From assembly GCA_963785915.1 (NCBI GenBank), contig CAWAWY010000005.1, positions 24,301-88,300 on the forward strand: a stretch of 64,000 bases of DNA, given 5' to 3'. Below the pieces are notes generated by a model, which saw only the letters and a program-made list of their open reading frames with translations, did no database searches and was not told the origin of the DNA. This DNA is from an uncultured Chitinophagaceae bacterium. GTDB taxonomy: Bacteria > Bacteroidota > Bacteroidia > Chitinophagales > Chitinophagaceae. A program made the position numbers and the translations under genes. Below are positions 1-64,000 of the stretch, piece by piece (position 1 is the stretch's first letter; the number at the start of each line of letters is the position of its first letter).

Positions 1-833
1 GCACAATCCGGTTCATCTACATGCAGGCAATTATTAAACTGGCAACCATTTAACCGATCCCGCATCTCAGGAAAATAATGTGAGACCTCCTGTTTTTCTA
101 TATCCACTAATCCGAATTCACGCATGCCCGGAGTATCTATGATGCGGCCGCCACCCGGAAGATCATACATTTCAGCAAACGTAGTGGTGTGTTGACCTTT
201 TCCGCTCCACCCGCTGATATCCTGTGTTTTTAGTTGCAGATCAGGAAGAATAACGTTTAATAAAGATGATTTCCCTACGCCACTGTGACCGCTGAGAAGA
301 GTTGTTTTATTTATCAATTCTTCCGCCACAGATTTTATTCCTTCATTATCTTTTGCGCTGACCAAAAAAACTTTATAGCCGATCGTCCCATACATTTCTT
401 TCCATTGTTCAAATTTTTCCTGCTCCTTCTTTTTATACAGATCCGCCTTGTTGAATACGATAATGGCCGGCACATGATACATCTCCGACGCAACCAAAAA
501 CCGGTCAATAAACCCCTGCGAGGTCCTCGGCTCTTTTAGCGTAGCTACCAGCATTGATTGGTCAAGATTGGAGGCCACAATATGATGCTGATGTTTGAAA
601 CGAGGGGATTGCCTGTTAATATAGTTTCTCCTATCAGCGATCTTTATAATTGTGGCGGTACTTTCATTTTCGTTTTCGGTCTCAATTTCTACCTCGTCAC
701 CAACTGCAACAGGGTTGGTACTGGTGATCTCATCAATTTTAAAAACGCCTTTCATGCGGGCATTGTGCCACTTCCCCGACCTGTCTTTTACTGTGTACCA
801 GCTTCCCGTGGACTTATAAATTGTTGCTTTCAT
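1..833 (-). CDS. rsgA: ribosome small-subunit biogenesis GTPase RsgA (C-terminal end runs off window start)
   Basis: Minus-strand translation from ATG at 831-833 gives MKATIYKSTGSWYTVKD. GTPase motifs FNKADL, LSGHSGVGKSSLLN and DTPGMREF are present. Absent from the ORF track because it is open at the window edge. Confidence 0.8.
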   Translation of the reverse strand, partial: MKATIYKSTGSWYTVKDRSGKWHNARMKGVFKIDEITSTNPVAVGDEVEIETENENESTATIIKIADRRNYINRQSPRFKHQHHIVASNLDQSMLVATLKEPRTSQGFIDRFLVASEMYHVPAIIVFNKADLYKKKEQEKFEQWKEMYGTIGYKVFLVSAKDNEGIKSVAEELINKTTLLSGHSGVGKSSLLNVILPDLQLKTQDISGWSGKGQHTTTFAEMYDLPGGGRIIDTPGMREFGLVDIEKQEVSHYFPEMRDRLNGCQFNNCLHVDEPDC

Positions 834-984
834 GAGGCTACGAATTTACATGAATGGACACTAATTGAAATATTGGGAATGCCCTGAAGGGAGATTTATT
901 CAGGCTGAACTATTGATCAGAAAAATTCTATTATGATCAGGAGAACTCTTTACCTGTGTTTAGCTACGTAAATCTGTGGCCAGA

Positions 985-1998
985 CTAAGGAAATCTTTTA
1001 AAAAATGTAAGACGAAGTAATATTTCTATGAAAAGAAACCCAAGTGCAGCCAATATAAACGGAAGAAACCGCTCTTCATAGCGTTTATATGACATGACCT
1101 CCATCTTTGATTTTTCCAGTTTGTCAATTTGTTCATAAATGGTTTCCAGTGCTTCTTTATCCTTTGCACGGAAATACCGGCCGCCTGTTTCCTGGGCGAT
1201 CTTTTGCAATAGCTCCACATCCAGAAAATCCACGGCAGGATTCTTTTGACCGGGCTTATTGCCTGTTATCTCTACAATAGATGAAGGAAGAGCGCCCATG
1301 CCAATTGTGTAGACCTTCACCCCATTCGCTTTGGCGATCTCCAATGCTGTCAGCGGATCGATCAATCTTTTTTCCGGCGGATCTTCTTTACCATCGGTCA
1401 ATAAAATGATCACTTTACTTTTTGCTTCGCTTTGAGACAGACGATCCACCGCTGTCGCCAATCCCTCGCCTATCACCGTTCCGTCTGCGAGGTAAATGCG
1501 ATTTTCTAAAGATCGTATCTGCGAGATCAGCATATTTTTATCTGTGGTCAGCGGCACCAATGAAAACGCCTCGCCGGAAAAAATAACAATCCCGATCCTG
1601 TCGACCGGGCGGCTGCGGATAAATTGTTCGGCTACTTCCTTAGCGACATCCAGGCGTGATGGCGGAATATCCCGGGAGCCCATGCTACCACTTACATCCA
1701 TGCATATTATGATATCAATTCCCTCACCTTGTATTTGTTCCTGGTCATTTCTTTTTTGCGGACGTGCCAGGGCCAATATCAGACAGCTAATAGCCAGTAA
1801 CCTTAAAATAAATGGAACATGACGAAACCGGTTTTTAGCAGATGAAACAGTAAAAGCATGGGTCGTGGATACCCTGATAGTAGCTTGCTTACTATTATAT
1901 TTTTTTACATACCACCATATAAGCACAGGTATCCAGGCAAACTGTGCAAACACCAGTGGTTGCGCAAAATCTATTTCTTTTAACCAATCGTATAACAT
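985..1998 (-). CDS. VWA domain-containing membrane protein (BatA-like)
   Basis: 337 aa with N-terminal TM segments, a VWA/MIDAS motif (DVSGSM) and a C-terminal TM. It is the last gene of the MoxR-DUF58 operon. Confidence 0.75.
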   Translation of the reverse strand: MLYDWLKEIDFAQPLVFAQFAWIPVLIWWYVKKYNSKQATIRVSTTHAFTVSSAKNRFRHVPFILRLLAISCLILALARPQKRNDQEQIQGEGIDIIICMDVSGSMGSRDIPPSRLDVAKEVAEQFIRSRPVDRIGIVIFSGEAFSLVPLTTDKNMLISQIRSLENRIYLADGTVIGEGLATAVDRLSQSEAKSKVIILLTDGKEDPPEKRLIDPLTALEIAKANGVKVYTIGMGALPSSIVEITGNKPGQKNPAVDFLDVELLQKIAQETGGRYFRAKDKEALETIYEQIDKLEKSKMEVMSYKRYEERFLPFILAALGFLFIEILLRLTFFKRFP

Positions 1999-2013
1999 AA
2001 ACCGTCTCTAAAT

Positions 2014-2946
2014 TTATCCGCCTGTTGATATAGAAGTTTTTGTCAAGCTTTCAATAGATTCAATTGAATTTTTTATTGTCTCCAATGCAAGCTTATCATC
2101 TTCAATTGACGGGATGTATTTAGCAAATTTTACAAAATCGCTTACCCTCAATGCCTGTGAAAGTTTTTCAAACTGTTCTTTACTAAGCGATACGTCTTTT
2201 AACTGCACTACAAGATCATCCGTAGTTTTTTGCAAGGAATGAATATCGTTCTTCCGATAAACATACAACCGGAAAATATCCACCAATTGGGAATAATATT
2301 GTTTTTGTGCCGGCTTATCCCATTGCAGCTTTTCCAACTGCCTCATCGCTTCTTCATACGGATCTATAACGGGAGCAGCAACAAGCGGTACCGGTTTCTT
2401 TTTTCTTAAGAAATAAATAAGCAGCAGTATCAATAGCAATGCACCACCACCAATGGCGTACCACAGCCACCATTTTTTCTTTTCTTCGGGTGGCTTGACA
2501 TCTATGATGTCTTTTATGTCGTGATATGCCTGCATGGAATCCATCGGGGAAAAAATGACGTCAATTGGAATAGTGTCAGTTGTCAATTTTTCACCAAGAG
2601 GAAATGCGGGGATTTTCCAGCTTCCCGAATCAAAACTGGTGATGCGGATAACCTGTTTTAAAAATGTGCCGCTGCTTGTATTGGTAGTATCGATTGGCGG
2701 TTTATCCAGCACTTCAAAATGAGGCAATGAATCAATAATAAAAAAACGTATGGGTTCATTCTCGGGAATATCCGCTTCCAGCGTCAAACGCATTTGCTCT
2801 CCAATAAGAATTTTATTTTTGTCAACTGTCGCCTTTACAGTTGTTTTATTTTGCGCAGACACAAATAGTACCGCAAAAAGCAGGGAGAAAAAATTGATAG
2901 CTCTATAAAAAACATTGCTGCTCATTAAATCATTGTGATCCCGCAC
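2014..2946 (-). CDS. BatD-like / DUF4381-like membrane protein of the MoxR operon
   Basis: 310 aa with a signal-like N-terminus and a central TM (WWLWYAIGGGALLLILLLIYFLRKKK). Sits between the DUF58 and VWA genes. Family call is tentative. Confidence 0.45.
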   Translation of the reverse strand: MRDHNDLMSSNVFYRAINFFSLLFAVLFVSAQNKTTVKATVDKNKILIGEQMRLTLEADIPENEPIRFFIIDSLPHFEVLDKPPIDTTNTSSGTFLKQVIRITSFDSGSWKIPAFPLGEKLTTDTIPIDVIFSPMDSMQAYHDIKDIIDVKPPEEKKKWWLWYAIGGGALLLILLLIYFLRKKKPVPLVAAPVIDPYEEAMRQLEKLQWDKPAQKQYYSQLVDIFRLYVYRKNDIHSLQKTTDDLVVQLKDVSLSKEQFEKLSQALRVSDFVKFAKYIPSIEDDKLALETIKNSIESIESLTKTSISTGG

Positions 2947-2959
2947 AATGCGGGACAGG

Positions 2960-3832
2960 TCATCGGTTCCGGCTTATAAAAAATTTTTGAAGCACCTTTA
3001 CATAATCTTCATCCGTACGAAGATGAAGCAAATCACTTCCTGCTTTTTTAAAGGTCTGCGTACTGTATTCAGTTACCCTGAAAAACTCTTCATGGTATTG
3101 CTGGCGGACAAACGAATTGCTGCTGTCCACCCATTTTGTAGTTCCCGTTTCAGCATCCTGAACCTGCATTAAACCGGCATCAGGCAGGTCCATATCCATT
3201 TTATCATACAATTTAATACCAATAATATCATGTTTTTTCGAAGCAATCCGCAAAGCCTGTTCATAATTTGCATCAAGAAAATCACTAAGGATAAAAGCAA
3301 TACTTTTTTGCCTTGTCGAATTATTAAAAAACCGAAGAGCGGCACTAACCTGGGTACCAGTACCTTTCGGTTCCTTACTTAATAAGCCGCGAACAATATA
3401 TAATGCATGATCCCTCCCCTTCTTTGGGGGAATGTAAGCCTCTACCTTATTGCTGTAAAATATCACCCCGATCTTATCGCCATTATTTACGGCGGAAAAA
3501 CTTAATACAGCTGCTATTTCTGTAATGATGTCCCTTTTTCTTGCATAGACCGTTCCAAACAAAGAGCTGCCGCTAATGTCCACCATCAGCATCACAGTTA
3601 ATTCTCTCTCTTCTTCAAAAACTTTACTGAACGGATGGCCGAATCTTGCCGAAACATTCCAATCAATAAAACGAATATCGTCACCCGGCGCATATTCTCT
3701 CACTTCTTTAAAAGACATTCCCTTTCCTTTAAAAGCGCTATGATATTCCCCGGTGAAAAGATCACTAGTCAGTTTCTTGCTTTTAATTTCAAGAAGACGA
3801 ACTTTTTTTATTATTTCTTTTGTGGTCAACAT
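2960..3832 (-). CDS. DUF58 domain-containing protein
   Basis: 290 aa containing EYAPGDDIRFIDWNVSAR, typical of DUF58. Lies directly downstream of the MoxR ATPase. Confidence 0.75.
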   Translation of the reverse strand: MLTTKEIIKKVRLLEIKSKKLTSDLFTGEYHSAFKGKGMSFKEVREYAPGDDIRFIDWNVSARFGHPFSKVFEEERELTVMLMVDISGSSLFGTVYARKRDIITEIAAVLSFSAVNNGDKIGVIFYSNKVEAYIPPKKGRDHALYIVRGLLSKEPKGTGTQVSAALRFFNNSTRQKSIAFILSDFLDANYEQALRIASKKHDIIGIKLYDKMDMDLPDAGLMQVQDAETGTTKWVDSSNSFVRQQYHEEFFRVTEYSTQTFKKAGSDLLHLRTDEDYVKVLQKFFISRNR

Positions 3833-3853
3833 GACAATTGTTGGATGCGTATA

Positions 3854-4855
3854 TTATGGAACGTTTATTTGCTTCAACACTTCCTCTATCACTCCTTCAA
3901 CATTTATACTTTCCGCTTCTGCTTCATATGTCAAGCCAATGCGATGGCGCAACACATCATTGCAAATACTTCTTACATCTTCGGGAATTACAAATCCTCT
4001 TTTATTTAAGAAAGCTTGTGATTTAGCAGCCAAAGCAAGATTGATACTTCCTCTTGGCGATGCTCCATAAGAGATGAGCGGCTTCAGGTTTTCCAGCTTA
4101 TATTTTTCCGGATTCCTTGTAGCAAATACAATGTCAAGAATATATTGCTCTATCTTTTCATCCATATATATCTGCCTGACCAGTTCTTTTGCATTGAATA
4201 CTTCCTGTACCGACACTACTTGTTTGACAGATGGAAAAGCCGCTCCCTGGACATTTTGCCGGATGATCATTTGCTCTTCATGCATCTTCGGATAATTAAC
4301 GATCACTTTCATAATGAACCGGTCTACCTGCGCTTCCGGCAATGGATAAGTTCCTTCCTGCTCCAACGGGTTTTGAGTTGCCAGCACGAGAAACGGTTCT
4401 TCTAACTTATATGTCGTGTCCCCGATAGTTATCTGTCTCTCCTGCATAGCCTCGAGTAATGCAGATTGCACTTTGGCAGGCGCCCTGTTTATTTCATCTG
4501 CTAAAATAAAATTGGCGAAGATGGGTCCCTTCCTAACTATGAATTCATTTCGTTGCTGATTATATATCATAGTTCCGATCACATCAGCAGGAAGAAGATC
4601 CGGGGTGAATTGAATGCGGCTGAATTTGGCATGAATGGCCTGGGCAAGTGATTTAATGGTCAGCGTTTTTGCAAGTCCAGGAACTCCTTCCAATAAAACA
4701 TGGCCATTACTTAACAGGCCAATAAGAAGGCGGTCCAGCATGTGGCTTTGTCCAACGATCACATGACCCACTTCCTCTCTCAATTTATCTACAAACTGGC
4801 CGGCATAGCTGATACGTTCATTTAACTGACGAATATCTTCAGCGGTTTTTAGCAT
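3854..4855 (-). CDS. MoxR family AAA+ ATPase
   Basis: 333 aa with Walker A (GVPGLAKT), LADEINRAPAKVQSALLEAMQE and a MoxR-type C-terminus. Confidence 0.85.
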   Translation of the reverse strand: MLKTAEDIRQLNERISYAGQFVDKLREEVGHVIVGQSHMLDRLLIGLLSNGHVLLEGVPGLAKTLTIKSLAQAIHAKFSRIQFTPDLLPADVIGTMIYNQQRNEFIVRKGPIFANFILADEINRAPAKVQSALLEAMQERQITIGDTTYKLEEPFLVLATQNPLEQEGTYPLPEAQVDRFIMKVIVNYPKMHEEQMIIRQNVQGAAFPSVKQVVSVQEVFNAKELVRQIYMDEKIEQYILDIVFATRNPEKYKLENLKPLISYGASPRGSINLALAAKSQAFLNKRGFVIPEDVRSICNDVLRHRIGLTYEAEAESINVEGVIEEVLKQINVP

Positions 4856-5009
4856 GGGATTATTTTATATGTCACAAATTACGAACTAAGCAGTTAGCAA
4901 ATAATTTGCCGGTATGATAATTGGTTAAAAATACTGAAACAAACCGGCGTATTTATACCATTTAATTGCAGGTAAATTTGTTTATTTTTGACGCTTATAA
5001 TCCATAAAT

Positions 5010-5459
5010 ATGAAAAAACAGGTATCCCCTACTTTCTTATTTCTTGCAATTTCTTTTCTGTTCATCGCAGGATGCGGAAAAGATTCAACACCGGCACCAC
5101 CTACAAAGACTGATTATATTTCACAATCACCGTGGAAATTCGATCATGCAATTGCAGGTGGTTCTGATATATCAGGCTCAATAAACGCATGTTTTAAAGA
5201 TAATATTGCCACCTTCACAGCCGCAGGGAATATGACGCTTGATGAAGGAGCTAATGTATGCTCGCCTTCTTATGCGGGACCTTATACATGGGCATTTCAA
5301 AGTGGCGAAACAATACTTCATCTCAGCGCTCCTATATTCACAGGCGGCTCCAGCGATTTCACTCTGGTTTCTGTAAACGCTACCAATCTTGTGGTATCGC
5401 AGACAATGACTGTTGCGCCATTTCCTCCAACAACCGTTGAAGTCACTTTTAAGCACTAA
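5010..5459 (+). CDS. lipoprotein, function unknown (lipocalin-like size)
   Basis: 149 aa with a lipobox (LFIAGCGKD) after a signal peptide. Confidence 0.5.
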   Translation: MKKQVSPTFLFLAISFLFIAGCGKDSTPAPPTKTDYISQSPWKFDHAIAGGSDISGSINACFKDNIATFTAAGNMTLDEGANVCSPSYAGPYTWAFQSGETILHLSAPIFTGGSSDFTLVSVNATNLVVSQTMTVAPFPPTTVEVTFKH

Positions 5460-5461
5460 GC

Positions 5462-7183
5462 TCAGGAAAGATATTTGCCGACGATAGGAACACGTCTGCC
5501 CACACCAAAAGCTTTACAACTAACTCTTATGATGGGACAGAATTGATTTCTCTTGTATTCATTGGTATTTACCAACTTTAATATCCGGTCTACCAGTGCA
5601 GGATCATAACCTTTGGCAATAATTTCATTCGGACCTTGCCTTAATTCTATGTATTGATATAATATTCTGTCGAGGATTTCATAATCAGGTAAACTATCAC
5701 TGTCTTTTTGATCCGGCCTTAATTCTGCAGATGGCGCTTTGGTGATGATATTGACAGGAACGATCTCCTTTTTTTTATTTATAAAATGAGATAGTGCATA
5801 GACCTGCATCTTATATACATCACCCAATACACTAAGTCCGCCAGCCATATCGCCATACAACGTTCCATAACCTGTAGAGAGTTCGCTTTTATTTGAAGTA
5901 TTCAACAAGATATATCCGAATTTATTAGCGATTGCCATCAACAAATTTCCTCTTGTCCTGCTTTGAATATTTTCTTCTGCAATACCAAAAGGCAAATCTT
6001 TAAAGACAGGTTTGAGTTCTATTAGAAATCTTTCATAAATATCTTTTATAGGAATTATGTCATAAGGATTGCCAAGATTCTTGCTTAACTGTTCTGCATC
6101 TTCGACTGAGTGTGACGATGAGAATTGCGAAGGCATCAGAATCGCTCTTACATTTTCTTTGCCCAATGCTTCAACTGCCAGCACCTGGGTTACCGCACTA
6201 TCAATACCGCCGGAAGCGCCGAGTATAGCTTTACTGAAACCCATCTTTCTGAAATAATCTTTTATTCCAAGAATGATGGCGTGATATATCTCTTCGATAT
6301 TCTTTTCACCAACCAGGTATTGAATGGTATCGATTTCGCGGCCAACGTCGAATGCGGAATAATAGTAGGCCTCCCCTGAATCTCCGGCTAACGAGGGGAC
6401 TTTAGCAGCATTTGACACTTTGCAGAGATTTTTTAGATCGAATACCTGGTAATCCTCTTCAAAATATTTCATCTCTTTTATTTTATTGCCGTTGATATCA
6501 TATACCAGGCTGCCTCCATCAAAAACAATTTCCGTCTGGGAACCTATAGCGTTGCAATAAAGCATCGGAAGATGATATTTAATTGTATGTGCTTTCACTA
6601 TACTATTTCTTACAATGTCCTGTGCATAATTATATGGCGATGCAGACAGGTTGATCATCACATCCGGTTTGAAAGACATCAACTTTTCCATTGGAGTGAT
6701 ACGATACAAAGGATTGTCGCCCATATTCCAGATATCTTCACAGATCGTGACGGCCAGTTTTTTCCCTTTAAACTCCATTACTCTCCAATCATACGCCGGT
6801 TCGAAATAGCGGTACTCATCAAAAACATCATAGTTGGGCAAAAGTGTTTTGTGTATTTCCGACTTTATTGCTTTCTCATGCAAAAGAAAGACGGCATTGA
6901 AGAGATCCTTACCTTCTATTTGAGGATTGCGTGCCGGGCTTCCGATAAGCACACCAATAGTGTCGGCATGTTGTTTTATAATATCAATTGACTCGTAACA
7001 TTTATTGATGAAATCATTGAACTCAAGAAAATCACGCGGCGGGTAACCGCATACGCATAATTCAGAAAAGACCACTAGATCAGCGTCCTGCTGTTTTGCC
7101 CAGTTGATACCCTCTATGATCTTCCGCCTGTTCTCTTCAAAATTGCCGATATGATAATTCTGTTGTGCCAGTGCGATCTTCAT
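5462..7183 (-). CDS. nadE: glutamine-dependent NAD+ synthetase
   Basis: 573 aa with an N-terminal CN-hydrolase domain and a C-terminal NAD synthetase domain carrying the SGGIDS PP-loop. Confidence 0.9.
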   Translation of the reverse strand: MKIALAQQNYHIGNFEENRRKIIEGINWAKQQDADLVVFSELCVCGYPPRDFLEFNDFINKCYESIDIIKQHADTIGVLIGSPARNPQIEGKDLFNAVFLLHEKAIKSEIHKTLLPNYDVFDEYRYFEPAYDWRVMEFKGKKLAVTICEDIWNMGDNPLYRITPMEKLMSFKPDVMINLSASPYNYAQDIVRNSIVKAHTIKYHLPMLYCNAIGSQTEIVFDGGSLVYDINGNKIKEMKYFEEDYQVFDLKNLCKVSNAAKVPSLAGDSGEAYYYSAFDVGREIDTIQYLVGEKNIEEIYHAIILGIKDYFRKMGFSKAILGASGGIDSAVTQVLAVEALGKENVRAILMPSQFSSSHSVEDAEQLSKNLGNPYDIIPIKDIYERFLIELKPVFKDLPFGIAEENIQSRTRGNLLMAIANKFGYILLNTSNKSELSTGYGTLYGDMAGGLSVLGDVYKMQVYALSHFINKKKEIVPVNIITKAPSAELRPDQKDSDSLPDYEILDRILYQYIELRQGPNEIIAKGYDPALVDRILKLVNTNEYKRNQFCPIIRVSCKAFGVGRRVPIVGKYLS

Positions 7184-7289
7184 AAAGCAAATTTACGACC
7201 CCGGCATCTAATCCCTGGTTAGCAGTTCATAATGCCTTTCCGCTATCTTCGCAGGCAACATTTTATCACAAGCTTCGTTAATTAGGACT

Positions 7290-8327
7290 ATGAAAAAAGT
7301 TTGGCTATTCCCCTTCTTCGCATTTTTATTCACCACCTGCAATAATAAAAAAGATACCCCTGATGTATCGGGAATAAAAGCTGATCTCAGTGTGCAAAGA
7401 TTTGATGAGGATTTTTTTGCTATGGATACTATGGCTTTAGAAAAAGACATGTCAAAACTACAGATAAAATACCCGGACTTCACCCCGCTTTTCTTACAGA
7501 ATATTCTTGGCGTGACTGATGAAAATGGAATAAAGATTTATTACCGCCTATACAAACCCGTATTCGATTCTTCGCAACAATTGTATAAAGATCTCGATGA
7601 TGTAAAAAAGCAAGTTGAACAAGCTTTGCAGTATGTAAAATTCTATTTCCCTTCTTATAAATTACCAGCACGGATCACCACTGTAGTCGGTCCGATGAAC
7701 TCGATGCAGGATTTTGCCATGATGGGTAATGGCGATTATACTCCTGATTTCCTCGGTCCGGATTTTATAGGCATTAGTCTCCAGTTTTATCTTGGCAAAG
7801 ATTTTTCATTATACAACACGGAATATTTCACCAATAACGTAGCGCCGGCCTACCGAAGCCGGCGTTTCAGCAAAGAGTATATCATCGGCGATGTGATGAA
7901 ACTCATCACCGAAGATATTTTCCCTGATAAAAGCAAAGGCAAGCCGCTTGTTGAGCAAATGATCGAAAAAGGAAAACAATGGTGGATGCTTGATCATTTT
8001 TTACCGCAAGTCCCCGATTCTATTAAGACAGGTTACACAAAGCAACAACTAACATGGTGCAAAGAAAACGAAGGTCTCATCTGGAGTTATATTGTCAAAA
8101 ATGAGGATCTCTATTCGATCAACCCGGTAACTATACAAACATATATCGGTGAGGCGCCATTCACCCAGGGATTTTCGCAGGAACTCTCTCCTGGAAATAT
8201 AGGTCAATGGATCGGTTGGCAGATCGTAAGAAAATTTGCTGAAAATAATTCAAAACTGAAACCAGAGGAGGTCATGCAAAGCACTCCAAAGAAAATACTG
8301 GAAGAAGCAAAGTATAAACCCAAATAG
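7290..8327 (+). CDS. gldB: gliding motility lipoprotein GldB
   Basis: 345 aa lipoprotein (FTTCNNKKD). The N-terminal VQRFDEDFF motif and overall length match GldB, and it is divergent from nadE. Confidence 0.65.
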   Translation: MKKVWLFPFFAFLFTTCNNKKDTPDVSGIKADLSVQRFDEDFFAMDTMALEKDMSKLQIKYPDFTPLFLQNILGVTDENGIKIYYRLYKPVFDSSQQLYKDLDDVKKQVEQALQYVKFYFPSYKLPARITTVVGPMNSMQDFAMMGNGDYTPDFLGPDFIGISLQFYLGKDFSLYNTEYFTNNVAPAYRSRRFSKEYIIGDVMKLITEDIFPDKSKGKPLVEQMIEKGKQWWMLDHFLPQVPDSIKTGYTKQQLTWCKENEGLIWSYIVKNEDLYSINPVTIQTYIGEAPFTQGFSQELSPGNIGQWIGWQIVRKFAENNSKLKPEEVMQSTPKKILEEAKYKPK

Positions 8328-8416
8328 GACAAACTATCGTCCTCAACAAGGACTATATTTTTAAATTGCTTACCTTGCTGTTATCCGTTAACTTATTTTA
8401 GTAACCTGACATTATT

Positions 8417-9511
8417 ATGAAGCTTCTTTCCGCTCTTTCTGATCCTGTCTATATACCGAAAGAAAAATATAATTGGTATGAGAAGTTTTGGCTGAAGCGG
8501 ATGAATGATAAGCGGGACCTTCCATTTATTTATTTGCTTACCAAACTGCACCTGGTAGTTATCAGTACTGCCATCATTTTATACACTCCATTGCTTAAAG
8601 GATGGATATGGTGGCTGGCGGCTGTTCCCTATTTCTATATTTCACAGTTTTATTTCAAAGGAAGGTTTGGGCTGATGTTTCACTGTATCTGTCACCGTAA
8701 ATGCTTTAAGAAACCTTACCAGTGGATCCATACCTATATTACATGGTTTGTTTGCCCGTTCTTTGGTCATGCGCCGGAAGGTTATTTCAGCCACCATATC
8801 GGCATGCACCATATAGAAAATAATATGGAAGACGACACGAGCAGCACAATGGCTTACCAGCGGGACAGTCTGCGGAGTTTCCTGGCGTATTTTTTTAAGT
8901 TTCTTTTTGTTGGTGTCAAGAATACTATTCTCTACTTGTATTACAGGAAAAGAAAGAAGATGTATATGCGGCTCACCGTTGGCGAATATGTTTACTTCAT
9001 CTTTTGCATCGGGATGTGTTTTATAGATCTGAAAGCAACATTGGTCATTTTTATCATCCCGCTATTATTTGCAAGGCTGGTGATGATGCTCGGCAATTGG
9101 ACGCAACATTCTTTTATTGACAGCACTAACCCGGATAATCTTTATACCAACTCGATCAACTGCATCAACACAAAATATAATGTTGTATGCTGGAATGATG
9201 GCTACCATATCATTCATCATCTGCGGCCGGGTATGCATTATACAGAAATGCCGGCAGAGTTTTTAAAACGAAAGGACGAATTTGCCCGCCAAAAGGCTAT
9301 TGTGTTTGATGGCATTCATTATCTGCATATTTTCTTTTTCCTTCTTACCAAGCGGTATGATAAGTTAGCCGATAATCTTGTTAACATCAACAATATGTTC
9401 GAAAACAGAGAAGAAGCGATTAGCATTATGAAGGACAGAACGAGAAAGATCTCAATCTTAAAGTCTACCGATAAAAAGACTTTTTCAAAAATCGCTCATC
9501 AGAGTTACTGA
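8417..9511 (+). CDS. fatty acid desaturase family membrane protein
   Basis: 364 aa with histidine boxes HCICHRK, HHIGMHH and HIIHH and several TM segments. Confidence 0.7.
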   Translation: MKLLSALSDPVYIPKEKYNWYEKFWLKRMNDKRDLPFIYLLTKLHLVVISTAIILYTPLLKGWIWWLAAVPYFYISQFYFKGRFGLMFHCICHRKCFKKPYQWIHTYITWFVCPFFGHAPEGYFSHHIGMHHIENNMEDDTSSTMAYQRDSLRSFLAYFFKFLFVGVKNTILYLYYRKRKKMYMRLTVGEYVYFIFCIGMCFIDLKATLVIFIIPLLFARLVMMLGNWTQHSFIDSTNPDNLYTNSINCINTKYNVVCWNDGYHIIHHLRPGMHYTEMPAEFLKRKDEFARQKAIVFDGIHYLHIFFFLLTKRYDKLADNLVNINNMFENREEAISIMKDRTRKISILKSTDKKTFSKIAHQSY

Positions 9512-9669
9512 GATGGAAAAGTACACCCTTCACTCAGCTTGGCAGTAAGCTCGAATGATAATGCTAACAGTTATATTGTTGGCAAAAATATTCAATCCAA
9601 CTTTTAAAGACTTGTTTAAAATAATAATGGTTGATTGATCTAAGTACTCCCTTTAGGGAGACAGAGGGC

Positions 9670-10056
9670 TTAATTATTCTTCATCGGAACGATCATTTCA
9701 AAAGCAGGAATATCAACTTCGAACATTCTTTTATTGTTGAGATTTTCCATTTGATACGTTCCTTTCATTTTGCCCATTTCAGTGCGAAGATTGCAACCGC
9801 TGACATACTGATAGCTTTCACCTGGTTTCAAAGTAGGCTGTACACCCACCACGCCTTCTCCTTCTACTTCGCGGTGTGTACCGTTACTATCAAATATCTG
9901 CCAATTGCGACGATGTAATTTTATGGGAAAAGAATTGTGATTCTCCAAAGTAATACGATAAGCAAACATAAACTCCGATTGAAGCGGATTACTATAATCA
10001 GGCTGGTAAAAAGTAACCACGCTTACCTGCACTCCCTCGGAGATTATACTGCTCAT
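9670..10056 (-). CDS. apaG: ApaG (DUF525) protein
   Basis: 128 aa containing FAYRITLENH, W.I.D..G and LKPGESYQY, typical of ApaG. Confidence 0.8.
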   Translation of the reverse strand: MSSIISEGVQVSVVTFYQPDYSNPLQSEFMFAYRITLENHNSFPIKLHRRNWQIFDSNGTHREVEGEGVVGVQPTLKPGESYQYVSGCNLRTEMGKMKGTYQMENLNNKRMFEVDIPAFEMIVPMKNN

Positions 10057-10147
10057 AAAAATCGCTTTTAGTAAAAATAAGGAAAAAGAATGATGTCCGT
10101 AATTACTCTTTAAATTTGCCGCCTCAGGTCACAATATAGGAATAATT

Positions 10148-11599
10148 ATGAAGATAGCTATAGCAAAAGGAGATGGAATTGGTCCGGAAATAATGGACGC
10201 CGTACTCAATGTTTTTCAGGCGAATAAAGTTCCATTATCGTATGAATACGTGGAAATGGGAAAATGGGTCTTTGATAAGGGTTTTTCCAATGGTATGACG
10301 CCGGATGCGAAAATTACGATCGAGAATCTTGGGATCTTGTTCAAAGGACCCATGGAAACGCCAAAAGGAAAAGGCGTCAAAAGTGTGAATGTAACAGCCA
10401 GGAAGACATGGAACACGTATGCCAATAAAAGGGTCTTTCAGACACTTCATGGTGTGGATACGGTTTTCAGTAAAGCTGCGATTCCCATTGATATCACAGT
10501 AGTTCGTGAAAATATCGAAGATACCTACGGCGGTATCGAGCACATGCTGACTCATGATGTCGCATTGAGTCGTCGCTTTATAACACGTCCCGGAAGTTTG
10601 CAAGTGATCAAGTATGCGTTTGAAATGGCAAAAAAGAAAAATGCAAGGCGAATTACCTGTGGTCACAAAGCAAACATCATGAAGATCACGGATGGTTTAT
10701 TTCTTGAATGTTTTTATGAAGTAGCTAAAGAGTATCCGGATCTAAAATCAGATGACGTGATAGTAGATGACCTGTGCATGAAATTAGTGACACGGCCTGA
10801 CACATTCGATGTGATCGTGCTGACCAATCTTCAGGGTGATATTGTTTCGGATCTTTGTGCAGGTCTTGTTGGAGGTCTTGGCTTTGCGCCTTCTGCAAAT
10901 ATTGGCGATCATATTTGCATTTTCGAGGCGGTGCATGGGACCGCTCCCGATATTGCAGGAAAAAATGTTGCTAACCCAACCGCGCTTTTATTAAGTGGAA
11001 TAGCTATGCTGCGCCATTTAGGTCTTATGCAAAATGCCGCCGTTATTGAAAATGCTTTGCTTTATACATTAGAACAAGGAATCCATACGGGCGATTTTGG
11101 CGATAAAAGCAGGGCCGCATTAAATACCACACAGTTTGCGGAAGCGATCATCAGTAATTTTGGTAAAGAACCAAAGATGAATGCAAAGCCATTATTGCCC
11201 AATATGCCGGCGACACCCACTCATTTCAAATTAGACAAAAACCCGATGCTTGTGTCTGCTGAAATGGAAAATGAAACTATTGCGGGAGTAGACATGTTTA
11301 TTGAAAGTGACGAGCAACCCGAAATAATTGCCCATAAGTGCCAGCGGCATGGAGGAGTGAAATTCAATATACTAAGCGTCAGTAATCGGGGCACGCAGGT
11401 TTGGCCGACCGGTTCAGTATTTACTAATCTTGTCAATCAGTATAATGTGCGTTTTGAAAGCATTGATGGCTCCCCACTCAATCAACAGGATATAATTGGT
11501 TTGTATGTAAGTTTAAGCGGCAATTTTAAAATTTGTTCATTAGAATTACTTAATAAATGGGGGGACAAGAAAGCCTATTCTTTGGCCCAGGGTCAATAA
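10148..11599 (+). CDS. icd: isocitrate dehydrogenase (isocitrate/isopropylmalate dehydrogenase family, long form)
   Basis: 483 aa containing VRENIEDTYGGIEH and NLQGDIVSDLCAGLVGGLG, with a C-terminal extension. Confidence 0.8.
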   Translation: MKIAIAKGDGIGPEIMDAVLNVFQANKVPLSYEYVEMGKWVFDKGFSNGMTPDAKITIENLGILFKGPMETPKGKGVKSVNVTARKTWNTYANKRVFQTLHGVDTVFSKAAIPIDITVVRENIEDTYGGIEHMLTHDVALSRRFITRPGSLQVIKYAFEMAKKKNARRITCGHKANIMKITDGLFLECFYEVAKEYPDLKSDDVIVDDLCMKLVTRPDTFDVIVLTNLQGDIVSDLCAGLVGGLGFAPSANIGDHICIFEAVHGTAPDIAGKNVANPTALLLSGIAMLRHLGLMQNAAVIENALLYTLEQGIHTGDFGDKSRAALNTTQFAEAIISNFGKEPKMNAKPLLPNMPATPTHFKLDKNPMLVSAEMENETIAGVDMFIESDEQPEIIAHKCQRHGGVKFNILSVSNRGTQVWPTGSVFTNLVNQYNVRFESIDGSPLNQQDIIGLYVSLSGNFKICSLELLNKWGDKKAYSLAQGQ

Positions 11600-11657
11600 A
11601 TATTTGAGATTTGAAATCTTATATTTTTATGTCACAATCGTTAAAGCACAATATCTA

Positions 11658-11897
11658 ATGTCCCGGGATACTCATAAATATACAAACGGCGAAGTAACCG
11701 TAATATGGAAGCCGAAAGTCTGCATTCATTCGACAAATTGCTGGAAAGGTTTGATCGAAGTTTTTAATCCGAAAGAAAAACCGTGGATCAAAATGGATGG
11801 TGCTACTTCGGAAAGAATTATTGAGCAGGTAAAAAAGTGTCCGAGTGATGCATTAAGTTATTTTATGAATAATGAAGATAATACCGAAGCAGGCTGA
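11658..11897 (+). CDS. small divergent Fe-S cluster-type protein
   Basis: Start moved to MSRDTHKYTNGEVTVIWKPKVCIHSTNCW. Also has a C-terminal KKCPSDAL motif. Confidence 0.5.
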   Translation: MSRDTHKYTNGEVTVIWKPKVCIHSTNCWKGLIEVFNPKEKPWIKMDGATSERIIEQVKKCPSDALSYFMNNEDNTEAG

Positions 11898-11905
11898 TTC
11901 ACAAT

Positions 11906-12250
11906 TCATCCAATCTTTTTTGTCTTTGCATAGCCGTTTTTAAGTAGCCACTGTAGCGATTTTTCTCTTTGATCGCCTTGTATAATGATTTCTCCATCTT
12001 TTGCGGAGCCGCCGGTTCCACAATAATTCTTGAGTTTTTTTCCTAAATCAACTAGGTCATTTTCGTTACCAGTAAAACCCGTGATCAAAGTAACGGCTTT
12101 GCCGGCTCTATGTTTTGTATCAAGCCTTATCTTTAAAATTTGTTGAGGAGGGGATGGTGTCTCAATATTTTTTTCTTCTTGTTTAAAAGAAAAATCGGGG
12201 TCGGTGCTATAGACAAATCCGCGACTGTCAGGTTTGTTCTTTTTACTCAT
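11906..12250 (-). CDS. yciH: translation initiation factor SUI1/YciH family
   Basis: 114 aa containing RLDTKHRAGKAVTLITGF and CGTGGSAKDGEIIIQGDQRE. Confidence 0.8.
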   Translation of the reverse strand: MSKKNKPDSRGFVYSTDPDFSFKQEEKNIETPSPPQQILKIRLDTKHRAGKAVTLITGFTGNENDLVDLGKKLKNYCGTGGSAKDGEIIIQGDQREKSLQWLLKNGYAKTKKIG

Positions 12251-12267
12251 CCTTAATTTCCTGTTTT

Positions 12268-13128
12268 CTATTTATTAATCACAGCTTTCAAACTCATATC
12301 AAGGCTCCTGGCCTGGTGTATCAGTGCACCAACACTTATATAATCAACTCCTGTGGCCGCAAAATCCTGTACATTATCCAGGTTGATACCTCCGCTTGCT
12401 TCGGTTTCAAATGTTCCATTGATCAATTTTAGAGCTTCCTTTATTTCAGCAGGATTAAAATTATCAAGCATGATCCGAAATATTTTTCCTTGCCCAAATG
12501 CAATTACTTTTTTTACATCCTCGATACTTCTTGTTTCTATCTCGATCTTTAATCCTGGTTTTTTTGTTTTTACATACTCATCAGCTTTTTGAATCGCATT
12601 TTCAATGCCGCCGCAAAAATCAATGTGATTATCTTTCAGCATGATCATATCGTATAAACCGAAACGATGATTAAATCCCCCGCCAATCTTTACAGCTTCT
12701 TTTTCCAGGAGACGGAAGTTTGGCGTTGTCTTTCTTGTGTCAAGCAGTTTAGTTTTGTAGCCTTTTAGTTTATCAACGTAGGCATTTGTTAACGTGGCTA
12801 TCCCGCTCATTCGCTGCATGCAATTCAACACTAATCGTTCGCATTGTAAGATTGTTTGCACGGAAGCTGACACTTCAAAAGCATTTTCCCCAGCCTTCAT
12901 CACGTCACCATCTTTTTTAAAAGCTTCAAAAAGAACTCCTTTTTCCCTGTATTCAAAAATTCTTTTCGCAACATTCATCCCCGCCAATATTCCGTCTTCT
13001 TTTATTTTCAATATTGCTTTACCTTTTTCGTCAACCGGAATACAGCAAAGGGTGGAGTGATCGCCATCACCAATATCTTCTTTCAATGCCTCATCTATCA
13101 AGTGCTGTAATTGCCGGTCAAAATTCAT
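12268..13128 (-). CDS. nadC: nicotinate-nucleotide pyrophosphorylase (carboxylating)
   Basis: 286 aa containing LLDTRKTTPNFRLLEKEAV, MLKDNH and MLDNF. Confidence 0.9.
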   Translation of the reverse strand: MNFDRQLQHLIDEALKEDIGDGDHSTLCCIPVDEKGKAILKIKEDGILAGMNVAKRIFEYREKGVLFEAFKKDGDVMKAGENAFEVSASVQTILQCERLVLNCMQRMSGIATLTNAYVDKLKGYKTKLLDTRKTTPNFRLLEKEAVKIGGGFNHRFGLYDMIMLKDNHIDFCGGIENAIQKADEYVKTKKPGLKIEIETRSIEDVKKVIAFGQGKIFRIMLDNFNPAEIKEALKLINGTFETEASGGINLDNVQDFAATGVDYISVGALIHQARSLDMSLKAVINK

Positions 13129-13140
13129 AATAGCAAAAAT

Positions 13141-13170
13141 AAAAAAAGCCTTCCCGATAAAAGGAAGGCT
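13141..13170 (-). terminator. rho-independent terminator after the 13192-13581 gene
   Basis: Stem agccttcc (13147-13154) pairs with ggaaggct (13163-13170). On the minus strand it is followed by a T-run (A-run at 13141-13147). Confidence 0.7.
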
Positions 13171-13191
13171 GTACTTATTTATTTAGTTCAA

Positions 13192-13581
13192 TTATTCTAT
13201 AGACTGGAAGCGTATTTCTTTCACAACTTCTTTTCCACCTTTCGCTTTCATGAATACATGGGCTCTGAAACTACCGGACTTGGTCTGCAAAGTACCAATG
13301 CAGTAATGACCCCCCGGTGAATCACCTTTGTGTTTTAATTCAAATCCCTTTACAGCATTGTTATCAAAAAAATCTTTCAGGATCACCTGGGCCTGCGCTT
13401 TGCTATAACTGTCGCTTTTAACGGGGAGCGTTAGCTCCACTACGTCGTCAAAATATTTTGACAAGCTTTCAGAATCGCCAGAACGCAATGCTCCGATCAC
13501 TTCGTCAATCGTACTCGGCTGAGTAAATGATGACATCATCACCATCGTAACAGCCATAAAAGATGTAAGTAATGATTTCAT
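13192..13581 (-). CDS. secreted DUF4783-like protein
   Basis: 129 aa with a signal peptide. Size and pattern fit the DUF4783 family. Followed by a hairpin terminator. Confidence 0.5.
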   Translation of the reverse strand: MKSLLTSFMAVTMVMMSSFTQPSTIDEVIGALRSGDSESLSKYFDDVVELTLPVKSDSYSKAQAQVILKDFFDNNAVKGFELKHKGDSPGGHYCIGTLQTKSGSFRAHVFMKAKGGKEVVKEIRFQSIE

Positions 13582-13778
13582 AATTTAAGTTTTCACAGGT
13601 TATTTAATCTAAAAATATGCCACACCATTTTTCACTCTTCCAACAGAATACTAAAGTACTAAAAACCGCCATTTTATCATCTTTCTCAATGCAAATACAT
13701 TATTTGAATGTAGTTTTACACCGCAATGCCCCTGAAAATGAGTGTATTTGTACGAAACACGTAAACTCTTGTTAATCA

Positions 13779-15308
13779 ATGGCGCAAAAAAAAGTTATTC
13801 TTGTTATCATGGACGGATGGGGCCTGGGTAAAGTTGCATCTGCTGATGCTATTCAAAACGCCAATGTTCCGTTTACCAAATCATTATATGCAAAATATCC
13901 CAATACTACTTTGACCACCTGCGGAGAATTAGTAGGGCTTCCTGATGGGCAAATGGGAAATTCCGAAGTAGGACATCTCAACTTAGGAGCGGGACGAATA
14001 GTTTACCAGGAATTACAACGAATTAATGTCGCTGTTAGGGATGGGTCGTTAGCAGCCAATGAAATTTTTTTGAATTCAATCCGCTATGCAAAATCAAATG
14101 GTAAAGCTCTTCACCTTTTAGGCCTCGTCAGCAATGGTGGCGTGCATTCTCACATCAATCACTTGAAAGCTATTGTTGATGTTTGCAAAGCTGAGGGCCT
14201 GGGAGATGTTTTTATCCATGCTTTCACAGATGGGCGCGATTGCGATCCAAAAAGTGGTTTAGGATTTATTAAAGAATTGCAGGCGCATTTGAACAAAACC
14301 GTTGGTAAAATCGCCAGTGTCAGTGGAAGATACTATGCAATGGATAGAGACAAACGTTGGGAAAGAATAAAGAAGGCTTATGATGCATTGGTAAATGGTA
14401 TAGGTCAAAAAGCTACTGATGCAATTGCCGCCGTCGAACAATCCTATAAAAATAATGTTACCGATGAATTTATTCTTCCATCTGTAATTATTAATGAAGG
14501 TCAACAACCCCTTGCTACCATCCAGGATGGAGATGCCGTATTGTGTTTTAATTTCAGAACAGATCGGTGCCGGGAAATAACGCAGGTGTTAACCCAAATG
14601 GATCTTCCGGAATTTGACATGCATAAATTATCACTCCATTATACAACAATGACGCAATATGATCATAGCTATAAAAATGTAAATGTGATTTTTGAGAATG
14701 AAGATCTAAAAAACACTATTGGTGAAGTATTGGAAAAAAATGGATTAAAACAAATCCGGATCGCAGAAACCGAAAAATATCCTCATGTAACTTTTTTCTT
14801 TAGTGGCGGACGTGAAATTCCTTTTGATGGTGAAAAGAGAATATTAATACCCTCTCCTAAGGTTGCTACATACGATCTGAAACCCGAAATGAGCGCCTTT
14901 GAAGTAACGGATGCCTTGATACCAGAAATTGAAAATAAGACAGCAGATTTTATCTGCCTGAATTATGCCAATACAGATATGGTCGGACACACAGGTGTTT
15001 GGCAAGCTGCTATTAAAGCCGCGGAAACTGTTGACAAATGTGTAGAGCGTATTGTGACTGCAGGGCTAAAAAACGGATACACTTTTTTTCTGACCGCCGA
15101 TCATGGCAATTCAGACTACATGATAAATGAGGATGGCACACCAAATACCGCACATTCGTTAAACCCCGTTCCTTTGTTTGTAATTGATAAAGATTGGCGG
15201 GGAGGCTTACAGCCCGGAAAGCTCGGTGATGTTGCGCCAACGATCTTAACTATGATGGGACTATCTATTCCCGAAGAAATGACAGGAGAAATTTTGATAG
15301 CTAAATAG
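13779..15308 (+). CDS. gpmI: 2,3-bisphosphoglycerate-independent phosphoglycerate mutase
   Basis: 509 aa containing LVIMDGWG, GNSEVGHLNLGAGR and ADHGN. Confidence 0.9.
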   Translation: MAQKKVILVIMDGWGLGKVASADAIQNANVPFTKSLYAKYPNTTLTTCGELVGLPDGQMGNSEVGHLNLGAGRIVYQELQRINVAVRDGSLAANEIFLNSIRYAKSNGKALHLLGLVSNGGVHSHINHLKAIVDVCKAEGLGDVFIHAFTDGRDCDPKSGLGFIKELQAHLNKTVGKIASVSGRYYAMDRDKRWERIKKAYDALVNGIGQKATDAIAAVEQSYKNNVTDEFILPSVIINEGQQPLATIQDGDAVLCFNFRTDRCREITQVLTQMDLPEFDMHKLSLHYTTMTQYDHSYKNVNVIFENEDLKNTIGEVLEKNGLKQIRIAETEKYPHVTFFFSGGREIPFDGEKRILIPSPKVATYDLKPEMSAFEVTDALIPEIENKTADFICLNYANTDMVGHTGVWQAAIKAAETVDKCVERIVTAGLKNGYTFFLTADHGNSDYMINEDGTPNTAHSLNPVPLFVIDKDWRGGLQPGKLGDVAPTILTMMGLSIPEEMTGEILIAK

Positions 15309-15333
15309 TAATTTAAGCCGCTAAAAAATCATT

Positions 15334-15819
15334 ATGGTAAAAAAAATATTGCTTTTCCTATTGCTTGCTTTTATCGTTATTCAATTTATACATCCTAAGC
15401 CAAACAAATCCCAGGGTGATCAGCCAAATCAAATAGGTAAAATGTATGATGTACCTGAAAACGTAAAAAGTATTCTTGTAAAGGCATGTAATGACTGTCA
15501 TACAAATAATACGAGATATCCCTGGTACAGCAATATCCAACCGGTTGATTGGTGGCTTACTAATCATATTAAAGAAGGAAAGGCTCATTTGAATCTCGAT
15601 GAATATACCAAACGTCCTCTTCGTTATCAATATCATAAAATGGAAGAAATTGTTGAGCAGGTAAAAGAAGGTCACATGCCATTAAATTCATATTTGTGGA
15701 TCCACAAAGATGCAAAGCTAAACGATGCTGAAAAAACAACGATCACCGATTGGGCCGATGGAATAAGAGAGATCATGGAAGCAAAATATCCAATAGACAG
15801 CCTGAAGCGAAAAAAGTAA
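15334..15819 (+). CDS. heme-binding domain-containing protein
   Basis: 161 aa with an N-terminal TM, a CNDCH heme-binding motif and LPLNSYLWIH. Confidence 0.6.
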   Translation: MVKKILLFLLLAFIVIQFIHPKPNKSQGDQPNQIGKMYDVPENVKSILVKACNDCHTNNTRYPWYSNIQPVDWWLTNHIKEGKAHLNLDEYTKRPLRYQYHKMEEIVEQVKEGHMPLNSYLWIHKDAKLNDAEKTTITDWADGIREIMEAKYPIDSLKRKK

Positions 15820-15881
15820 GGCAAAAATTTTTAATTATATCCTGAATTTTTACAATTCGATGCAGCATTTGTATTCAAAAA

Positions 15882-16491
15882 ATGTCTAAATTACAGGCAA
15901 CCAAAGGACTTATGACCGAGGAAGCCATTTTAAAAGGTTGTTTGAATAATGAGGCCTCTGCGCAGCGTGAACTGTACAATCGCTACAGTTCTAAAATGCT
16001 TGCCGTTTGTTATCGTTATGCACACAGCCGGGAGGATGCAGAAGACATGCTGCAGGAGGGCTTTATCAAGGTCTTTTTACAGATGCATACATTCGAAAAT
16101 CGCGGCGCATTTGAAGGGTGGGGTTCGACGTATCATCGTTCACACCTGCATCAACATCCTCAAAAAAAATAAGAAGTTCAATGAAAGTGTTGATATAATT
16201 CACGCTACGGGTGTGCAGGTAAGAGAAGACAGTGTGCCGGCCATTATTCAGGCCAAGCAGGTAGTGGAATGTATAAGATTACTTCCAATAGGTTATCGGA
16301 CAGTGCTGAACCTGTATGCAATTGAAGGGTACAGTCATCGTGAAATAGCCGGGATGTTAGACATTGAAGAAAGTACAAGCAGGAGTCAGTACACAAGAGC
16401 TAAGGCAATGCTTGAAGATATATTGATAAGAAAAAAGATCTTACAAAAACCAAAACAAGATATAGACTGGCTTGTGGCTGTTAGCCAGTGA
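15882..16491 (+). pseudogene. ECF-type RNA polymerase sigma-70 factor, frameshifted (or sequencing error)
   Basis: Two ORFs (15882-16172 and 15949-16491) join as ...FEGW|VRRIIVHTCINILKK... if one G is dropped from the GGGG run at 16120-16123. Regions 2 and 4 are recognisable (YRTVLNLYAIEGYSHREIA). Confidence 0.75.
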
Positions 16492-16524
16492 GAGAGTTTT
16501 CGTATCCTGAATAAGTAACTGGTT

Positions 16525-17923
16525 ATGGAAAAGAATTTCAATAACGGAGATTTTGAGCAATATGTAAAAAGGAATGCCGATCAATACCGGATGATCCCCT
16601 CTGGAAAAGGTATGGAAGGGTATCAGCAATAGTTTACATATCCGCAGAAAATGGTATGGCTTCGGTCTCGCCCTGTTATTATTGTTGACCGCTGTTTCGG
16701 TTACATGGGTCATGATGAGTTACCCGGTTTCAAAAAAGCAAGAAAGCATTTCTCCCCAAAACTTACAACCTGAACGCAATAAGGAACAGGTTCCCATCGC
16801 TTCCGTTTCCAGCGATATCAATAAAACACAAAACCTAAATCTTCCCGATAATCAGTTTGACCTTGGTGTTACAGGTAGATCGCCATACCAACCGACTGAT
16901 TTTAACTATGCTGATCCGGAACTTTTGCAGAATGTAGATATTAATGTGAGCGCCCCGGCTTTTATGCAAAAAACAGATAGATCGCCGGAATCTACGGTTG
17001 TTCCTGATCGCTTTGCTGTTCCAATGACAATAACAAGCAGTAGCAGTTCCGACTTTGTGGCGACTGACAAAAGAATTCCGACAAATTATCCCATAACATT
17101 TTCAACGAGCAAAGTTGACGGAAGCAAATCTGTTTTGTATCCGTTAAATATCGAGACCAATACTTCTCATACCAAAAAACCCGGTATCAGGTTGATATGG
17201 CAATTGTATTTTGCTCCCACGATCAGTTATCGCAAATTAAGTGTAAATAAATCCTACCGTGCTCCTTCACCGTTTAGCCCGGGAGGTTATCCATTTGTTT
17301 TACTAAGAGATGTGAATAGTGAGGTAGTACATAAACCGGATATGGGTTTGGAGCTTGGTTTATTAACCAAATATCCGCTTGCAAAGAACCTGAAATTAAC
17401 CGGTGGGTTACAATTCAATATAAACCGATATGATATTAAAGCGTTTTCCTATTATGGAGAAACGGCAACAATCAACCTGAACGGAGGAAACGGCAATAAT
17501 TCTCTGACAGCCTGGACTTATTATCGCAACTACAATGGCTACAAGTCTGATTGGTTGAAAAATTATTATTTCTCTGTTTCCGCTCCTATTGGAGCCGAAT
17601 TAAGGCTATTTGGAAATGATAAAACCAATTTCGGAATTGCAGGCACGGTTCAACCTACATATATCTTAAAGGATAGAGCTTTTCTGATCTCAACTGACTA
17701 TAAGAACTATCTTGAAGTTCCAAGGCTTGTTCGCCATGTGAATTTAAATACCAGCCTGGAAACATATATTAGTTATAGTTCCCGAAATTCCAAGACCAGG
17801 TGGCAAATAGGCCCGCAAGTACGTTATCAGGTACTATCCAGCTTCCAAAATCAGTATCCTGTTAAGGAAAACCTGTTTGATTTTGGTTTAAAAGTTGGCG
17901 TTACAGTTAATAATCATAAGTAA
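16525..17923 (+). pseudogene. membrane-anchored protein downstream of the ECF sigma (putative anti-sigma-like N-terminus plus large C-terminal domain), frameshifted
   Basis: ATG at 16525 gives MEKNFNNGDFEQYVKRNADQYRMIPS..., then a +1 indel near 16603-16608. The text continues as ..KVWKGISNSLHIRRKWYGFGLALLLLL (TM) into ORF 16682-17923. Confidence 0.5.
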
Positions 17924-18010
17924 CTCATTCAATATTTTTTCTTAATAAATATCCCGGCGCTGCTTAGTACCGGGATATTTATTTCCATGCCCTTGCGTTA
18001 AATTTGGAAC

Positions 18011-18586
18011 ATGAAAAAACATCAATCCGGAGTTATAGTAAGCTTAGTCTTACTTTTATTTTTGAGTTGCCGCGGGGAAGAAAAAACTGAATCTTTTTTT
18101 CCCGTCAATTCAATTATCCAGGGTCAACTAAACGATATAGATACTTCTTTATATTCAATCATTAAAATAACCTACATAGATAGCATTCGAAGTGACACTG
18201 ACTACATAAGGCGGGAAGAGATTCGGGGCCTTGCCGCCGATTTTCTTAGCATTCCGGAATTGACCAAGAAAAAATATACAGAAGAAAACATTGCCGGACC
18301 ACTTGACGGTGTATCCACTTTTACTTACAGGCCTATTCATCCTGATAAAGAAGAGTTAAAGCAAGTTGACCTGATCATTGATCCCTCACTGGAAACAGAA
18401 GGAAAAAGCCAGATAACAACAATTATCTTAGAAAAAATGTATTCAAATAAAGATAGTTTGGTAGAAAAAAAACTCCTTTGGCAAACTGACAAAAGCTTCC
18501 AGGTGACTACGTTGAAACAATTACCCGGGCAACCGGAAGTCTATTCTTCTTACAAGGTAATTTGGAGCGGAGTGAATGACGAATGA
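18011..18586 (+). CDS. lipoprotein, unknown function
   Basis: 191 aa with a lipobox (LLFLSCRGE). Its stop overlaps the uvrC start by 4 nt. Confidence 0.4.
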   Translation: MKKHQSGVIVSLVLLLFLSCRGEEKTESFFPVNSIIQGQLNDIDTSLYSIIKITYIDSIRSDTDYIRREEIRGLAADFLSIPELTKKKYTEENIAGPLDGVSTFTYRPIHPDKEELKQVDLIIDPSLETEGKSQITTIILEKMYSNKDSLVEKKLLWQTDKSFQVTTLKQLPGQPEVYSSYKVIWSGVNDE

Positions 18587-20380
18587 CCCCAGTCGGATTT
18601 CAAAATATAGCTTCCTCTATTCCCCAGGAACCGGGGATCTACAAATATTATAACAACCAAAATGAATTAATATATGTAGGGAAGGCAAAGAATATCCGCA
18701 AACGGGTTGCCTCCTATTTCAATAAAACGTTTACGACCTATAAGACGCACGAGCTTGTTCAGCGTATCGAGCGCATTGAGTTCACTATTGTCAATTCGGA
18801 ACAGGATGCCTTCCTCCTGGAAAATTCATTGATCAAACAATTTCAGCCTGTTTTTAATATTAATCTTAAAGATGATAAATCATATCCCTATATAGTTATA
18901 AAAAAGGAGCCATTCCCCCGGGTTTTTCTCACACGTAAAAAAATTGATGACGGTTCAGAATATCTTGGTCCTTATACTTCAGTAAAAAAAGTAAGGGAGC
19001 TATTAAATTTTATCAGGCAAACAATTCAATTGCGTACCTGCTCTCTGAACCTGACTTCAAAAAATATTGAAAAAGGGAAGTTTAAGGTTTGCCTTGAATA
19101 TCATCTCGGCAATTGCAAAGGGCCCTGCGAAGGGCTGCAAAATGAAGAAGATTATAATAACAATCTTACTCTGCTCAAAAATCTATTGAGAGGTAATCTG
19201 TCACCCGTCATACGCCACTATAAAGAAGAGATGAAACAACTAGCAGCCGATCTTTCTTTTGAAAAAGCGGAGCTCGTCAGAAAAAAAATCGACTTCCTTG
19301 AAAATTACCAGGCCCGTTCGGTGGTTGCTAATGTCAAAGCAGGTGATATGGACGTTTTTTCCATTGTAAAAGAAAAAGATATAGCATTTGTCAACTACCT
19401 GATGGTTCGGAATGGTACGATTGTCCAGACTCAAACCAATAAAGTAGAAACACATTTAGATGAAACACCGGAAGAGATCCTTAGCTTTTCTGTTGCGCAG
19501 TTACGGGAAAAGTTTAACAGTGATGCGATGGAAATCATAATCCCCTTTTCTATTGATTATCCCGAACAGGATATTACTATAACGATTCCAAAAGGTGGTG
19601 ATAAGAAAAAGCTTCTTGAGCTTTCAGAGAAGAATGTCAATTATTTTATCGGGGAAATTAAAGAATAAGGAGCGGCTAAAGTTGACAAAAAATGTGGACC
19701 AGGTAAAAGTATTAGAGCAGCTTCAATCTGATCTGCAGTTACCTGATCTACCGGTTCAGATCGAGTGTTTTGATAACTCTAATTTCCAGGGCAGCTATCC
19801 TGTGTCTGCGATGGTAAGCTTCAAAAACGGTGAACCAAGTAAAAAAGATTATCGCCATTTTAATGTAAAAACTGTCGAGGGGATCAATGATTTTGCTACC
19901 ATGAAAGAAGCCGTTTTTCGTCGTTATCGGAGGCTCCGGGACGAAGAACAACCTTTTCCCCAACTTATTATAATTGACGGGGGCAAAGGGCAGCTTAGCG
20001 CCGCTGGAGAAGCAATGAAAAAATTGGATACAGCAGGACGATCAACAATGATCGGCTTGGCCAAAAATGAAGAAGAGATATTCTTTCTGAGCGACAAAGA
20101 ATCTCTAAAGCTCCCTTATAACAACGACAGCTTAAAACTTATACGCCGTATACGGGATGAAGTGCACCGCTTTGGAATTAGTTTTCACCGAAAAAAGAGG
20201 AGCAAGGGAACATTTAAAAATGAATTGGAGGATATTCCCGGCATCGGCAATGCCACGGCAGATCTGCTGCTAAAAACATTTAAATCGGTAAAAAATATCA
20301 GAGAGAAAAGCCCGGAAGAATTGGAGCAATTTATTGGTAAAGCAAAAGCGGGAATCGTTTTCAATTATTTTAATAAGTGA
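18583..20380 (+). pseudogene. uvrC: excinuclease ABC subunit C, frameshifted (or sequencing error)
   Basis: ORF 18583-19668 (GIY-YIG: PGIYKYYN, YVGKAKNIRKR) and ORF 19595-20380 (RNase H-like and HhH C-terminus) join as ..NYFIG|KLKNKERL.. if one G is dropped from the GGGG run at 19651-19654. Confidence 0.85.
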
Positions 20381-20436
20381 TATATACTTTTAACGACTTT
20401 AGGCTCCCTTGTAGTGGAATATTGAAGAAAAAAAAT

Positions 20437-20467
20437 GGGGCCAGGATAGAAATCCAGCCCCGTTTTT
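20437..20467 (+). terminator. rho-independent terminator after uvrC
   Basis: Imperfect hairpin ggggccagg...ccagcccc followed by gttttt. Confidence 0.6.
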
Positions 20468-20583
20468 AAAATCCAATATCCTATGAAAAACCGAGACGAA
20501 AATACAACAATTATCCAATTTTCCTATAGTGATTCTACGATTCCGGAAAGATTTTTTAAACAATTCACACCGATAGACTTAAA

Positions 20584-20612
20584 TAAAAAATGCCCTATTG
20601 AAAGGGCATTTT
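20584..20612 (-). terminator. rho-independent terminator after gldN (bidirectional shape)
   Basis: Stem atgccct (20590-20596) pairs with agggcat (20603-20609). It is flanked by an A-run upstream and a T-run downstream. Confidence 0.7.
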
Positions 20613-20639
20613 AAATAAATATTTTATGACATGTAAGGA

Positions 20640-21647
20640 TCAATAGGACCAAAGATCCTGTTCGTAATTGAATATTTTATCCTTTATATTGTCCCCTTCA
20701 AGCAGGGCAAGGATCGGATCTTTTATATAATTTCTAATGTTCCTGTTAGCTGCATTATCCAAAGTTGATTTCACAATATAACTGCTGAACATCCGGCTTT
20801 CAAATAGTTCTTCCCACGTCATCCTGCTCTGACCCATGTTCTTAGGATTATACACTTCTGACTTCGCAAGCATTGGACGCAAATCGGGGTAATATACCCA
20901 GAACAGTGATGAAGTACCTCTTTCCCTTGTTGTATTGGGAATATATTCTGTCTTTAATAATGCAATTCCTAAGATGCGTACAAACATCCTGCTTGATTCC
21001 CTGTCAAATACCCATTCTTCTTTTACTCTGAGTTTATTAACGGACTTGGCATCAAAACTTGCTCTTACAACTTTATACCCGGTGATCTTTGTCATATCTT
21101 TAAGATCGCCGTATACCGCTGTGGTATCAGCTGAGCCGACTGTCAGTTGCTCTACTTCAGGAACCGTCATCGGTATTGAAAATCTGTCATCCACAAAAGC
21201 GGTAACTTCTCCGGTTTTAACGGCTTTTAATATCATATCAACGAACATTTGGCTTCCGTTGTCATCCTGGGCTTCGTATCGAAAAGTCTGGTTCATTTTC
21301 TCTCTGAGGTCAAGCTCTCTCCACACTTTTTCTGCAAATAATGCATCATCAGCTCGCAGATGCTCATACACCAATGGCACCCGTGCGTTTACGCTGCTTT
21401 TGTCATAAGCATTATCATTTCGCAAAGATTTGCGAACGACATTGTCGTTCATACCCGATGAGTCCACAGAAATAGGAAGACCACCATAAGGATCATATTT
21501 TGTGGGCTGGTTATTGTTATTTTGCTGCGTCGGCTGATTATTTTCTGCGGGTTGTCTTCCCCTTCTGCCACGTTGTGCATCGGCCTGATTTACCAGCATC
21601 ACGCCAACCAACAAACAAACTGAAGTCTTGAGCAAGAGATTTTTCAT
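20640..21647 (-). CDS. gldN: gliding motility / T9SS protein GldN
   Basis: 335 aa with a signal peptide. Last gene of the gldKLMN block, with GldN-like conserved core (VWRELDLREKMNQ). Confidence 0.8.
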   Translation of the reverse strand: MKNLLLKTSVCLLVGVMLVNQADAQRGRRGRQPAENNQPTQQNNNNQPTKYDPYGGLPISVDSSGMNDNVVRKSLRNDNAYDKSSVNARVPLVYEHLRADDALFAEKVWRELDLREKMNQTFRYEAQDDNGSQMFVDMILKAVKTGEVTAFVDDRFSIPMTVPEVEQLTVGSADTTAVYGDLKDMTKITGYKVVRASFDAKSVNKLRVKEEWVFDRESSRMFVRILGIALLKTEYIPNTTRERGTSSLFWVYYPDLRPMLAKSEVYNPKNMGQSRMTWEELFESRMFSSYIVKSTLDNAANRNIRNYIKDPILALLEGDNIKDKIFNYEQDLWSY

Positions 21648-21652
21648 TTCAC

Positions 21653-23181
21653 CTAATTTATATAATAAAATATAGAAGGCACCGATGTCACACGACCATC
21701 CGGACCTCTCACTTTGATATTTTCTATCGTCACCATTCGACCAGCTTTTACATTCCGATCAATTGCACTTTTTACCTGCCCCTGGAAAAGAGCCCCTGTA
21801 GCAGGAATTGAAACAATGTCATCATCAGTATCGCATGTAAAAGTGTAACTCACAACATCGTAGTCAAGCTGGAATGGGAAGTTCTTAACCCCCGCCTGTA
21901 CTCCAACCTGGGCCTTGAATGCTCCTGCAACAACTTGAGTACCGCTTGGCTGGCCACCCACGTATGCCTGAGCCTCTGGTATAGTCCGCACACGGAATTT
22001 TGACTTTCCGGCAAGCTTGCCATCAACAGAAACATTTATCCAGCAATCATCAGTCACCTTACCAACTTTGGCAATAAACGCTCCACCACCTTTATTAATC
22101 AGTGACCCGCCTCCTCCGTCGATAGAAACCTGCAATTTTTCAGTGCCGGCGCCCGTGGCTGATATAGTAACAGGATTATCAACGCCAATGTATAATACGT
22201 TCATTTTATCCAAAGCTATTGAAGCGGCCGATTGACCGACCATATACTCGATAGTTTTCGGAATTTCTTTAACATTACCTTCCTGATCGGTATATTTAAT
22301 ATTAACCTGGATAGTATGTTTTCCAAGCGCCGCAGACGCCTTCATATTTCTGTGAGCAGCTCCGTCTGGTCCTAAGGCTTCGGGGCTTCCTTCAATCATA
22401 ACCTGGGTAAAGCAGCTTTACTGAAGGCACCCACACCAGCCATAATTTCCATATCATCACCCGGCATTACATAACTCTTATCAGTTGCTGCGAAACCAAC
22501 ATAAGTATCATATCGCACAACAACAGCACCAACCTGGTTATGGCAATATTCAACTATTTTATTTTCAGAAGTCCTAATATCGTTTTGAAATTTGCTCAAA
22601 ATTGTCAAAGCAGCAACTGTAGGAACCATGTGGAAGTAGGCCCTTTCCCAAGTATTATTAGATTTGCTTTCCGTTATGGGTGTTTCCAGGTTTATAGGAA
22701 GAGTTTTGCCAAATTCTGCTTGAATTTTTGGATCTACATTAAGTACATTATTCTTAAAGTCTGCAAGATGTTTAAGCAAGTCCTTCCCCTTTCCTTTATC
22801 CACCATCATCCTTGTGGCAATATCAAGATTATCAGCTTTAAAACTCGCCTTATCAACATCACCTCCACCTTGTTTTATGATATCGTTCTTGATATCTTGT
22901 ATGAAAGAATAAGCCTCTTTAGAATACTTCTGCACTTCCTGTGCCTTAGGAAGCCAAATCTTTGCTTTTTCCCTGGTCTTTTCATCAGCCAGTTTATCCT
23001 GAAGGGATGTCATAATTGTTTCCGTAGAGTTACCCACTGTTGTATTGGTGGTCTCTAAGCTTCTATTAACCGTTTTGAAGGCATTTAAAATTTCAGCAGA
23101 TACATTCAGTGCTAACAGGGCTGTTAACACCAGATACATCATGTTGATCATTTTCTGCCGGGGCTCGCGAGGTAAAGCCAT
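21653..23181 (-). pseudogene. gldM: gliding motility / T9SS protein GldM, frameshifted (or sequencing error)
   Basis: N-terminal ORF 22396-23181 (PRQKMINMMYLVLTALLALNVS, typical GldM) and C-terminal ORF 21653-22399 together total GldM length. The frames join if one base is added near 22400-22408. Confidence 0.85.
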
Positions 23182-23276
23182 GACGATTTATGGTTTTAAT
23201 TTTTAAGTAATGGTGACTTTTCAAAAATCACAGGATTCGGATTTTAAAAAACGAACTTATTATCCCGTTAGTTAAT

Positions 23277-24104
23277 TTAGTTGCGACCCTGCATAGCACT
23301 GAGCATATTGCCATAAATACTATTCAGGCGGCCCAGGTTATTAGCTAATAAGGCGATCTGATCATGAGCTTTTTTAGCATCGCCAACACTTCCTTCCATA
23401 GCCTGTGAAGCATTTACCAGGTTACTATAGAACTGGTTCATTGCTTTAAGGTGGTTGTTAGTATCCTGCAACTCCAGCTCATAAATGGTATTCAGTGAAG
23501 ACAGGTTTTTTGTCAGCACCTGCACTTGCTCATGGAATTGTTTTGTTCCGTCAGCAGCTGCATTAAAATGCTGGATGCTGTTAGCTGCACCTACATAGGC
23601 GTCTTTCATTTGTCCTAATGCATGAGCGGCTTCACGGGTTTTATTAGTATAGTCACCGGTAGCGGAAACTACATCAGTGATATCAGACATTTTATCAACT
23701 GTTCCCCCAAATTTTTTGAAATTTTCACCTAAGCGGCCCAGGTTCGCAGGTGTTATATCAGCTTCACGAAGCATATCTTCCATCTTGGTCAATGCCGGGT
23801 TACCACCTGTGTTTCCCAAAGCAAGAGGGGTGACTTCGAATTTGCCGGTACGAGCTTTCTCCACATCAGGATGTTCGTTGATGTTAGGGAAATAACGTTG
23901 CCAATGTGGCTCTTCCGGAGGAGGCACCATGAAGGCCATCACGAGGAACACAATTACTTCAGACAATAAACCTAAAGTGATCATTTCATCAGCAGCAGGC
24001 CAGTGGCGTATTTTGAATAGAGCTCCAAGAATTACCACGGCTGCGAAAAAAGCGAAAATAAAGTTGAGGACTACCTGGCCTCGTGTTGTTTTAAAGAACA
24101 GCAT
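23277..24104 (-). CDS. gldL: gliding motility / T9SS protein GldL
   Basis: 275 aa with two N-terminal TM helices (GALFKIRHWP) and a coiled C-terminal part. Confidence 0.85.
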   Translation of the reverse strand: MLFFKTTRGQVVLNFIFAFFAAVVILGALFKIRHWPAADEMITLGLLSEVIVFLVMAFMVPPPEEPHWQRYFPNINEHPDVEKARTGKFEVTPLALGNTGGNPALTKMEDMLREADITPANLGRLGENFKKFGGTVDKMSDITDVVSATGDYTNKTREAAHALGQMKDAYVGAANSIQHFNAAADGTKQFHEQVQVLTKNLSSLNTIYELELQDTNNHLKAMNQFYSNLVNASQAMEGSVGDAKKAHDQIALLANNLGRLNSIYGNMLSAMQGRN

Positions 24105-24174
24105 AATGGGTTCGTTTTATAGATTATTAATTTTTACTGAAACGGGTTTACAAAAGAAAAATTGTTCTCAAAAA

Positions 24175-24208
24175 GAAAAAGAGGTCGCAGAGAAGTGACC
24201 TCTTTTTA
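24175..24208 (-). terminator. strong hairpin plus T-run between gldK and gldL
   Basis: A 9-bp stem agaggtcgc/gtgacctct at 24180-24203. On the minus strand it is followed by tttttcttttt. Confidence 0.6.
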
Positions 24209-24217
24209 TAAGTTAGC

Positions 24218-25531
24218 TTAGCCTTTGCGACGACCTTTTTGCGGGGCTGCGGGCAAATCAATTACGTCACGGAATCCGATGTAAGATTTGGCTGAATCCT
24301 GGTATTCATAAGTACTCGTACCAGTTTGCAAATAATAGCCGACATCTTTCCAGCTTCCTCCGCGGATTATTTTACGCTTCATTAAAGGAAGATCATCATC
24401 TTTTGCATTCCAGCGAACATCGGGATTCATATCATGCATGAAGTTTGTACGTCCTTCATAATAGATAGAAGATGTCCACTCAGCGACATTACCTGACATG
24501 CAATAAAGACCAAAATCATTAGGCCAGTATGCATCGGCACGCACCGTATAGAATCCGCCATCTTCAGGATAGTTACCACGGCCAGGTTTAAAGTTGGCCA
24601 TCAAACATCCCTTTTTATTACGCAGGTAATAGTTACCCCAGGGGAACATTGATTGTGAACGTCCGCCACGAGCCGCATATTCCCATTGAGCTTCAGTAGG
24701 CAGACGGAAATCTGATTCCTGAACTCTTTTTTTGCCATCGAGCCACGCATTGAGATAGTGCGTTCTCCATTCAGAAAATGCAGTAGCCTGTTTCCAGTTA
24801 ACCCCGACAACGGGATAGTTACCAAAAGCAGGATGTGAGAAATATCGTTTTGTCATCGGTTCATTATACGAGTACGCGAAATCACGTATCCAAACCAATG
24901 TATCCGGATAAATAGGAACATCTTTTTTTACGATAAACCTGGAACGAGCCTTGCCGGCATTTTCCCTTTGAGCAGCTTCTTTCAGATCAAATATCTCGGA
25001 ATGATAAATGAGCTTACTGGGATCAATTTCTTTTTTTCCAAAAATCCTATCATCGGGAGGCAGGATGAGCGGAGTGCTGGCTAAGGCCTCCATAACTTTT
25101 GGATCATCCCACTTGGTTTGTTTCATTTTTACCCAGTCAACATATTCAATTCCGTCTGCACCTGGCTTTACATACCCCAAGGCGCGGGCAGCTACAGAAT
25201 CACGCACCCAGAATACAAACTGGCGGTATTCATTGTTGGTGATCTCCGTTGCGTCCATCCAGAATCCACTGATGGATACGGAACGATTACGGGCACTGAA
25301 TGCATAAGCAGGATCTTCATCACTCGGACCCATGTGGAATGTTCCCTGAGGAATGTACACCATGCCCGGAGGCTTTGGAAGGACATACCTGCTGCCGGGA
25401 GAGATTCCATGCACCTGGCCATCATTAGGTAAAGAGTTGCCTTTACTTTTGCTTCCTGATCCGCAACCGGTAAGCATCATGATGCTTACAATTGCAAACA
25501 GGAGAGAATAGGGGTTTTTCAGTTTCTTCAT
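24218..25531 (-). CDS. gldK: gliding motility / T9SS lipoprotein GldK (FGE-sulfatase fold)
   Basis: Start moved to MKKLKNPYSLLFAIVSIMMLTGCGS (lipobox). Has an FGE/SUMF1-like domain (RGGSW, GFR). Confidence 0.85.
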   Translation of the reverse strand: MKKLKNPYSLLFAIVSIMMLTGCGSGSKSKGNSLPNDGQVHGISPGSRYVLPKPPGMVYIPQGTFHMGPSDEDPAYAFSARNRSVSISGFWMDATEITNNEYRQFVFWVRDSVAARALGYVKPGADGIEYVDWVKMKQTKWDDPKVMEALASTPLILPPDDRIFGKKEIDPSKLIYHSEIFDLKEAAQRENAGKARSRFIVKKDVPIYPDTLVWIRDFAYSYNEPMTKRYFSHPAFGNYPVVGVNWKQATAFSEWRTHYLNAWLDGKKRVQESDFRLPTEAQWEYAARGGRSQSMFPWGNYYLRNKKGCLMANFKPGRGNYPEDGGFYTVRADAYWPNDFGLYCMSGNVAEWTSSIYYEGRTNFMHDMNPDVRWNAKDDDLPLMKRKIIRGGSWKDVGYYLQTGTSTYEYQDSAKSYIGFRDVIDLPAAPQKGRRKG

Positions 25532-25674
25532 ATACTTAGAGGGTATTGGGCAAATATAATATTTTGGTTTAATCGCAATCACAACGTTACTATTTATTTT
25601 TTTCAATACAAATCGGGTTTTACGTGGTAAATTTTCAAACGATTTTAGAGCTCTTTTATTGTATTAACAGAAGA

Positions 25675-27741
25675 TTAATTGCCAATTTCATCCCTGTTTA
25701 TCAAAGACATAAAACGGTCAACTGAATCAACAGGTTGCTGACAAACAAAATCCTTACATAAATATATTACTGGTTTTTCCGCGGATGTCTTACCGGCAAG
25801 CAGGGGGAACTGTTCATTCCCGGCGATTGACGCCATTAATAATTCTATGTGGAAGGTACAGATTAAACAATTCAGTTTGTATTTTTTCGTAACTATTTCC
25901 AGAGAATGGCAACCTCATACGTACCTGATGTGATCTCCTGGAGAAGGGATGCCCAGTTTCCAAATGAAGTCGGATGCTGATAAACAGCCTGCCCGATCGA
26001 AGATATCATATCCATACTTCTTTCCTTCCATTCTTTTTTGTCAAAGTACATTGAAAGCTGGTAGAGATTATAAGCCATTACAGAATTTCCTGAAGGAATA
26101 GCACCATCAAAGATTTCTTTTTTGCGGACGATCACGTCCCGCTGGCTTGCACTGGTAAAAAAGAAAAAAGGAGTTTCCGGTTCGCTGAAATTATCAATAA
26201 CAAATTCAGTTAGTTCTTTGGCTTTTATGAGCCATTTTGTATCTGCCGTTATTTCCTGCAAATGAATAAGAGCCTGTATCAAAAAAACATAATCGTCAAG
26301 AAAAGCAGGATACCTGGCAATGTCATTTTTCCATGTATGATTAAACTCATTTGAATCGCCGATACGAAATTTTTCCAGAATGAATTGCATATTATCCACT
26401 GCCGTTTGTTTGTATTCGCTTTTTCCGGTTGCCATAAAAGCCTTGCTGCAGGCACTATTCATTAAAGCATTCCAGCCCAGAATAACTTTGTCATCCAATA
26501 AGGGGCGAACTCTACTGCTTCTTTCTTTCAAAAGTTTTTTCTTACCGTTTTGAATAATGCTCTTCAATACTGGAATAGAAATTTTATGCTGCGCTGAAAA
26601 TTCTTTCAGCAGTTTTCTGATCCTGAGAATATTTTTTCCTTCCCAGTTACCTTGTTCTGTGATATCAAAATATTGGCAAAAAAGAGCCGCTTCTTCGTCT
26701 AAAATTTTTTCTACTTCATCTAATTGTCCATACATAAAATTTGCCTTCTTCACCTTCGCTATCGGCATCCAATGCAGAATAAAATCCATTTTCAGGGTGA
26801 AGCAATTCCCTGCGGATAAAATCCATTGTTTCATCGATGACTTCTTTGTATCTGTCTTTTTTGGTCAGTTGATACGCCTCACTCAAAACAGAAACGAGTA
26901 GGGCGTTATCATAAAGCATTTTTTCAAAATGAGGAGCCAGCCATTCAGTATCAGTAGAATAACGGGCAAATCCGCCGCCAACCTGGTCATAAAGTCCTCC
27001 TTCCATCATTTTGTCAAGACTCAGCACTGCCTGGTTCAATGCATCCTTATTCCCGGTGATAAAATGATACCTCAGTAAAAACTGTATAGTAAAGGTTTGA
27101 GGAAACTTCGGTGCTTTTCCAAAACCTCCCCATTCGCTGTCAGCTGTTTTCATTACATTTTGAAATGCCTCATCAAGTTTTTCCTTTGAAAATACCTGGC
27201 CAGCAACCGGCAATTTCTGCTGCCCGAATAAATTTGACTGTATTAAGTGGGCTGTAAGATTTTCTGCCTGCTCATTAATCTCATTTCTACGTTCATGGAA
27301 TGCCTGAGCTATACTTTGAAGCACCTCCGTCCATGAAGGGCGGTTGAAAGCTCTTTTTGGAGGAAAATAGGTGCCACCGTAAAAAGGTTTGGCTTCCGGA
27401 GTCAGAAACACATTGAGTGGCCATCCTCCGCTGCCCGTCATAGCCTGAACGGCATCCATGTAAATATGATCCAGATCAGGTCTTTCTTCGCGATCAATTT
27501 TGATGTTGACAAAGTTCTCATTCATCAGTTTTGCTGTCACTTCATCTTCGAAACTTTCTTTTTCCATAACATGACACCAATGACAAGCTGCATAGCCAAT
27601 ACTGACAAGAATGGGCTTGTCTTCATTCTTAGCCTTTTGCAATGCTTCTTCACTCCAGGGATACCAGTTTACGGGGTTATGAGCATGTTGAAGCAGGTAT
27701 GGACTTGTTTCATGAATCAGATGGTTGGTATGCTTCTGCAT
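25675..27741 (-). pseudogene. thioredoxin-domain protein of the YyaL/DUF255 family, at least 3 frameshifts
   Basis: ORF 26716-27741 (CHWCHVM thioredoxin-like) and ORF 25893-26834 (six-hairpin glycosidase-like) form most of it. A C-terminal tail readable in two more frames ends ...EKPVIYLCKDFVCQQPVDSVDRFMSLINRDEIGN at 25675. Confidence 0.8.
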
Positions 27742-27843
27742 TTTACGTCTCTGTTATTACAACGAAGGTGGCAGAATTAGGTTGTAAAACAAAAAGGACA
27801 CCGTGCAACTGGTATCCTTTGTATTATGAACTCGTGTGCTTAA

Positions 27844-28596
27844 TTATTTTTTCTTGCCGCTCAAAAGATACAATTCCAAGGCTGCAACCATACTTGGCGC
27901 CTGCGGCTGAGGTGCCCTGATCTCAAGCTTCAATCCAGCATCTTCTGCTGCTTTAGTGGTATTGTTTCCGAATACACCGATAACAGTTCCGTTTTGCTTG
28001 TATTTGGGAAAATTATCAAATAAACTTTTTACGCCACTCGGGGTAAAAAAGCAAATAACATCATAATCGGTCTTTGATAGCAGATCTTTTACGTCATTAC
28101 TCTGTGTACGGTACATAAAAGCAAGAGCAAATTCACAATCATTGGTCTTAAGCCAGTTCACGATCTCGTTATCCTGCTGATTTTCTGAGCATACATAAAG
28201 GAATTTTTCATTGCCTTTGTGCTTATTGATCACGTCAAACATGCTTTTATTTGAGCCATCAGCGCCATAAAAAACTTTCCGCTTCCGATAAAGAATAAAT
28301 TTTTGAAGATAAAGAGCCACAGCTTCAGTAATACAGAAATACTTTGTGTCCTGCGATACACTAACCTTCATCTCCTCACAGATGCGGAAGAAATGATCAA
28401 TTGCATTCCTGCTGGTAAAGATCACCGCGGAATAATTTTGTACTTCTATTTTCTGTTTGCGAAACTCTCTTGCTGGTATGCCTTCCAATCGAATAAACGG
28501 CTGAAATTCCATCGCCACATTATACTTTTTCGAAAGCTCAAAGTATGGCGATTTATCGCTCTCCGGCCTCGGTTGGGTAATCAGGATTTTTTTCAT
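27844..28596 (-). CDS. hemD: uroporphyrinogen-III synthase
   Basis: Start moved to MKKILITQPRP. HemD-like two-lobed pattern (IFTSRNAI, FFTPSGVKS). Confidence 0.7.
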   Translation of the reverse strand: MKKILITQPRPESDKSPYFELSKKYNVAMEFQPFIRLEGIPAREFRKQKIEVQNYSAVIFTSRNAIDHFFRICEEMKVSVSQDTKYFCITEAVALYLQKFILYRKRKVFYGADGSNKSMFDVINKHKGNEKFLYVCSENQQDNEIVNWLKTNDCEFALAFMYRTQSNDVKDLLSKTDYDVICFFTPSGVKSLFDNFPKYKQNGTVIGVFGNNTTKAAEDAGLKLEIRAPQPQAPSMVAALELYLLSGKKK

Positions 28597-28678
28597 GCTA
28601 TTTGGTGGTATTTCGGCCTTAACCCCATTTTTTACCATGTATGATTCGGCTAAATTTGACTGCAAAGGTAAAATAGTT

Positions 28679-29689
28679 CTACTGAAAAAAGAAAAGCAAA
28701 GCCTTGTAAATCAGTAAAAGCGGCGCAATTTCAAATGCGCATAAATACAAAAAGAAATGAAAGGGATTGAACCTGACTTGATTACGAATAGTAGCATACG
28801 TAAATAAAAAACGATAAATGAGCAAGACGCCAAGACCGCACCACGAAAGCATCAACGCAACGGAGTAAGCATTTCCTTGCATAAATGATAAAAGGACAAG
28901 AAAAGGTAAAAGAAAAATCCCTGCGACCTTATTGATGATAAACACAACAAAAATATAAGTATCAGCAGCGTTTTTGATATTGAACAACCAACCCGTGACT
29001 TTTAGCCCCAGGTATTTAACCACGTAAATAATTGAAATTCCAAGACTGCAATACAAGGACAATAACCAGAAATTATCAAGCGGAATAAATCCAATGTGAT
29101 GAAATAGTAAGGCGAGGTATAATCCACCGGTGACAGCAAAGAAAACATTCAGCAGCAGAGACGGAAGTACCATTTGCATCATCTGCTCTCTTATTTGTTT
29201 TTGCTTAAGCGTCGTACGGAACAAAAGTCGTAATAAGTCATTAAAATATTTGGGAAACCCTTGTCGCAGCAAAGCAAAAGCAATCAATATCGCGATCAAT
29301 ACATAGAATATGATGTCCTTTCCATTGAATTTCTTTAAATCTGAATGAACTGCAACCGGCTTCGAACCAAATCCAAAGTATGGATGATGTTGCAACAATT
29401 GAATCGAAAAAGGTAAATCAGGATTTATCTTCCAGTCCAAATGTGTAGGTTTTTTAGATACTGAATCCGCCATTTGCGCAGTTGATAAAGAGTCCATTTT
29501 CATGGGAGGCAATGAATCATGGTGGATAACACGCGGGGTGACTGCAACCGGCAATGTGTCTTTGGAGTCAATAGTACTTGAATTGCTATCTGTTTGAGCA
29601 GAGACCACCTCTGTCAAACCAAAAAGAACAAAGAATAAAAAAATAGTCCGTAACAAATAAACAGTTTGTTTTGCAAAAATAGTGGCCAT
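28679..29689 (-). CDS. DUF4271-like polytopic membrane protein
   Basis: Start moved to MATIFAKQ. Has multiple TM helices and lies next to hemD and a BamA-like gene. Confidence 0.55.
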   Translation of the reverse strand: MATIFAKQTVYLLRTIFLFFVLFGLTEVVSAQTDSNSSTIDSKDTLPVAVTPRVIHHDSLPPMKMDSLSTAQMADSVSKKPTHLDWKINPDLPFSIQLLQHHPYFGFGSKPVAVHSDLKKFNGKDIIFYVLIAILIAFALLRQGFPKYFNDLLRLLFRTTLKQKQIREQMMQMVLPSLLLNVFFAVTGGLYLALLFHHIGFIPLDNFWLLSLYCSLGISIIYVVKYLGLKVTGWLFNIKNAADTYIFVVFIINKVAGIFLLPFLVLLSFMQGNAYSVALMLSWCGLGVLLIYRFLFTYATIRNQVRFNPFHFFLYLCAFEIAPLLLIYKALLFFFQ

Positions 29690-29723
29690 CCTGTTGTTGC
29701 CAAGGATTGACAGGATACTTGTA

Positions 29724-31523
29724 TTAAAAATAGTTAACAAACCCAAAATGAATTTTAGATTGGCGTAGGTTCAACTCTGTGTCGTTCCGCTTGCCTACCG
29801 CCCAGGCAAGGTTAAAAATCCCCACCTTAGTTTCAAAAGCCAAACCAAGACCAGTTCCAAAATAAGTATAACCGGCATTAATATTTTGACTATTATTTTT
29901 ACCCCATCCGCCATCTGTAAATACATAAAAAAAAGAATTTTGACCAATAAGATAACGGTATTCCAAAGTGGCAATGACATATTTAGAAAGGTATTGGCTT
30001 TCTTCATCAAAACCCCGGAGTAGTTTATAACCGCCGATCTGGAACAATTCATTTCGGAAAATATTTCCGCTTTGAAAGAATCCGCCATTCACGGCAGCTT
30101 TCACTGTACTACGGTTTTGTTTGCCAATAGGAAAATATTTGGCCGCCGTAGCTTTAATGCGAAACTGGTAGGTCTTAAGTTTTACAGTATCATATAATTT
30201 ATCAAAATCGAAATTAGGATCCCCCGGATCTTTTAATTCAAGTACCTGGCTATTCTTTTTTATTTTTTTACTTCCCGCCGACGCTACCATGTGAAATTCA
30301 TTTCCCGAAGTCGGATTGAGCCGATAATTGGTATTATTGAATTCATAATCTACGCCCAGGTTGAATGAGCTTACATCGGCGTCCTCAGGTAAGCGATGGG
30401 TTTGCAAAGTACGATTTGTGTTGACCCCATTCAGTATAGTTTGAAATTTTTGAATGAACAACTGCCCGGCCTGGTGAATATTTAGAACATACTGTGCTCC
30501 CAGTTGCATATTGATATTCACAAATGTGCTGTCTTTACGCAGCATATCAAACGCAAAGTCCAATCCGAATGGCGAATGAAATAAATAAGGATGCTGGTAA
30601 ATAATATTAAGTCGTGGGGATTTCACCTGTAGCTGTTGCCAATTTAATCCAATTGTTTCGCCGGCTCCAAATGCATTTTTAAGTTTAATGTTTGCTTCAC
30701 CTGTTATTAATATTTTTTTTGAAGACAGCTGATCATTATTGGGCAAAAAACCGATCAGTACGTTAACCTGGCTGCTCTTTTTCTGCTTTAGATACATTTC
30801 AAGAATGGAGCCGCTGCCAAGCCATATTAATTTCGCCGGATGTTCCTCTTCGAGGTAAGTTAGCTCCTTCATTCTGCGACTTATTCTCAATAATTTTTCT
30901 TTGCTGAAAATGCTCCCATTTCGAATATCAAGATAGCGTTGCAAATAATCATTGGAAATTTTGGCATCGCCATATACACGTATGCTATCAATTTTATACT
31001 GAGGCCCTTTATTCACCTTAAGCTTAGCCCACACTTGTTCATTGTCTAATTGCAGGCTGTCCAAATAAACTTTTGCAAAAGGGTAACCATTATTTTCCAG
31101 GTAATTTAAGATCCTGTCTTCCCATAAGCGGACCTCTTCAAAATTCATCGGCTTGTCATCAAACACCCCTGCCCTCCATCCTACTGACTGCAGCAGCGAA
31201 GAGTCAATTTGCGAAACATCGATTTGCGCCCATTTATATACATTACCGGCGAACAATACCACCCTGGCAAAAGCAGAATCATACCGAATACTATCAAGAG
31301 AAGCTGTCACATATCCTTTCGATCTAAGAAATCCCGGCAATTGATTTATGTATTGAGTGCATGCGATTTTGGTATTAAATGAAGTAGATATACCGGTATT
31401 GGCTGCAAAAGTTGAATCTTTATCTACACAATTTATATAAAGCGCATATTTATTCTGCGCCAATAGCAGCGCCGGCACAAATAAAAAAACAAGAATAGAT
31501 ATTTGCAGTCTTAATTTTGTCAT
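29724..31523 (-). CDS. BamA/surface-antigen (D15) family outer membrane protein with POTRA-like N-terminus
   Basis: Start moved to MTKLRLQISILVFLFVPALLLAQ (signal peptide). C-terminal beta-barrel ends in an aromatic residue (GFVNYF). Confidence 0.6.
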   Translation of the reverse strand: MTKLRLQISILVFLFVPALLLAQNKYALYINCVDKDSTFAANTGISTSFNTKIACTQYINQLPGFLRSKGYVTASLDSIRYDSAFARVVLFAGNVYKWAQIDVSQIDSSLLQSVGWRAGVFDDKPMNFEEVRLWEDRILNYLENNGYPFAKVYLDSLQLDNEQVWAKLKVNKGPQYKIDSIRVYGDAKISNDYLQRYLDIRNGSIFSKEKLLRISRRMKELTYLEEEHPAKLIWLGSGSILEMYLKQKKSSQVNVLIGFLPNNDQLSSKKILITGEANIKLKNAFGAGETIGLNWQQLQVKSPRLNIIYQHPYLFHSPFGLDFAFDMLRKDSTFVNINMQLGAQYVLNIHQAGQLFIQKFQTILNGVNTNRTLQTHRLPEDADVSSFNLGVDYEFNNTNYRLNPTSGNEFHMVASAGSKKIKKNSQVLELKDPGDPNFDFDKLYDTVKLKTYQFRIKATAAKYFPIGKQNRSTVKAAVNGGFFQSGNIFRNELFQIGGYKLLRGFDEESQYLSKYVIATLEYRYLIGQNSFFYVFTDGGWGKNNSQNINAGYTYFGTGLGLAFETKVGIFNLAWAVGKRNDTELNLRQSKIHFGFVNYF

Positions 31524-31626
31524 AGCCTCACCCCTGCCCTCTCCTTTGCTTCTCCGCCGGATGGCGGATCGCAATGACGAAGGAGAAGGGAGTATGGTAT
31601 AAAATTATTCATTAAAACATAAACTG

Positions 31627-32742
31627 TTGGCGGGCATTTATATTCATATCCCTTTTTGTAAACAAGCCTGTCATTACTGCAATTTCCATTTTGCCACTTC
31701 GCTGAGACATAGAAACGAACTGGTAGCTGCTTTATTGAAGGAAACCGGTCTTCAGCACGAATATTTTAGTGGCGAAATGATCGAGACGATCTATTTTGGC
31801 GGCGGTACCCCTTCGTTATTGCAGATTGAAGATTTGCGATTGCAGATTGACAAGATCAGATCTCTCTTCACAGTTTCTGAAAATGCAGAAATAACGCTTG
31901 AGGCAAACCCGGATGATATCAACAAGGAAAAATTATTTAGCTGGAAACAAATTGGCATCAACCGCCTAAGCATTGGCGTACAAAGCTTTTTTGAAGAAGA
32001 TCTGAAATGGATGAACAGGGCTCATAATGCAGAACAGGCGATCAGCAGTCTTCAATTGGCAACACAGTATTTTAATAATATTACGATTGATCTCATTTAT
32101 GGAACTCCGTTATTGACCGATGAAAAATGGGAGCACAATGTAACGACAGCAATCCAGCTTAACATCCCACATCTTTCCTGCTATGCCTTAACGGTAGAAG
32201 CAAAAACTCCTTTGCAAAAAATGATAAGCCTTGGAAAGGCTGAAGATGTAAATCCTGATAAACAATCAGAACAATTTCTTTTGCTCATGCAATGGCTGGA
32301 AGCTGCCGGATATGAACATTATGAAATATCCAATTTTGCCAAGCCCGGTTTTCGCAGCCGGCACAACTCATCCTACTGGCAACGGAAGAAATATCTTGGC
32401 ATCGGCCCCTCTGCCCACTCTTTTGACGGCAACAGTCGTCAGTGGAATGTTTCTAACAATAGCGTTTATATTGAATCGATAGAGCAAGGCATTGTGCCAT
32501 TTGAAAAAGAAGTTTTAACCGCCGTTCAAAAGACCAATGAATACATTATGACCTCGCTGAGGACAATAGAAGGATTAGATCTTAATAAAGTTGAGAAAGA
32601 AGAAAATGATAAGATAATTGAAAAGAGCCGGCGATATATTGAAAGCGGATTAATGAAGTGCGGGAATAATTTTCTGAAATTGACAAAGAAGGGAAAACTG
32701 CTGGCCGATGGCATCGCGTCGGACCTTTTTTTTGATCAGTGA
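31627..32742 (+). CDS. hemW: radical SAM heme chaperone HemW
   Basis: 371 aa containing IYIHIPFCKQACHYCNF, GGGTPS and an HemN_C-like tail. Confidence 0.85.
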   Translation: MAGIYIHIPFCKQACHYCNFHFATSLRHRNELVAALLKETGLQHEYFSGEMIETIYFGGGTPSLLQIEDLRLQIDKIRSLFTVSENAEITLEANPDDINKEKLFSWKQIGINRLSIGVQSFFEEDLKWMNRAHNAEQAISSLQLATQYFNNITIDLIYGTPLLTDEKWEHNVTTAIQLNIPHLSCYALTVEAKTPLQKMISLGKAEDVNPDKQSEQFLLLMQWLEAAGYEHYEISNFAKPGFRSRHNSSYWQRKKYLGIGPSAHSFDGNSRQWNVSNNSVYIESIEQGIVPFEKEVLTAVQKTNEYIMTSLRTIEGLDLNKVEKEENDKIIEKSRRYIESGLMKCGNNFLKLTKKGKLLADGIASDLFFDQ

Positions 32743-32846
32743 TGATGCCTGCGATCTTTATATCTCCTGTATAAACCTGATACTATCACCAAGATCAGCA
32801 TGATCAATATTGCTGCAGGTCCAAATCCATTGAATGAGAGGGGCAT
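32736..32846 (-). CDS. possible 36-aa single-TM peptide downstream of gpsA
   Basis: MPLSFNGFGPAAILIMLILVIVSGLYRRYKDRRHHH starts 18 nt after the gpsA stop. There is no homology evidence. Confidence 0.25.
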   Translation of the reverse strand: MPLSFNGFGPAAILIMLILVIVSGLYRRYKDRRHHH

Positions 32847-32863
32847 TGTTTTGTCTTTGCCTA

Positions 32864-33901
32864 TCAGACCAAAACCTCTTCTATGCGTTTAAATCCATCA
32901 GCGGCTTTAACATTTTCCCATAATATTTTATAAACAGTCTCCGCAATGGGAATAGCAGCTTTCACAGTGCTATTAATATTGTAAATACATTTGGAAGCAT
33001 TATAACCTTCAGCGATCATATTCATCTCCAGTTGCGCCGTTTTTACAGAATAACCTTTACCGATCATGTTGCCGAATGTGCGGTTACGGCTGTATAATGA
33101 ATAACAGGTCACCAGCAGATCGCCGAGATAAACCGATGCCGCATAATTAGGCGTCCTGCGATGTGTGACAGGGTCTTCACCTTCATACTCACCAACAACT
33201 ATATGTTGGGCGCCGGATTTTTTTAAGAAGCCGGCCATTTCATCTGCAGCATTGGCAATATAAACGCTTAAAAAATTATCGCCATAATCAAGACCATGTG
33301 CGATGCCCGCTCCTAATGCATAAATGTTTTTCAATACAGCTGCATACTGCACACCAAGTATATCGCGGTTGACAATCGTACTTATATAGTCTGTGGTAAA
33401 ATGAGAAGCAATAGCAGAAGCGGTTGTAATATCCGTTCCGGAAAAAGTAAGGTAAGAAAGTTTTTCTGCCGCTACTTCTTCTGCATGACAAGGACCTAGT
33501 ACGGCAAAATAATTTTCAAGAGGAATATTAAATTGTTGCTCCAGGTAATAATTTAATAAAATATTTTGATTAGGCAAAAGACCTTTAATGGCAGATATAA
33601 TTTTTTTATCTTTCCAGTCAGCGGGACTTAAATGTTCTATGGTTTCTTCTATGAATGCTGACGGGACTGCAATAATCAATGTGTCAGATCCCGCTATTAC
33701 ATTTCTTATGTCCGGAGACATGTTCAGTAGTGCCACATCAAAATCAACCGAGTTGAGATAGTGAGGATTGTGATGCCGCTTTTGTATATGCTTTATCGAA
33801 TTCTCATTTCTTATCCACCAATTGATGGAATGATCCTTATCCGTAAGGATCTTTGCCAGGGCTGTTGCCCAGCTGCCACTGCCGATAATGCCGAAATTCA
33901 T
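32864..33901 (-). CDS. gpsA: NAD(P)H-dependent glycerol-3-phosphate dehydrogenase
   Basis: 345 aa containing IIGSGSWATALA, NPHYL and GPCHAEEVA. Confidence 0.9.
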   Translation of the reverse strand: MNFGIIGSGSWATALAKILTDKDHSINWWIRNENSIKHIQKRHHNPHYLNSVDFDVALLNMSPDIRNVIAGSDTLIIAVPSAFIEETIEHLSPADWKDKKIISAIKGLLPNQNILLNYYLEQQFNIPLENYFAVLGPCHAEEVAAEKLSYLTFSGTDITTASAIASHFTTDYISTIVNRDILGVQYAAVLKNIYALGAGIAHGLDYGDNFLSVYIANAADEMAGFLKKSGAQHIVVGEYEGEDPVTHRRTPNYAASVYLGDLLVTCYSLYSRNRTFGNMIGKGYSVKTAQLEMNMIAEGYNASKCIYNINSTVKAAIPIAETVYKILWENVKAADGFKRIEEVLV

Positions 33902-33974
33902 AACTGCGCTTTACATTGATTGAACAGATAGTAAAGAATAAAGGTAGCAAAGCCTCATATGACTTCATAAAATG

Positions 33975-33999
33975 AAAAAAACCCGGAACCGGGTTTTTT
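33975..33999 (-). terminator. terminator-like palindrome after the adaptor gene
   Basis: aaaaaaacccggaaccgggtttttt, a short GC stem flanked by A and T runs. Confidence 0.5.
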
Positions 34000-34034
34000 G
34001 TCAATACGACCAAACAAACACTCTAATCGATAAT

Positions 34035-35390
34035 TCATTTTTTAAACAACTCTTCCTTCGGTACAACTTTTACTTTCATCCCATCTTTCAATTTCTCACT
34101 GATCGCATTATACGGTCCCGTTATTACTTCATCACCTTCTTTTAAACCATCCAATACTTCAATATAGTTGATATCCTGGATGCCGGTTTTTACCACGGTC
34201 TTTTTCACCGTTCCATCTTTCTGCAATATAAAAACCACTTCTTCCAATTCACTGCCAGAGATTGCCGGGTTGATGCCCATTCCATTGTCATCAGGTTTCT
34301 TTTCCTGCTCTTCCTTTTTCTTATCCGCCATGCTTTTATCACTTCCTTTCACCCTTGCGTTTACTGACATGATCGGAACCGATAAAACATTATCATGCCT
34401 TTTTGTTTTTATATCCGCACTTGCATTCATACCGGGGCGAAAAGGAAAACGTTTGTCAACCAAGTCCTTATAAGAATCCTTATCCAACCTTATTCTCACT
34501 TCGTAGCTCGTCACATCATTCGAAGTGACGACGGAGCCTGAAGAAGTTTTAGTGCTGCTGGCGATCTGCGTCACCCTGCCTTTGAATTTCCGGTTATTGT
34601 ATGCATCCACCTCAATATCCGCCGAATCGCCGATATTGACTTTTACTATATCATTTTCTCCCACATCCACTCTCACTTCGAGTACACTCATGTCCGCTAC
34701 CGTCATCATTTCAGTACCGATATTAAAGCTATTACCAGCTACTCTTTCGCCTTCTTTTACTTTTAATGACGAGATCACACCATCCATCGGCGCCGTTAAG
34801 GTTGTTCTGCTCAGATCTTTGTTTGCTTTATTCAGGCTGGTCTGTGAAGATTGTACACCCGCCTGCAGACTTTTGATGTTTTCTTTCGCCGCGTTATAAT
34901 TAGCCAATGCCGAGCGATAGGTAGTTTCATATTGTTCCAGTTCAGCTTTGGAAATTATCTTTTGATCATACAGTGATTTATTCCTGTCGTAAGCCTGCTT
35001 CGCCTGGTCGAGTGATGCCTGCAATGCATCAATCGCAGCTTTACTGTTAGCTACGATCGCCTCTGAACGATTTACCTGCGAAGCCGCCTCATCTCTTTGC
35101 AACGCGTATATATCTGCATAGATGCGTGCCAGTACCTGCCCTTTCTTTACGCTGTCACCTTCCTGTACTTTCAGATCAGTGATCTGCCCCGAAATATCAG
35201 GACTTATTTTCACTTCCACCTCGGGATAAATATTTCCACTCGCCGTGACTGTTTCGATAATAGTTCGCTTACCAGCTTTTTCAATTGATACTTTTATTGA
35301 GTTGTCTTTACCGCCGACTAATTTTAAAATAATAAAAACGCCTACCACAACACCAACTATGATCAATATCCATTTAACTGTCTTATTCAT
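34035..35390 (-). CDS. efflux transporter periplasmic adaptor subunit (HlyD/MacA-like)
   Basis: 451 aa with an N-terminal TM, a lipoyl-like fold (GDSVKKGQVLARI) and a long coiled coil. Confidence 0.8.
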   Translation of the reverse strand: MNKTVKWILIIVGVVVGVFIILKLVGGKDNSIKVSIEKAGKRTIIETVTASGNIYPEVEVKISPDISGQITDLKVQEGDSVKKGQVLARIYADIYALQRDEAASQVNRSEAIVANSKAAIDALQASLDQAKQAYDRNKSLYDQKIISKAELEQYETTYRSALANYNAAKENIKSLQAGVQSSQTSLNKANKDLSRTTLTAPMDGVISSLKVKEGERVAGNSFNIGTEMMTVADMSVLEVRVDVGENDIVKVNIGDSADIEVDAYNNRKFKGRVTQIASSTKTSSGSVVTSNDVTSYEVRIRLDKDSYKDLVDKRFPFRPGMNASADIKTKRHDNVLSVPIMSVNARVKGSDKSMADKKKEEQEKKPDDNGMGINPAISGSELEEVVFILQKDGTVKKTVVKTGIQDINYIEVLDGLKEGDEVITGPYNAISEKLKDGMKVKVVPKEELFKK

Positions 35391-35691
35391 GTAATTCGAT
35401 TTAATTTTTTGTTTCCAGCGACATTAACACAGATGATCTTCCGTTGCCAGTTTACCCAGAGCGAAGCGAAGGGCTCCGTTTATCTTTCTGTTTTCTACTC
35501 AGCAATTCCTTAATAGTTTGCCCTGGGCATTTAACCTATCAATATTCGGAAAATCATCCAACTCATAGTTCAAAAATCTATTTATTATGTTCCGCCCCGA
35601 CGGGGCGTAGAGAACACTCTTTATCCCTTCTACAGACATATTGTCCCTACGGAACAAACACACTCACTTCTCACGCCTCACCGCTCACTTC

Positions 35692-37122
35692 TCACAACTT
35701 CAACCCCAGCCCCTTATAAAATTCCAGCAATTTCATTTTAAACACATAGTCGTATTGTGAATACAATCGCTGGCTTTTAGCTGTTGCTACGTTTGTTTGC
35801 AAGGTGACAAGATCATAAGTTGAAAGCAAACCCAGGTCATATCTTTTGCTTGCATAGTCATAAGCTTTTTGTGAGCTCTCTACCGTTTTTGTATCAGCAT
35901 TGAATTTTTGTAATGCCGCTACCGCATCATTGTAAGCGTTATAAATATCCTGCTTCAATGTATAAGCATTTTGTTCTTTTTGCAATTCAACCTGCTTTAC
36001 ATTTAATTTTGAACGTTCCCATGCAGTGCGCAAATTGCCGCCGTTCAATATCGGAACACTTACATTTATACCGATTGACTGCCGAAAATTCTGGTTCAAC
36101 TGGTCAAAATAGGTTACGTTTCCATATTTGTAGTTCGTCAATGGCATGTTGGGGAACACCTGGTAGTCCACACCACTCACCGTAACCAACCCGATGGGGA
36201 CGTTGACCAGCGAACTGGATTTTATTTCCCTCGCCCGGTTGTTATACGAAGAACCGATACTTCCAAATAATGAGAAAGTAGGATACATAGCTCCCTTCGC
36301 CGCCTTCACGTATTTCCGGGCAGCCAACAGGTTGAGCTCATCTACTTTTTGCTGCGGCATATTTACTGTCGCGAGATTATAAACTGCGGCAGGCTGCAGG
36401 TCAGCCAAACTTTCCAACGGTATAAAATCTACAGGTGGCGTCTCTATATCAAATGGCTTTGCAGGATCAAGGTTCAGTAACACTTCCATCTGCAAGAGTA
36501 ACTTGTCAGCATTTGTTTGCGCAGACACAAGAGCCGAACTATCGCTGGCTAATACGGATTCGAGATTTACCGCATCCAATTCTGGGAGCTTTCCAGCATC
36601 TACCTGTTTACGCGTACTTTCCAGTTGTGACTGCGACTCCCCTATCTTCGAATGTGCCAGCGACACTTGCTCCCTTGCCAATAGCACCTGCAGGTAGGCA
36701 ACAGCAACATTCAGCGCTACATCATTCTTTGCTTTTTCGAGTCCTTCTTTGGTTGCCTGCAGATCTAGGTCCCTGGCCGCAGTTGTATTTTTTTTACTGA
36801 ACCAGTTAAAAAGATCGACACTGGCTTGCAATGTCGTATTATTAAAAGTGTAGCCAGTTGTAATAAGACCGAAGGTTGTAGGGTCCTGGTTGCGGCCTGA
36901 ACTATATCCAACACTGCTGCTGAAATTGGCGAATGGGAGTTGCGACCATTTACTTTGCTGCAGATCTAATTGCGCAAACCGGGTTTGCAGATCAGCTTGC
37001 CTGACGGTAATATTATTTTCGAGCGCATATTGAACACATTTTTGAAGATCCCATTTCTCCTGCGCAAAGGAATATGTGAACGTTAGTAAAGCAACGAAAA
37101 AATTTATAACCCGCATTTTCAT
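35692..37122 (-). CDS. TolC family outer membrane efflux protein
   Basis: Start moved to MKMRVINFFVALLTFTYSFAQ. Two-repeat TolC architecture. Confidence 0.8.
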   Translation of the reverse strand: MKMRVINFFVALLTFTYSFAQEKWDLQKCVQYALENNITVRQADLQTRFAQLDLQQSKWSQLPFANFSSSVGYSSGRNQDPTTFGLITTGYTFNNTTLQASVDLFNWFSKKNTTAARDLDLQATKEGLEKAKNDVALNVAVAYLQVLLAREQVSLAHSKIGESQSQLESTRKQVDAGKLPELDAVNLESVLASDSSALVSAQTNADKLLLQMEVLLNLDPAKPFDIETPPVDFIPLESLADLQPAAVYNLATVNMPQQKVDELNLLAARKYVKAAKGAMYPTFSLFGSIGSSYNNRAREIKSSSLVNVPIGLVTVSGVDYQVFPNMPLTNYKYGNVTYFDQLNQNFRQSIGINVSVPILNGGNLRTAWERSKLNVKQVELQKEQNAYTLKQDIYNAYNDAVAALQKFNADTKTVESSQKAYDYASKRYDLGLLSTYDLVTLQTNVATAKSQRLYSQYDYVFKMKLLEFYKGLGLKL

Positions 37123-37401
37123 GCGGCAAAAATAACTGAAATACAATGTGCAGATACTGATTTTTTATAAATGGGGGTTAAAAATTTTACCCCCTGTTAA
37201 TTTGAAAAAGGTTCATCGGGAATTCTATTTCTTCTTCAAAAGTAGCTTCACACTGCTCTATTCATTCGCTGCATCTATAAATTCGAGAAGTTTGTCCCAG
37301 TCGGGCAACAAAAAAGATATGCGACCAAAAAGCCGGCTTCATTCAGCATATAGTTATGACTCTGTCTTGACGGTTACAAAGGGGAAAAAGAAATATTTAT
37401 T

Positions 37402-38568
37402 CTACGCGAATGCCTTGTCCAGCGCCTGTTCGAGGTCGCTTATAAGATATTCGGGATCTTCCAGTCCGACATACATTCGTATATATCTATGCTCCCGATT
37501 GGAAGGGTCAAAATCTTTAGGTTGAATACCAGAGCATTTGGGTATCACCAGACTTTCATGTCCTCCCCAGCTTACTGCCATCGTGATATGTTGAAGGCTT
37601 TCGCAGAATCTCACAATTGATTCCATTTTACTAACCTTAAGAACAACTGTGAACAATCCACAGGCGCCAGCCATTTGTCGTTTTGCAAGTTCATATTGCG
37701 GAAAAGAATCATCGAATGGGAAAATAACGGATTCGACTTTGGAGTGCTTCTTTAAGAATTCGACCACTTGCTTAGTTGATCTTGTAATGCGATCAAACCT
37801 GGCAGGAAGCGTTCGTAATCCTCTTATAAGGAGCCATGCATTGAAGGGCTGAATACCACTACCAATGTTCAGATATTCGCTGTCGAACATTTTTTTCATC
37901 ATCGAATGAGAACCGCTTAATACACCTCCCAATGTATCGCTATGTCCACTGATATATTTTGTTGCCGTCTGCATGGATAGATCAATCCCCATTCCAACAG
38001 GCTTTTGATACAACGGCGAGCAATAACTGTTATCAATCATCGTGATAATGTTCTTTGATCTTGCTAAACCTGCAACGGCTTTTATATCCTGTAACGCAAA
38101 ATCCCAGCTATTGGGCGATTCGAGATAATATAATGTTGTATTATCCTTCGTTGCTTCCTCCCAATTTTTAATTTCGGTACCGTCAATATAAGTAGTGCTG
38201 ACATTGAAGCGAGGTAATATGACATCAAACATTCTTTGCGCCCATGTGTAGGGAGCTTTGACCGAAACAATATGATCACCTGCTTTTACATTGGCGAGGA
38301 CACCTGCGAAGATCGCTGCAGCGCCACTATTGAATACCAAACAATCTTCTGCATTATCCAGTGCGGCTAATTTTTTCCGAAGAATCTCCACAGTTGGATT
38401 CAGACCACGGCTATATAAATAAGAACCCATCTCATCTTCAAAGGCTTTTCGCAGATCATCTACTTTTTTAAAACCAAAATTGCTGGTCTGCATGATAGGA
38501 GGAGAAATTGCATTGAAATAATTCTCTCTTTCTTCACCCAGCTCATTTATTATATAAGAAAGGTCCAT
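37402..38568 (-). CDS. PLP-dependent trans-sulfuration family enzyme (cystathionine gamma-synthase/lyase-like)
   Basis: Start moved to MDLSYIINELGEE. Contains the lysine motif TKYISGHSD and a Cys/Met-metabolism fold. Confidence 0.75.
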   Translation of the reverse strand: MDLSYIINELGEERENYFNAISPPIMQTSNFGFKKVDDLRKAFEDEMGSYLYSRGLNPTVEILRKKLAALDNAEDCLVFNSGAAAIFAGVLANVKAGDHIVSVKAPYTWAQRMFDVILPRFNVSTTYIDGTEIKNWEEATKDNTTLYYLESPNSWDFALQDIKAVAGLARSKNIITMIDNSYCSPLYQKPVGMGIDLSMQTATKYISGHSDTLGGVLSGSHSMMKKMFDSEYLNIGSGIQPFNAWLLIRGLRTLPARFDRITRSTKQVVEFLKKHSKVESVIFPFDDSFPQYELAKRQMAGACGLFTVVLKVSKMESIVRFCESLQHITMAVSWGGHESLVIPKCSGIQPKDFDPSNREHRYIRMYVGLEDPEYLISDLEQALDKAFA

Positions 38569-38569
38569 C

Positions 38570-39905
38570 TTATAACTTTTGTTTTCGCAGATTCTTAGTT
38601 GCAAAATAAATTAATAAGAAAGCTATGAATACAGAGATCCCAATCACTGCATACATTGGGTCGGAAATAGCTATCACCGTTCCGACAAATATATAGGCTA
38701 TAATAAAAATGACCGGCAGTAATGGGTACAACTTCATGGAATAAATGCCTGTGCCATCAAGATGTTTTGTTCTTTTCCTTAAAATAAAAATAGTGGCGGC
38801 CGATGTCGCCATACCGATAGAATCGAGAAAAATAGTGAAGCTTAATATCTCGTTGAATTTTTTGGCAAAAAACAATACTACTACACAAATAGCGGCAAAG
38901 ACCGTAAGGCTTACCGTCAAAACATCTTTCTTTTCATCTTTCTTTTTAAAAGCTTTTGGCAATATCCCGTCTTCACTCATGGCATACATCACTCTTGGAT
39001 TGCTCAGCAACAAAACATTTACATAAGCGAGCACTGCAATGAACAGCAAAATAGATGAGGCATACCTGCCGGTTGTTCCAAACATTTTTTCCGCAATGAT
39101 CGCGGCGATGCCCGATGTTTCTTTCAGTTCATTAAAACCAATCACTTTGTAATAAGCGTAACTCACGACGAGATAAAGAGAAACGATAACCAGAATACCG
39201 ATAAAGATCCCTCTTGGAATATTTTTTTGTGGATTCTCTATCTCTTCGCCAAAATTGATGGTCTGCTGGTAACCACCATAGGTAAAAGATGTTGCTTTCA
39301 AAGCAATGCCAAAAGAGAGAAGAATAGCGCCAAAACTTTTCGTATCCAGGTCAACAGCAGCTTGCGGAGCAGTATTATAAAATTGAGGAAAGAAAATAGA
39401 GGCGATCAATATCAACAACATTCCGATTTTGATCAGCATTAAGAACATTCTGCGTTTTCGAACTCATCCGTAAGCCCATCAGGTTTACACCATAAAAAAT
39501 TACGATCGCCGACATGGCGATCATCGCTTTTACAAAATCGGTTGTTCCTGACGTAAAAATGAGCGGCGTTATATACTCACTCCCGATCAATGCAACGCCG
39601 GACAATGAAGCTGCATTGGATATAAGTATGATGCAATTGATCGCAAAAGCAATAGAAGGATGATAGGCATAAGAAAATATCTTATAGTAGCCCCCCGTCA
39701 CAGGATACCGGCTTCCGATCTCTGCATAGGTCAATGCTCCGCAAAAAGCGACCAGCCCTCCGACTATCCAGGCTGTAAAAAAAAGTGTAGGCGTTAAAGC
39801 GGCTTGTGCGGCGTCTTTCGAGGTCCTGAAAATTCCCATCCCGATCACCAGTCCGATCACGATCATGGTCAGGGAAAACAGGCCGAGCTTATTTTTCGAT
39901 GCCAT
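38570..39905 (-). pseudogene. APC family amino acid permease, frameshifted (or sequencing error)
   Basis: ORF 39375-39905 and ORF 38570-39448 join as ..SSKTQNVL|MLIKIGMLLIL.. with a 1-nt change near 39438-39443. Confidence 0.75.
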
Positions 39906-39962
39906 GCAATGAAGATAGGGAAAAAACGTTCTAACTTTGCCCTGCTTACTAAAGCCAAATCT

Positions 39963-42044
39963 ATGAAACCAACTATACTCTGCTTGATATCTCTGCTATT
40001 CGTATCCCTGTCCTGTTTCTCTCAAGATGATCAAACTGATTCCACAAAAACATTAGGCGAAGTAACGGTAAAAGCCTACGAACAAAACCGAAAACTGATC
40101 GAGGTTGCTGCTCCAATCAGTTTTACCGGTCAATCGCAATTAAAACGGTTTGGCAATACAAGCATCTTACCTGCTATCAATATCACTCCCGGTGTAAGAA
40201 TGGAAGAACGTTCGCCGGGAAGTTATCGCCTCAATATACGCGGCAGTTCATTACGTTCTCCCTTTGGTGTACGAGATGTAAAAATATATTTGAATGAAAT
40301 ACCCCTTACCGATCCAAGTGGCAATACCTATCTGAACCAATTGAGTTTTTATAATTTCAATTCTATTGAGATCATTAAAGGACCGGCAAGCAGTCTTTAT
40401 GGAGCAGGCACCGGTGGCGCTATGCTGATACATACACTTCCTGTCAACTGGCAACAGGGAATTTCGTTAGATTATTTTACCGGCAGCTTTAATACCAATG
40501 GTATAAATATTAATGTAAAAGCCGGCGATACCGATCATAAAAATAGTTTCAACTATTCACATTTAAAGAGCGATGGATACCGGGTGCAAACAAGAATGCG
40601 AAAAGATATCGCGAGCTGGGAAACTGAACTCAAAGCAAGTGAACGACAAACATTACATGCATTCATATCCTACAGTGATTTTTTCTACCAGACTCCCGGT
40701 GCTTTGACCTTAACTCAATATAATGCTGATCCGAGGCAAGCAAGACCGCAGGCCGGAACACAACCCAGCGCCGTACAAAACAAAGCTGCTATCTATCAAA
40801 AAATTTTTATTGCCGGGTTCAGCGATGAATTCCGTTTTAATGAAAATTGGCAAAATACCACGGCTGTTTATGGGTCATATACCGATTTTACCAATCCCGG
40901 TATCAGGGTTTATGAATTCAGGAAAGAGCCTCATTTCGGAGGACGGAGCGTATTTACTTTTAAAAAACAGTTACATGAGACAAGCCTGCAACTGAATTTC
41001 GGAACAGAGGCGCAGAAAGGTTTTTTTAATACAAAAGATTTCGGCAACAAACAAGGTACAGCCGATTCGTTGCAATTGGATAATAATATCAACCTTTGGC
41101 AATATATGGTCTTTGTGCAGGCAGATATAAGATTCAAACATGGATGGATCGTTACTGCCGGAGTGAGTTTCAACAAATCATCAGTTCTGTTCATCAATTT
41201 ATTATCCCGGCCATCTACTACACAGAAAAGATCCTTTGAAAATAAATTACCTCCTCATCTCGCTCTTCTTAAAATGATCACGAAGAATATTTCAGTCTAT
41301 GGAAGTATGGCAAGGGGCTTTTCAACACCTACGGTTTCTGAAATGTTGCGTTCCGATGGACTGTTTGGTACTACGCTTCAACCGCAAGACGGCATAGATT
41401 ATGAGATAGGTGCCAGGGGCAATCTTTTTCATGGAAGGTTATATTTTGATGTCAATGGATTTCTCTTTCATCTAAAGAATACGATCGTTCAAAGAATAGA
41501 CACGGCCGGCGTGTTCTATTATGTAAATGCAGGTTCCACCAAACAAAACGGTATTGAGTCTTTAGTTTCGTATGAGTTGTCGGCCAGCCCGCGACATTTT
41601 ATTAGCTCGGCTAAGATATGGATCAGCTATGCCAACCATAATTTTCACTATCAGAGTTTCAAACAGGTCAATACTGATTTTTCCGGAAAAAAGTTACCCG
41701 GTGTTCCCCGGCAGACAGTAATTGCCGGTGCTGATATTTCCACCAGGATAGGTATTTATTGTAATGCTACCTACAATTATTCAGACCCGGTTGCATTGAA
41801 TGACGCCAATAGCGCTTTTGCAACTTCCTATAACCTGCTGGGTGCGAGGCTTGGTTTCAGGAAAATTTTCAATAGAAAGTTTAAGGTTGAGATTTTCACA
41901 GGAGCGGATAATCTTTTTGATACAAAATATAGCCTGGGCAATGATATTAATGCAGCGGCAGGACGTTATTTTAATGCAGCCCCAGGAAGAAATTATTTTG
42001 TTGGAATAGCGCTGCAATATCTTAATGGTCTTAAAAAATCATAA
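39963..42044 (+). CDS. TonB-dependent receptor
   Basis: Start moved to MKPTILCLISLLFVSLSCFSQ. Has a plug domain (IEIIKGPASSLYG) and a barrel ending in a C-terminal aromatic-rich strand. Confidence 0.8.
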   Translation: MKPTILCLISLLFVSLSCFSQDDQTDSTKTLGEVTVKAYEQNRKLIEVAAPISFTGQSQLKRFGNTSILPAINITPGVRMEERSPGSYRLNIRGSSLRSPFGVRDVKIYLNEIPLTDPSGNTYLNQLSFYNFNSIEIIKGPASSLYGAGTGGAMLIHTLPVNWQQGISLDYFTGSFNTNGININVKAGDTDHKNSFNYSHLKSDGYRVQTRMRKDIASWETELKASERQTLHAFISYSDFFYQTPGALTLTQYNADPRQARPQAGTQPSAVQNKAAIYQKIFIAGFSDEFRFNENWQNTTAVYGSYTDFTNPGIRVYEFRKEPHFGGRSVFTFKKQLHETSLQLNFGTEAQKGFFNTKDFGNKQGTADSLQLDNNINLWQYMVFVQADIRFKHGWIVTAGVSFNKSSVLFINLLSRPSTTQKRSFENKLPPHLALLKMITKNISVYGSMARGFSTPTVSEMLRSDGLFGTTLQPQDGIDYEIGARGNLFHGRLYFDVNGFLFHLKNTIVQRIDTAGVFYYVNAGSTKQNGIESLVSYELSASPRHFISSAKIWISYANHNFHYQSFKQVNTDFSGKKLPGVPRQTVIAGADISTRIGIYCNATYNYSDPVALNDANSAFATSYNLLGARLGFRKIFNRKFKVEIFTGADNLFDTKYSLGNDINAAAGRYFNAAPGRNYFVGIALQYLNGLKKS

Positions 42045-42048
42045 AAAA

Positions 42049-42075
42049 AGCAGCCGGGAATCCAGCCGCTTTTTC
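42049..42075 (+). terminator. rho-independent terminator after the TonB-dependent receptor
   Basis: Imperfect hairpin agcagccgg/ccagccgct followed by ttttt. Confidence 0.6.
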
Positions 42076-42116
42076 ATTATCCGTCCGATATCCTGGTTGA
42101 TCACTCAACGATCTTT

Positions 42117-42437
42117 TTACAATTTTATGAATGTAAATGATCTCGTTTTTTTACCAGTAATTACATTCACTGCATAAAGCCCGCTTCTTAACCCGCTGAC
42201 ATCTACCTGGAAAATTCTTTGCTTATTGCCGACACTAACTGTTTTAACCAATTCGCCGCCGGATGAATATATTTTCAAAGTTGATGGCCCATCTGTAATG
42301 CCGGATTCAATGGTTAAAACATCATTCGCAGGGTTAGGGTACACTTTAAACCCGCTTTCTTCGGCGATCTCAGTTTTCAATTTAGCAACGGACGAGGCTA
42401 TTACTTTTTTATCTTCTTCTTCGCTTCGGGAACACAC
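42117..42437 (-). pseudogene. remnant carrying only a T9SS C-terminal sorting domain
   Basis: KVYPNPANDVLTIE...LYAVNVITGKKTRSFTFIKL is a Por-secretion CTD. No cargo domain or signal peptide lies upstream. Confidence 0.55.
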
Positions 42438-42637
42438 TTCAGTATGAAAAGCATTTGCCTGGAAGTTGGATAGGTTTGTATTTCTTTTTATGATTTCTGA
42501 GAAAGTCGTATTCCTTACCCCGTTCTTTATTTCCCCGGGAAGAAAAACGATTTCTCAAGTCAGCGATAAAGGCGATCGATCTTACTCAAACAAAGGTCGT
42601 CAACGAGGAAACGATCTTCATACGTTCAACCTATCAT

Positions 42638-42928
42638 TTGATAAGGATCAATCTTGATGACATTGAATATATAGAGAGCAAGGAGAATGATATCAGGATA
42701 CATCTTGCCGGGAGAAAATCAGTTATGACATCGATGCCACTCAAAACGATCATGGAAAAATTACCAGCGGGAAAATTTATGCGTATCCACCGAAGCTACA
42801 TAATACCGGTAGATAAAATAAAATACATTGGTAACCGAAAGATAAAATTGAACATAACGGAACTGCCGGTAAGCGGCAGCTATTCAGAAAACCTAAAATC
42901 GCTATTGAATAAATTTAAACTAGTTTAG
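42638..42928 (+). CDS. LytTR DNA-binding domain protein, probably a truncated LytTR response regulator
   Basis: 96 aa LytTR domain (IEYIES, RIHRSYII). Upstream, 42490-42640 reads in other frames as a receiver-linker relic (..FLTPF.., RFLKSAIKAIDL). Confidence 0.6.
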   Translation: MIRINLDDIEYIESKENDIRIHLAGRKSVMTSMPLKTIMEKLPAGKFMRIHRSYIIPVDKIKYIGNRKIKLNITELPVSGSYSENLKSLLNKFKLV

Positions 42929-43040
42929 ATTTCTTCAAAAATTCCTTTGTATCTATAACATCATCTACCGCACCTGAGTTTGAACACATGTTAAAAACTA
43001 TTCCTGAATAAAAAAATTCTCTGCCTACATTTGCTTCGAT

Positions 43041-43250
43041 TTGGTTTCCGATTTAAATATCGGGATGAAAAGGGAAACCGGTGTACTTGCCTGCCGAAGG
43101 TACGGAGTCCGGTGCTATCCCCGTAGCTGTAAGGGGCCTCCCCAAACCCCTCCGAAGGAGGGGCTTACGAGAAGCTTCAATCTTCGCCACTGTTAAGAAC
43201 AACGGGAAGGCGTTGAAGTAAACCCCAAGCCAGAAGACCTGCCACATCAA
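43041..43250 (+). promoter_or_regulatory. cobalamin (B12) riboswitch
   Basis: Conserved blocks aaagggaaaccggtg, agtccggtgctatccccgtagctgtaa, gccactg, gggaaggcg and the B12 box agccagaagacctgcc. Lies upstream of a TonB-dependent receptor. Confidence 0.8.
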
Positions 43251-43380
43251 TTAACAACATTCAGCTTTCGGGTGAAAGGCATGAAATGTAAAAGTCGAAG
43301 GACGTTTATATTTCTTTCACGCCGTTGTTGGTGTCCCCACCGACAACTCTTACACGAAAGCAGTCACTAAAAATTTTTCA

Positions 43381-45384
43381 ATGATGAAAAAGAAAATTTT
43401 TATTGTGGCTGCTCTGATCTTCAGCAGCCAATTGCACGGACAAATTTTTCCGTCAAAAAAAAATGACTCAGTAGTTGTGATCATTGATGATTTCCCTTAT
43501 CTGGCCAGGCAGCTTGACAGGGTGGTGGTTACCACCAATAAATATCCAAAAAAGCAAAGCCAGACTGGAAAAGTAACAACAGTAATTGATAAAGAAATGC
43601 TGGAGAAAATGGGAGGACGAACGGTTGGGGAAATTTTGAATTCGGCTGCTGGAGTAACGATCAATGGTGCCAATAACGCTTTAGGCACAAACCAGCGTAT
43701 CAGCATCCGCGGCTCATCGGATGGAAATGTTTTGTTGCTCGTTGACGGCCTACCGGTAAATGACCCGTCAGTCATCAGTAATTATTTTGATCTGAATTTT
43801 GTCAATACTTCACAGATTGAGCGTATAGAAATCCTGAAAGGAGGTCAATCGACTTTATATGGCTCAGACGCGGTAAGCGGCGTGATTAATATCATTACAA
43901 AAAAGGCGGAAAGTAAAAAAATTGCGTCTACTGCTTCTTTAAGTTTTGGAAGCTATAATACGTTAAATGGCAGCGCAGGAATAAATGGCAATACAAAAGC
44001 AATCACCTACAATATATATACATCACATATTTCTTCAAAAGGCTTTTCTTCAGCATATGACTCTGCGGGGAATAAAAATTTTGATAAAGACAAATATCGT
44101 CAATATCTGCTGCAGGGAAATATCGGTGTAAAAATTTCAGATAAAGTGCTATGGAATATTTCAGGCAATTACAGTCGTTACAAAGCGGATGTAGATGCAG
44201 CCGCCTTTACGGATGATAAGGACTTCTTTATTCGAAATAAAAATTTTCAAGCGGCTTCAGGTTTGCAATGGAAACAGGCAAAAGGCCAGATGAATTTCAA
44301 CTACCAATTTAATTATGTACAGCGCTTTTATCTTGACGACTCAACTGACCTCGGATCATTTTCTTACTTTTCAAAAAGTACATACACTGGTCGCACACAT
44401 TTTGCAGAACTGTATGAAAATTTTCAATGGCATCATGTTTCATTGCTGGCAGGGATTGACTATCGTTTTTACAACAGCAACCAGGTTTATCATTCCATCA
44501 CTGCATTTGGTCCGTTTGATACGGAGCTAAATGATTCTGTAGCAAAAATGTGGCAGGTCAGTCCCTACGTTTCTTTGGTGTATAATGACCGGAAGGCAAA
44601 TATCGAAGCAGGAGCCCGCTTGAATCATCATAATGTATATGGTAACAATTCTACTTATACATTCAACCCGTCGTATTTAATTTATCAAAAAGTAAAACTG
44701 TTTGCAAACCTTTCCTCCGCGTTTAAAACGCCTTCCTTGTACCAGTTGTTTGATCCTTATAGCGGTAATAAAAACCTGGATCCTGAAAAAACAAATATAA
44801 CCGAGACCGGCGTTGAGGTATACCCGACAGGTATTATGCGATTGCGATTCACCGGCTTTTTCAGGAAGACAAAAAATGCGATACAATATATTATCGCCGA
44901 CCCGGTATTTTTCAATGGTCAATATCGAAACGTCAGCAACCAAAAAAATTCCGGGTTTGAATTTGAGTTGAATTATACCGGTGAAAAATGGAATATCAAC
45001 GCCAATTATACTTATACCAAAGGAAAGATCACTTCAGCTTATTCAGAAAGCGGCGATCATTTATCAAAAGACACAACGTATAATAACCTGTATCGTGTGC
45101 CCGCTCATGCTTTTAATATTTTCGCGGGCTACCAGGTGAATAAGGAATTTGGCCTCAGTTGCCTGCTCAGGTATACCGGTAAACGACAGGAACCCGTATA
45201 TGCTTCCGTACCAATACTGCTGGATGATTATATCGCCATTGATATCTCGGGTCACTATAGAATTAATCAGCATATAAGAATGTTCATTGATCTGAAAAAT
45301 ATCACCAACACAAAATACTTTGATATCCCCGGTTATAATTCAAAAAGATTCAACTGGAGTAGTGGGGTGAGTGTTAATTTTTAA
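43381..45384 (+). CDS. btuB: TonB-dependent vitamin B12 receptor
   Basis: 667 aa with a plug domain (IEILKGGQSTLYGSDAVSGVINI). Controlled by the riboswitch immediately upstream. Confidence 0.8.
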   Translation: MMKKKIFIVAALIFSSQLHGQIFPSKKNDSVVVIIDDFPYLARQLDRVVVTTNKYPKKQSQTGKVTTVIDKEMLEKMGGRTVGEILNSAAGVTINGANNALGTNQRISIRGSSDGNVLLLVDGLPVNDPSVISNYFDLNFVNTSQIERIEILKGGQSTLYGSDAVSGVINIITKKAESKKIASTASLSFGSYNTLNGSAGINGNTKAITYNIYTSHISSKGFSSAYDSAGNKNFDKDKYRQYLLQGNIGVKISDKVLWNISGNYSRYKADVDAAAFTDDKDFFIRNKNFQAASGLQWKQAKGQMNFNYQFNYVQRFYLDDSTDLGSFSYFSKSTYTGRTHFAELYENFQWHHVSLLAGIDYRFYNSNQVYHSITAFGPFDTELNDSVAKMWQVSPYVSLVYNDRKANIEAGARLNHHNVYGNNSTYTFNPSYLIYQKVKLFANLSSAFKTPSLYQLFDPYSGNKNLDPEKTNITETGVEVYPTGIMRLRFTGFFRKTKNAIQYIIADPVFFNGQYRNVSNQKNSGFEFELNYTGEKWNINANYTYTKGKITSAYSESGDHLSKDTTYNNLYRVPAHAFNIFAGYQVNKEFGLSCLLRYTGKRQEPVYASVPILLDDYIAIDISGHYRINQHIRMFIDLKNITNTKYFDIPGYNSKRFNWSSGVSVNF

Positions 45385-45395
45385 ATTTGATTAGT

Positions 45396-45611
45396 ATGTG
45401 CCGGCACGAAATAAAATCCTGCGCTCGATGTAATAAGACATTCGAATGTAAACCCGGCTCTATCACACAATGCCAATGCTTCTTAGTACAATTAACAATA
45501 GAACAAAGAGCCTACCTGGAGCAACGCTATAGTGACTGTCTCTGCATAAACTGTTTGGCTCAACTGCAGGAAGAATTTGAATTGTTCAAGGAAAAATATA
45601 TTTATCAATAA
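45396..45611 (+). CDS. cysteine-rich CWC family protein
   Basis: MCRHEIKSCARCNKTFECKPGSITQCQCF...CLCINCL. Small Cys-rich protein immediately after btuB. Confidence 0.6.
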   Translation: MCRHEIKSCARCNKTFECKPGSITQCQCFLVQLTIEQRAYLEQRYSDCLCINCLAQLQEEFELFKEKYIYQ

Positions 45612-45666
45612 ATGGGCTGAACCAGCAGAGCATTTCTCAAATATTACCTTTGCCAAAACCTGCATT

Positions 45667-46269
45667 ATGAATATTGATCCGAAAGCGCTGCTGACAGTGA
45701 CCTTCACTTTATTTGCCATCATTGATATTTTAGGATCCATTCCGATCCTGATCTCATTGAAAGAAAAGATGGGAGGCATACGGGAGTTAAGAGCTACTTT
45801 AATTTCCGGAATTTTAATGATAGTATTCCTTTATGCTGGCGAAGCTTTCTTAAATATCCTGGGGCTTGATGTCGGATCATTTGCAGTGGGTGGTTCCATT
45901 GTAATTTTCATTCTTGGATTGGAAATGGTTCTTGGACTGGAATTTTTTAAAAGTGAAAAAGATGTAAAGGCAGCAACGGTAGTGCCGATCGCCTTTCCAT
46001 TGATCGCCGGATCGGGCACATTGACAACCGTGATGTCTTTGAAAGCAAATTACGGTCAGGTTACGCTCTTGATAGCAATACTGATAAATCTTGTTATTGT
46101 TTTTATTGTATTAAAATCACTTGGTTATATCGCAAGGTTGCTTGGCCCCGCCGGCTTGATAGCCGTACGTAAATTTTTTGGCGTAATATTGCTGGCTATT
46201 GCCGTAAAGATCTTTGCCACAAATGCAAGCGGATTGATTAAAGTAAGTCGATATCTAACTCCAGATTGA
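45667..46269 (+). CDS. MarC family (UPF0056) membrane protein
   Basis: Start moved to MNIDPKALLTVTFTLFAIIDILGSIP. Has six TM segments. Confidence 0.8.
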   Translation: MNIDPKALLTVTFTLFAIIDILGSIPILISLKEKMGGIRELRATLISGILMIVFLYAGEAFLNILGLDVGSFAVGGSIVIFILGLEMVLGLEFFKSEKDVKAATVVPIAFPLIAGSGTLTTVMSLKANYGQVTLLIAILINLVIVFIVLKSLGYIARLLGPAGLIAVRKFFGVILLAIAVKIFATNASGLIKVSRYLTPD

Positions 46270-46313
46270 TACTGGTCGTATTTAAGCGGAGATCTGGAAC
46301 TGACATTCAATTT

Positions 46314-46395
46314 GGCCTCGTAGTACAATGGATAGTATAATCCCGACAGTACTGTTGGGACGAAGCTCCAAATGCTGGTTGCCTCCTGTCGGCAG
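46314..46395 (+). pseudogene. tRNA-Arg-derived pseudo-tRNA
   Basis: The 5' acceptor and D arm are identical to the downstream tRNA. The anticodon arm is replaced by the hairpin tcccgac-agtact-gttggga. The T arm and 3' acceptor are degenerate. Confidence 0.55.
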
Positions 46396-46479
46396 TTGTA
46401 GTAAAGATCTTTGCCAATTAAGTAATTTCAGATTGAATATTTTTGTGCCTTCTCTGAATATTAATTTTAAATAATAGTC

Positions 46480-46551
46480 GGCCTCGTAGTACAATGGATA
46501 GTATAAGAGCCTCCGAAGCTCCAGATGCAGGTTCGATTCCCGCCGAGGCTA
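46480..46551 (+). tRNA. tRNA-Arg (anticodon CCG)
   Basis: Manual cloverleaf: acceptor ggcctcg/cgaggct, D stem gtac/gtat, anticodon loop ctCCGaa, T loop ttcgatt, discriminator A. CCA is not encoded. Confidence 0.85.
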
Positions 46552-46573
46552 CACAATTTTTACGTTAAAGATT

Positions 46574-47419
46574 TTAATCTTTTAATTGATTCAGTTTTTC
46601 ATCAGTCATCCGCTCCGCCATCTTCCATTTCCGGATTTTAGTGAACGGCAATTTCAACAAATTTCCAATGGTGAGCTCATTTTCCTCCGGATATGACGGA
46701 ACACCTGTCACAACCTGGAGCTGGTGGATATTTAATCTTATCGTTTTATGCATCCTGTCCCAAAAAGAAAAAATTATAGAATAGTTACTATCTGTCTCAT
46801 TTTTTACCATAGAATGATGAATACCATGCATTCTTGGGGTGACGATAATTTTATTCATCCATTTTTCAATAACAAAAGGAAGTTTTATATTGCTGTGATG
46901 AAATTGAGTAGCGGCTTCAAACACTATTTCATAAATAAGGACCATCAGCGGAGAAGCGCCGATTAACACGATAGCCACCCCCCGAAACAAAACGGATCCG
47001 ATCATTTCACCAAAATGAAAACGAAAAGCAGTTGTTACGTCAAGGTCGAGATCGGTATGATGAACCAGGTGAAACCGCCAAAGGACAGGTAGCTTATGTA
47101 GCAGGATATGCCAGAGATAATTGCTGTAATCCAGTAATAAAAAAGTAATAACAGATCTTATAAGAACTGGCGTCTCAATTAAATAATTAAGCCCAAATTG
47201 CCATTGCTGATTTTTCACTGCCAGCCAGACCATGGCGGGAATAAGCAACAGTCTTAATAAAACAAATGCAGGAATAGAAACAATAAAATTGATGATGATC
47301 CTTTTGAAACGCTTCTGCACTCTTTTTCTTAATTGGAATTTTGTTTCAAGAAAAAAAAGGAGAATAAATATTCCAACAAGTATGGGAGCTCCAAACTGGT
47401 CGAAGATGTTTTTAATCAT
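46574..47419 (-). CDS. fatty acid hydroxylase / sterol desaturase family membrane protein
   Basis: 281 aa with histidine boxes HILLH, HLVHH and HGIHH. Confidence 0.75.
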   Translation of the reverse strand: MIKNIFDQFGAPILVGIFILLFFLETKFQLRKRVQKRFKRIIINFIVSIPAFVLLRLLLIPAMVWLAVKNQQWQFGLNYLIETPVLIRSVITFLLLDYSNYLWHILLHKLPVLWRFHLVHHTDLDLDVTTAFRFHFGEMIGSVLFRGVAIVLIGASPLMVLIYEIVFEAATQFHHSNIKLPFVIEKWMNKIIVTPRMHGIHHSMVKNETDSNYSIIFSFWDRMHKTIRLNIHQLQVVTGVPSYPEENELTIGNLLKLPFTKIRKWKMAERMTDEKLNQLKD

Positions 47420-47496
47420 CGATTCTTAATTTTTACATTCTTCCCGTTTCATTGAAGCCGACATCATACCTTAACTCCAATTCACTCCAGGTTTCA

Positions 47497-48935
47497 TCAG
47501 CCAAAAATTTTATATGCTATTTTCAAAAGCTTTTCCAGGTTGCTGTTTAATTTTTTTTCCCTTTGTTTAGAAATAATGCGCTGATTTATTCTTGACGCTA
47601 CAGGATAGGGATAGACTTTATTAAACAGGGCATTGACAGATAATCCTTCGGAATTGGCCAATATCAATTCCTGGATAAGTTCTCCCGCATGAGGCGCTAC
47701 CATTGTACCGCCAAGTATCTTTTTCTTTTTTATAAAAGCTCCCGGGGGTGATGTATAAAATCATCTTTGCGTATTGATAATTATCTATAACGGCCCTGTC
47801 ATCCTTGTTAAAATCCTGTTCCAACCTTTTGTACGTAACATTCCTTTTGTTTAGTTGCTTTTCATTCATGCCAAACGTTGCCACTTCAGGATCCGTGAAA
47901 CTGACCCAGGACATATGATCGTTATTTAATTTTCTTTTAAATGGCGATAGAAAATTATTGATCAATATACGGGCATGGAACTCTGCAGCATGGGAAAAGA
48001 TAAGATCACCGGCCACATCGCCGCAAACATAGACGTTCTTATTACTCGTGCGCAGGTAGTTATTCACAGCTATTTTTTGCTCTTTGACTTCGATTTCTGC
48101 ATTCTCTAATTGCAGTGAGTCAAACTGCAATTCCCGGCCAATGCCAACGAAGACTGCATCGAAAGTTAAATTCCTGCTATCGGCATCCGTCATTTTTATT
48201 ACTGCTTCGTTTCCCGATTTGAAGCTCTCCACTCCGGCATTGAGCAGGAATTCGATCCCTTCCTTCTCCAGCCTTTGTAAAAGAACAGATGTTACTTCTG
48301 CGTCATCATGCTCAAGAATGTGGTTGCCCTGGTGTACAACAATTACTTTTCTTGCCCAGGCGGTTCAGGGCTTGTGCCGTTTCGATCCCGATAGGACCAC
48401 CACCAACCACTAAGATATTTTCAGGTAAATTGTCAATATAAAAAATATTGTCGTTGTCAAAATACTTCACCTGTTCAACACCCGGAACATTTAGCTTTCG
48501 TGGTGTAGAGCCTGTTGCAATTATAATATTTTTGCCCATGTATAACCTGCCATTTACTTCAACAACTTTCTTTCCTGCAAACCTTGCTGCGCCTAATGCA
48601 ACGTCTATCCCTCTTTGTGTTAGCCATTCTGTATTCTCATGCTTGCGGATAATTTCCTGTCTCTGGTAAACATAGTCAATAATTTTTTTTATATCTGCCC
48701 TTCCTTTTACATCCAGTCCAAATTCATTTGCCTTTTTGGCATCATGTACGATCCTTGAAACATGGATCAACGCTTTGCTCGGTACGCAACCATTATTCAA
48801 ACAGTCTCCGCCAATGTCTTTATCAGTTTTTTCGATCATTAAAACTTTGAATCCAAATTTATTCATGGTTAAACCGACACTTAGTCCGCCGGAGCCCGCA
48901 CCAATTACTATTATGTCGTATGTAGATATATTCAT
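47497..48935 (-). pseudogene. class-I pyridine nucleotide-disulfide oxidoreductase, 2 frameshifts
   Basis: Three ORF pieces. Contains GAGSGG, the redox disulfide CLNNGCVPSK and a C-terminal dimerisation domain. The frames join if one base is dropped from the T4 run at 48347-48350 and one from the A4 run at 47734-47737. Confidence 0.8.
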
Positions 48936-48972
48936 GATTATATGACCGCCGCGCCGGAAATCGTTTTGAATT

Positions 48973-49672
48973 TCACCTGATATCGTTATACCATTGATTT
49001 AATTTTGCAGGTGAAAAACCAAGTAAATAAAGACGTTTAATCACCATCCATTTTATTCTTGTCCTGAGAAAACCATCTTTGACATGCCTTCTTGCGTTGA
49101 CAATTAATTTTGGTTCTTTGACGAGGCAGACCTTATACCTGGCACGCATTCGAATTGAAAAATCATAGTCTTCCATGATCGGTATTTCTTTAAAGCCGTC
49201 CCAATTCATCAAAAATTTTTTTTCTCACAAAAATTCCATTATCGCCATAGAAAATTTTTCTTTCCGATTGCTCTCTTTTTCTTAATCCCAGATGCATGAT
49301 CTTTCCAAATTTTTTTATCTTTCTGCTATGCCTGTCAAAAACATTAAGGAAGCCGCCACCGTCACAACCATTTTCATAAATTTCCTGATTTATTGTTCTT
49401 AAGGCGCCGCAGGGCACATACATATCGGCATGAACAAAAAAAAGTATATCTCCTGTTGCCAATTTAGCTGCGGCGTTTAGTTGTTTAGCTCTGCCCTTTT
49501 CAGCCTGAATCACTTTGGCATATGAACTTGCCAGGTTTACCGTTCGGTCGTTGCTAAAACCATCACTGACAATGACCTCAAAATCGCCTTCCTCTTTCAG
49601 TTGGCAAAGTTGATGCAGCGTATTCTCAATGCAAGTTTCTTCGTTATAGGCAGGAATAATAACTGATATCAT
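48973..49672 (-). pseudogene. family 2 glycosyltransferase, 1 frameshift
   Basis: MISVIIPAYNEE...FVHADM...GDNGIFVRKKIFDELG|GFKEIPIMEDYDF. The junction lies near 49195-49200. Confidence 0.75.
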
Positions 49673-49695
49673 ATCAAACGATCTTTAGGATCATT

Positions 49696-50139
49696 TTAAT
49701 TTTTATTTCTTAATAACCCCGTCACTAAAAGACAAAACCCGGCAAGATTCAATAAAGCCCGCACGGCATGTGAATATTCCCATTGGCTGCGGAGTTTTTC
49801 CCACTCACCAGGTAATTGTGTCCAGTTGGATGTAGAGGTGTTAGCAGGAAACGTATAAAAGAAAAAGATAGCAAGGCTGATGCTAAAAAGCAACAAGGCG
49901 ACAAGCAAAAAGGGGAAAACAGGTCTCCTTTTCCTTTCGATAATTGTCCAGATCAAAGTCAGCAAAAGACCTCCGATCTCAAATATACCCAGCCATGACC
50001 AACCCCTGTAAATCTGTTGCACTGTCTGATAATCCTGCTTTGTTAAATGAATTTTTCCAGGTAACTCTAACAGGTGTGTCAGCAACGCACTTAATGTAAT
50101 TGTGACAAATAGTATAGTTATAAACCTGAAGATATTCAT
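49696..50139 (-). CDS. DUF1772-like 4-TM membrane protein
   Basis: 147 aa, intact, sitting between the two GT2 genes. Confidence 0.5.
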   Translation of the reverse strand: MNIFRFITILFVTITLSALLTHLLELPGKIHLTKQDYQTVQQIYRGWSWLGIFEIGGLLLTLIWTIIERKRRPVFPFLLVALLLFSISLAIFFFYTFPANTSTSNWTQLPGEWEKLRSQWEYSHAVRALLNLAGFCLLVTGLLRNKN

Positions 50140-50153
50140 ACTGGCTACAGCAT

Positions 50154-50851
50154 TTATAATTTATGACTTTTGACCAGTCTCCTATGCAATTGAATAACCG
50201 TTCCTGTGAATACCCCAGGTAATACAAAATCCAGATACGAAAAAAAATTGCCTGCATCCGGTAAACTCCATTATCTAAATATTTTCTTGCCGAAGTAATT
50301 ACAGTCCCATTCATTACTTTAAATTTTCCATATTTTTTGATGCGGTGAATGATTTCCTGGTCTTCCATCATCAGCAATTCTTCTCTGAAACCACCGCATT
50401 TTTCAAAAATATCTTTCGTAACAAACAGACTTTGATCACCAAACCGAATGCATTTACATTGAAGCGTGTGAACCAGCAATTGGCTTTTAAAAACCAATGA
50501 TCATAATCAAACGCAAGCCGGAAGCATCCGCTTTACAGCTCCCTCTTTATATGCTTTCAAAATCCGGCCTGGAAAACTTTCAGGAGGAATAGTATCGGCA
50601 TGTAAAAAATAGATGATCTCTTGTGTTGCAATGCACAGCTCCATAGTTCATTTGTACAGCCCGCCCTTTGTCGGCAAGAATTATTTTTACACCTTCCGTT
50701 TTAGCTAGTCCTGATCGTATTATCTTTGCTTCCTCCGTCAGCAATAATGATCTCTTTCACCAAATTTGCATTATCATATTTCCACAATCCTCTGAATGGT
50801 AGTTTTTAATATGCGATTCTTCATTGTATGTAGGAATGATAACACTGATCA
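50154..50851 (-). pseudogene. family 2 glycosyltransferase (paralogue of 48973-49672, TIGR04283-like by context), at least 7 frameshifts
   Basis: By frame-hopping: MISVIIPTYNEESHIK / TIQRIVEI / DNANLVKEIIIADGGSKDNTIR / LAKTEGVKIILADKGRAVQMNYGAVH / ATQEIIYFLHADTIPPESFPGRILKAYKEGAV / SGCFRLAFDYDHWFLKANCWFTRFN / RFGDQSLFV...YSQER / LIQLHRRLVKSHKL. Confidence 0.7.
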
Positions 50852-50852
50852 T

Positions 50853-51470
50853 GTTATGCTGCATTTATTGTCATTAAAAGTTCTGACAATCTATTCAGGT
50901 CATCTTCGTTATCAATATCAGATAATTCAGGAAGCAAGAAAATAGATAGCCTTCAGTCGTTCGCAAATGTTCAATGTTTGTCTTTAACACTTCCCCGAGT
51001 ACTCCAATTGATATTTTTAAAAAGTTCGCGTGTAAATTTTTCATAGCCAATAAATAATAACCTCCGTCTTTTGCAGGGCCGATTACTACATCAGATCTAT
51101 TCAGCTAAACATAAGCATTCATAATCAATGGCTGAATTTAATTCAGGCAATCAGTTCCTATAATTGCTACCTTTTCTATAGCCATTTCGAATACATCTGC
51201 AAACGCATTTTGCATTCTTTCACCCAGATCGTTTCCTGATTGAATTTGCTTTTTGTAATATTTTCGATCCCATATATCATTTCGGCACTAATGATCTTGA
51301 GTAAAAAACAATTTTATCAACCGAAAGATCTTTTGTTATCAGATATCGTGTGCCTCATCAAGTTGCTCGTAAACTGGATAGGCTAGCATCATGACCAAGT
51401 GTGGCGGCAAGTCTTGTTTTTACTTCTCCATGAATTAAATTCTTTGCAAAAATCAATAGCGCCTCTTTCA
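50853..51470 (-). pseudogene. DUF2064 (TIGR04282-like) transferase, many frameshifts
   Basis: Fragments MKEALLIFAKNLIHGEVKTRLAATLG, QSGNDLGERMQNAFADVF, VAIIGTDC, DVVIGPAKDGGYYLLAMKNL, ELFKNINWST and LPELSDIDNEDDL lie in alternating frames. The start overlaps the PNP stop (ATGA). Confidence 0.7.
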
Positions 51471-52286
51471 TCTTATATCCTTTATGGTTTCGTAAAATAA
51501 GTTTTGAAAGTTTTTCATCGGCTTTTGCTGCTATCGCAATAATCTCTTCAATATTTACCGGTTTCAGATTATCAGGATCACACTCATCTGTAATAACAGA
51601 AACTGCCGGCACAAGGCAGTTTTGCATGTGATTGGCTGCAATTACTTCAGGCACGGTTGACATTCCCACCATATCAGCACCGATAATTTTCAGATAACGA
51701 TATTCAGCTTTTGTTTCAAGATTGGGGCCATTTACCGCAGCATAAACACCTTTTTTTAACTCAATATTTAATTCCTTTGCCTTGCATTGCAACCAGGTCT
51801 TTTAATGGAGATCATAAGGTTCACTCATGTCAGGAAACCGCGGGCCTAACTCATCATAATTTTTTCCTGTTAATGGATTACCATACAAGTAAATTAATAT
51901 GATCATCAATCAACACCAAGTCACCCTTTTTAAAATTCAGATTAATGCCTCCGGCCGCATTGGATAAAAACAATTTTTGAATTCCCAACAACTTCATTAC
52001 CCGGATTGGAAATACAATTTGCTGCAGTGAATATCCTTCATAAGCATGAAACCGACCCTGCATCACGAGAACATTTTTCTGTTCGATTGTTCCATAGATC
52101 AAATTGCCCTTATGAAATTCTACAGTGGAAACGGGAAAGCCCGGAATTTCAGAATAAGGAGTTATTTTTTTTATTTCATACGTAGTTCAAAAAATGATTC
52201 AATCCTGTTCCCAAAACAATTCCGGTTTCGGCGTGGTTAATTCCTTTTGAAATCAAATATTCTTTTGCTTTTACTATTTGTTCCAT
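51467..52286 (-). pseudogene. purine nucleoside phosphorylase (PunA-type), several frameshifts
   Basis: Fragments [68 protein letters not shown] and AKELNIELKKGVYAAVNGPNLETKAEYRYLKIIGADMVGMSTVPEV. Confidence 0.75.
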
Positions 52287-52313
52287 AAAAAGATTAAAAG
52301 CAAGCAAGAGCAG

Positions 52314-53421
52314 CTATGCAATAGCTCCTCCGCAACTTGAGCCTGAACCGGCAGTGCATCCATAGCAATGTTGCCCGATAACGATCTCTCTTTTATCTAA
52401 TTCACAAGATCAAATTCACTGAAATGTTTTGCCCGGCTGTTTACTTTCAGTTCAAGCATTTGGTTAAAATCACAATCATATAAATAACCATCCCATCCAA
52501 TTGAAATTGTATTTCTGCACATCACATTTGCTGCCGCAGCAGGATTAAAAGCATTAAGCAGTTTTTCCATATACTTCTCATAATTACCGCTGGAAAGAAG
52601 TAATCAAGAAACCGGCTGATCGGCATGTTAGTAATCATGTAAAGATTGTTGAATTCAATCCCGAAATTTTTCAGCAGTTCTTTTTTATATTCTTTTTCCA
52701 GCAAAGCCTGCGATGTCGGCAAAAAAGCTCCCGCAGGATTATAAACCAAACTTAAGATCAAACCGGAATTTTCTTTTCCATAACCCACATCATTCAGCAT
52801 CTGCAATGCTTTTATGGAATGGTCAAATACGCCTTCGCCTCTTTGCCTGTCTGTTCTGTCCTTTGCGTATAAAAGGCAATGAAGAAATCACTTCAATATT
52901 ATTTTCTTTAAAAAATTCAGGAAGATCGTGAAAACGCTTATTTGATAAGAATGATCGTGAGGTTGCAGCGGTCAATGATGTGCCGATCCAGCTTTTTTAT
53001 TTCTTCAACAAACCAGCGAAATCGGGATTTAGCTCCGGTGCGCCGCCGGTAATATCAACAGTGGTAAAGGAGGATTTTTTTTCAGCACATCAAGGCACAA
53101 TTGCATCGTTTCTTTGGTCATGATCTCTTTGCGATCGGGCCCGGCATCTACATGGCAATGTTTGCATGTTTGATTGCACATTTTGCCAATGTTCACCTGG
53201 AATATTTCGATGGCAGATGGCTTTAGCGGAAACAAGCCGATCGTTTCCAATTTTTGCTGAAAAGGAACTAATGTAAAATTATTCGTTTGTCCATGCTCAA
53301 TAATTTCAACCTGTTCATGAACGTCAGCAAGAATATGTTGCTGGTGATGAAAAGACGTCCCTTCTCTCCATTGAGAAACAGAGGAAAATCCGTTTAATTT
53401 TTCCCGGTAACGATTTATCAT
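52314..53421 (-). pseudogene. arsS: ArsS-type radical SAM / Cys-rich domain protein, several frameshifts
   Basis: Fragments QVNIGKMCNQTCKHCHVDAGPDRKEIM, LSLVYNPAGAFLPTSQALLEKEYK, ITNMPISRF, MCRNTISIGWDGYLYDCDFNQ and LDKREIVIGQHCYGCTAGSGSSCGGAIA, followed by the stop. Confidence 0.8.
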
Positions 53422-53608
53422 CTTTCAATTCCATTTGTTCTACGGAGCAATTGCTCAATAGAATTGTTTTAGTACAAGTGTACGACGCAATGAAGGCCAA
53501 ATGGCAGCAATGCAGCTAAGTATATAATAAAAAAACTCACTGCCATAGAACTGATCGAAAAAAAGAAAATTTCTTTGACCTGAGTTCCCCTAAGGTGGAA
53601 ACAAAATC

Positions 53609-53943
53609 CTACATTGCAATTTCTTTCACCTTATTCATCATCTGCACGCCGTGCACCAATGAAGCGCCACCTCTTATGGCAGCCGCTACATGAATGCTTC
53701 CATCATCTGTGCTTCACTCCATCCTTTTTCAAAAGCATCATCACTGTAGGCATCAATGCAATAAGGACATTGAACAGCATGTGCCACAGCCAGAGCAATC
53801 AACGATTTTTCTTTTGCTGTAAGAGCACTTTCTTTAAAAACTTCATTGTACCATGAAAAAAATTTATCGCCTAATTCAGCCTGGAACTCGCTTACATTTC
53901 CGAATTTTTTCGAGTCGTCGCAGAAGTAATAGTGATTAGCCAT
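53609..53943 (-). pseudogene. AhpD/carboxymuconolactone decarboxylase-like protein (ArsS-associated peroxidase-like family by context), 1 frameshift
   Basis: MANHYYFC...LTAKEKSLIALAVAHAVQCPYCIDAY...EAF|HVAAAIRGGASLVHG. The junction lies near 53690-53695. Confidence 0.7.
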
Positions 53944-53949
53944 ATCTGT

Positions 53950-54523
53950 TTATTTAATTAATGGTACAAAAAAAGAACCAATCTTTCCAGAGAATGAGCC
54001 TGAGAAGGCGAGCGTGAAAAATATTGTGCAATAAACATCCCAAGTTCCCACTCGCAAATGGCTAATATTTATCACTGAAAAGCATGCTGATGCTTTTCTT
54101 TGCATATAGTGCAGAGGAACAATCAACCCTACAACGATTCCGTATACGAGATGGCCGATCAATGAACCAAGCATCATCAGAATTTTATCTCCGGCCATCG
54201 CTGGTATTGGCATCATCATTCCAATAAGCCACATCATGACTTGAGCAAACACAAAAACAACAAAACCGAACAACGCACCTTTCCAGAATTTGCTGTTGAT
54301 ATTTACTTTAGAATTGAACCAATAAACATACACCAGGGCAAAAATTGTCCCTATCATGAAATGCATGATATATCCCACTAATAGCAACTCCCATCATACC
54401 TGATAACATGGCTGCAGGGTTCATCTTAGGAAGACCCATTATTGGAGCCATTAAACCAACTCCTGTCATGACTGCGGTGGCTATTATACCGGCTAATACT
54501 GCCCTTCCGAATTTGTTTTCCAT
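53950..54523 (-). pseudogene. small polytopic membrane protein, unknown family, 1 frameshift
   Basis: ORF 54308-54523 and ORF 53950-54387 join as ..MLSGMMGVAI|GYIMHFMIGTIFALVY.. near 54375-54385. Confidence 0.55.
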
Positions 54524-54556
54524 AAATTTTTTTTTGATGAAAAATAGCTTTATGTA

Positions 54557-54586
54557 TTAGTCGCACATTTCATTCCACCCTGACAA
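54557..54586 (-). promoter_or_regulatory. candidate ECF-type promoter, copy 1
   Basis: The minus strand reads TTGTCAGG-N12-GTGCGACTAA, ending 34 nt before the membrane-protein start. Both boxes are identical in copy 2. Confidence 0.5.
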
Positions 54587-54650
54587 GCAGGGGTGACTTT
54601 TAATAATTTGAAAAAGGAAATAAAGGATAAACTGAAATTAGTTATCACAC

Positions 54651-54908
54651 TTAGAATTCCGGAACCTTCGAGATTATGTCCTTTTCAAGTTTCCCGGTAT
54701 CCACAATCTCTGAAAAATTGTTCATGTGGGTATTCAGCAATTTATTGATCAGCTTAGTCTGCTTCCTGTAGTTTCTGCAACCTGAACACATGGAAAGATG
54801 GAAATGCAACTGGAGCGTCTTTATGACGCCTAATGAAACATGTTCTTTCATTTCCAAAAGCTCTGTCGCCTTTATGCAAGACAACATCATTACATTCATC
54901 AGGTTCAT
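54651..54908 (-). CDS. short zinc-binding (HxxxCxxC) anti-sigma factor without TM segment
   Basis: 85 aa with the HLSMCSGC motif. Lies directly downstream of the ECF sigma gene. Confidence 0.55.
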   Translation of the reverse strand: MNLMNVMMLSCIKATELLEMKEHVSLGVIKTLQLHFHLSMCSGCRNYRKQTKLINKLLNTHMNNFSEIVDTGKLEKDIISKVPEF

Positions 54909-54950
54909 ATAAAATATTTAAGTATTCTGAAATCCCGATCACCGATTAGT

Positions 54951-54980
54951 TTAGTCGCACTATTACCTGGTTCCTGACAA
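54951..54980 (-). promoter_or_regulatory. candidate ECF-type promoter, copy 2
   Basis: The minus strand reads TTGTCAGG-N12-GTGCGACTAA, ending 43 nt before the anti-sigma start, in the sigma/anti-sigma spacer. Confidence 0.5.
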
Positions 54981-54996
54981 ATGATCCGATCACTTA

Positions 54997-55563
54997 TTAT
55001 TTAAACCAATTTACTTCCAGGCAATTTCTTAATTGCAATTTTGCCCGGTGTATGATCTGCCAGAAATTGGCACTTGTAATTTCCAAATCAGAGCAGATGA
55101 TCCTGGTGTCATGGTTTTCCAAAAATTTTAATTTAACTGCTAACGACCACTTTTCAGGAAGCTTATCAAAACATCCGTTCAGGGTCTTTGAAAATTCGGG
55201 ATCATCCAACAGCTCTTTTTCACCAGGCCATTCTTTCGGCCGGTACTCAGGTTTCCATCGGTAATTATTATCAAACAAGATTTCGATAAACCCGGAAGAT
55301 GGCTCCTCGCTTTTTTTATATTTTTCCCGGAAATAGTCTGCAATTTTATGTTTAAGGATCGAAAATAGCCATGTTCCTGGCGAGCTTTTGCCCTTGAAGT
55401 TTTTGTATGATTGACAGGCGGAGAGAAATGTTTCCTGCACCAGATCTTCTGCTATTTCTTTTTGATTCACTTTGGCAAGCGTATAGCGAAACATATCCCC
55501 GGTGTAGCTTTTCACCCATTCGATAATATCATTTGCAGAAGAAGACATCGTAGTTCCAGGCAA
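54997..55563 (-). CDS. ECF-type RNA polymerase sigma-70 factor
   Basis: 188 aa with region 2 (EDLVQETFLSA, WLFSILKHKIADYFR) and region 4 (ANFWQIIHRAKLQLRNCL). Confidence 0.8.
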   Translation of the reverse strand: MPGTTMSSSANDIIEWVKSYTGDMFRYTLAKVNQKEIAEDLVQETFLSACQSYKNFKGKSSPGTWLFSILKHKIADYFREKYKKSEEPSSGFIEILFDNNYRWKPEYRPKEWPGEKELLDDPEFSKTLNGCFDKLPEKWSLAVKLKFLENHDTRIICSDLEITSANFWQIIHRAKLQLRNCLEVNWFK

Positions 55564-55613
55564 AGATGAAGGTTTTTCAGTTTACTTGTGATGTCTGAGA
55601 CGATGCAGTTAGT

Positions 55614-55636
55614 TAAAAATCCGCAACAGGATTTCA
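55614..55636 (-). terminator. rho-independent terminator after the FNT gene
   Basis: The minus strand reads gaaatcc-tgttgc-ggattt followed by ttt. Confidence 0.65.
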
Positions 55637-55659
55637 ATGCGTCTTGAAGCTATGATGAA

Positions 55660-56514
55660 TCATTTCTTATCCGTCTGGTCTTCCATTTCCACTTCTTCCT
55701 CTTTCCCGCTGAATGCTGTATGACTATATTTGAGTATAGCAACGAATAGGACACCGCCGATAATGTTTCCAAGAGTGACAGCACTCATAAAATTCAAATA
55801 CTCTCCAAAAGAATTGTGACCGGAAAATAAACCTGCAGCCAATTCTATATTTCCCACAATGCAATGCGATAGACCCGCGAGGCCGATAGCTGCCGTAATG
55901 ATCCATATAATAAATAACTGGCTGATCGTTTCCCTTGCTGCTGCTACCAGCCACGCCAGCAAACCCATTAGCCAGCCTGCCAACGCGGCACTCAGCATTT
56001 GCGTGGTCCATGGACTGATAAGAATACTATTGCTGATCCGTGCCAGCGATGCTCCTTTTAAAAAATGAAGTGAGTCGGAAAAGTAGACAAGAATGAGTGC
56101 AAATATTAATCCGCCGATAATGTTGCTGAAATAAACGATTGCCCATAGACGCAATAACTTTTTTATGGAAGATAATCCCTGGAGCACGGGCAACACGGCT
56201 AGAGTAGTATGCTCCGTAAATAATTCCGATCTTCCCAGTACAACAAATATGAACCCGATGGGGTACATATTGGCAACGATGAATTGCACGACCGGGTCGG
56301 GGAAAATTCCAGTGAATAAGGTTAAGGTTACCGTCATCAGCAATACGGAAAAACCAATATCCAGGCCGGCTGAAATTCCTGATAACATCAAGCCAACCGG
56401 TGTACGATTCAATTGTGTTAAACCAGCTTCTTCTGTGTGCTTGAGAATAAGTTGCTGACTTTTTTGCGGCTTTGGCTCTGCCTGCTCTTTGGTATTTTTT
56501 TTCGATGATGCCAT
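55660..56514 (-). CDS. formate/nitrite transporter (FNT) family channel
   Basis: 284 aa with six TM segments and FNT-like motifs (GRSELFTEHT, LSHCIVGN). Confidence 0.8.
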   Translation of the reverse strand: MASSKKNTKEQAEPKPQKSQQLILKHTEEAGLTQLNRTPVGLMLSGISAGLDIGFSVLLMTVTLTLFTGIFPDPVVQFIVANMYPIGFIFVVLGRSELFTEHTTLAVLPVLQGLSSIKKLLRLWAIVYFSNIIGGLIFALILVYFSDSLHFLKGASLARISNSILISPWTTQMLSAALAGWLMGLLAWLVAAARETISQLFIIWIITAAIGLAGLSHCIVGNIELAAGLFSGHNSFGEYLNFMSAVTLGNIIGGVLFVAILKYSHTAFSGKEEEVEMEDQTDKK

Positions 56515-56588
56515 TACAGCTTCTTCAAAAGTTTAATGTCCCGCCAGATGACATCATCCCAGGAGAATTTAAAATTAATATCTCTGCC

Positions 56589-56855
56589 TTAATAGAATTC
56601 GGCCTCTAATTCAGGTTCCGGTTTTACGGGATATTCTTTGACTATCATATCTCTTATGGGACAGTAAGCAGTCACTCCACGAAAAAGTAAATAAGCGCCT
56701 GCTAATAATTCGACGCATGTCAGTATTGAGGGGTCCTTAAGGCCACGAATACCTGTGTAAAGTAAGGCGGCGCCAGCTCCGCCGGAAATAATTCTTTCTG
56801 CTTTTCCAACATTTTTTTCTTCTGTGAAGGAATCTGTCAATTTACCGTTTTCCAT
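56589..56855 (-). CDS. DUF2892 (YgaP-like) small membrane protein
   Basis: 88 aa containing GKAERIISGGAGAALL...GVTAYCPI. Confidence 0.6.
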   Translation of the reverse strand: MENGKLTDSFTEEKNVGKAERIISGGAGAALLYTGIRGLKDPSILTCVELLAGAYLLFRGVTAYCPIRDMIVKEYPVKPEPELEAEFY

Positions 56856-56904
56856 AAAATGCTTTTTATAAATTATACATCAATTATAGTGCAAAAGATA
56901 ATCT

Positions 56905-57984
56905 TCAGCATATCCGTGGCAACTGTTCGCCCGACAACATATCCACTACTCTTGTACCGCCGACTGCTGTCTTCATCATTACCATGCCGGGATGCCCGGT
57001 AACTATTTCCCCGATCACTGTTGATTCTTTTCCCAATGGGTGCGAACGCATCGCCTGCAAAACTTTTTTACAATTTTCTGCAGGCACGATCACGATCATC
57101 TTTCCTTCGTTGGCGACATATAGTGGATCAAGTCCTAAGATCTCGCAGGCGCCTTTCACTTCTTCACTGATCGGAATTTTTGTTTCTTCCAAATGAACTC
57201 CTAATCCGGATGACTCTGCGATCTCGGTCATCACGCTCGTAATGCCCCCTCTTGTTGCATCCCTCAACATGTGAATGTCTTTACTTGTATTCAGGATAGT
57301 CTGCACCAATCCGTTCAATGGAGCAGTATCGCTTTTTATTTCTGATTCAAATTCCAAATTTTCACGAACCGACATAATAGCAATACCATGAACAGCGATC
57401 GGGCCATTAACGATTATTTGGTCACCCGCTTTTACATTGGATGGATGAATGTTCACATCATCATCAATTATTCCCACCCCTGATGTGTTGATATAGATCT
57501 GGTCGCCTTTGCCCCTGTCAACCACTTTAGTATCTCCGGTTACTAATAATACGCCTGCTTTTTTTGCCGCGTTTTGCATGGACAATATCACCTTCCAGAA
57601 ATCTTCCATTGAGAAACCTTCCTCGATGATAAATCCAACAGACAAATACAACGGCTTTGCGCCGCACATGGAAATATCATTCACTGTTCCATTGATGGCG
57701 AGTTCACCGATATCACCACCGGGGAAAAATATCGGGTTGACGACATAGGAATCTGTACTGAATGCGAACCTTGCTCCGTTTTGTTCAAATATTGCTCCGT
57801 CGTGTAATGGTTCCAAAAACTCGTTGCCGAATTGTGGCAGCAGCATCTTTTTAATAAGATTATGCGTGAGCTTGCCGCCACTGCCATGGGCCAATGTTAC
57901 CTCCTTGTAATTAGTAATTGGCAAAGGACAGGAACCCAATAAAGTTTCAATATCAATTCCGTTATTTTTTTCTTCAATGATCAT
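56905..57984 (-). CDS. hypE: hydrogenase maturation protein HypE
   Basis: 359 aa with a PurM-like fold and the canonical C-terminal PRIC. Confidence 0.9.
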   Translation of the reverse strand: MIIEEKNNGIDIETLLGSCPLPITNYKEVTLAHGSGGKLTHNLIKKMLLPQFGNEFLEPLHDGAIFEQNGARFAFSTDSYVVNPIFFPGGDIGELAINGTVNDISMCGAKPLYLSVGFIIEEGFSMEDFWKVILSMQNAAKKAGVLLVTGDTKVVDRGKGDQIYINTSGVGIIDDDVNIHPSNVKAGDQIIVNGPIAVHGIAIMSVRENLEFESEIKSDTAPLNGLVQTILNTSKDIHMLRDATRGGITSVMTEIAESSGLGVHLEETKIPISEEVKGACEILGLDPLYVANEGKMIVIVPAENCKKVLQAMRSHPLGKESTVIGEIVTGHPGMVMMKTAVGGTRVVDMLSGEQLPRIC

Positions 57985-58125
57985 ATTTTATGTTTTACAC
58001 CCCTCGCTGCAACCGCAACGACTGCTCAGAGTAAACTGCGACGCTTGTCTACATGAACAGAACCCTGAACGGAGCGTCGCAACGAACGATGCCATGAAAA
58101 ACTTCGGCTGGCACCATAAAAAAAT

Positions 58126-58752
58126 TTACACAACATCTTCTTCGCCCATCGCAATATGAACGAGATCCCAAAGTATATGCACCATCGTCGCATGCACTTC
58201 CTGGATGCGATGAATGCTATACGACGGGACAATGAAACAATGATCGGCCACTTCAGGAAAACGTCCACCGTCTTTGCCGGCAAATGCTATCGTCATCAAA
58301 CCCTTGTCACGGGCAGCTTCCAGCGCATAGATCATGTTCGGCGATTTGCCGCTGGTGCTGAACGCCATCAGCATATCACCTCCTTTTCCATGCAGGTTGA
58401 TCTGATTCACATACACCCTTGTAAAATCAAGATCATTACCGATAGCGGTCATCGTTGCAATATCCGTCATCAACGGAACGACAGGAAACGCTCTTCGCTT
58501 TTCAATAATGGGATGATTAAACTCGACGGCAATATGCAACGCATCACAAAGACTGCCGCCATTGCCCATGACGAATAATTTTTTTCCTTCCTCAAACCGC
58601 CCGGCCATCTCCAGGCACATAGCTTCAGTTTCCTCAGCGTACCTGGAAAAAAATTTCTCTTTCATCTCCATGCTTTCATGGCATTTCCGCATGATCTTCT
58701 CTTTGAAACTTTCTGAAGCCTTTGTCAAAATTTCTTCCATAAAAAAATTCAT
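58126..58752 (-). CDS. SIS domain protein (GmhA/phosphoheptose isomerase-like)
   Basis: 208 aa containing [11 protein letters not shown] and STSGKSPN. Its start overlaps the hypD stop (ATGA). Confidence 0.75.
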
Positions 58753-59864
58753 TCAACTGTGGCTAATTTATTTTTTTCTAAATGTCGCCCGTAAGCATAA
58801 TATGCTGCACAGGCACCTTCGGCAGAAACCATCGTTGCACCCAACGGATGTTCCGGCGTACATTCTTTGCCAAAAGCAGGACAATGATGCGGTTTTTTTA
58901 TTCCTTTCAAAATTTGTCCGCTGATACAGATTGATGGCTCTTTGGTATCAATTTCCGATACTTCAAAAATCCTTTCCGCATCGAAATCACGAAATTCAAA
59001 TCTTAATTTATAACCGCTCTTTGGTATTGACCCTACACCTCTCCATTTGCGATCGCTTACTTCAAAAACTTTATTTACCAGGTCTTGCGCAGTTTTATTT
59101 CCCGGCTCATCGACCACTCTTGAATATTGATTCTCCACTTCAGCTCTACCATGTTCGAGTTGCTTTACCGTCATCAATACGCCATGCAACAGATCCATTG
59201 GTTCAAAACCAGTGATAACGATAGGCACTTTGAATCTTTCGCAAATCGGTTTGTATTCGTGATAACCCATCACCGTGCAAACATGTCCCGGTCCTAAAAA
59301 TCCCTGGACACGATTTTGCGGCGATTGAAGAATAGAAGCCATCGCAGGTGGTACCAATACATGTGAAACAAGAATAGAAAAGTTTTTTATGTTTTGTTCT
59401 TTCGCAAGCCATACGCTCATGGCATTTGCCGGTGCGGTAGTTTCAAAGCCGATCGCAAAGAAGACAACTTTTTTATCCGGATTTGCTTTTGCAATTTTTA
59501 AACAATCAATGGGTGAATAAACAACTCTTATATCAGCGCCTCTCGATTTCAACACCAGCAGATCGCTTTGCGAACCCGGCACACGAAGCATATCACCGAA
59601 AGAACAAAAGATAACATCCTTGTGGCTGGCAATAGCGTGAGCTTTGTCAATCATCTCAAGCGATGTAACACATACGGGACAACCGGGGCCATGCACCAAT
59701 TCAATTTGCTCCGGCAGCATTCTGTCCAGACCATATTTCACAATGGAATGTGTTTGTCCGCCGCACACTTCCATGATGACCCATGGCTTTGTGACGATCC
59801 GTTCTATCTCACGCACTATTTTTTGAGCCAGTTCTTCGTCGCGATATTCATCAAGATATTTCAT
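58749..59864 (-). CDS. hypD: hydrogenase maturation protein HypD
   Basis: Start set at MKYLDEYRD. Motifs [14 protein letters not shown] and GFETTAP are present. A GGAGG lies 5 nt upstream of the start. Confidence 0.9.
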
Positions 59865-60150
59865 CATTTCCTCCTTTGTGTTTTGCAATTGTTTCTTCAA
59901 CAAACTGAGGAATATTTAATTCATCTAATTGTTCCAGGTCCTCCAACGCCTTATAGGTTCTTTGTGCTTCGGCTTCATCCACTTTGTTTAATGCAAAGCC
60001 CACGTGCACCAATACATAGTCTCCCGGCTGCACATCCGGAGTATATTGCAAACAAACCTGTTTGACGATACCGCCAAAATTTGTTTTGCCCATTTTCACG
60101 CCATCCGTTTCGCTTATCTCAAGCACTTTCCCCGGTATTGCCAGGCACAT
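59851..60150 (-). CDS. hypC: hydrogenase maturation chaperone HypC
   Basis: Start set at [12 protein letters not shown] (essential Cys2). GGAGGTGATC lies immediately upstream. Confidence 0.85.
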
Positions 60151-60346
60151 GATCACCTCCTTTTTTATGATTTATCATTTTACTGATGGGCACACCATCG
60201 CATAACAGTATCTTATCGCCAATATCCGCATCAGGCAATAACAACAATGGAACAACTTTCAGTACACCATTAATATTTACTTTACCCATGCGTTGCCCAT
60301 TGTCTGTAAAAACTTTTATTATGTCTGCATAAACAAGATTCATCAC
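60119..60346 (-). CDS. HypC/HupF-like paralogue lacking the N-terminal cysteine
   Basis: 75 aa that aligns by eye to HypC (GQRMGKVNINGVLKVVPLLLLPDADIGDKILL versus [32 protein letters not shown]). It begins MMNLVYADI rather than MCL. Confidence 0.55.
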   Translation of the reverse strand: MMNLVYADIIKVFTDNGQRMGKVNINGVLKVVPLLLLPDADIGDKILLCDGVPISKMINHKKGGDHVPGNTGESA

Positions 60347-60561
60347 CCGTCGCTATTATTTTTCTTATTAAATAGATCCATGGCAATCGGGATCGTGCTA
60401 AGGATCCCTAATACCAATAGCGGTATGCCGATTGCTTTACGGCGCTTAGCCGATAATTTATTTGCCAGCAACAAGCCTGCGCCGACACCGATCGCTGCCC
60501 GGGTCCCTGCTATGAATGCGATCTCAGATACTGAAACATTTTCTAATTCTTTTCCTTCCAT
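60343..60561 (-). CDS. small two-TM membrane protein
   Basis: 72 aa. Its stop overlaps the start of the hypC-like gene. No family recognised. Confidence 0.4.
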   Translation of the reverse strand: MEGKELENVSVSEIAFIAGTRAAIGVGAGLLLANKLSAKRRKAIGIPLLVLGILSTIPIAMDLFNKKNNSDG

Positions 60562-60612
60562 AGCGATTCGTTTTATTGATTTATAATCTCATGTACTTTT
60601 TTCACAACTCAG

Positions 60613-62943
60613 TCAAACAACATCTCCGGTTATATAATATCCACTTTTCTTTAACGCATCTTCTCCAGGTTCCCCTTCGGGGGACTTGGGTGGCCTTGCT
60701 GCCATAATCTGTCCTACTGAAATGCCGCCATCATTCGGTGGAATGCGTTGATGCCAGTAAGGCTGAAAACCTTCTTCCGTTAATCGCATCACCGTCCTTT
60801 CCGTTAAATATTTATTCTGGAAACATCCGCCTGTCAATACAATCCTCTGTTCTTTTATTTTATGAGCTATCCTCACGATCATTTCAACAAGCGTATTATG
60901 AAACTTTGCAGCGATGGCTCCTTTATCAGCTTCAGTATTCATATCACTGATAATGTCCATGATCATCGGTTGCCAGTCAATAACACTTTCTTTACTGTCG
61001 TCTTTTTCGAAAGGATAATATCCCTGTTCACTTTTATCAATTAAAAACTCCAACTCTATTGCTGCCTGTCCCTCAAAATTTATTTCTTGTCTTGAGCCAA
61101 TGATAGAAGCCACTGCGTCAAACAATCTGCCGGCGCTACAAGTAACCGGTGAGTTTATTTTTTTCTTCAGCATTTGCTGAATGACCTGCAAATCTTTTTC
61201 AGAAAAACTTTGCACAGGAATTAAATCCGTTCTGTCAAAAACGTTTTCACCAAACATTTCATACAATAGTCCCACTGCCGTTCTGCGTGGTTGCTTTACG
61301 GCCGCTTCGCCACCTGGCAGATAAAAATTCCTGAAATGAGCAACACGTTCAAATCCGCTTTCACTGGTCAATAAAAATTCACTTCCCCAGATTGTGCCAT
61401 CAGTTCCTGATCCCGTTCCATCCCACGATACTCCTAAAACATTTCCTTCGATCTCATTATCTGCCATGCAGGATAACACATGCGCATAATGATGCTGAAT
61501 AGTAATTACATCATCATTTATTTCTTTTGCATATTTTGAAGAAAGATATTCGGGATGCAGGTCGCTGATCACTTTTGACGGTTCCACTTCATACAGTTCT
61601 TTAAAATCGCCGATCACTTTTTGAAATGCAGCAAAAGCAGGTTCAGTTTCCAGATCGCCGATATGCTGACTAATAAAAATTTCTTCCCCAGTGCTGATTG
61701 CAATGGTATTTTTCAAATGTGCTCCGACTGCAAGCATCGGCGGCAAGTTCCGGTTTAAATGAATGGGCAGCGGTGCATATCCTCTTGCTTTTCGTAGCAC
61801 CTGTTCTCTTCCTGCAACTACTCTTACAACCGAATCATCCACTTGTCTTACTATAGCGCGGTCATGCACGAGGAAAAGATCAGCAATTCCTTTCAATCGT
61901 TCCAGCGCTTCATATTCATCTATGCAGATCGGTTCATCATTCAGATTGCCGCTTGTTGCCACGATAGGAAATCCCAGCTCATACATTAATAAGTGATGAA
62001 GAGGAGTACAAGGTAACATAGCGCCGAGATATGGATTACCCGGGGCAATATTTTCAGCAATGAGATCCTTCCGGTTATCTTTTCTTTCGAGTAAAACAAT
62101 TGGTGAAGCAACAGATAATAACAATCTTTCTTCCAGCACCGAAACATGACAATCCTGTTTTATTGTCTCCAGTGACGGATACATTAATGCAAAAGGCTTC
62201 TCATTGCGATGCTTTCTCTTCCTCAGTTCTTCAACGGCTGCTTTATTTCTTGCATCGGTCATCAACTGAAAACCGCCGATACCTTTAAAAGCGATGATCT
62301 TTCCTTCACGCACCATTTCAGCAGCTTTTATCAAGGCATCATTGTTTTCTGCAATGATCTTACCGGCGCTGTCCCATAATTCAATGGATGGGCCACAGAC
62401 AGGACAAGCATTGGGCTGCGCATGAAATCTACGGTTATTCGGATCGTCATATTCCTTCTGGCATTCAGAACACATCGCAAAAACTTTCATGGAAGTGTTA
62501 TCCCGATCGTAAGGAATAGTATTTATGATCGAAAATCGTGGTCCGCAATTGGTGCAATTAATAAAAGGATAACGATAGCGCCTGTTTTCAGGATCAAACA
62601 ATTCCTGCAGGCAGTCTTTACAGATTGCAATGTCAGGCAAAACCGTCGTACTTATCTTTCCCCTCTGCTCACTATTAATGATGGAAAAATCTTCGTAACC
62701 TGCCGGATCGTGTACGCTATATTCAAGATTATAAATAGAAGCAATTGCCGGCTTTTCTTTTTGTAAACGCAATAAAAAGACATTAAGCGACTCATGATCA
62801 CCTTCTGCCTCAAGTGAAATGCCATCCGGGGAATTTTGAATAAAACCAGTTACCGCCAGTTCCTTTGCCAAACGATAGACAAAGGGACGAAAGCCCACAC
62901 CCTGCACGGCGCCCATTATATTTATTTTATAACATAATTGCAT
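60613..62943 (-). CDS. hypF: carbamoyltransferase HypF
   Basis: 776 aa with an acylphosphatase-like N-terminus (VQGVGFRPFVY), two CxxC zinc-finger pairs, and YrdC-like and Kae1-like domains. Confidence 0.9.
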   Translation of the reverse strand: MQLCYKINIMGAVQGVGFRPFVYRLAKELAVTGFIQNSPDGISLEAEGDHESLNVFLLRLQKEKPAIASIYNLEYSVHDPAGYEDFSIINSEQRGKISTTVLPDIAICKDCLQELFDPENRRYRYPFINCTNCGPRFSIINTIPYDRDNTSMKVFAMCSECQKEYDDPNNRRFHAQPNACPVCGPSIELWDSAGKIIAENNDALIKAAEMVREGKIIAFKGIGGFQLMTDARNKAAVEELRKRKHRNEKPFALMYPSLETIKQDCHVSVLEERLLLSVASPIVLLERKDNRKDLIAENIAPGNPYLGAMLPCTPLHHLLMYELGFPIVATSGNLNDEPICIDEYEALERLKGIADLFLVHDRAIVRQVDDSVVRVVAGREQVLRKARGYAPLPIHLNRNLPPMLAVGAHLKNTIAISTGEEIFISQHIGDLETEPAFAAFQKVIGDFKELYEVEPSKVISDLHPEYLSSKYAKEINDDVITIQHHYAHVLSCMADNEIEGNVLGVSWDGTGSGTDGTIWGSEFLLTSESGFERVAHFRNFYLPGGEAAVKQPRRTAVGLLYEMFGENVFDRTDLIPVQSFSEKDLQVIQQMLKKKINSPVTCSAGRLFDAVASIIGSRQEINFEGQAAIELEFLIDKSEQGYYPFEKDDSKESVIDWQPMIMDIISDMNTEADKGAIAAKFHNTLVEMIVRIAHKIKEQRIVLTGGCFQNKYLTERTVMRLTEEGFQPYWHQRIPPNDGGISVGQIMAARPPKSPEGEPGEDALKKSGYYITGDVV

Positions 62944-64000
62944 GAGTGCTCAACTGATTTTTTTCCTTAATGGTAGTATTGCTGTAATTTTTTAATTTCA
63001 ATGAATCCAGTAAAAATCTTTTCGCAAACCATTTGGAAATAAGTGGCAGAAACATAAGGTTGCTGATCTTATCTCTCATCCATATACCAAATTTTGTTTT
63101 GGGAACAAATGAGGAGGCAAACTTCGTTGCCATCTTCTGCTTTCTCCTTATCTCTGGTATCATGATGTCCTGGTAATTCGTAAATGCTTTTTCAAAATCA
63201 CCATCTGCTGATCTTAATTCCCCGGCTAATACATAAGCTCCGGCCATTGCCAGCGCTGATCCCTGTCCTGCTACCAGTGAAACACATTGGCACGCATCAC
63301 CGGCCAATGTCACTCTTCCTTTGCTCCATTGATCCAATTCGATCTGGCTAACGGAATCAAAATAAAAATCAGGTGCCTCATTCATGCGGGATATTAACTC
63401 GTCGCATCTCCACCCTGCATCGGCAAATTGTTCTTCCAGAATTTTTTTCTGCTGTTGTATATCATGATAATCGTATTCCAATTTTTTTTCCTGCTGAAAA
63501 ACAAAAAACGTAGAAAGCCTGTTGTGCCCAACGCTGTAAATTCCCGCTTGCTTTCCGGGAACAGAATAACTGATGAAGGCCTGGTCATCATTAAGAAAAT
63601 TATTGATAGTAAATGAAGCCGTATAATAATGCAGATATTTTTCATACTGCTCTTCATCGCCGAACGTGAGTTTTCGCAATTCTGAGTGTACACCGTCGGC
63701 ACCGACCACAAGGTTATATTGACTTCGATGACCGTTCTCAAACCATGCCTGGACACCGTCCTCATTCTGTTCTATTTTTTTTACCGCTGTTCCCCAAATA
63801 AATTTGACATCATTTTTTATTTCATCATATAAAACCTCAGCAAGATCGCTACGGAGAAAATTGAAATGCCGGTAATTCACCGATTTTCTCATTTTCTCAA
63901 TATTGAAATGGCCGGTTGTCTTTCCCGTTTCATTTACAAATTTTAATTTGGGAATGGCATAGTGTCTTTTCCCAAGTTGTGATCGCAAGCCCATTTTTTC
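62927..64000 (-). CDS. FAD-dependent monooxygenase (N-terminus beyond window end)
   Basis: Contains LVVGADGVHS and GRVTLAGDACQ motifs. The GxGxxG N-terminus is missing and the frame is open to position 64000. Confidence 0.7.
   Translation of the reverse strand, partial: EKMGLRSQLGKRHYAIPKLKFVNETGKTTGHFNIEKMRKSVNYRHFNFLRSDLAEVLYDEIKNDVKFIWGTAVKKIEQNEDGVQAWFENGHRSQYNLVVGADGVHSELRKLTFGDEEQYEKYLHYYTASFTINNFLNDDQAFISYSVPGKQAGIYSVGHNRLSTFFVFQQEKKLEYDYHDIQQQKKILEEQFADAGWRCDELISRMNEAPDFYFDSVSQIELDQWSKGRVTLAGDACQCVSLVAGQGSALAMAGAYVLAGELRSADGDFEKAFTNYQDIMIPEIRRKQKMATKFASSFVPKTKFGIWMRDKISNLMFLPLISKWFAKRFLLDSLKLKNYSNTTIKEKNQLSTHAIML

Follow-up and report, generated by a model that had tools for sequence, protein, structure and literature searches.

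The window, a 64,000-nucleotide stretch of DNA from an uncultured Chitinophagaceae bacterium, carries twelve genes on the minus strand between positions 46574 and 55563, in the order listed in the first-pass annotation. The family identities proposed there also held in our HMM searches, with the models for the DUF1772-like protein, the anti-sigma factor and the FAD oxidoreductase scoring below cut-off. A tRNA-Arg(CCG) gene on the plus strand (46480..46552; ARAGORN and Rfam) is convergent with the cluster end and marks a boundary outside the system; a search for a repeat of its 3' end elsewhere found none, and thus gave no sign of an integrated island. Of the twelve open reading frames, only those for the sigma factor, the anti-sigma factor, the DUF1772-like protein and the hydroxylase are intact. 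In the other eight genes the reading frame is interrupted by about 33 frameshifts of one nucleotide each, located between 54385 and 47722. The first-pass annotation did not mention these frameshifts, and they are the main correction to it.

The gene for an ArsS-family radical SAM enzyme (52314..53421) contains six frameshifts, near 53063, 53022, 52949, 52870, 52598 and 52404. We found that the corrected protein scores 454.4 bits on TIGR04167 (cut-off 300), which bears out the family assigned at first pass, and is 78% identical to its orthologue in the related locus L001. Its CNQTCKHC and CYGCTAGSGSSCGG motifs were found, representing both the radical SAM CxxxCxxC motif and the C-terminal Cys motif. 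More broadly, the motifs CNQTCKHCHV, DCDFNQ, HCYGCTAGSGSSCGG and CLNNGCVPSK are all present in the cluster, spread over different reading frames. The AhpD-like CxxC protein (53609..53943; one frameshift near 53693) scores 167.3 bits on TIGR04169 (cut-off 120) and is 84% identical to its orthologues; such a gene lies ahead of ArsS in at least 60 of 80 related loci.

Downstream, a trimeric-type purine nucleoside phosphorylase of the PNP/MTAP superfamily (51470..52307; seven frameshifts) scores as a 6-oxopurine-type enzyme: with its indels alone corrected, it reaches 335 bits on NF006054 (cut-off 218), compared with only 94 on the MTAP model. The DUF2064 gene (50854..51471), with 9-10 frameshifts the most densely affected, encodes a protein with the fold of CofC/MobA-like nucleotide-diphospho-sugar transferases. 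Its TIGR04282 score (cut-off 134) rose from 122 bits with a crude stitch to 180.3 bits when apparent stops were read as indel pairs; the protein also matches Pfam DUF2064 and, weakly, CofC, and an orthologue matches PDB 3CGX at 2.8e-31. Two GT2 glycosyltransferases exceed the TIGR04283 cut-off of 182 bits. The first (50154..50864; 6-7 frameshifts) scores 222.3 bits and is 69% identical to its orthologue in L012, and the second (48973..49672; one frameshift near 49198) scores 185.7 bits and shares 57-59% identity with copies in L048, L083 and L084. All four models, TIGR04167, TIGR04169, TIGR04282 and TIGR04283, are thus passed by the frame-corrected proteins at the NCBI cut-offs, and NCBIfam names the families as associated with arsenosugar biosynthesis, in agreement with the earlier statement that the AhpD-like, DUF2064 and GT2 families are catalogued neighbours of ArsS.

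The remaining structural genes encode two membrane proteins, an oxidoreductase and a hydroxylase. The DUF6789 membrane protein (53950..54523; Pfam PF20587, 41.5 bits) has one frameshift near 54385 and an uncertain C-terminus, and is 69% identical to its L001 orthologue, which is encoded between sigma and anti-sigma. The intact four-helix membrane protein (49696..50139) matches DUF1772/Anthrone_oxy weakly (PF08592, 23.4 bits, short of the gathering score of 27.3), and no homologue of it was found in 147 related loci. The class-I FAD-dependent pyridine-nucleotide disulfide oxidoreductase (47497..48935; CLNNGC motif; two frameshifts, near 48362 and 47722) is related to Lpd, MerA and GR; its best match, NF004991 at 399 bits, falls short of that model's cut-off of 620. 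Orthologues with 57-67% identity occur in L003, L006, L008, L016, L083, L084, L096, L100, L102, L103 and L105, all in ArsS clusters, and a homologue with only 30% identity occurs in the ArsS cluster of L048. The last gene (46574..47419; intact, 281 aa) encodes a membrane di-iron enzyme of the FA_hydroxylase superfamily (PF04116, 89 bits) that resembles OlsE only weakly (54.8 bits; cut-off 475). Wherever contigs were long enough to show neighbours, its homologues of at least 60% identity all lie inside or beside ArsS clusters.

The neighbourhood as a whole is conserved. Chitinophagaceae-like genomes and metagenomes have in common a core of AhpD-like protein, ArsS, PNP, DUF2064, GT2, FAD oxidoreductase and fatty-acid hydroxylase, and the order AhpD-ArsS-(ArsM)-PNP-TIGR04282-GT2-FADox-...-hydroxylase recurs in L003, L006, L010, L012, L016, L089, L096 and L100. 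Besides the AhpD-like gene, TIGR04282 lies near ArsS in 42 of the 80 loci, TIGR04283 in 32 and PNP in 25, so that the synteny check proposed at first pass came out positive. Within the Chitinophagaceae-type clusters, the hydroxylase is present in 11/80 genome loci and the oxidoreductase in at least 5/80, with about ten metagenome loci in addition. The first-pass annotation had set the disulfide reductase outside the pathway, as on our reading it did the hydroxylase; both recur with ArsS and are conserved in the Chitinophagaceae-type cluster.

The cluster is headed by an intact ECF-type sigma-70 factor of 188 aa (54997..55563; TIGR02937, 72.9 bits, cut-off 42.9), for which the best specific model, TIGR02943, gives 132 bits, under that model's cut-off; it is 66% identical to the L001 sigma factor, free of frameshifts. 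An intact, small, soluble anti-sigma factor of 85 aa follows (54651..54908; NF052368, 46.9 bits, cut-off 50). It carries an H-x3-C-x2-C motif of the zinc-anti-sigma type (HLSMCSGC), shares 60% identity with orthologues in L001 and L004, and showed no membrane segment on inspection of its sequence. We found two exact copies of an ECF-promoter-like motif, TGTCAGG-N15-CGACTAA, on the minus strand: one (54951..54979) upstream of the anti-sigma gene, the other (54557..54585) ahead of the DUF6789 gene, which in turn runs into the AhpD-like gene. With up to two mismatches allowed, the window yields just these two matches, against a chance expectation of 0.28. The exact 14-base motif also occurs in L001 (three copies), L004, L082 and L085, in each case on the strand of the cluster, and in L004 directly upstream of the AhpD-like gene. 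Because this motif is common to related clusters, the sigma/anti-sigma pair can be tied to the cluster, which is apparently switched on by its own pair. We propose that the sigma factor would be held by its small zinc-anti-sigma-type partner and would drive the cluster from these promoters; thiol-reactive stress, for example by arsenite, is a plausible trigger. The expectation that the pair co-occurs with ArsS stood in part: it does so in a few close relatives (L001, L004, L085), together with the shared motif, but across 147 related loci tblastn found the sigma gene in only two and the anti-sigma gene in three.

The most likely source of the frameshifts is error in sequencing or assembly, clustered where the sequence is poorly supported. 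Every defect in the cluster can be explained by ±1-nt indels; the apparent stop codons all resolve into indel pairs, and reading them in this way restores the matches to orthologues. This interpretation draws on the indel-only pattern and the shape of its density, as judged from the assembled sequence; errors in a local excess of about 70-fold would call for a particular cause, for example low coverage or a mixture of strains. Alternatively, the genes could be real, recently inactivated pseudogenes in a lineage that lost arsM or its exposure to arsenic, with decay starting in the ArsS-PNP-DUF2064-GT2 core. Such decay would suit the confinement of the roughly 33 frameshifts to eight cluster genes flanked by intact neighbours (an FNT transporter, hypE, hypD, MarC and a TonB receptor), their position mostly outside long homopolymers, the lack of arsM in the 64 kb, and the defects seen in other loci, where ArsS is cut to about 104 codons (L085) or GT2 is split (L083, L084). 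Natural gene decay, however, leaves several substitutions per indel, whereas we found none at 211 conserved positions (121 ArsS columns, at least 95% conserved, and 90 in PNP). The corrected proteins are no divergence outliers, being as similar to their relatives as intact orthologues are among themselves, and every gene is full length, with no unavoidable nonsense codon or larger deletion. Nor is there a deletion bias (+1, n = 20; -1, n = 13), and the density is bell-shaped, falling smoothly from about 15 per kb near 51.2 kb to 0, whereas a dead operon should be evenly affected. Furthermore, the window contains four other split genes, and because these include the housekeeping genes uvrC and gldM, sequence quality is suspect. 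Local sequencing or assembly error thus appears to fit better than decay, which we consider unlikely, and in the organism itself the cluster is probably intact.

The first-pass annotation had reported no arsenic genes in view, and as far as we scanned this is correct: tblastn with ArsM across all 64 kb gave no match, and Pfam and NCBIfam scans of most larger ORFs outside the cluster (a few ORFs being unscanned or without any family match) revealed no arsM, arsenite efflux or arsenate reductase gene. Its conclusion that the substrate is open did not hold up. A dedicated arsenosugar ArsM (NF038099, 552 bits) is encoded within the 10 kb flanks in 30 of the 80 related ArsS loci, usually directly after ArsS, and L001 and L003, among the clusters most similar to the window's, carry it between ArsS and PNP; because of this linkage, arsenic is the likeliest substrate. 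A missing arsM in 64 kb does not show its absence from the genome, and the gene is presumed to be located elsewhere. Under the open-substrate reading, the ArsS-like enzyme in the arsM-less form of the cluster (the window, L002, L006, L010, L012, L014 and L016) would adenosylate a non-arsenic nucleophile, and the cluster would yield a non-arsenic 5-deoxyribosyl glycolipid. In its favour are the lack of ars genes in the window and of arsM within 10 kb of several similar clusters, and thiol-redox and lipid-type partners that are absent from the described cyanobacterial pathway. We nevertheless regard it as improbable, given a radical SAM enzyme far over the cut-off of the ArsS equivalog model and the ArsM of same-architecture clusters; in the arsM-less relatives, moreover, the gene may lie elsewhere, because only 10 kb flanks were in view.

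In cyanobacteria, according to PMC13598754 and bioRxiv 10.1101/2022.09.23.509062 (which cites Xue et al. 2019), ArsS transfers the 5'-deoxyadenosyl group from SAM to dimethylarsenite, itself a product of ArsM, yielding 5'-deoxy-5'-dimethylarsinoyl-adenosine; for ArsS chemistry, the reference list of PMC12159101 includes Cheng et al. 2021. From the conserved partners, we propose that the PNP/MTAP-type phosphorylase would then take off adenine, leaving 5-deoxy-5-arsinoyl-ribose-1-phosphate, that the DUF2064 protein would activate or transfer this sugar phosphate, and that the GT2 enzymes would join the arsinoyl sugar to an acceptor, possibly a lipid, because a membrane fatty-acid-hydroxylase-type enzyme accompanies the cluster. 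The AhpD-like protein and the Lpd-like flavoprotein may work together as a thiol/disulfide relay, keeping the arsenical in the trivalent state or otherwise handling it. The putative roles of all these partners, the hydroxylase included, derive from fold and neighbourhood only, and our literature search found no experimental paper on them. We know of no report of an arsenosugar from Bacteroidota.

Together, these results indicate that the cluster is a Bacteroidota, Chitinophagaceae-type copy of an already catalogued ArsS-centred (arsenosugar-type) gene neighbourhood. It is an ordinary example or variant of a system already described, and we offer its regulation and post-ArsS steps as hypotheses. 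Our best explanation of the whole, an ECF-regulated arsenosugar-type cluster with arsM elsewhere and frameshifts due to sequencing or assembly error, seems to us reasonably likely. That a targeted indel-generating process produced a real burst, as the indel-only, sharply localised pattern unlike ordinary mutation might suggest, is hardly credible, since we know of no bacterial mechanism for such bursts, saw no reverse transcriptase, repeats or transposase in the region, and find assembly error the simpler account.

Among known systems, the arsM-arsS pair of Synechocystis sp. PCC 6803 (Xue et al. 2019; Cheng et al. 2021) contains a radical SAM enzyme of the same equivalog family, sharing the radical SAM and C-terminal Cys-rich motifs. 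There, as in many Bacteroidota relatives, arsM adjoins arsS, whereas in the window it is not in cis; the window's host is a heterotrophic Bacteroidota rather than a phototroph, and its cluster adds PNP, DUF2064, two GT2, AhpD-like, flavoprotein and hydroxylase genes, two membrane proteins and the ECF sigma/anti-sigma pair. Of the NCBIfam arsenosugar biosynthesis set (TIGR04167, TIGR04169, TIGR04282, TIGR04283, NF038099 ArsM, NF045521 rhodanese), four of six families are present, in the commonest order among 80 genomes; ArsM and the rhodanese are absent from the cluster, and the oxidoreductase, hydroxylase, DUF6789, DUF1772-like and ECF/anti-sigma genes are additional. The regulators resemble the SigR-RsrA (ECF sigma and ZAS anti-sigma) thiol-stress switch of Streptomyces coelicolor: a small soluble HxxxCxxC anti-sigma factor adjoins an ECF sigma factor, and the regulated locus carries more than one copy of an ECF-like bipartite promoter motif; the comparison was made with generic models only, and zinc binding by the present protein is putative. 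As in the mycobacterial AhpD-Lpd (dihydrolipoamide dehydrogenase) relay, an AhpD-fold CxxC protein is encoded with an Lpd-related flavoprotein, but here AhpC and a lipoyl carrier are lacking and the pairing is confined to some of the ArsS clusters. Finally, as in the MTA phosphorylase step of methionine salvage, a PNP/MTAP-superfamily phosphorylase adjoins the maker of a 5'-substituted 5'-deoxyadenosine; the window's protein is of the 6-oxopurine type by score and its substrate putative, and phosphorolysis would similarly yield adenine and a 5-substituted ribose-1-phosphate.

Twelve consecutive genes occupy the minus strand of the window from 55563 to 46574, in the order proposed by the first-pass annotation. 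Four of the twelve are uninterrupted open reading frames (ORFs): those for the ECF sigma factor (55563-54997), the 85-aa anti-sigma factor (54908-54651), a DUF1772-like membrane protein (50139-49696) and a fatty-acid-hydroxylase-type protein (47419-46574), all on the minus strand. The remaining eight are each broken into two to ten reading-frame pieces. A tRNA-Arg(CCG) gene (46480-46552, plus strand) bounds the cluster at one side; a genomic island at this tRNA was rejected, as the tRNA 3' end is not repeated and an integrase is absent. At the opposite flank lie an FNT-family transporter, a YgaP-like small membrane protein and an adjoining hyp operon for [NiFe]-hydrogenase maturation. We also rejected the FNT transporter as part of the cluster: a homologue is found near ArsS in none of the loci compared. 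The hyp region (56905-62943, minus strand) includes hypE (476 bits), hypD (516 bits) and, between these two, a SIS-domain, GmhA-like gene (58126-58752); beyond the hyp genes come a short ORF (59851-60171) and a 776-aa ORF (60613-62943).

The gene pieces were stitched and then frame-corrected by frameshift-aware protein-to-DNA alignment to intact orthologues. We found that, after this correction, all four models proposed earlier as a check on the cluster (TIGR04167, TIGR04169, TIGR04282 and TIGR04283) were matched above the NCBI curated cut-off. The frame-corrected ArsS reached 454.4 bits on TIGR04167 (equivalog cut-off 300; model positions 2-303 of 303), and it carries the radical SAM motif CxxxCxxC as CNQTCKHC together with the C-terminal HCYGCTAGSGSSCGG, with Cys in place of Sec; the PDB holds no structure of ArsS. 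The AhpD-like protein encoded directly upstream scored 167.3 bits on TIGR04169 (cut-off 120), the DUF2064 protein 180.3 bits on TIGR04282 after indel-only correction (cut-off 134; 122 bits with a crude stitch), and the first and second GT2 glycosyltransferases 222.3 and 185.7 bits on TIGR04283 (cut-off 182). An orthologue of the DUF2064 protein matches PDB 3CGX, a structural-genomics entry described as a 'putative nucleotide-diphospho-sugar transferase'. The purine nucleoside phosphorylase (PNP) scored 335 bits on NF006054 (cut-off 218); its score on the MTAP model was only 94 bits. The gene that follows the anti-sigma gene encodes a four-helix protein of the DUF6789 family, the last gene encodes a PF04116 FA_hydroxylase member, and the flavoprotein belongs with Lpd, MerA and GR among the class-I disulfide oxidoreductases and falls below every specific cut-off; the DUF1772/Anthrone_oxy match of the DUF1772-like protein is likewise sub-threshold. 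From the AhpD-like gene to the ArsS-homologous region (53609-53355, minus strand) the distance is about 190-250 nt, versus 12-50 nt in most relatives. The ArsS ORF of the window has an N-terminal extension of 21 codons (start ATG at 53421), and nothing was recognised in the spacer between the two genes.

In the window sequence the ArsS ORF is interrupted, and alignment to three orthologues per gene located about 33 frameshifts in all, with a net change of +1 in 20 of them and of -1 in 13. From the first gene to the last, we found none in the sigma and anti-sigma factors, one each in the DUF6789 and AhpD-like genes, six in ArsS (at positions that agree within a few bases across the three references), seven in PNP, nine to ten in the TIGR04282 gene, six to seven in the first GT2 gene, none in the DUF1772-like gene (an intact ORF with no orthologue for alignment), one in the second GT2 gene, two in the FAD oxidoreductase gene and none in the hydroxylase gene. 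Their density is zero at either end of the cluster and about 15 per kb near 51.2 kb, and in a 6.7-kb stretch they are about 70 times denser than the low level along the contig. Elsewhere in the window, uvrC, gldM, an amino-acid permease gene and a gene for a DUF255/YyaL thioredoxin-epimerase protein each fall into two neighbouring ORFs that carry complementary halves of the domains, the four lying at 18583-20380 (plus strand) and at 21653-23181, 25893-27741 and 38570-39905 (minus strand). Taken as background, these split genes amount to about 0.07 frameshifts per kb, and they suggest that the assembly is indel-prone.

We think it likely that the frameshifts are artefacts, and those in ArsS are probably among them. 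Because the errors are indels only, low along the contig and concentrated in this one stretch, we judge pseudogene decay a less good fit than a locally poor consensus, such as low depth or a mixture of strains would give in a long-read assembly. Stop-penalised re-alignment turned each of the six to seven in-frame stops of the initial alignment into a pair of shifts that matched the orthologues, and the TIGR04282 score rose from 122 to 180 bits once stops were read as indel pairs; with these better orthologue matches and HMM score, we dropped the stops as a sign of real decay. Selenocysteine recoding of the apparent stops was also rejected: they are a mix of TAA, TAG and TGA, and the ArsS motif has Cys. 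The best match is 76% in genomes and 79% in metagenomes; because no relative is closer, substitutions could not be counted directly, and conserved-column and mean-identity tests were used instead. At columns conserved to at least 95%, there were no substitutions among 121 in ArsS or among 90 in PNP, and the other three families had one substitution each (17-43 conserved columns). By mean identity, the corrected ArsS ranked 9th of 21, PNP 1st of 11 and GT2 4th of 14. The corrected cluster proteins are not unusually divergent, and all cluster genes are of full length.

Real, recent inactivation of the cluster is the alternative, and we consider it unlikely. ArsS and PNP together contain 13 indels in 1.85 kb, for which a 1:1 substitution-to-indel ratio predicts, by our estimate, about three hits at 211 conserved sites. 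Bacterial mutation usually yields about ten substitutions per indel, and such a ratio would predict far more than three. Against a pseudogene cluster stand the absence of accompanying substitutions at these 211 sites, the resolution of every apparent stop into an indel pair and the lack of any shortened gene. Homopolymer context does not separate artefact from decay: homopolymer density in the cluster is about that of the rest of the window, and most shifts lie outside long runs. A cause more exotic than artefact or inactivation is very improbable. The window's copy of the cluster is probably compromised by sequence errors, and its broken frames, probably a matter of sequence quality, should not be taken as gene loss without reads.

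Within the PNP gene, an 8-bp inverted repeat, AAACTGCC...GGCAGTTT (51600-51622, minus strand), coincides with a compensating frameshift pair (near 51623 and 51607). Broken genes were also seen in related metagenome loci: L085 (4876-5420 and 7272-7583) keeps only about 104 codons of ArsS and has its sigma factor in two frames, the second GT2 gene is split in L083 (5858-6552) and L084 (3302-3996), and a small membrane protein gene is split in L096 (9626-9944).

Scanning one genome per species, we found at least 599 stretches that encode ArsS. The best 80 of these were retained and are Bacteroidota nearly throughout; the closest among the matches listed, at 76% identity, come from Ferruginibacter, Parafilimonas and other Chitinophagaceae MAGs. 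When the ORFs of the best 80 loci were clustered and recurring neighbours annotated, we found an AhpD-like gene directly upstream of ArsS in at least 60 of the 80. TIGR04282 and TIGR04283 recurred in 42 and 32 of them, an ArsM-type methyltransferase, mostly directly after ArsS, in 30, and PNP in 25; other neighbours were DUF547 (18/80), rhodanese (NF045521; 14/80), the hydroxylase (11/80), a PlsC-like acyltransferase (6/80) and the FAD oxidoreductase (at least 5/80). One related locus, L003, has the order AhpD-ArsS-ArsM-PNP-TIGR04282-GT2-FAD oxidoreductase-small membrane protein-FMN-reductase-like protein-hydroxylase. Portions of this order without ArsM are found in L006, L010, L012, L014 and L016, with PNP also missing in L014 and L016, and in L001 a sigma-DUF6789-anti-sigma set lies upstream of AhpD-ArsS-ArsM...PNP. 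In a metagenome scan, hydroxylase homologues of at least 60% identity on contigs long enough were all in or beside such clusters, mostly at the cluster end. Because these homologues always lie in or beside such clusters, and given the genome loci, we conclude that the FAD oxidoreductase and hydroxylase are real recurring members of this lineage's cluster; their co-occurrence with ArsS, which the first-pass annotation had put forward for comparison, is seen in both genome loci and metagenome contigs. Among the related loci compared, the DUF1772-like gene was found in the window only, and the window's hydroxylase and HypE had no exact-protein matches. In relatives (L003 at 15653-17743; L082, L089, L093, L097, L098 and L100), a membrane protein of about 110 aa and a 357-aa FMN_red-like protein (PF03358, 27.5 bits) are encoded between the FAD oxidoreductase or GT2 gene and the hydroxylase gene; the window is without both, and its gap between the FAD oxidoreductase and hydroxylase genes is only 78 nt. 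Among cultured relatives, intact clusters occur for instance in Pedobacter and Daejeonella, and in Flavobacterium turcicum F-339, Kordia jejudonensis, Aequorivita soesokkakensis and Fulvivirga imtechensis AK7.

A tblastn search of the whole 64-kb window gave no match to ArsM, and Pfam/NCBIfam annotation of most larger ORFs outside the cluster, a few ORFs being unscanned or family-less, gave no ArsC, Acr3/ArsB, ArsR or ArsH. The earlier observation that the window has no arsenic genes is thus correct within these 64 kb. The substrate had also been left open, and here our results differ. The methyltransferase of related loci scored 552 bits on NF038099 ('arsenosugar biosynthesis arsenite methyltransferase ArsM'), L001 and L003 being among its 30 loci. 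Because the window's ArsS is a full-scoring member of the equivalog and clusters of the same architecture carry a dedicated ArsM, the absence of ars genes does not leave the substrate open. To our knowledge, biochemical evidence on arsenosugar synthesis covers only its first committed step, that of ArsS, and Cheng et al. 2021, a reference of PMC12159101, reportedly described the adenosylation by ArsS of ArsM-supplied dimethylarsenite. ArsS adenosylates dimethylarsenite supplied by ArsM, and the cyanobacterial enzyme converts dimethylarsenite to 5'-deoxy-5'-dimethylarsinoyl-adenosine (PMC13598754); a preprint credits the ArsS/ArsM chemistry to Xue et al. 2019 (bioRxiv 10.1101/2022.09.23.509062). 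Our literature search found nothing relevant on post-ArsS enzymes or Bacteroidota arsenosugars, and what was found identified no adenine-removing, glycoside-building or arsenosugar-lipid enzymes.

Beyond the family membership, synteny, motif recurrence and indel pattern that we observed, we infer roles for the cluster's proteins. PNP would remove adenine phosphorolytically, the DUF2064 protein, with its CofC/MobA-like fold, may activate or transfer the resulting sugar phosphate, and the GT2 enzymes may then act on an acceptor as glycosyltransferases. That the end product is a lipid is suggested by the membrane enzyme of FA-hydroxylase type and by the acyltransferase of other loci. A dithiol relay for the trivalent arsenical could consist of the AhpD-like CxxC protein together with the Lpd-like flavoprotein, and the zinc anti-sigma (ZAS)/ECF pair would induce the cluster. 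We regard it as possible, though rather doubtful, that the Chitinophagaceae-type cluster encodes the post-ArsS steps, namely adenine removal by PNP, sugar-phosphate activation through DUF2064 and transfer by GT2 onto a hydroxylase-modified lipid. Heterotrophic soil Bacteroidota would in that case make an arsenosugar lipid, and a ZAS/ECF switch that senses thiols or arsenite would induce the whole pathway at TGTCAGG-N15-CGACTAA promoters. The cluster core is already catalogued: NCBIfam names its families for arsenosugar biosynthesis, and ArsS is widespread in Bacteroidota. What the window adds is a variant architecture, with arsM presumably in trans, a second GT2, the FAD oxidoreductase, the hydroxylase and a putative ECF/ZAS control that has a defined motif. 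The recurring PNP-DUF2064-GT2 trio, together with its redox and lipid-type partners, offers a concrete, testable reaction order.

The window has other features of its own. A cobalamin riboswitch (43025-43260, plus strand; Rfam RF00174, 100.8 bits) is directly followed by a TonB-dependent receptor gene (43381-45384) that scores best on B12-receptor models, and then by a gene for a Cys-rich CWC protein (45387-45611). Gliding/T9SS genes (gldB and gldL-gldM-gldN; 7290-8327 and 20640-24104) and a MoxR/BatA-type operon (985-4855) are consistent with a free-living, Chitinophagaceae-like member of the Bacteroidota as source. A second ECF-like sigma factor (Sigma70_r4_2; 15949-16491, plus strand), unrelated to the cluster, is followed by two ORFs without a family match (16682-17923 and 18011-18586).

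The cluster's own ECF sigma factor has regions 2 and 4 (TIGR02937, 72.9 bits; cut-off 42.9) and reached the cut-off of none of the specific ECF subgroup models. Its anti-sigma factor carries the H-x3-C-x2-C zinc-type motif as HLSMCSGC and scored 46.9 bits on NF052368, slightly under the cut-off of 50. A scan for sigma-70 promoters and terminators gave fewer matches than shuffled sequence and was hence uninformative. We found the motif TGTCAGG-N15-CGACTAA in both intergenic stretches, before the anti-sigma gene (54951-54979, minus strand) and before the DUF6789 gene (54557-54585, minus strand). The window contains no further copy, even when two mismatches are allowed (chance expectation 0.28), and there is none upstream of the sigma gene itself. 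The exact motif recurs in four related clusters, L001 (three copies), L004 (directly upstream of the AhpD-like gene), L082 and L085, with about 0.01 exact matches expected in some 2 Mb of loci (an estimate from 14 specified bases); copies with one mismatch occur in L003, L004 and L017, and all copies lie on the cluster strand. The motif appears to have the form of an ECF promoter. Taken together with the HxxxCxxC of the anti-sigma factor, which is small and apparently soluble, this suggests a thiol-reactive switch of the SigR/RsrA kind. This putative switch would drive at least DUF6789-AhpD, and probably the downstream genes too. The sigma/anti-sigma pair and promoter motif would add a new regulatory input to organoarsenical metabolism.
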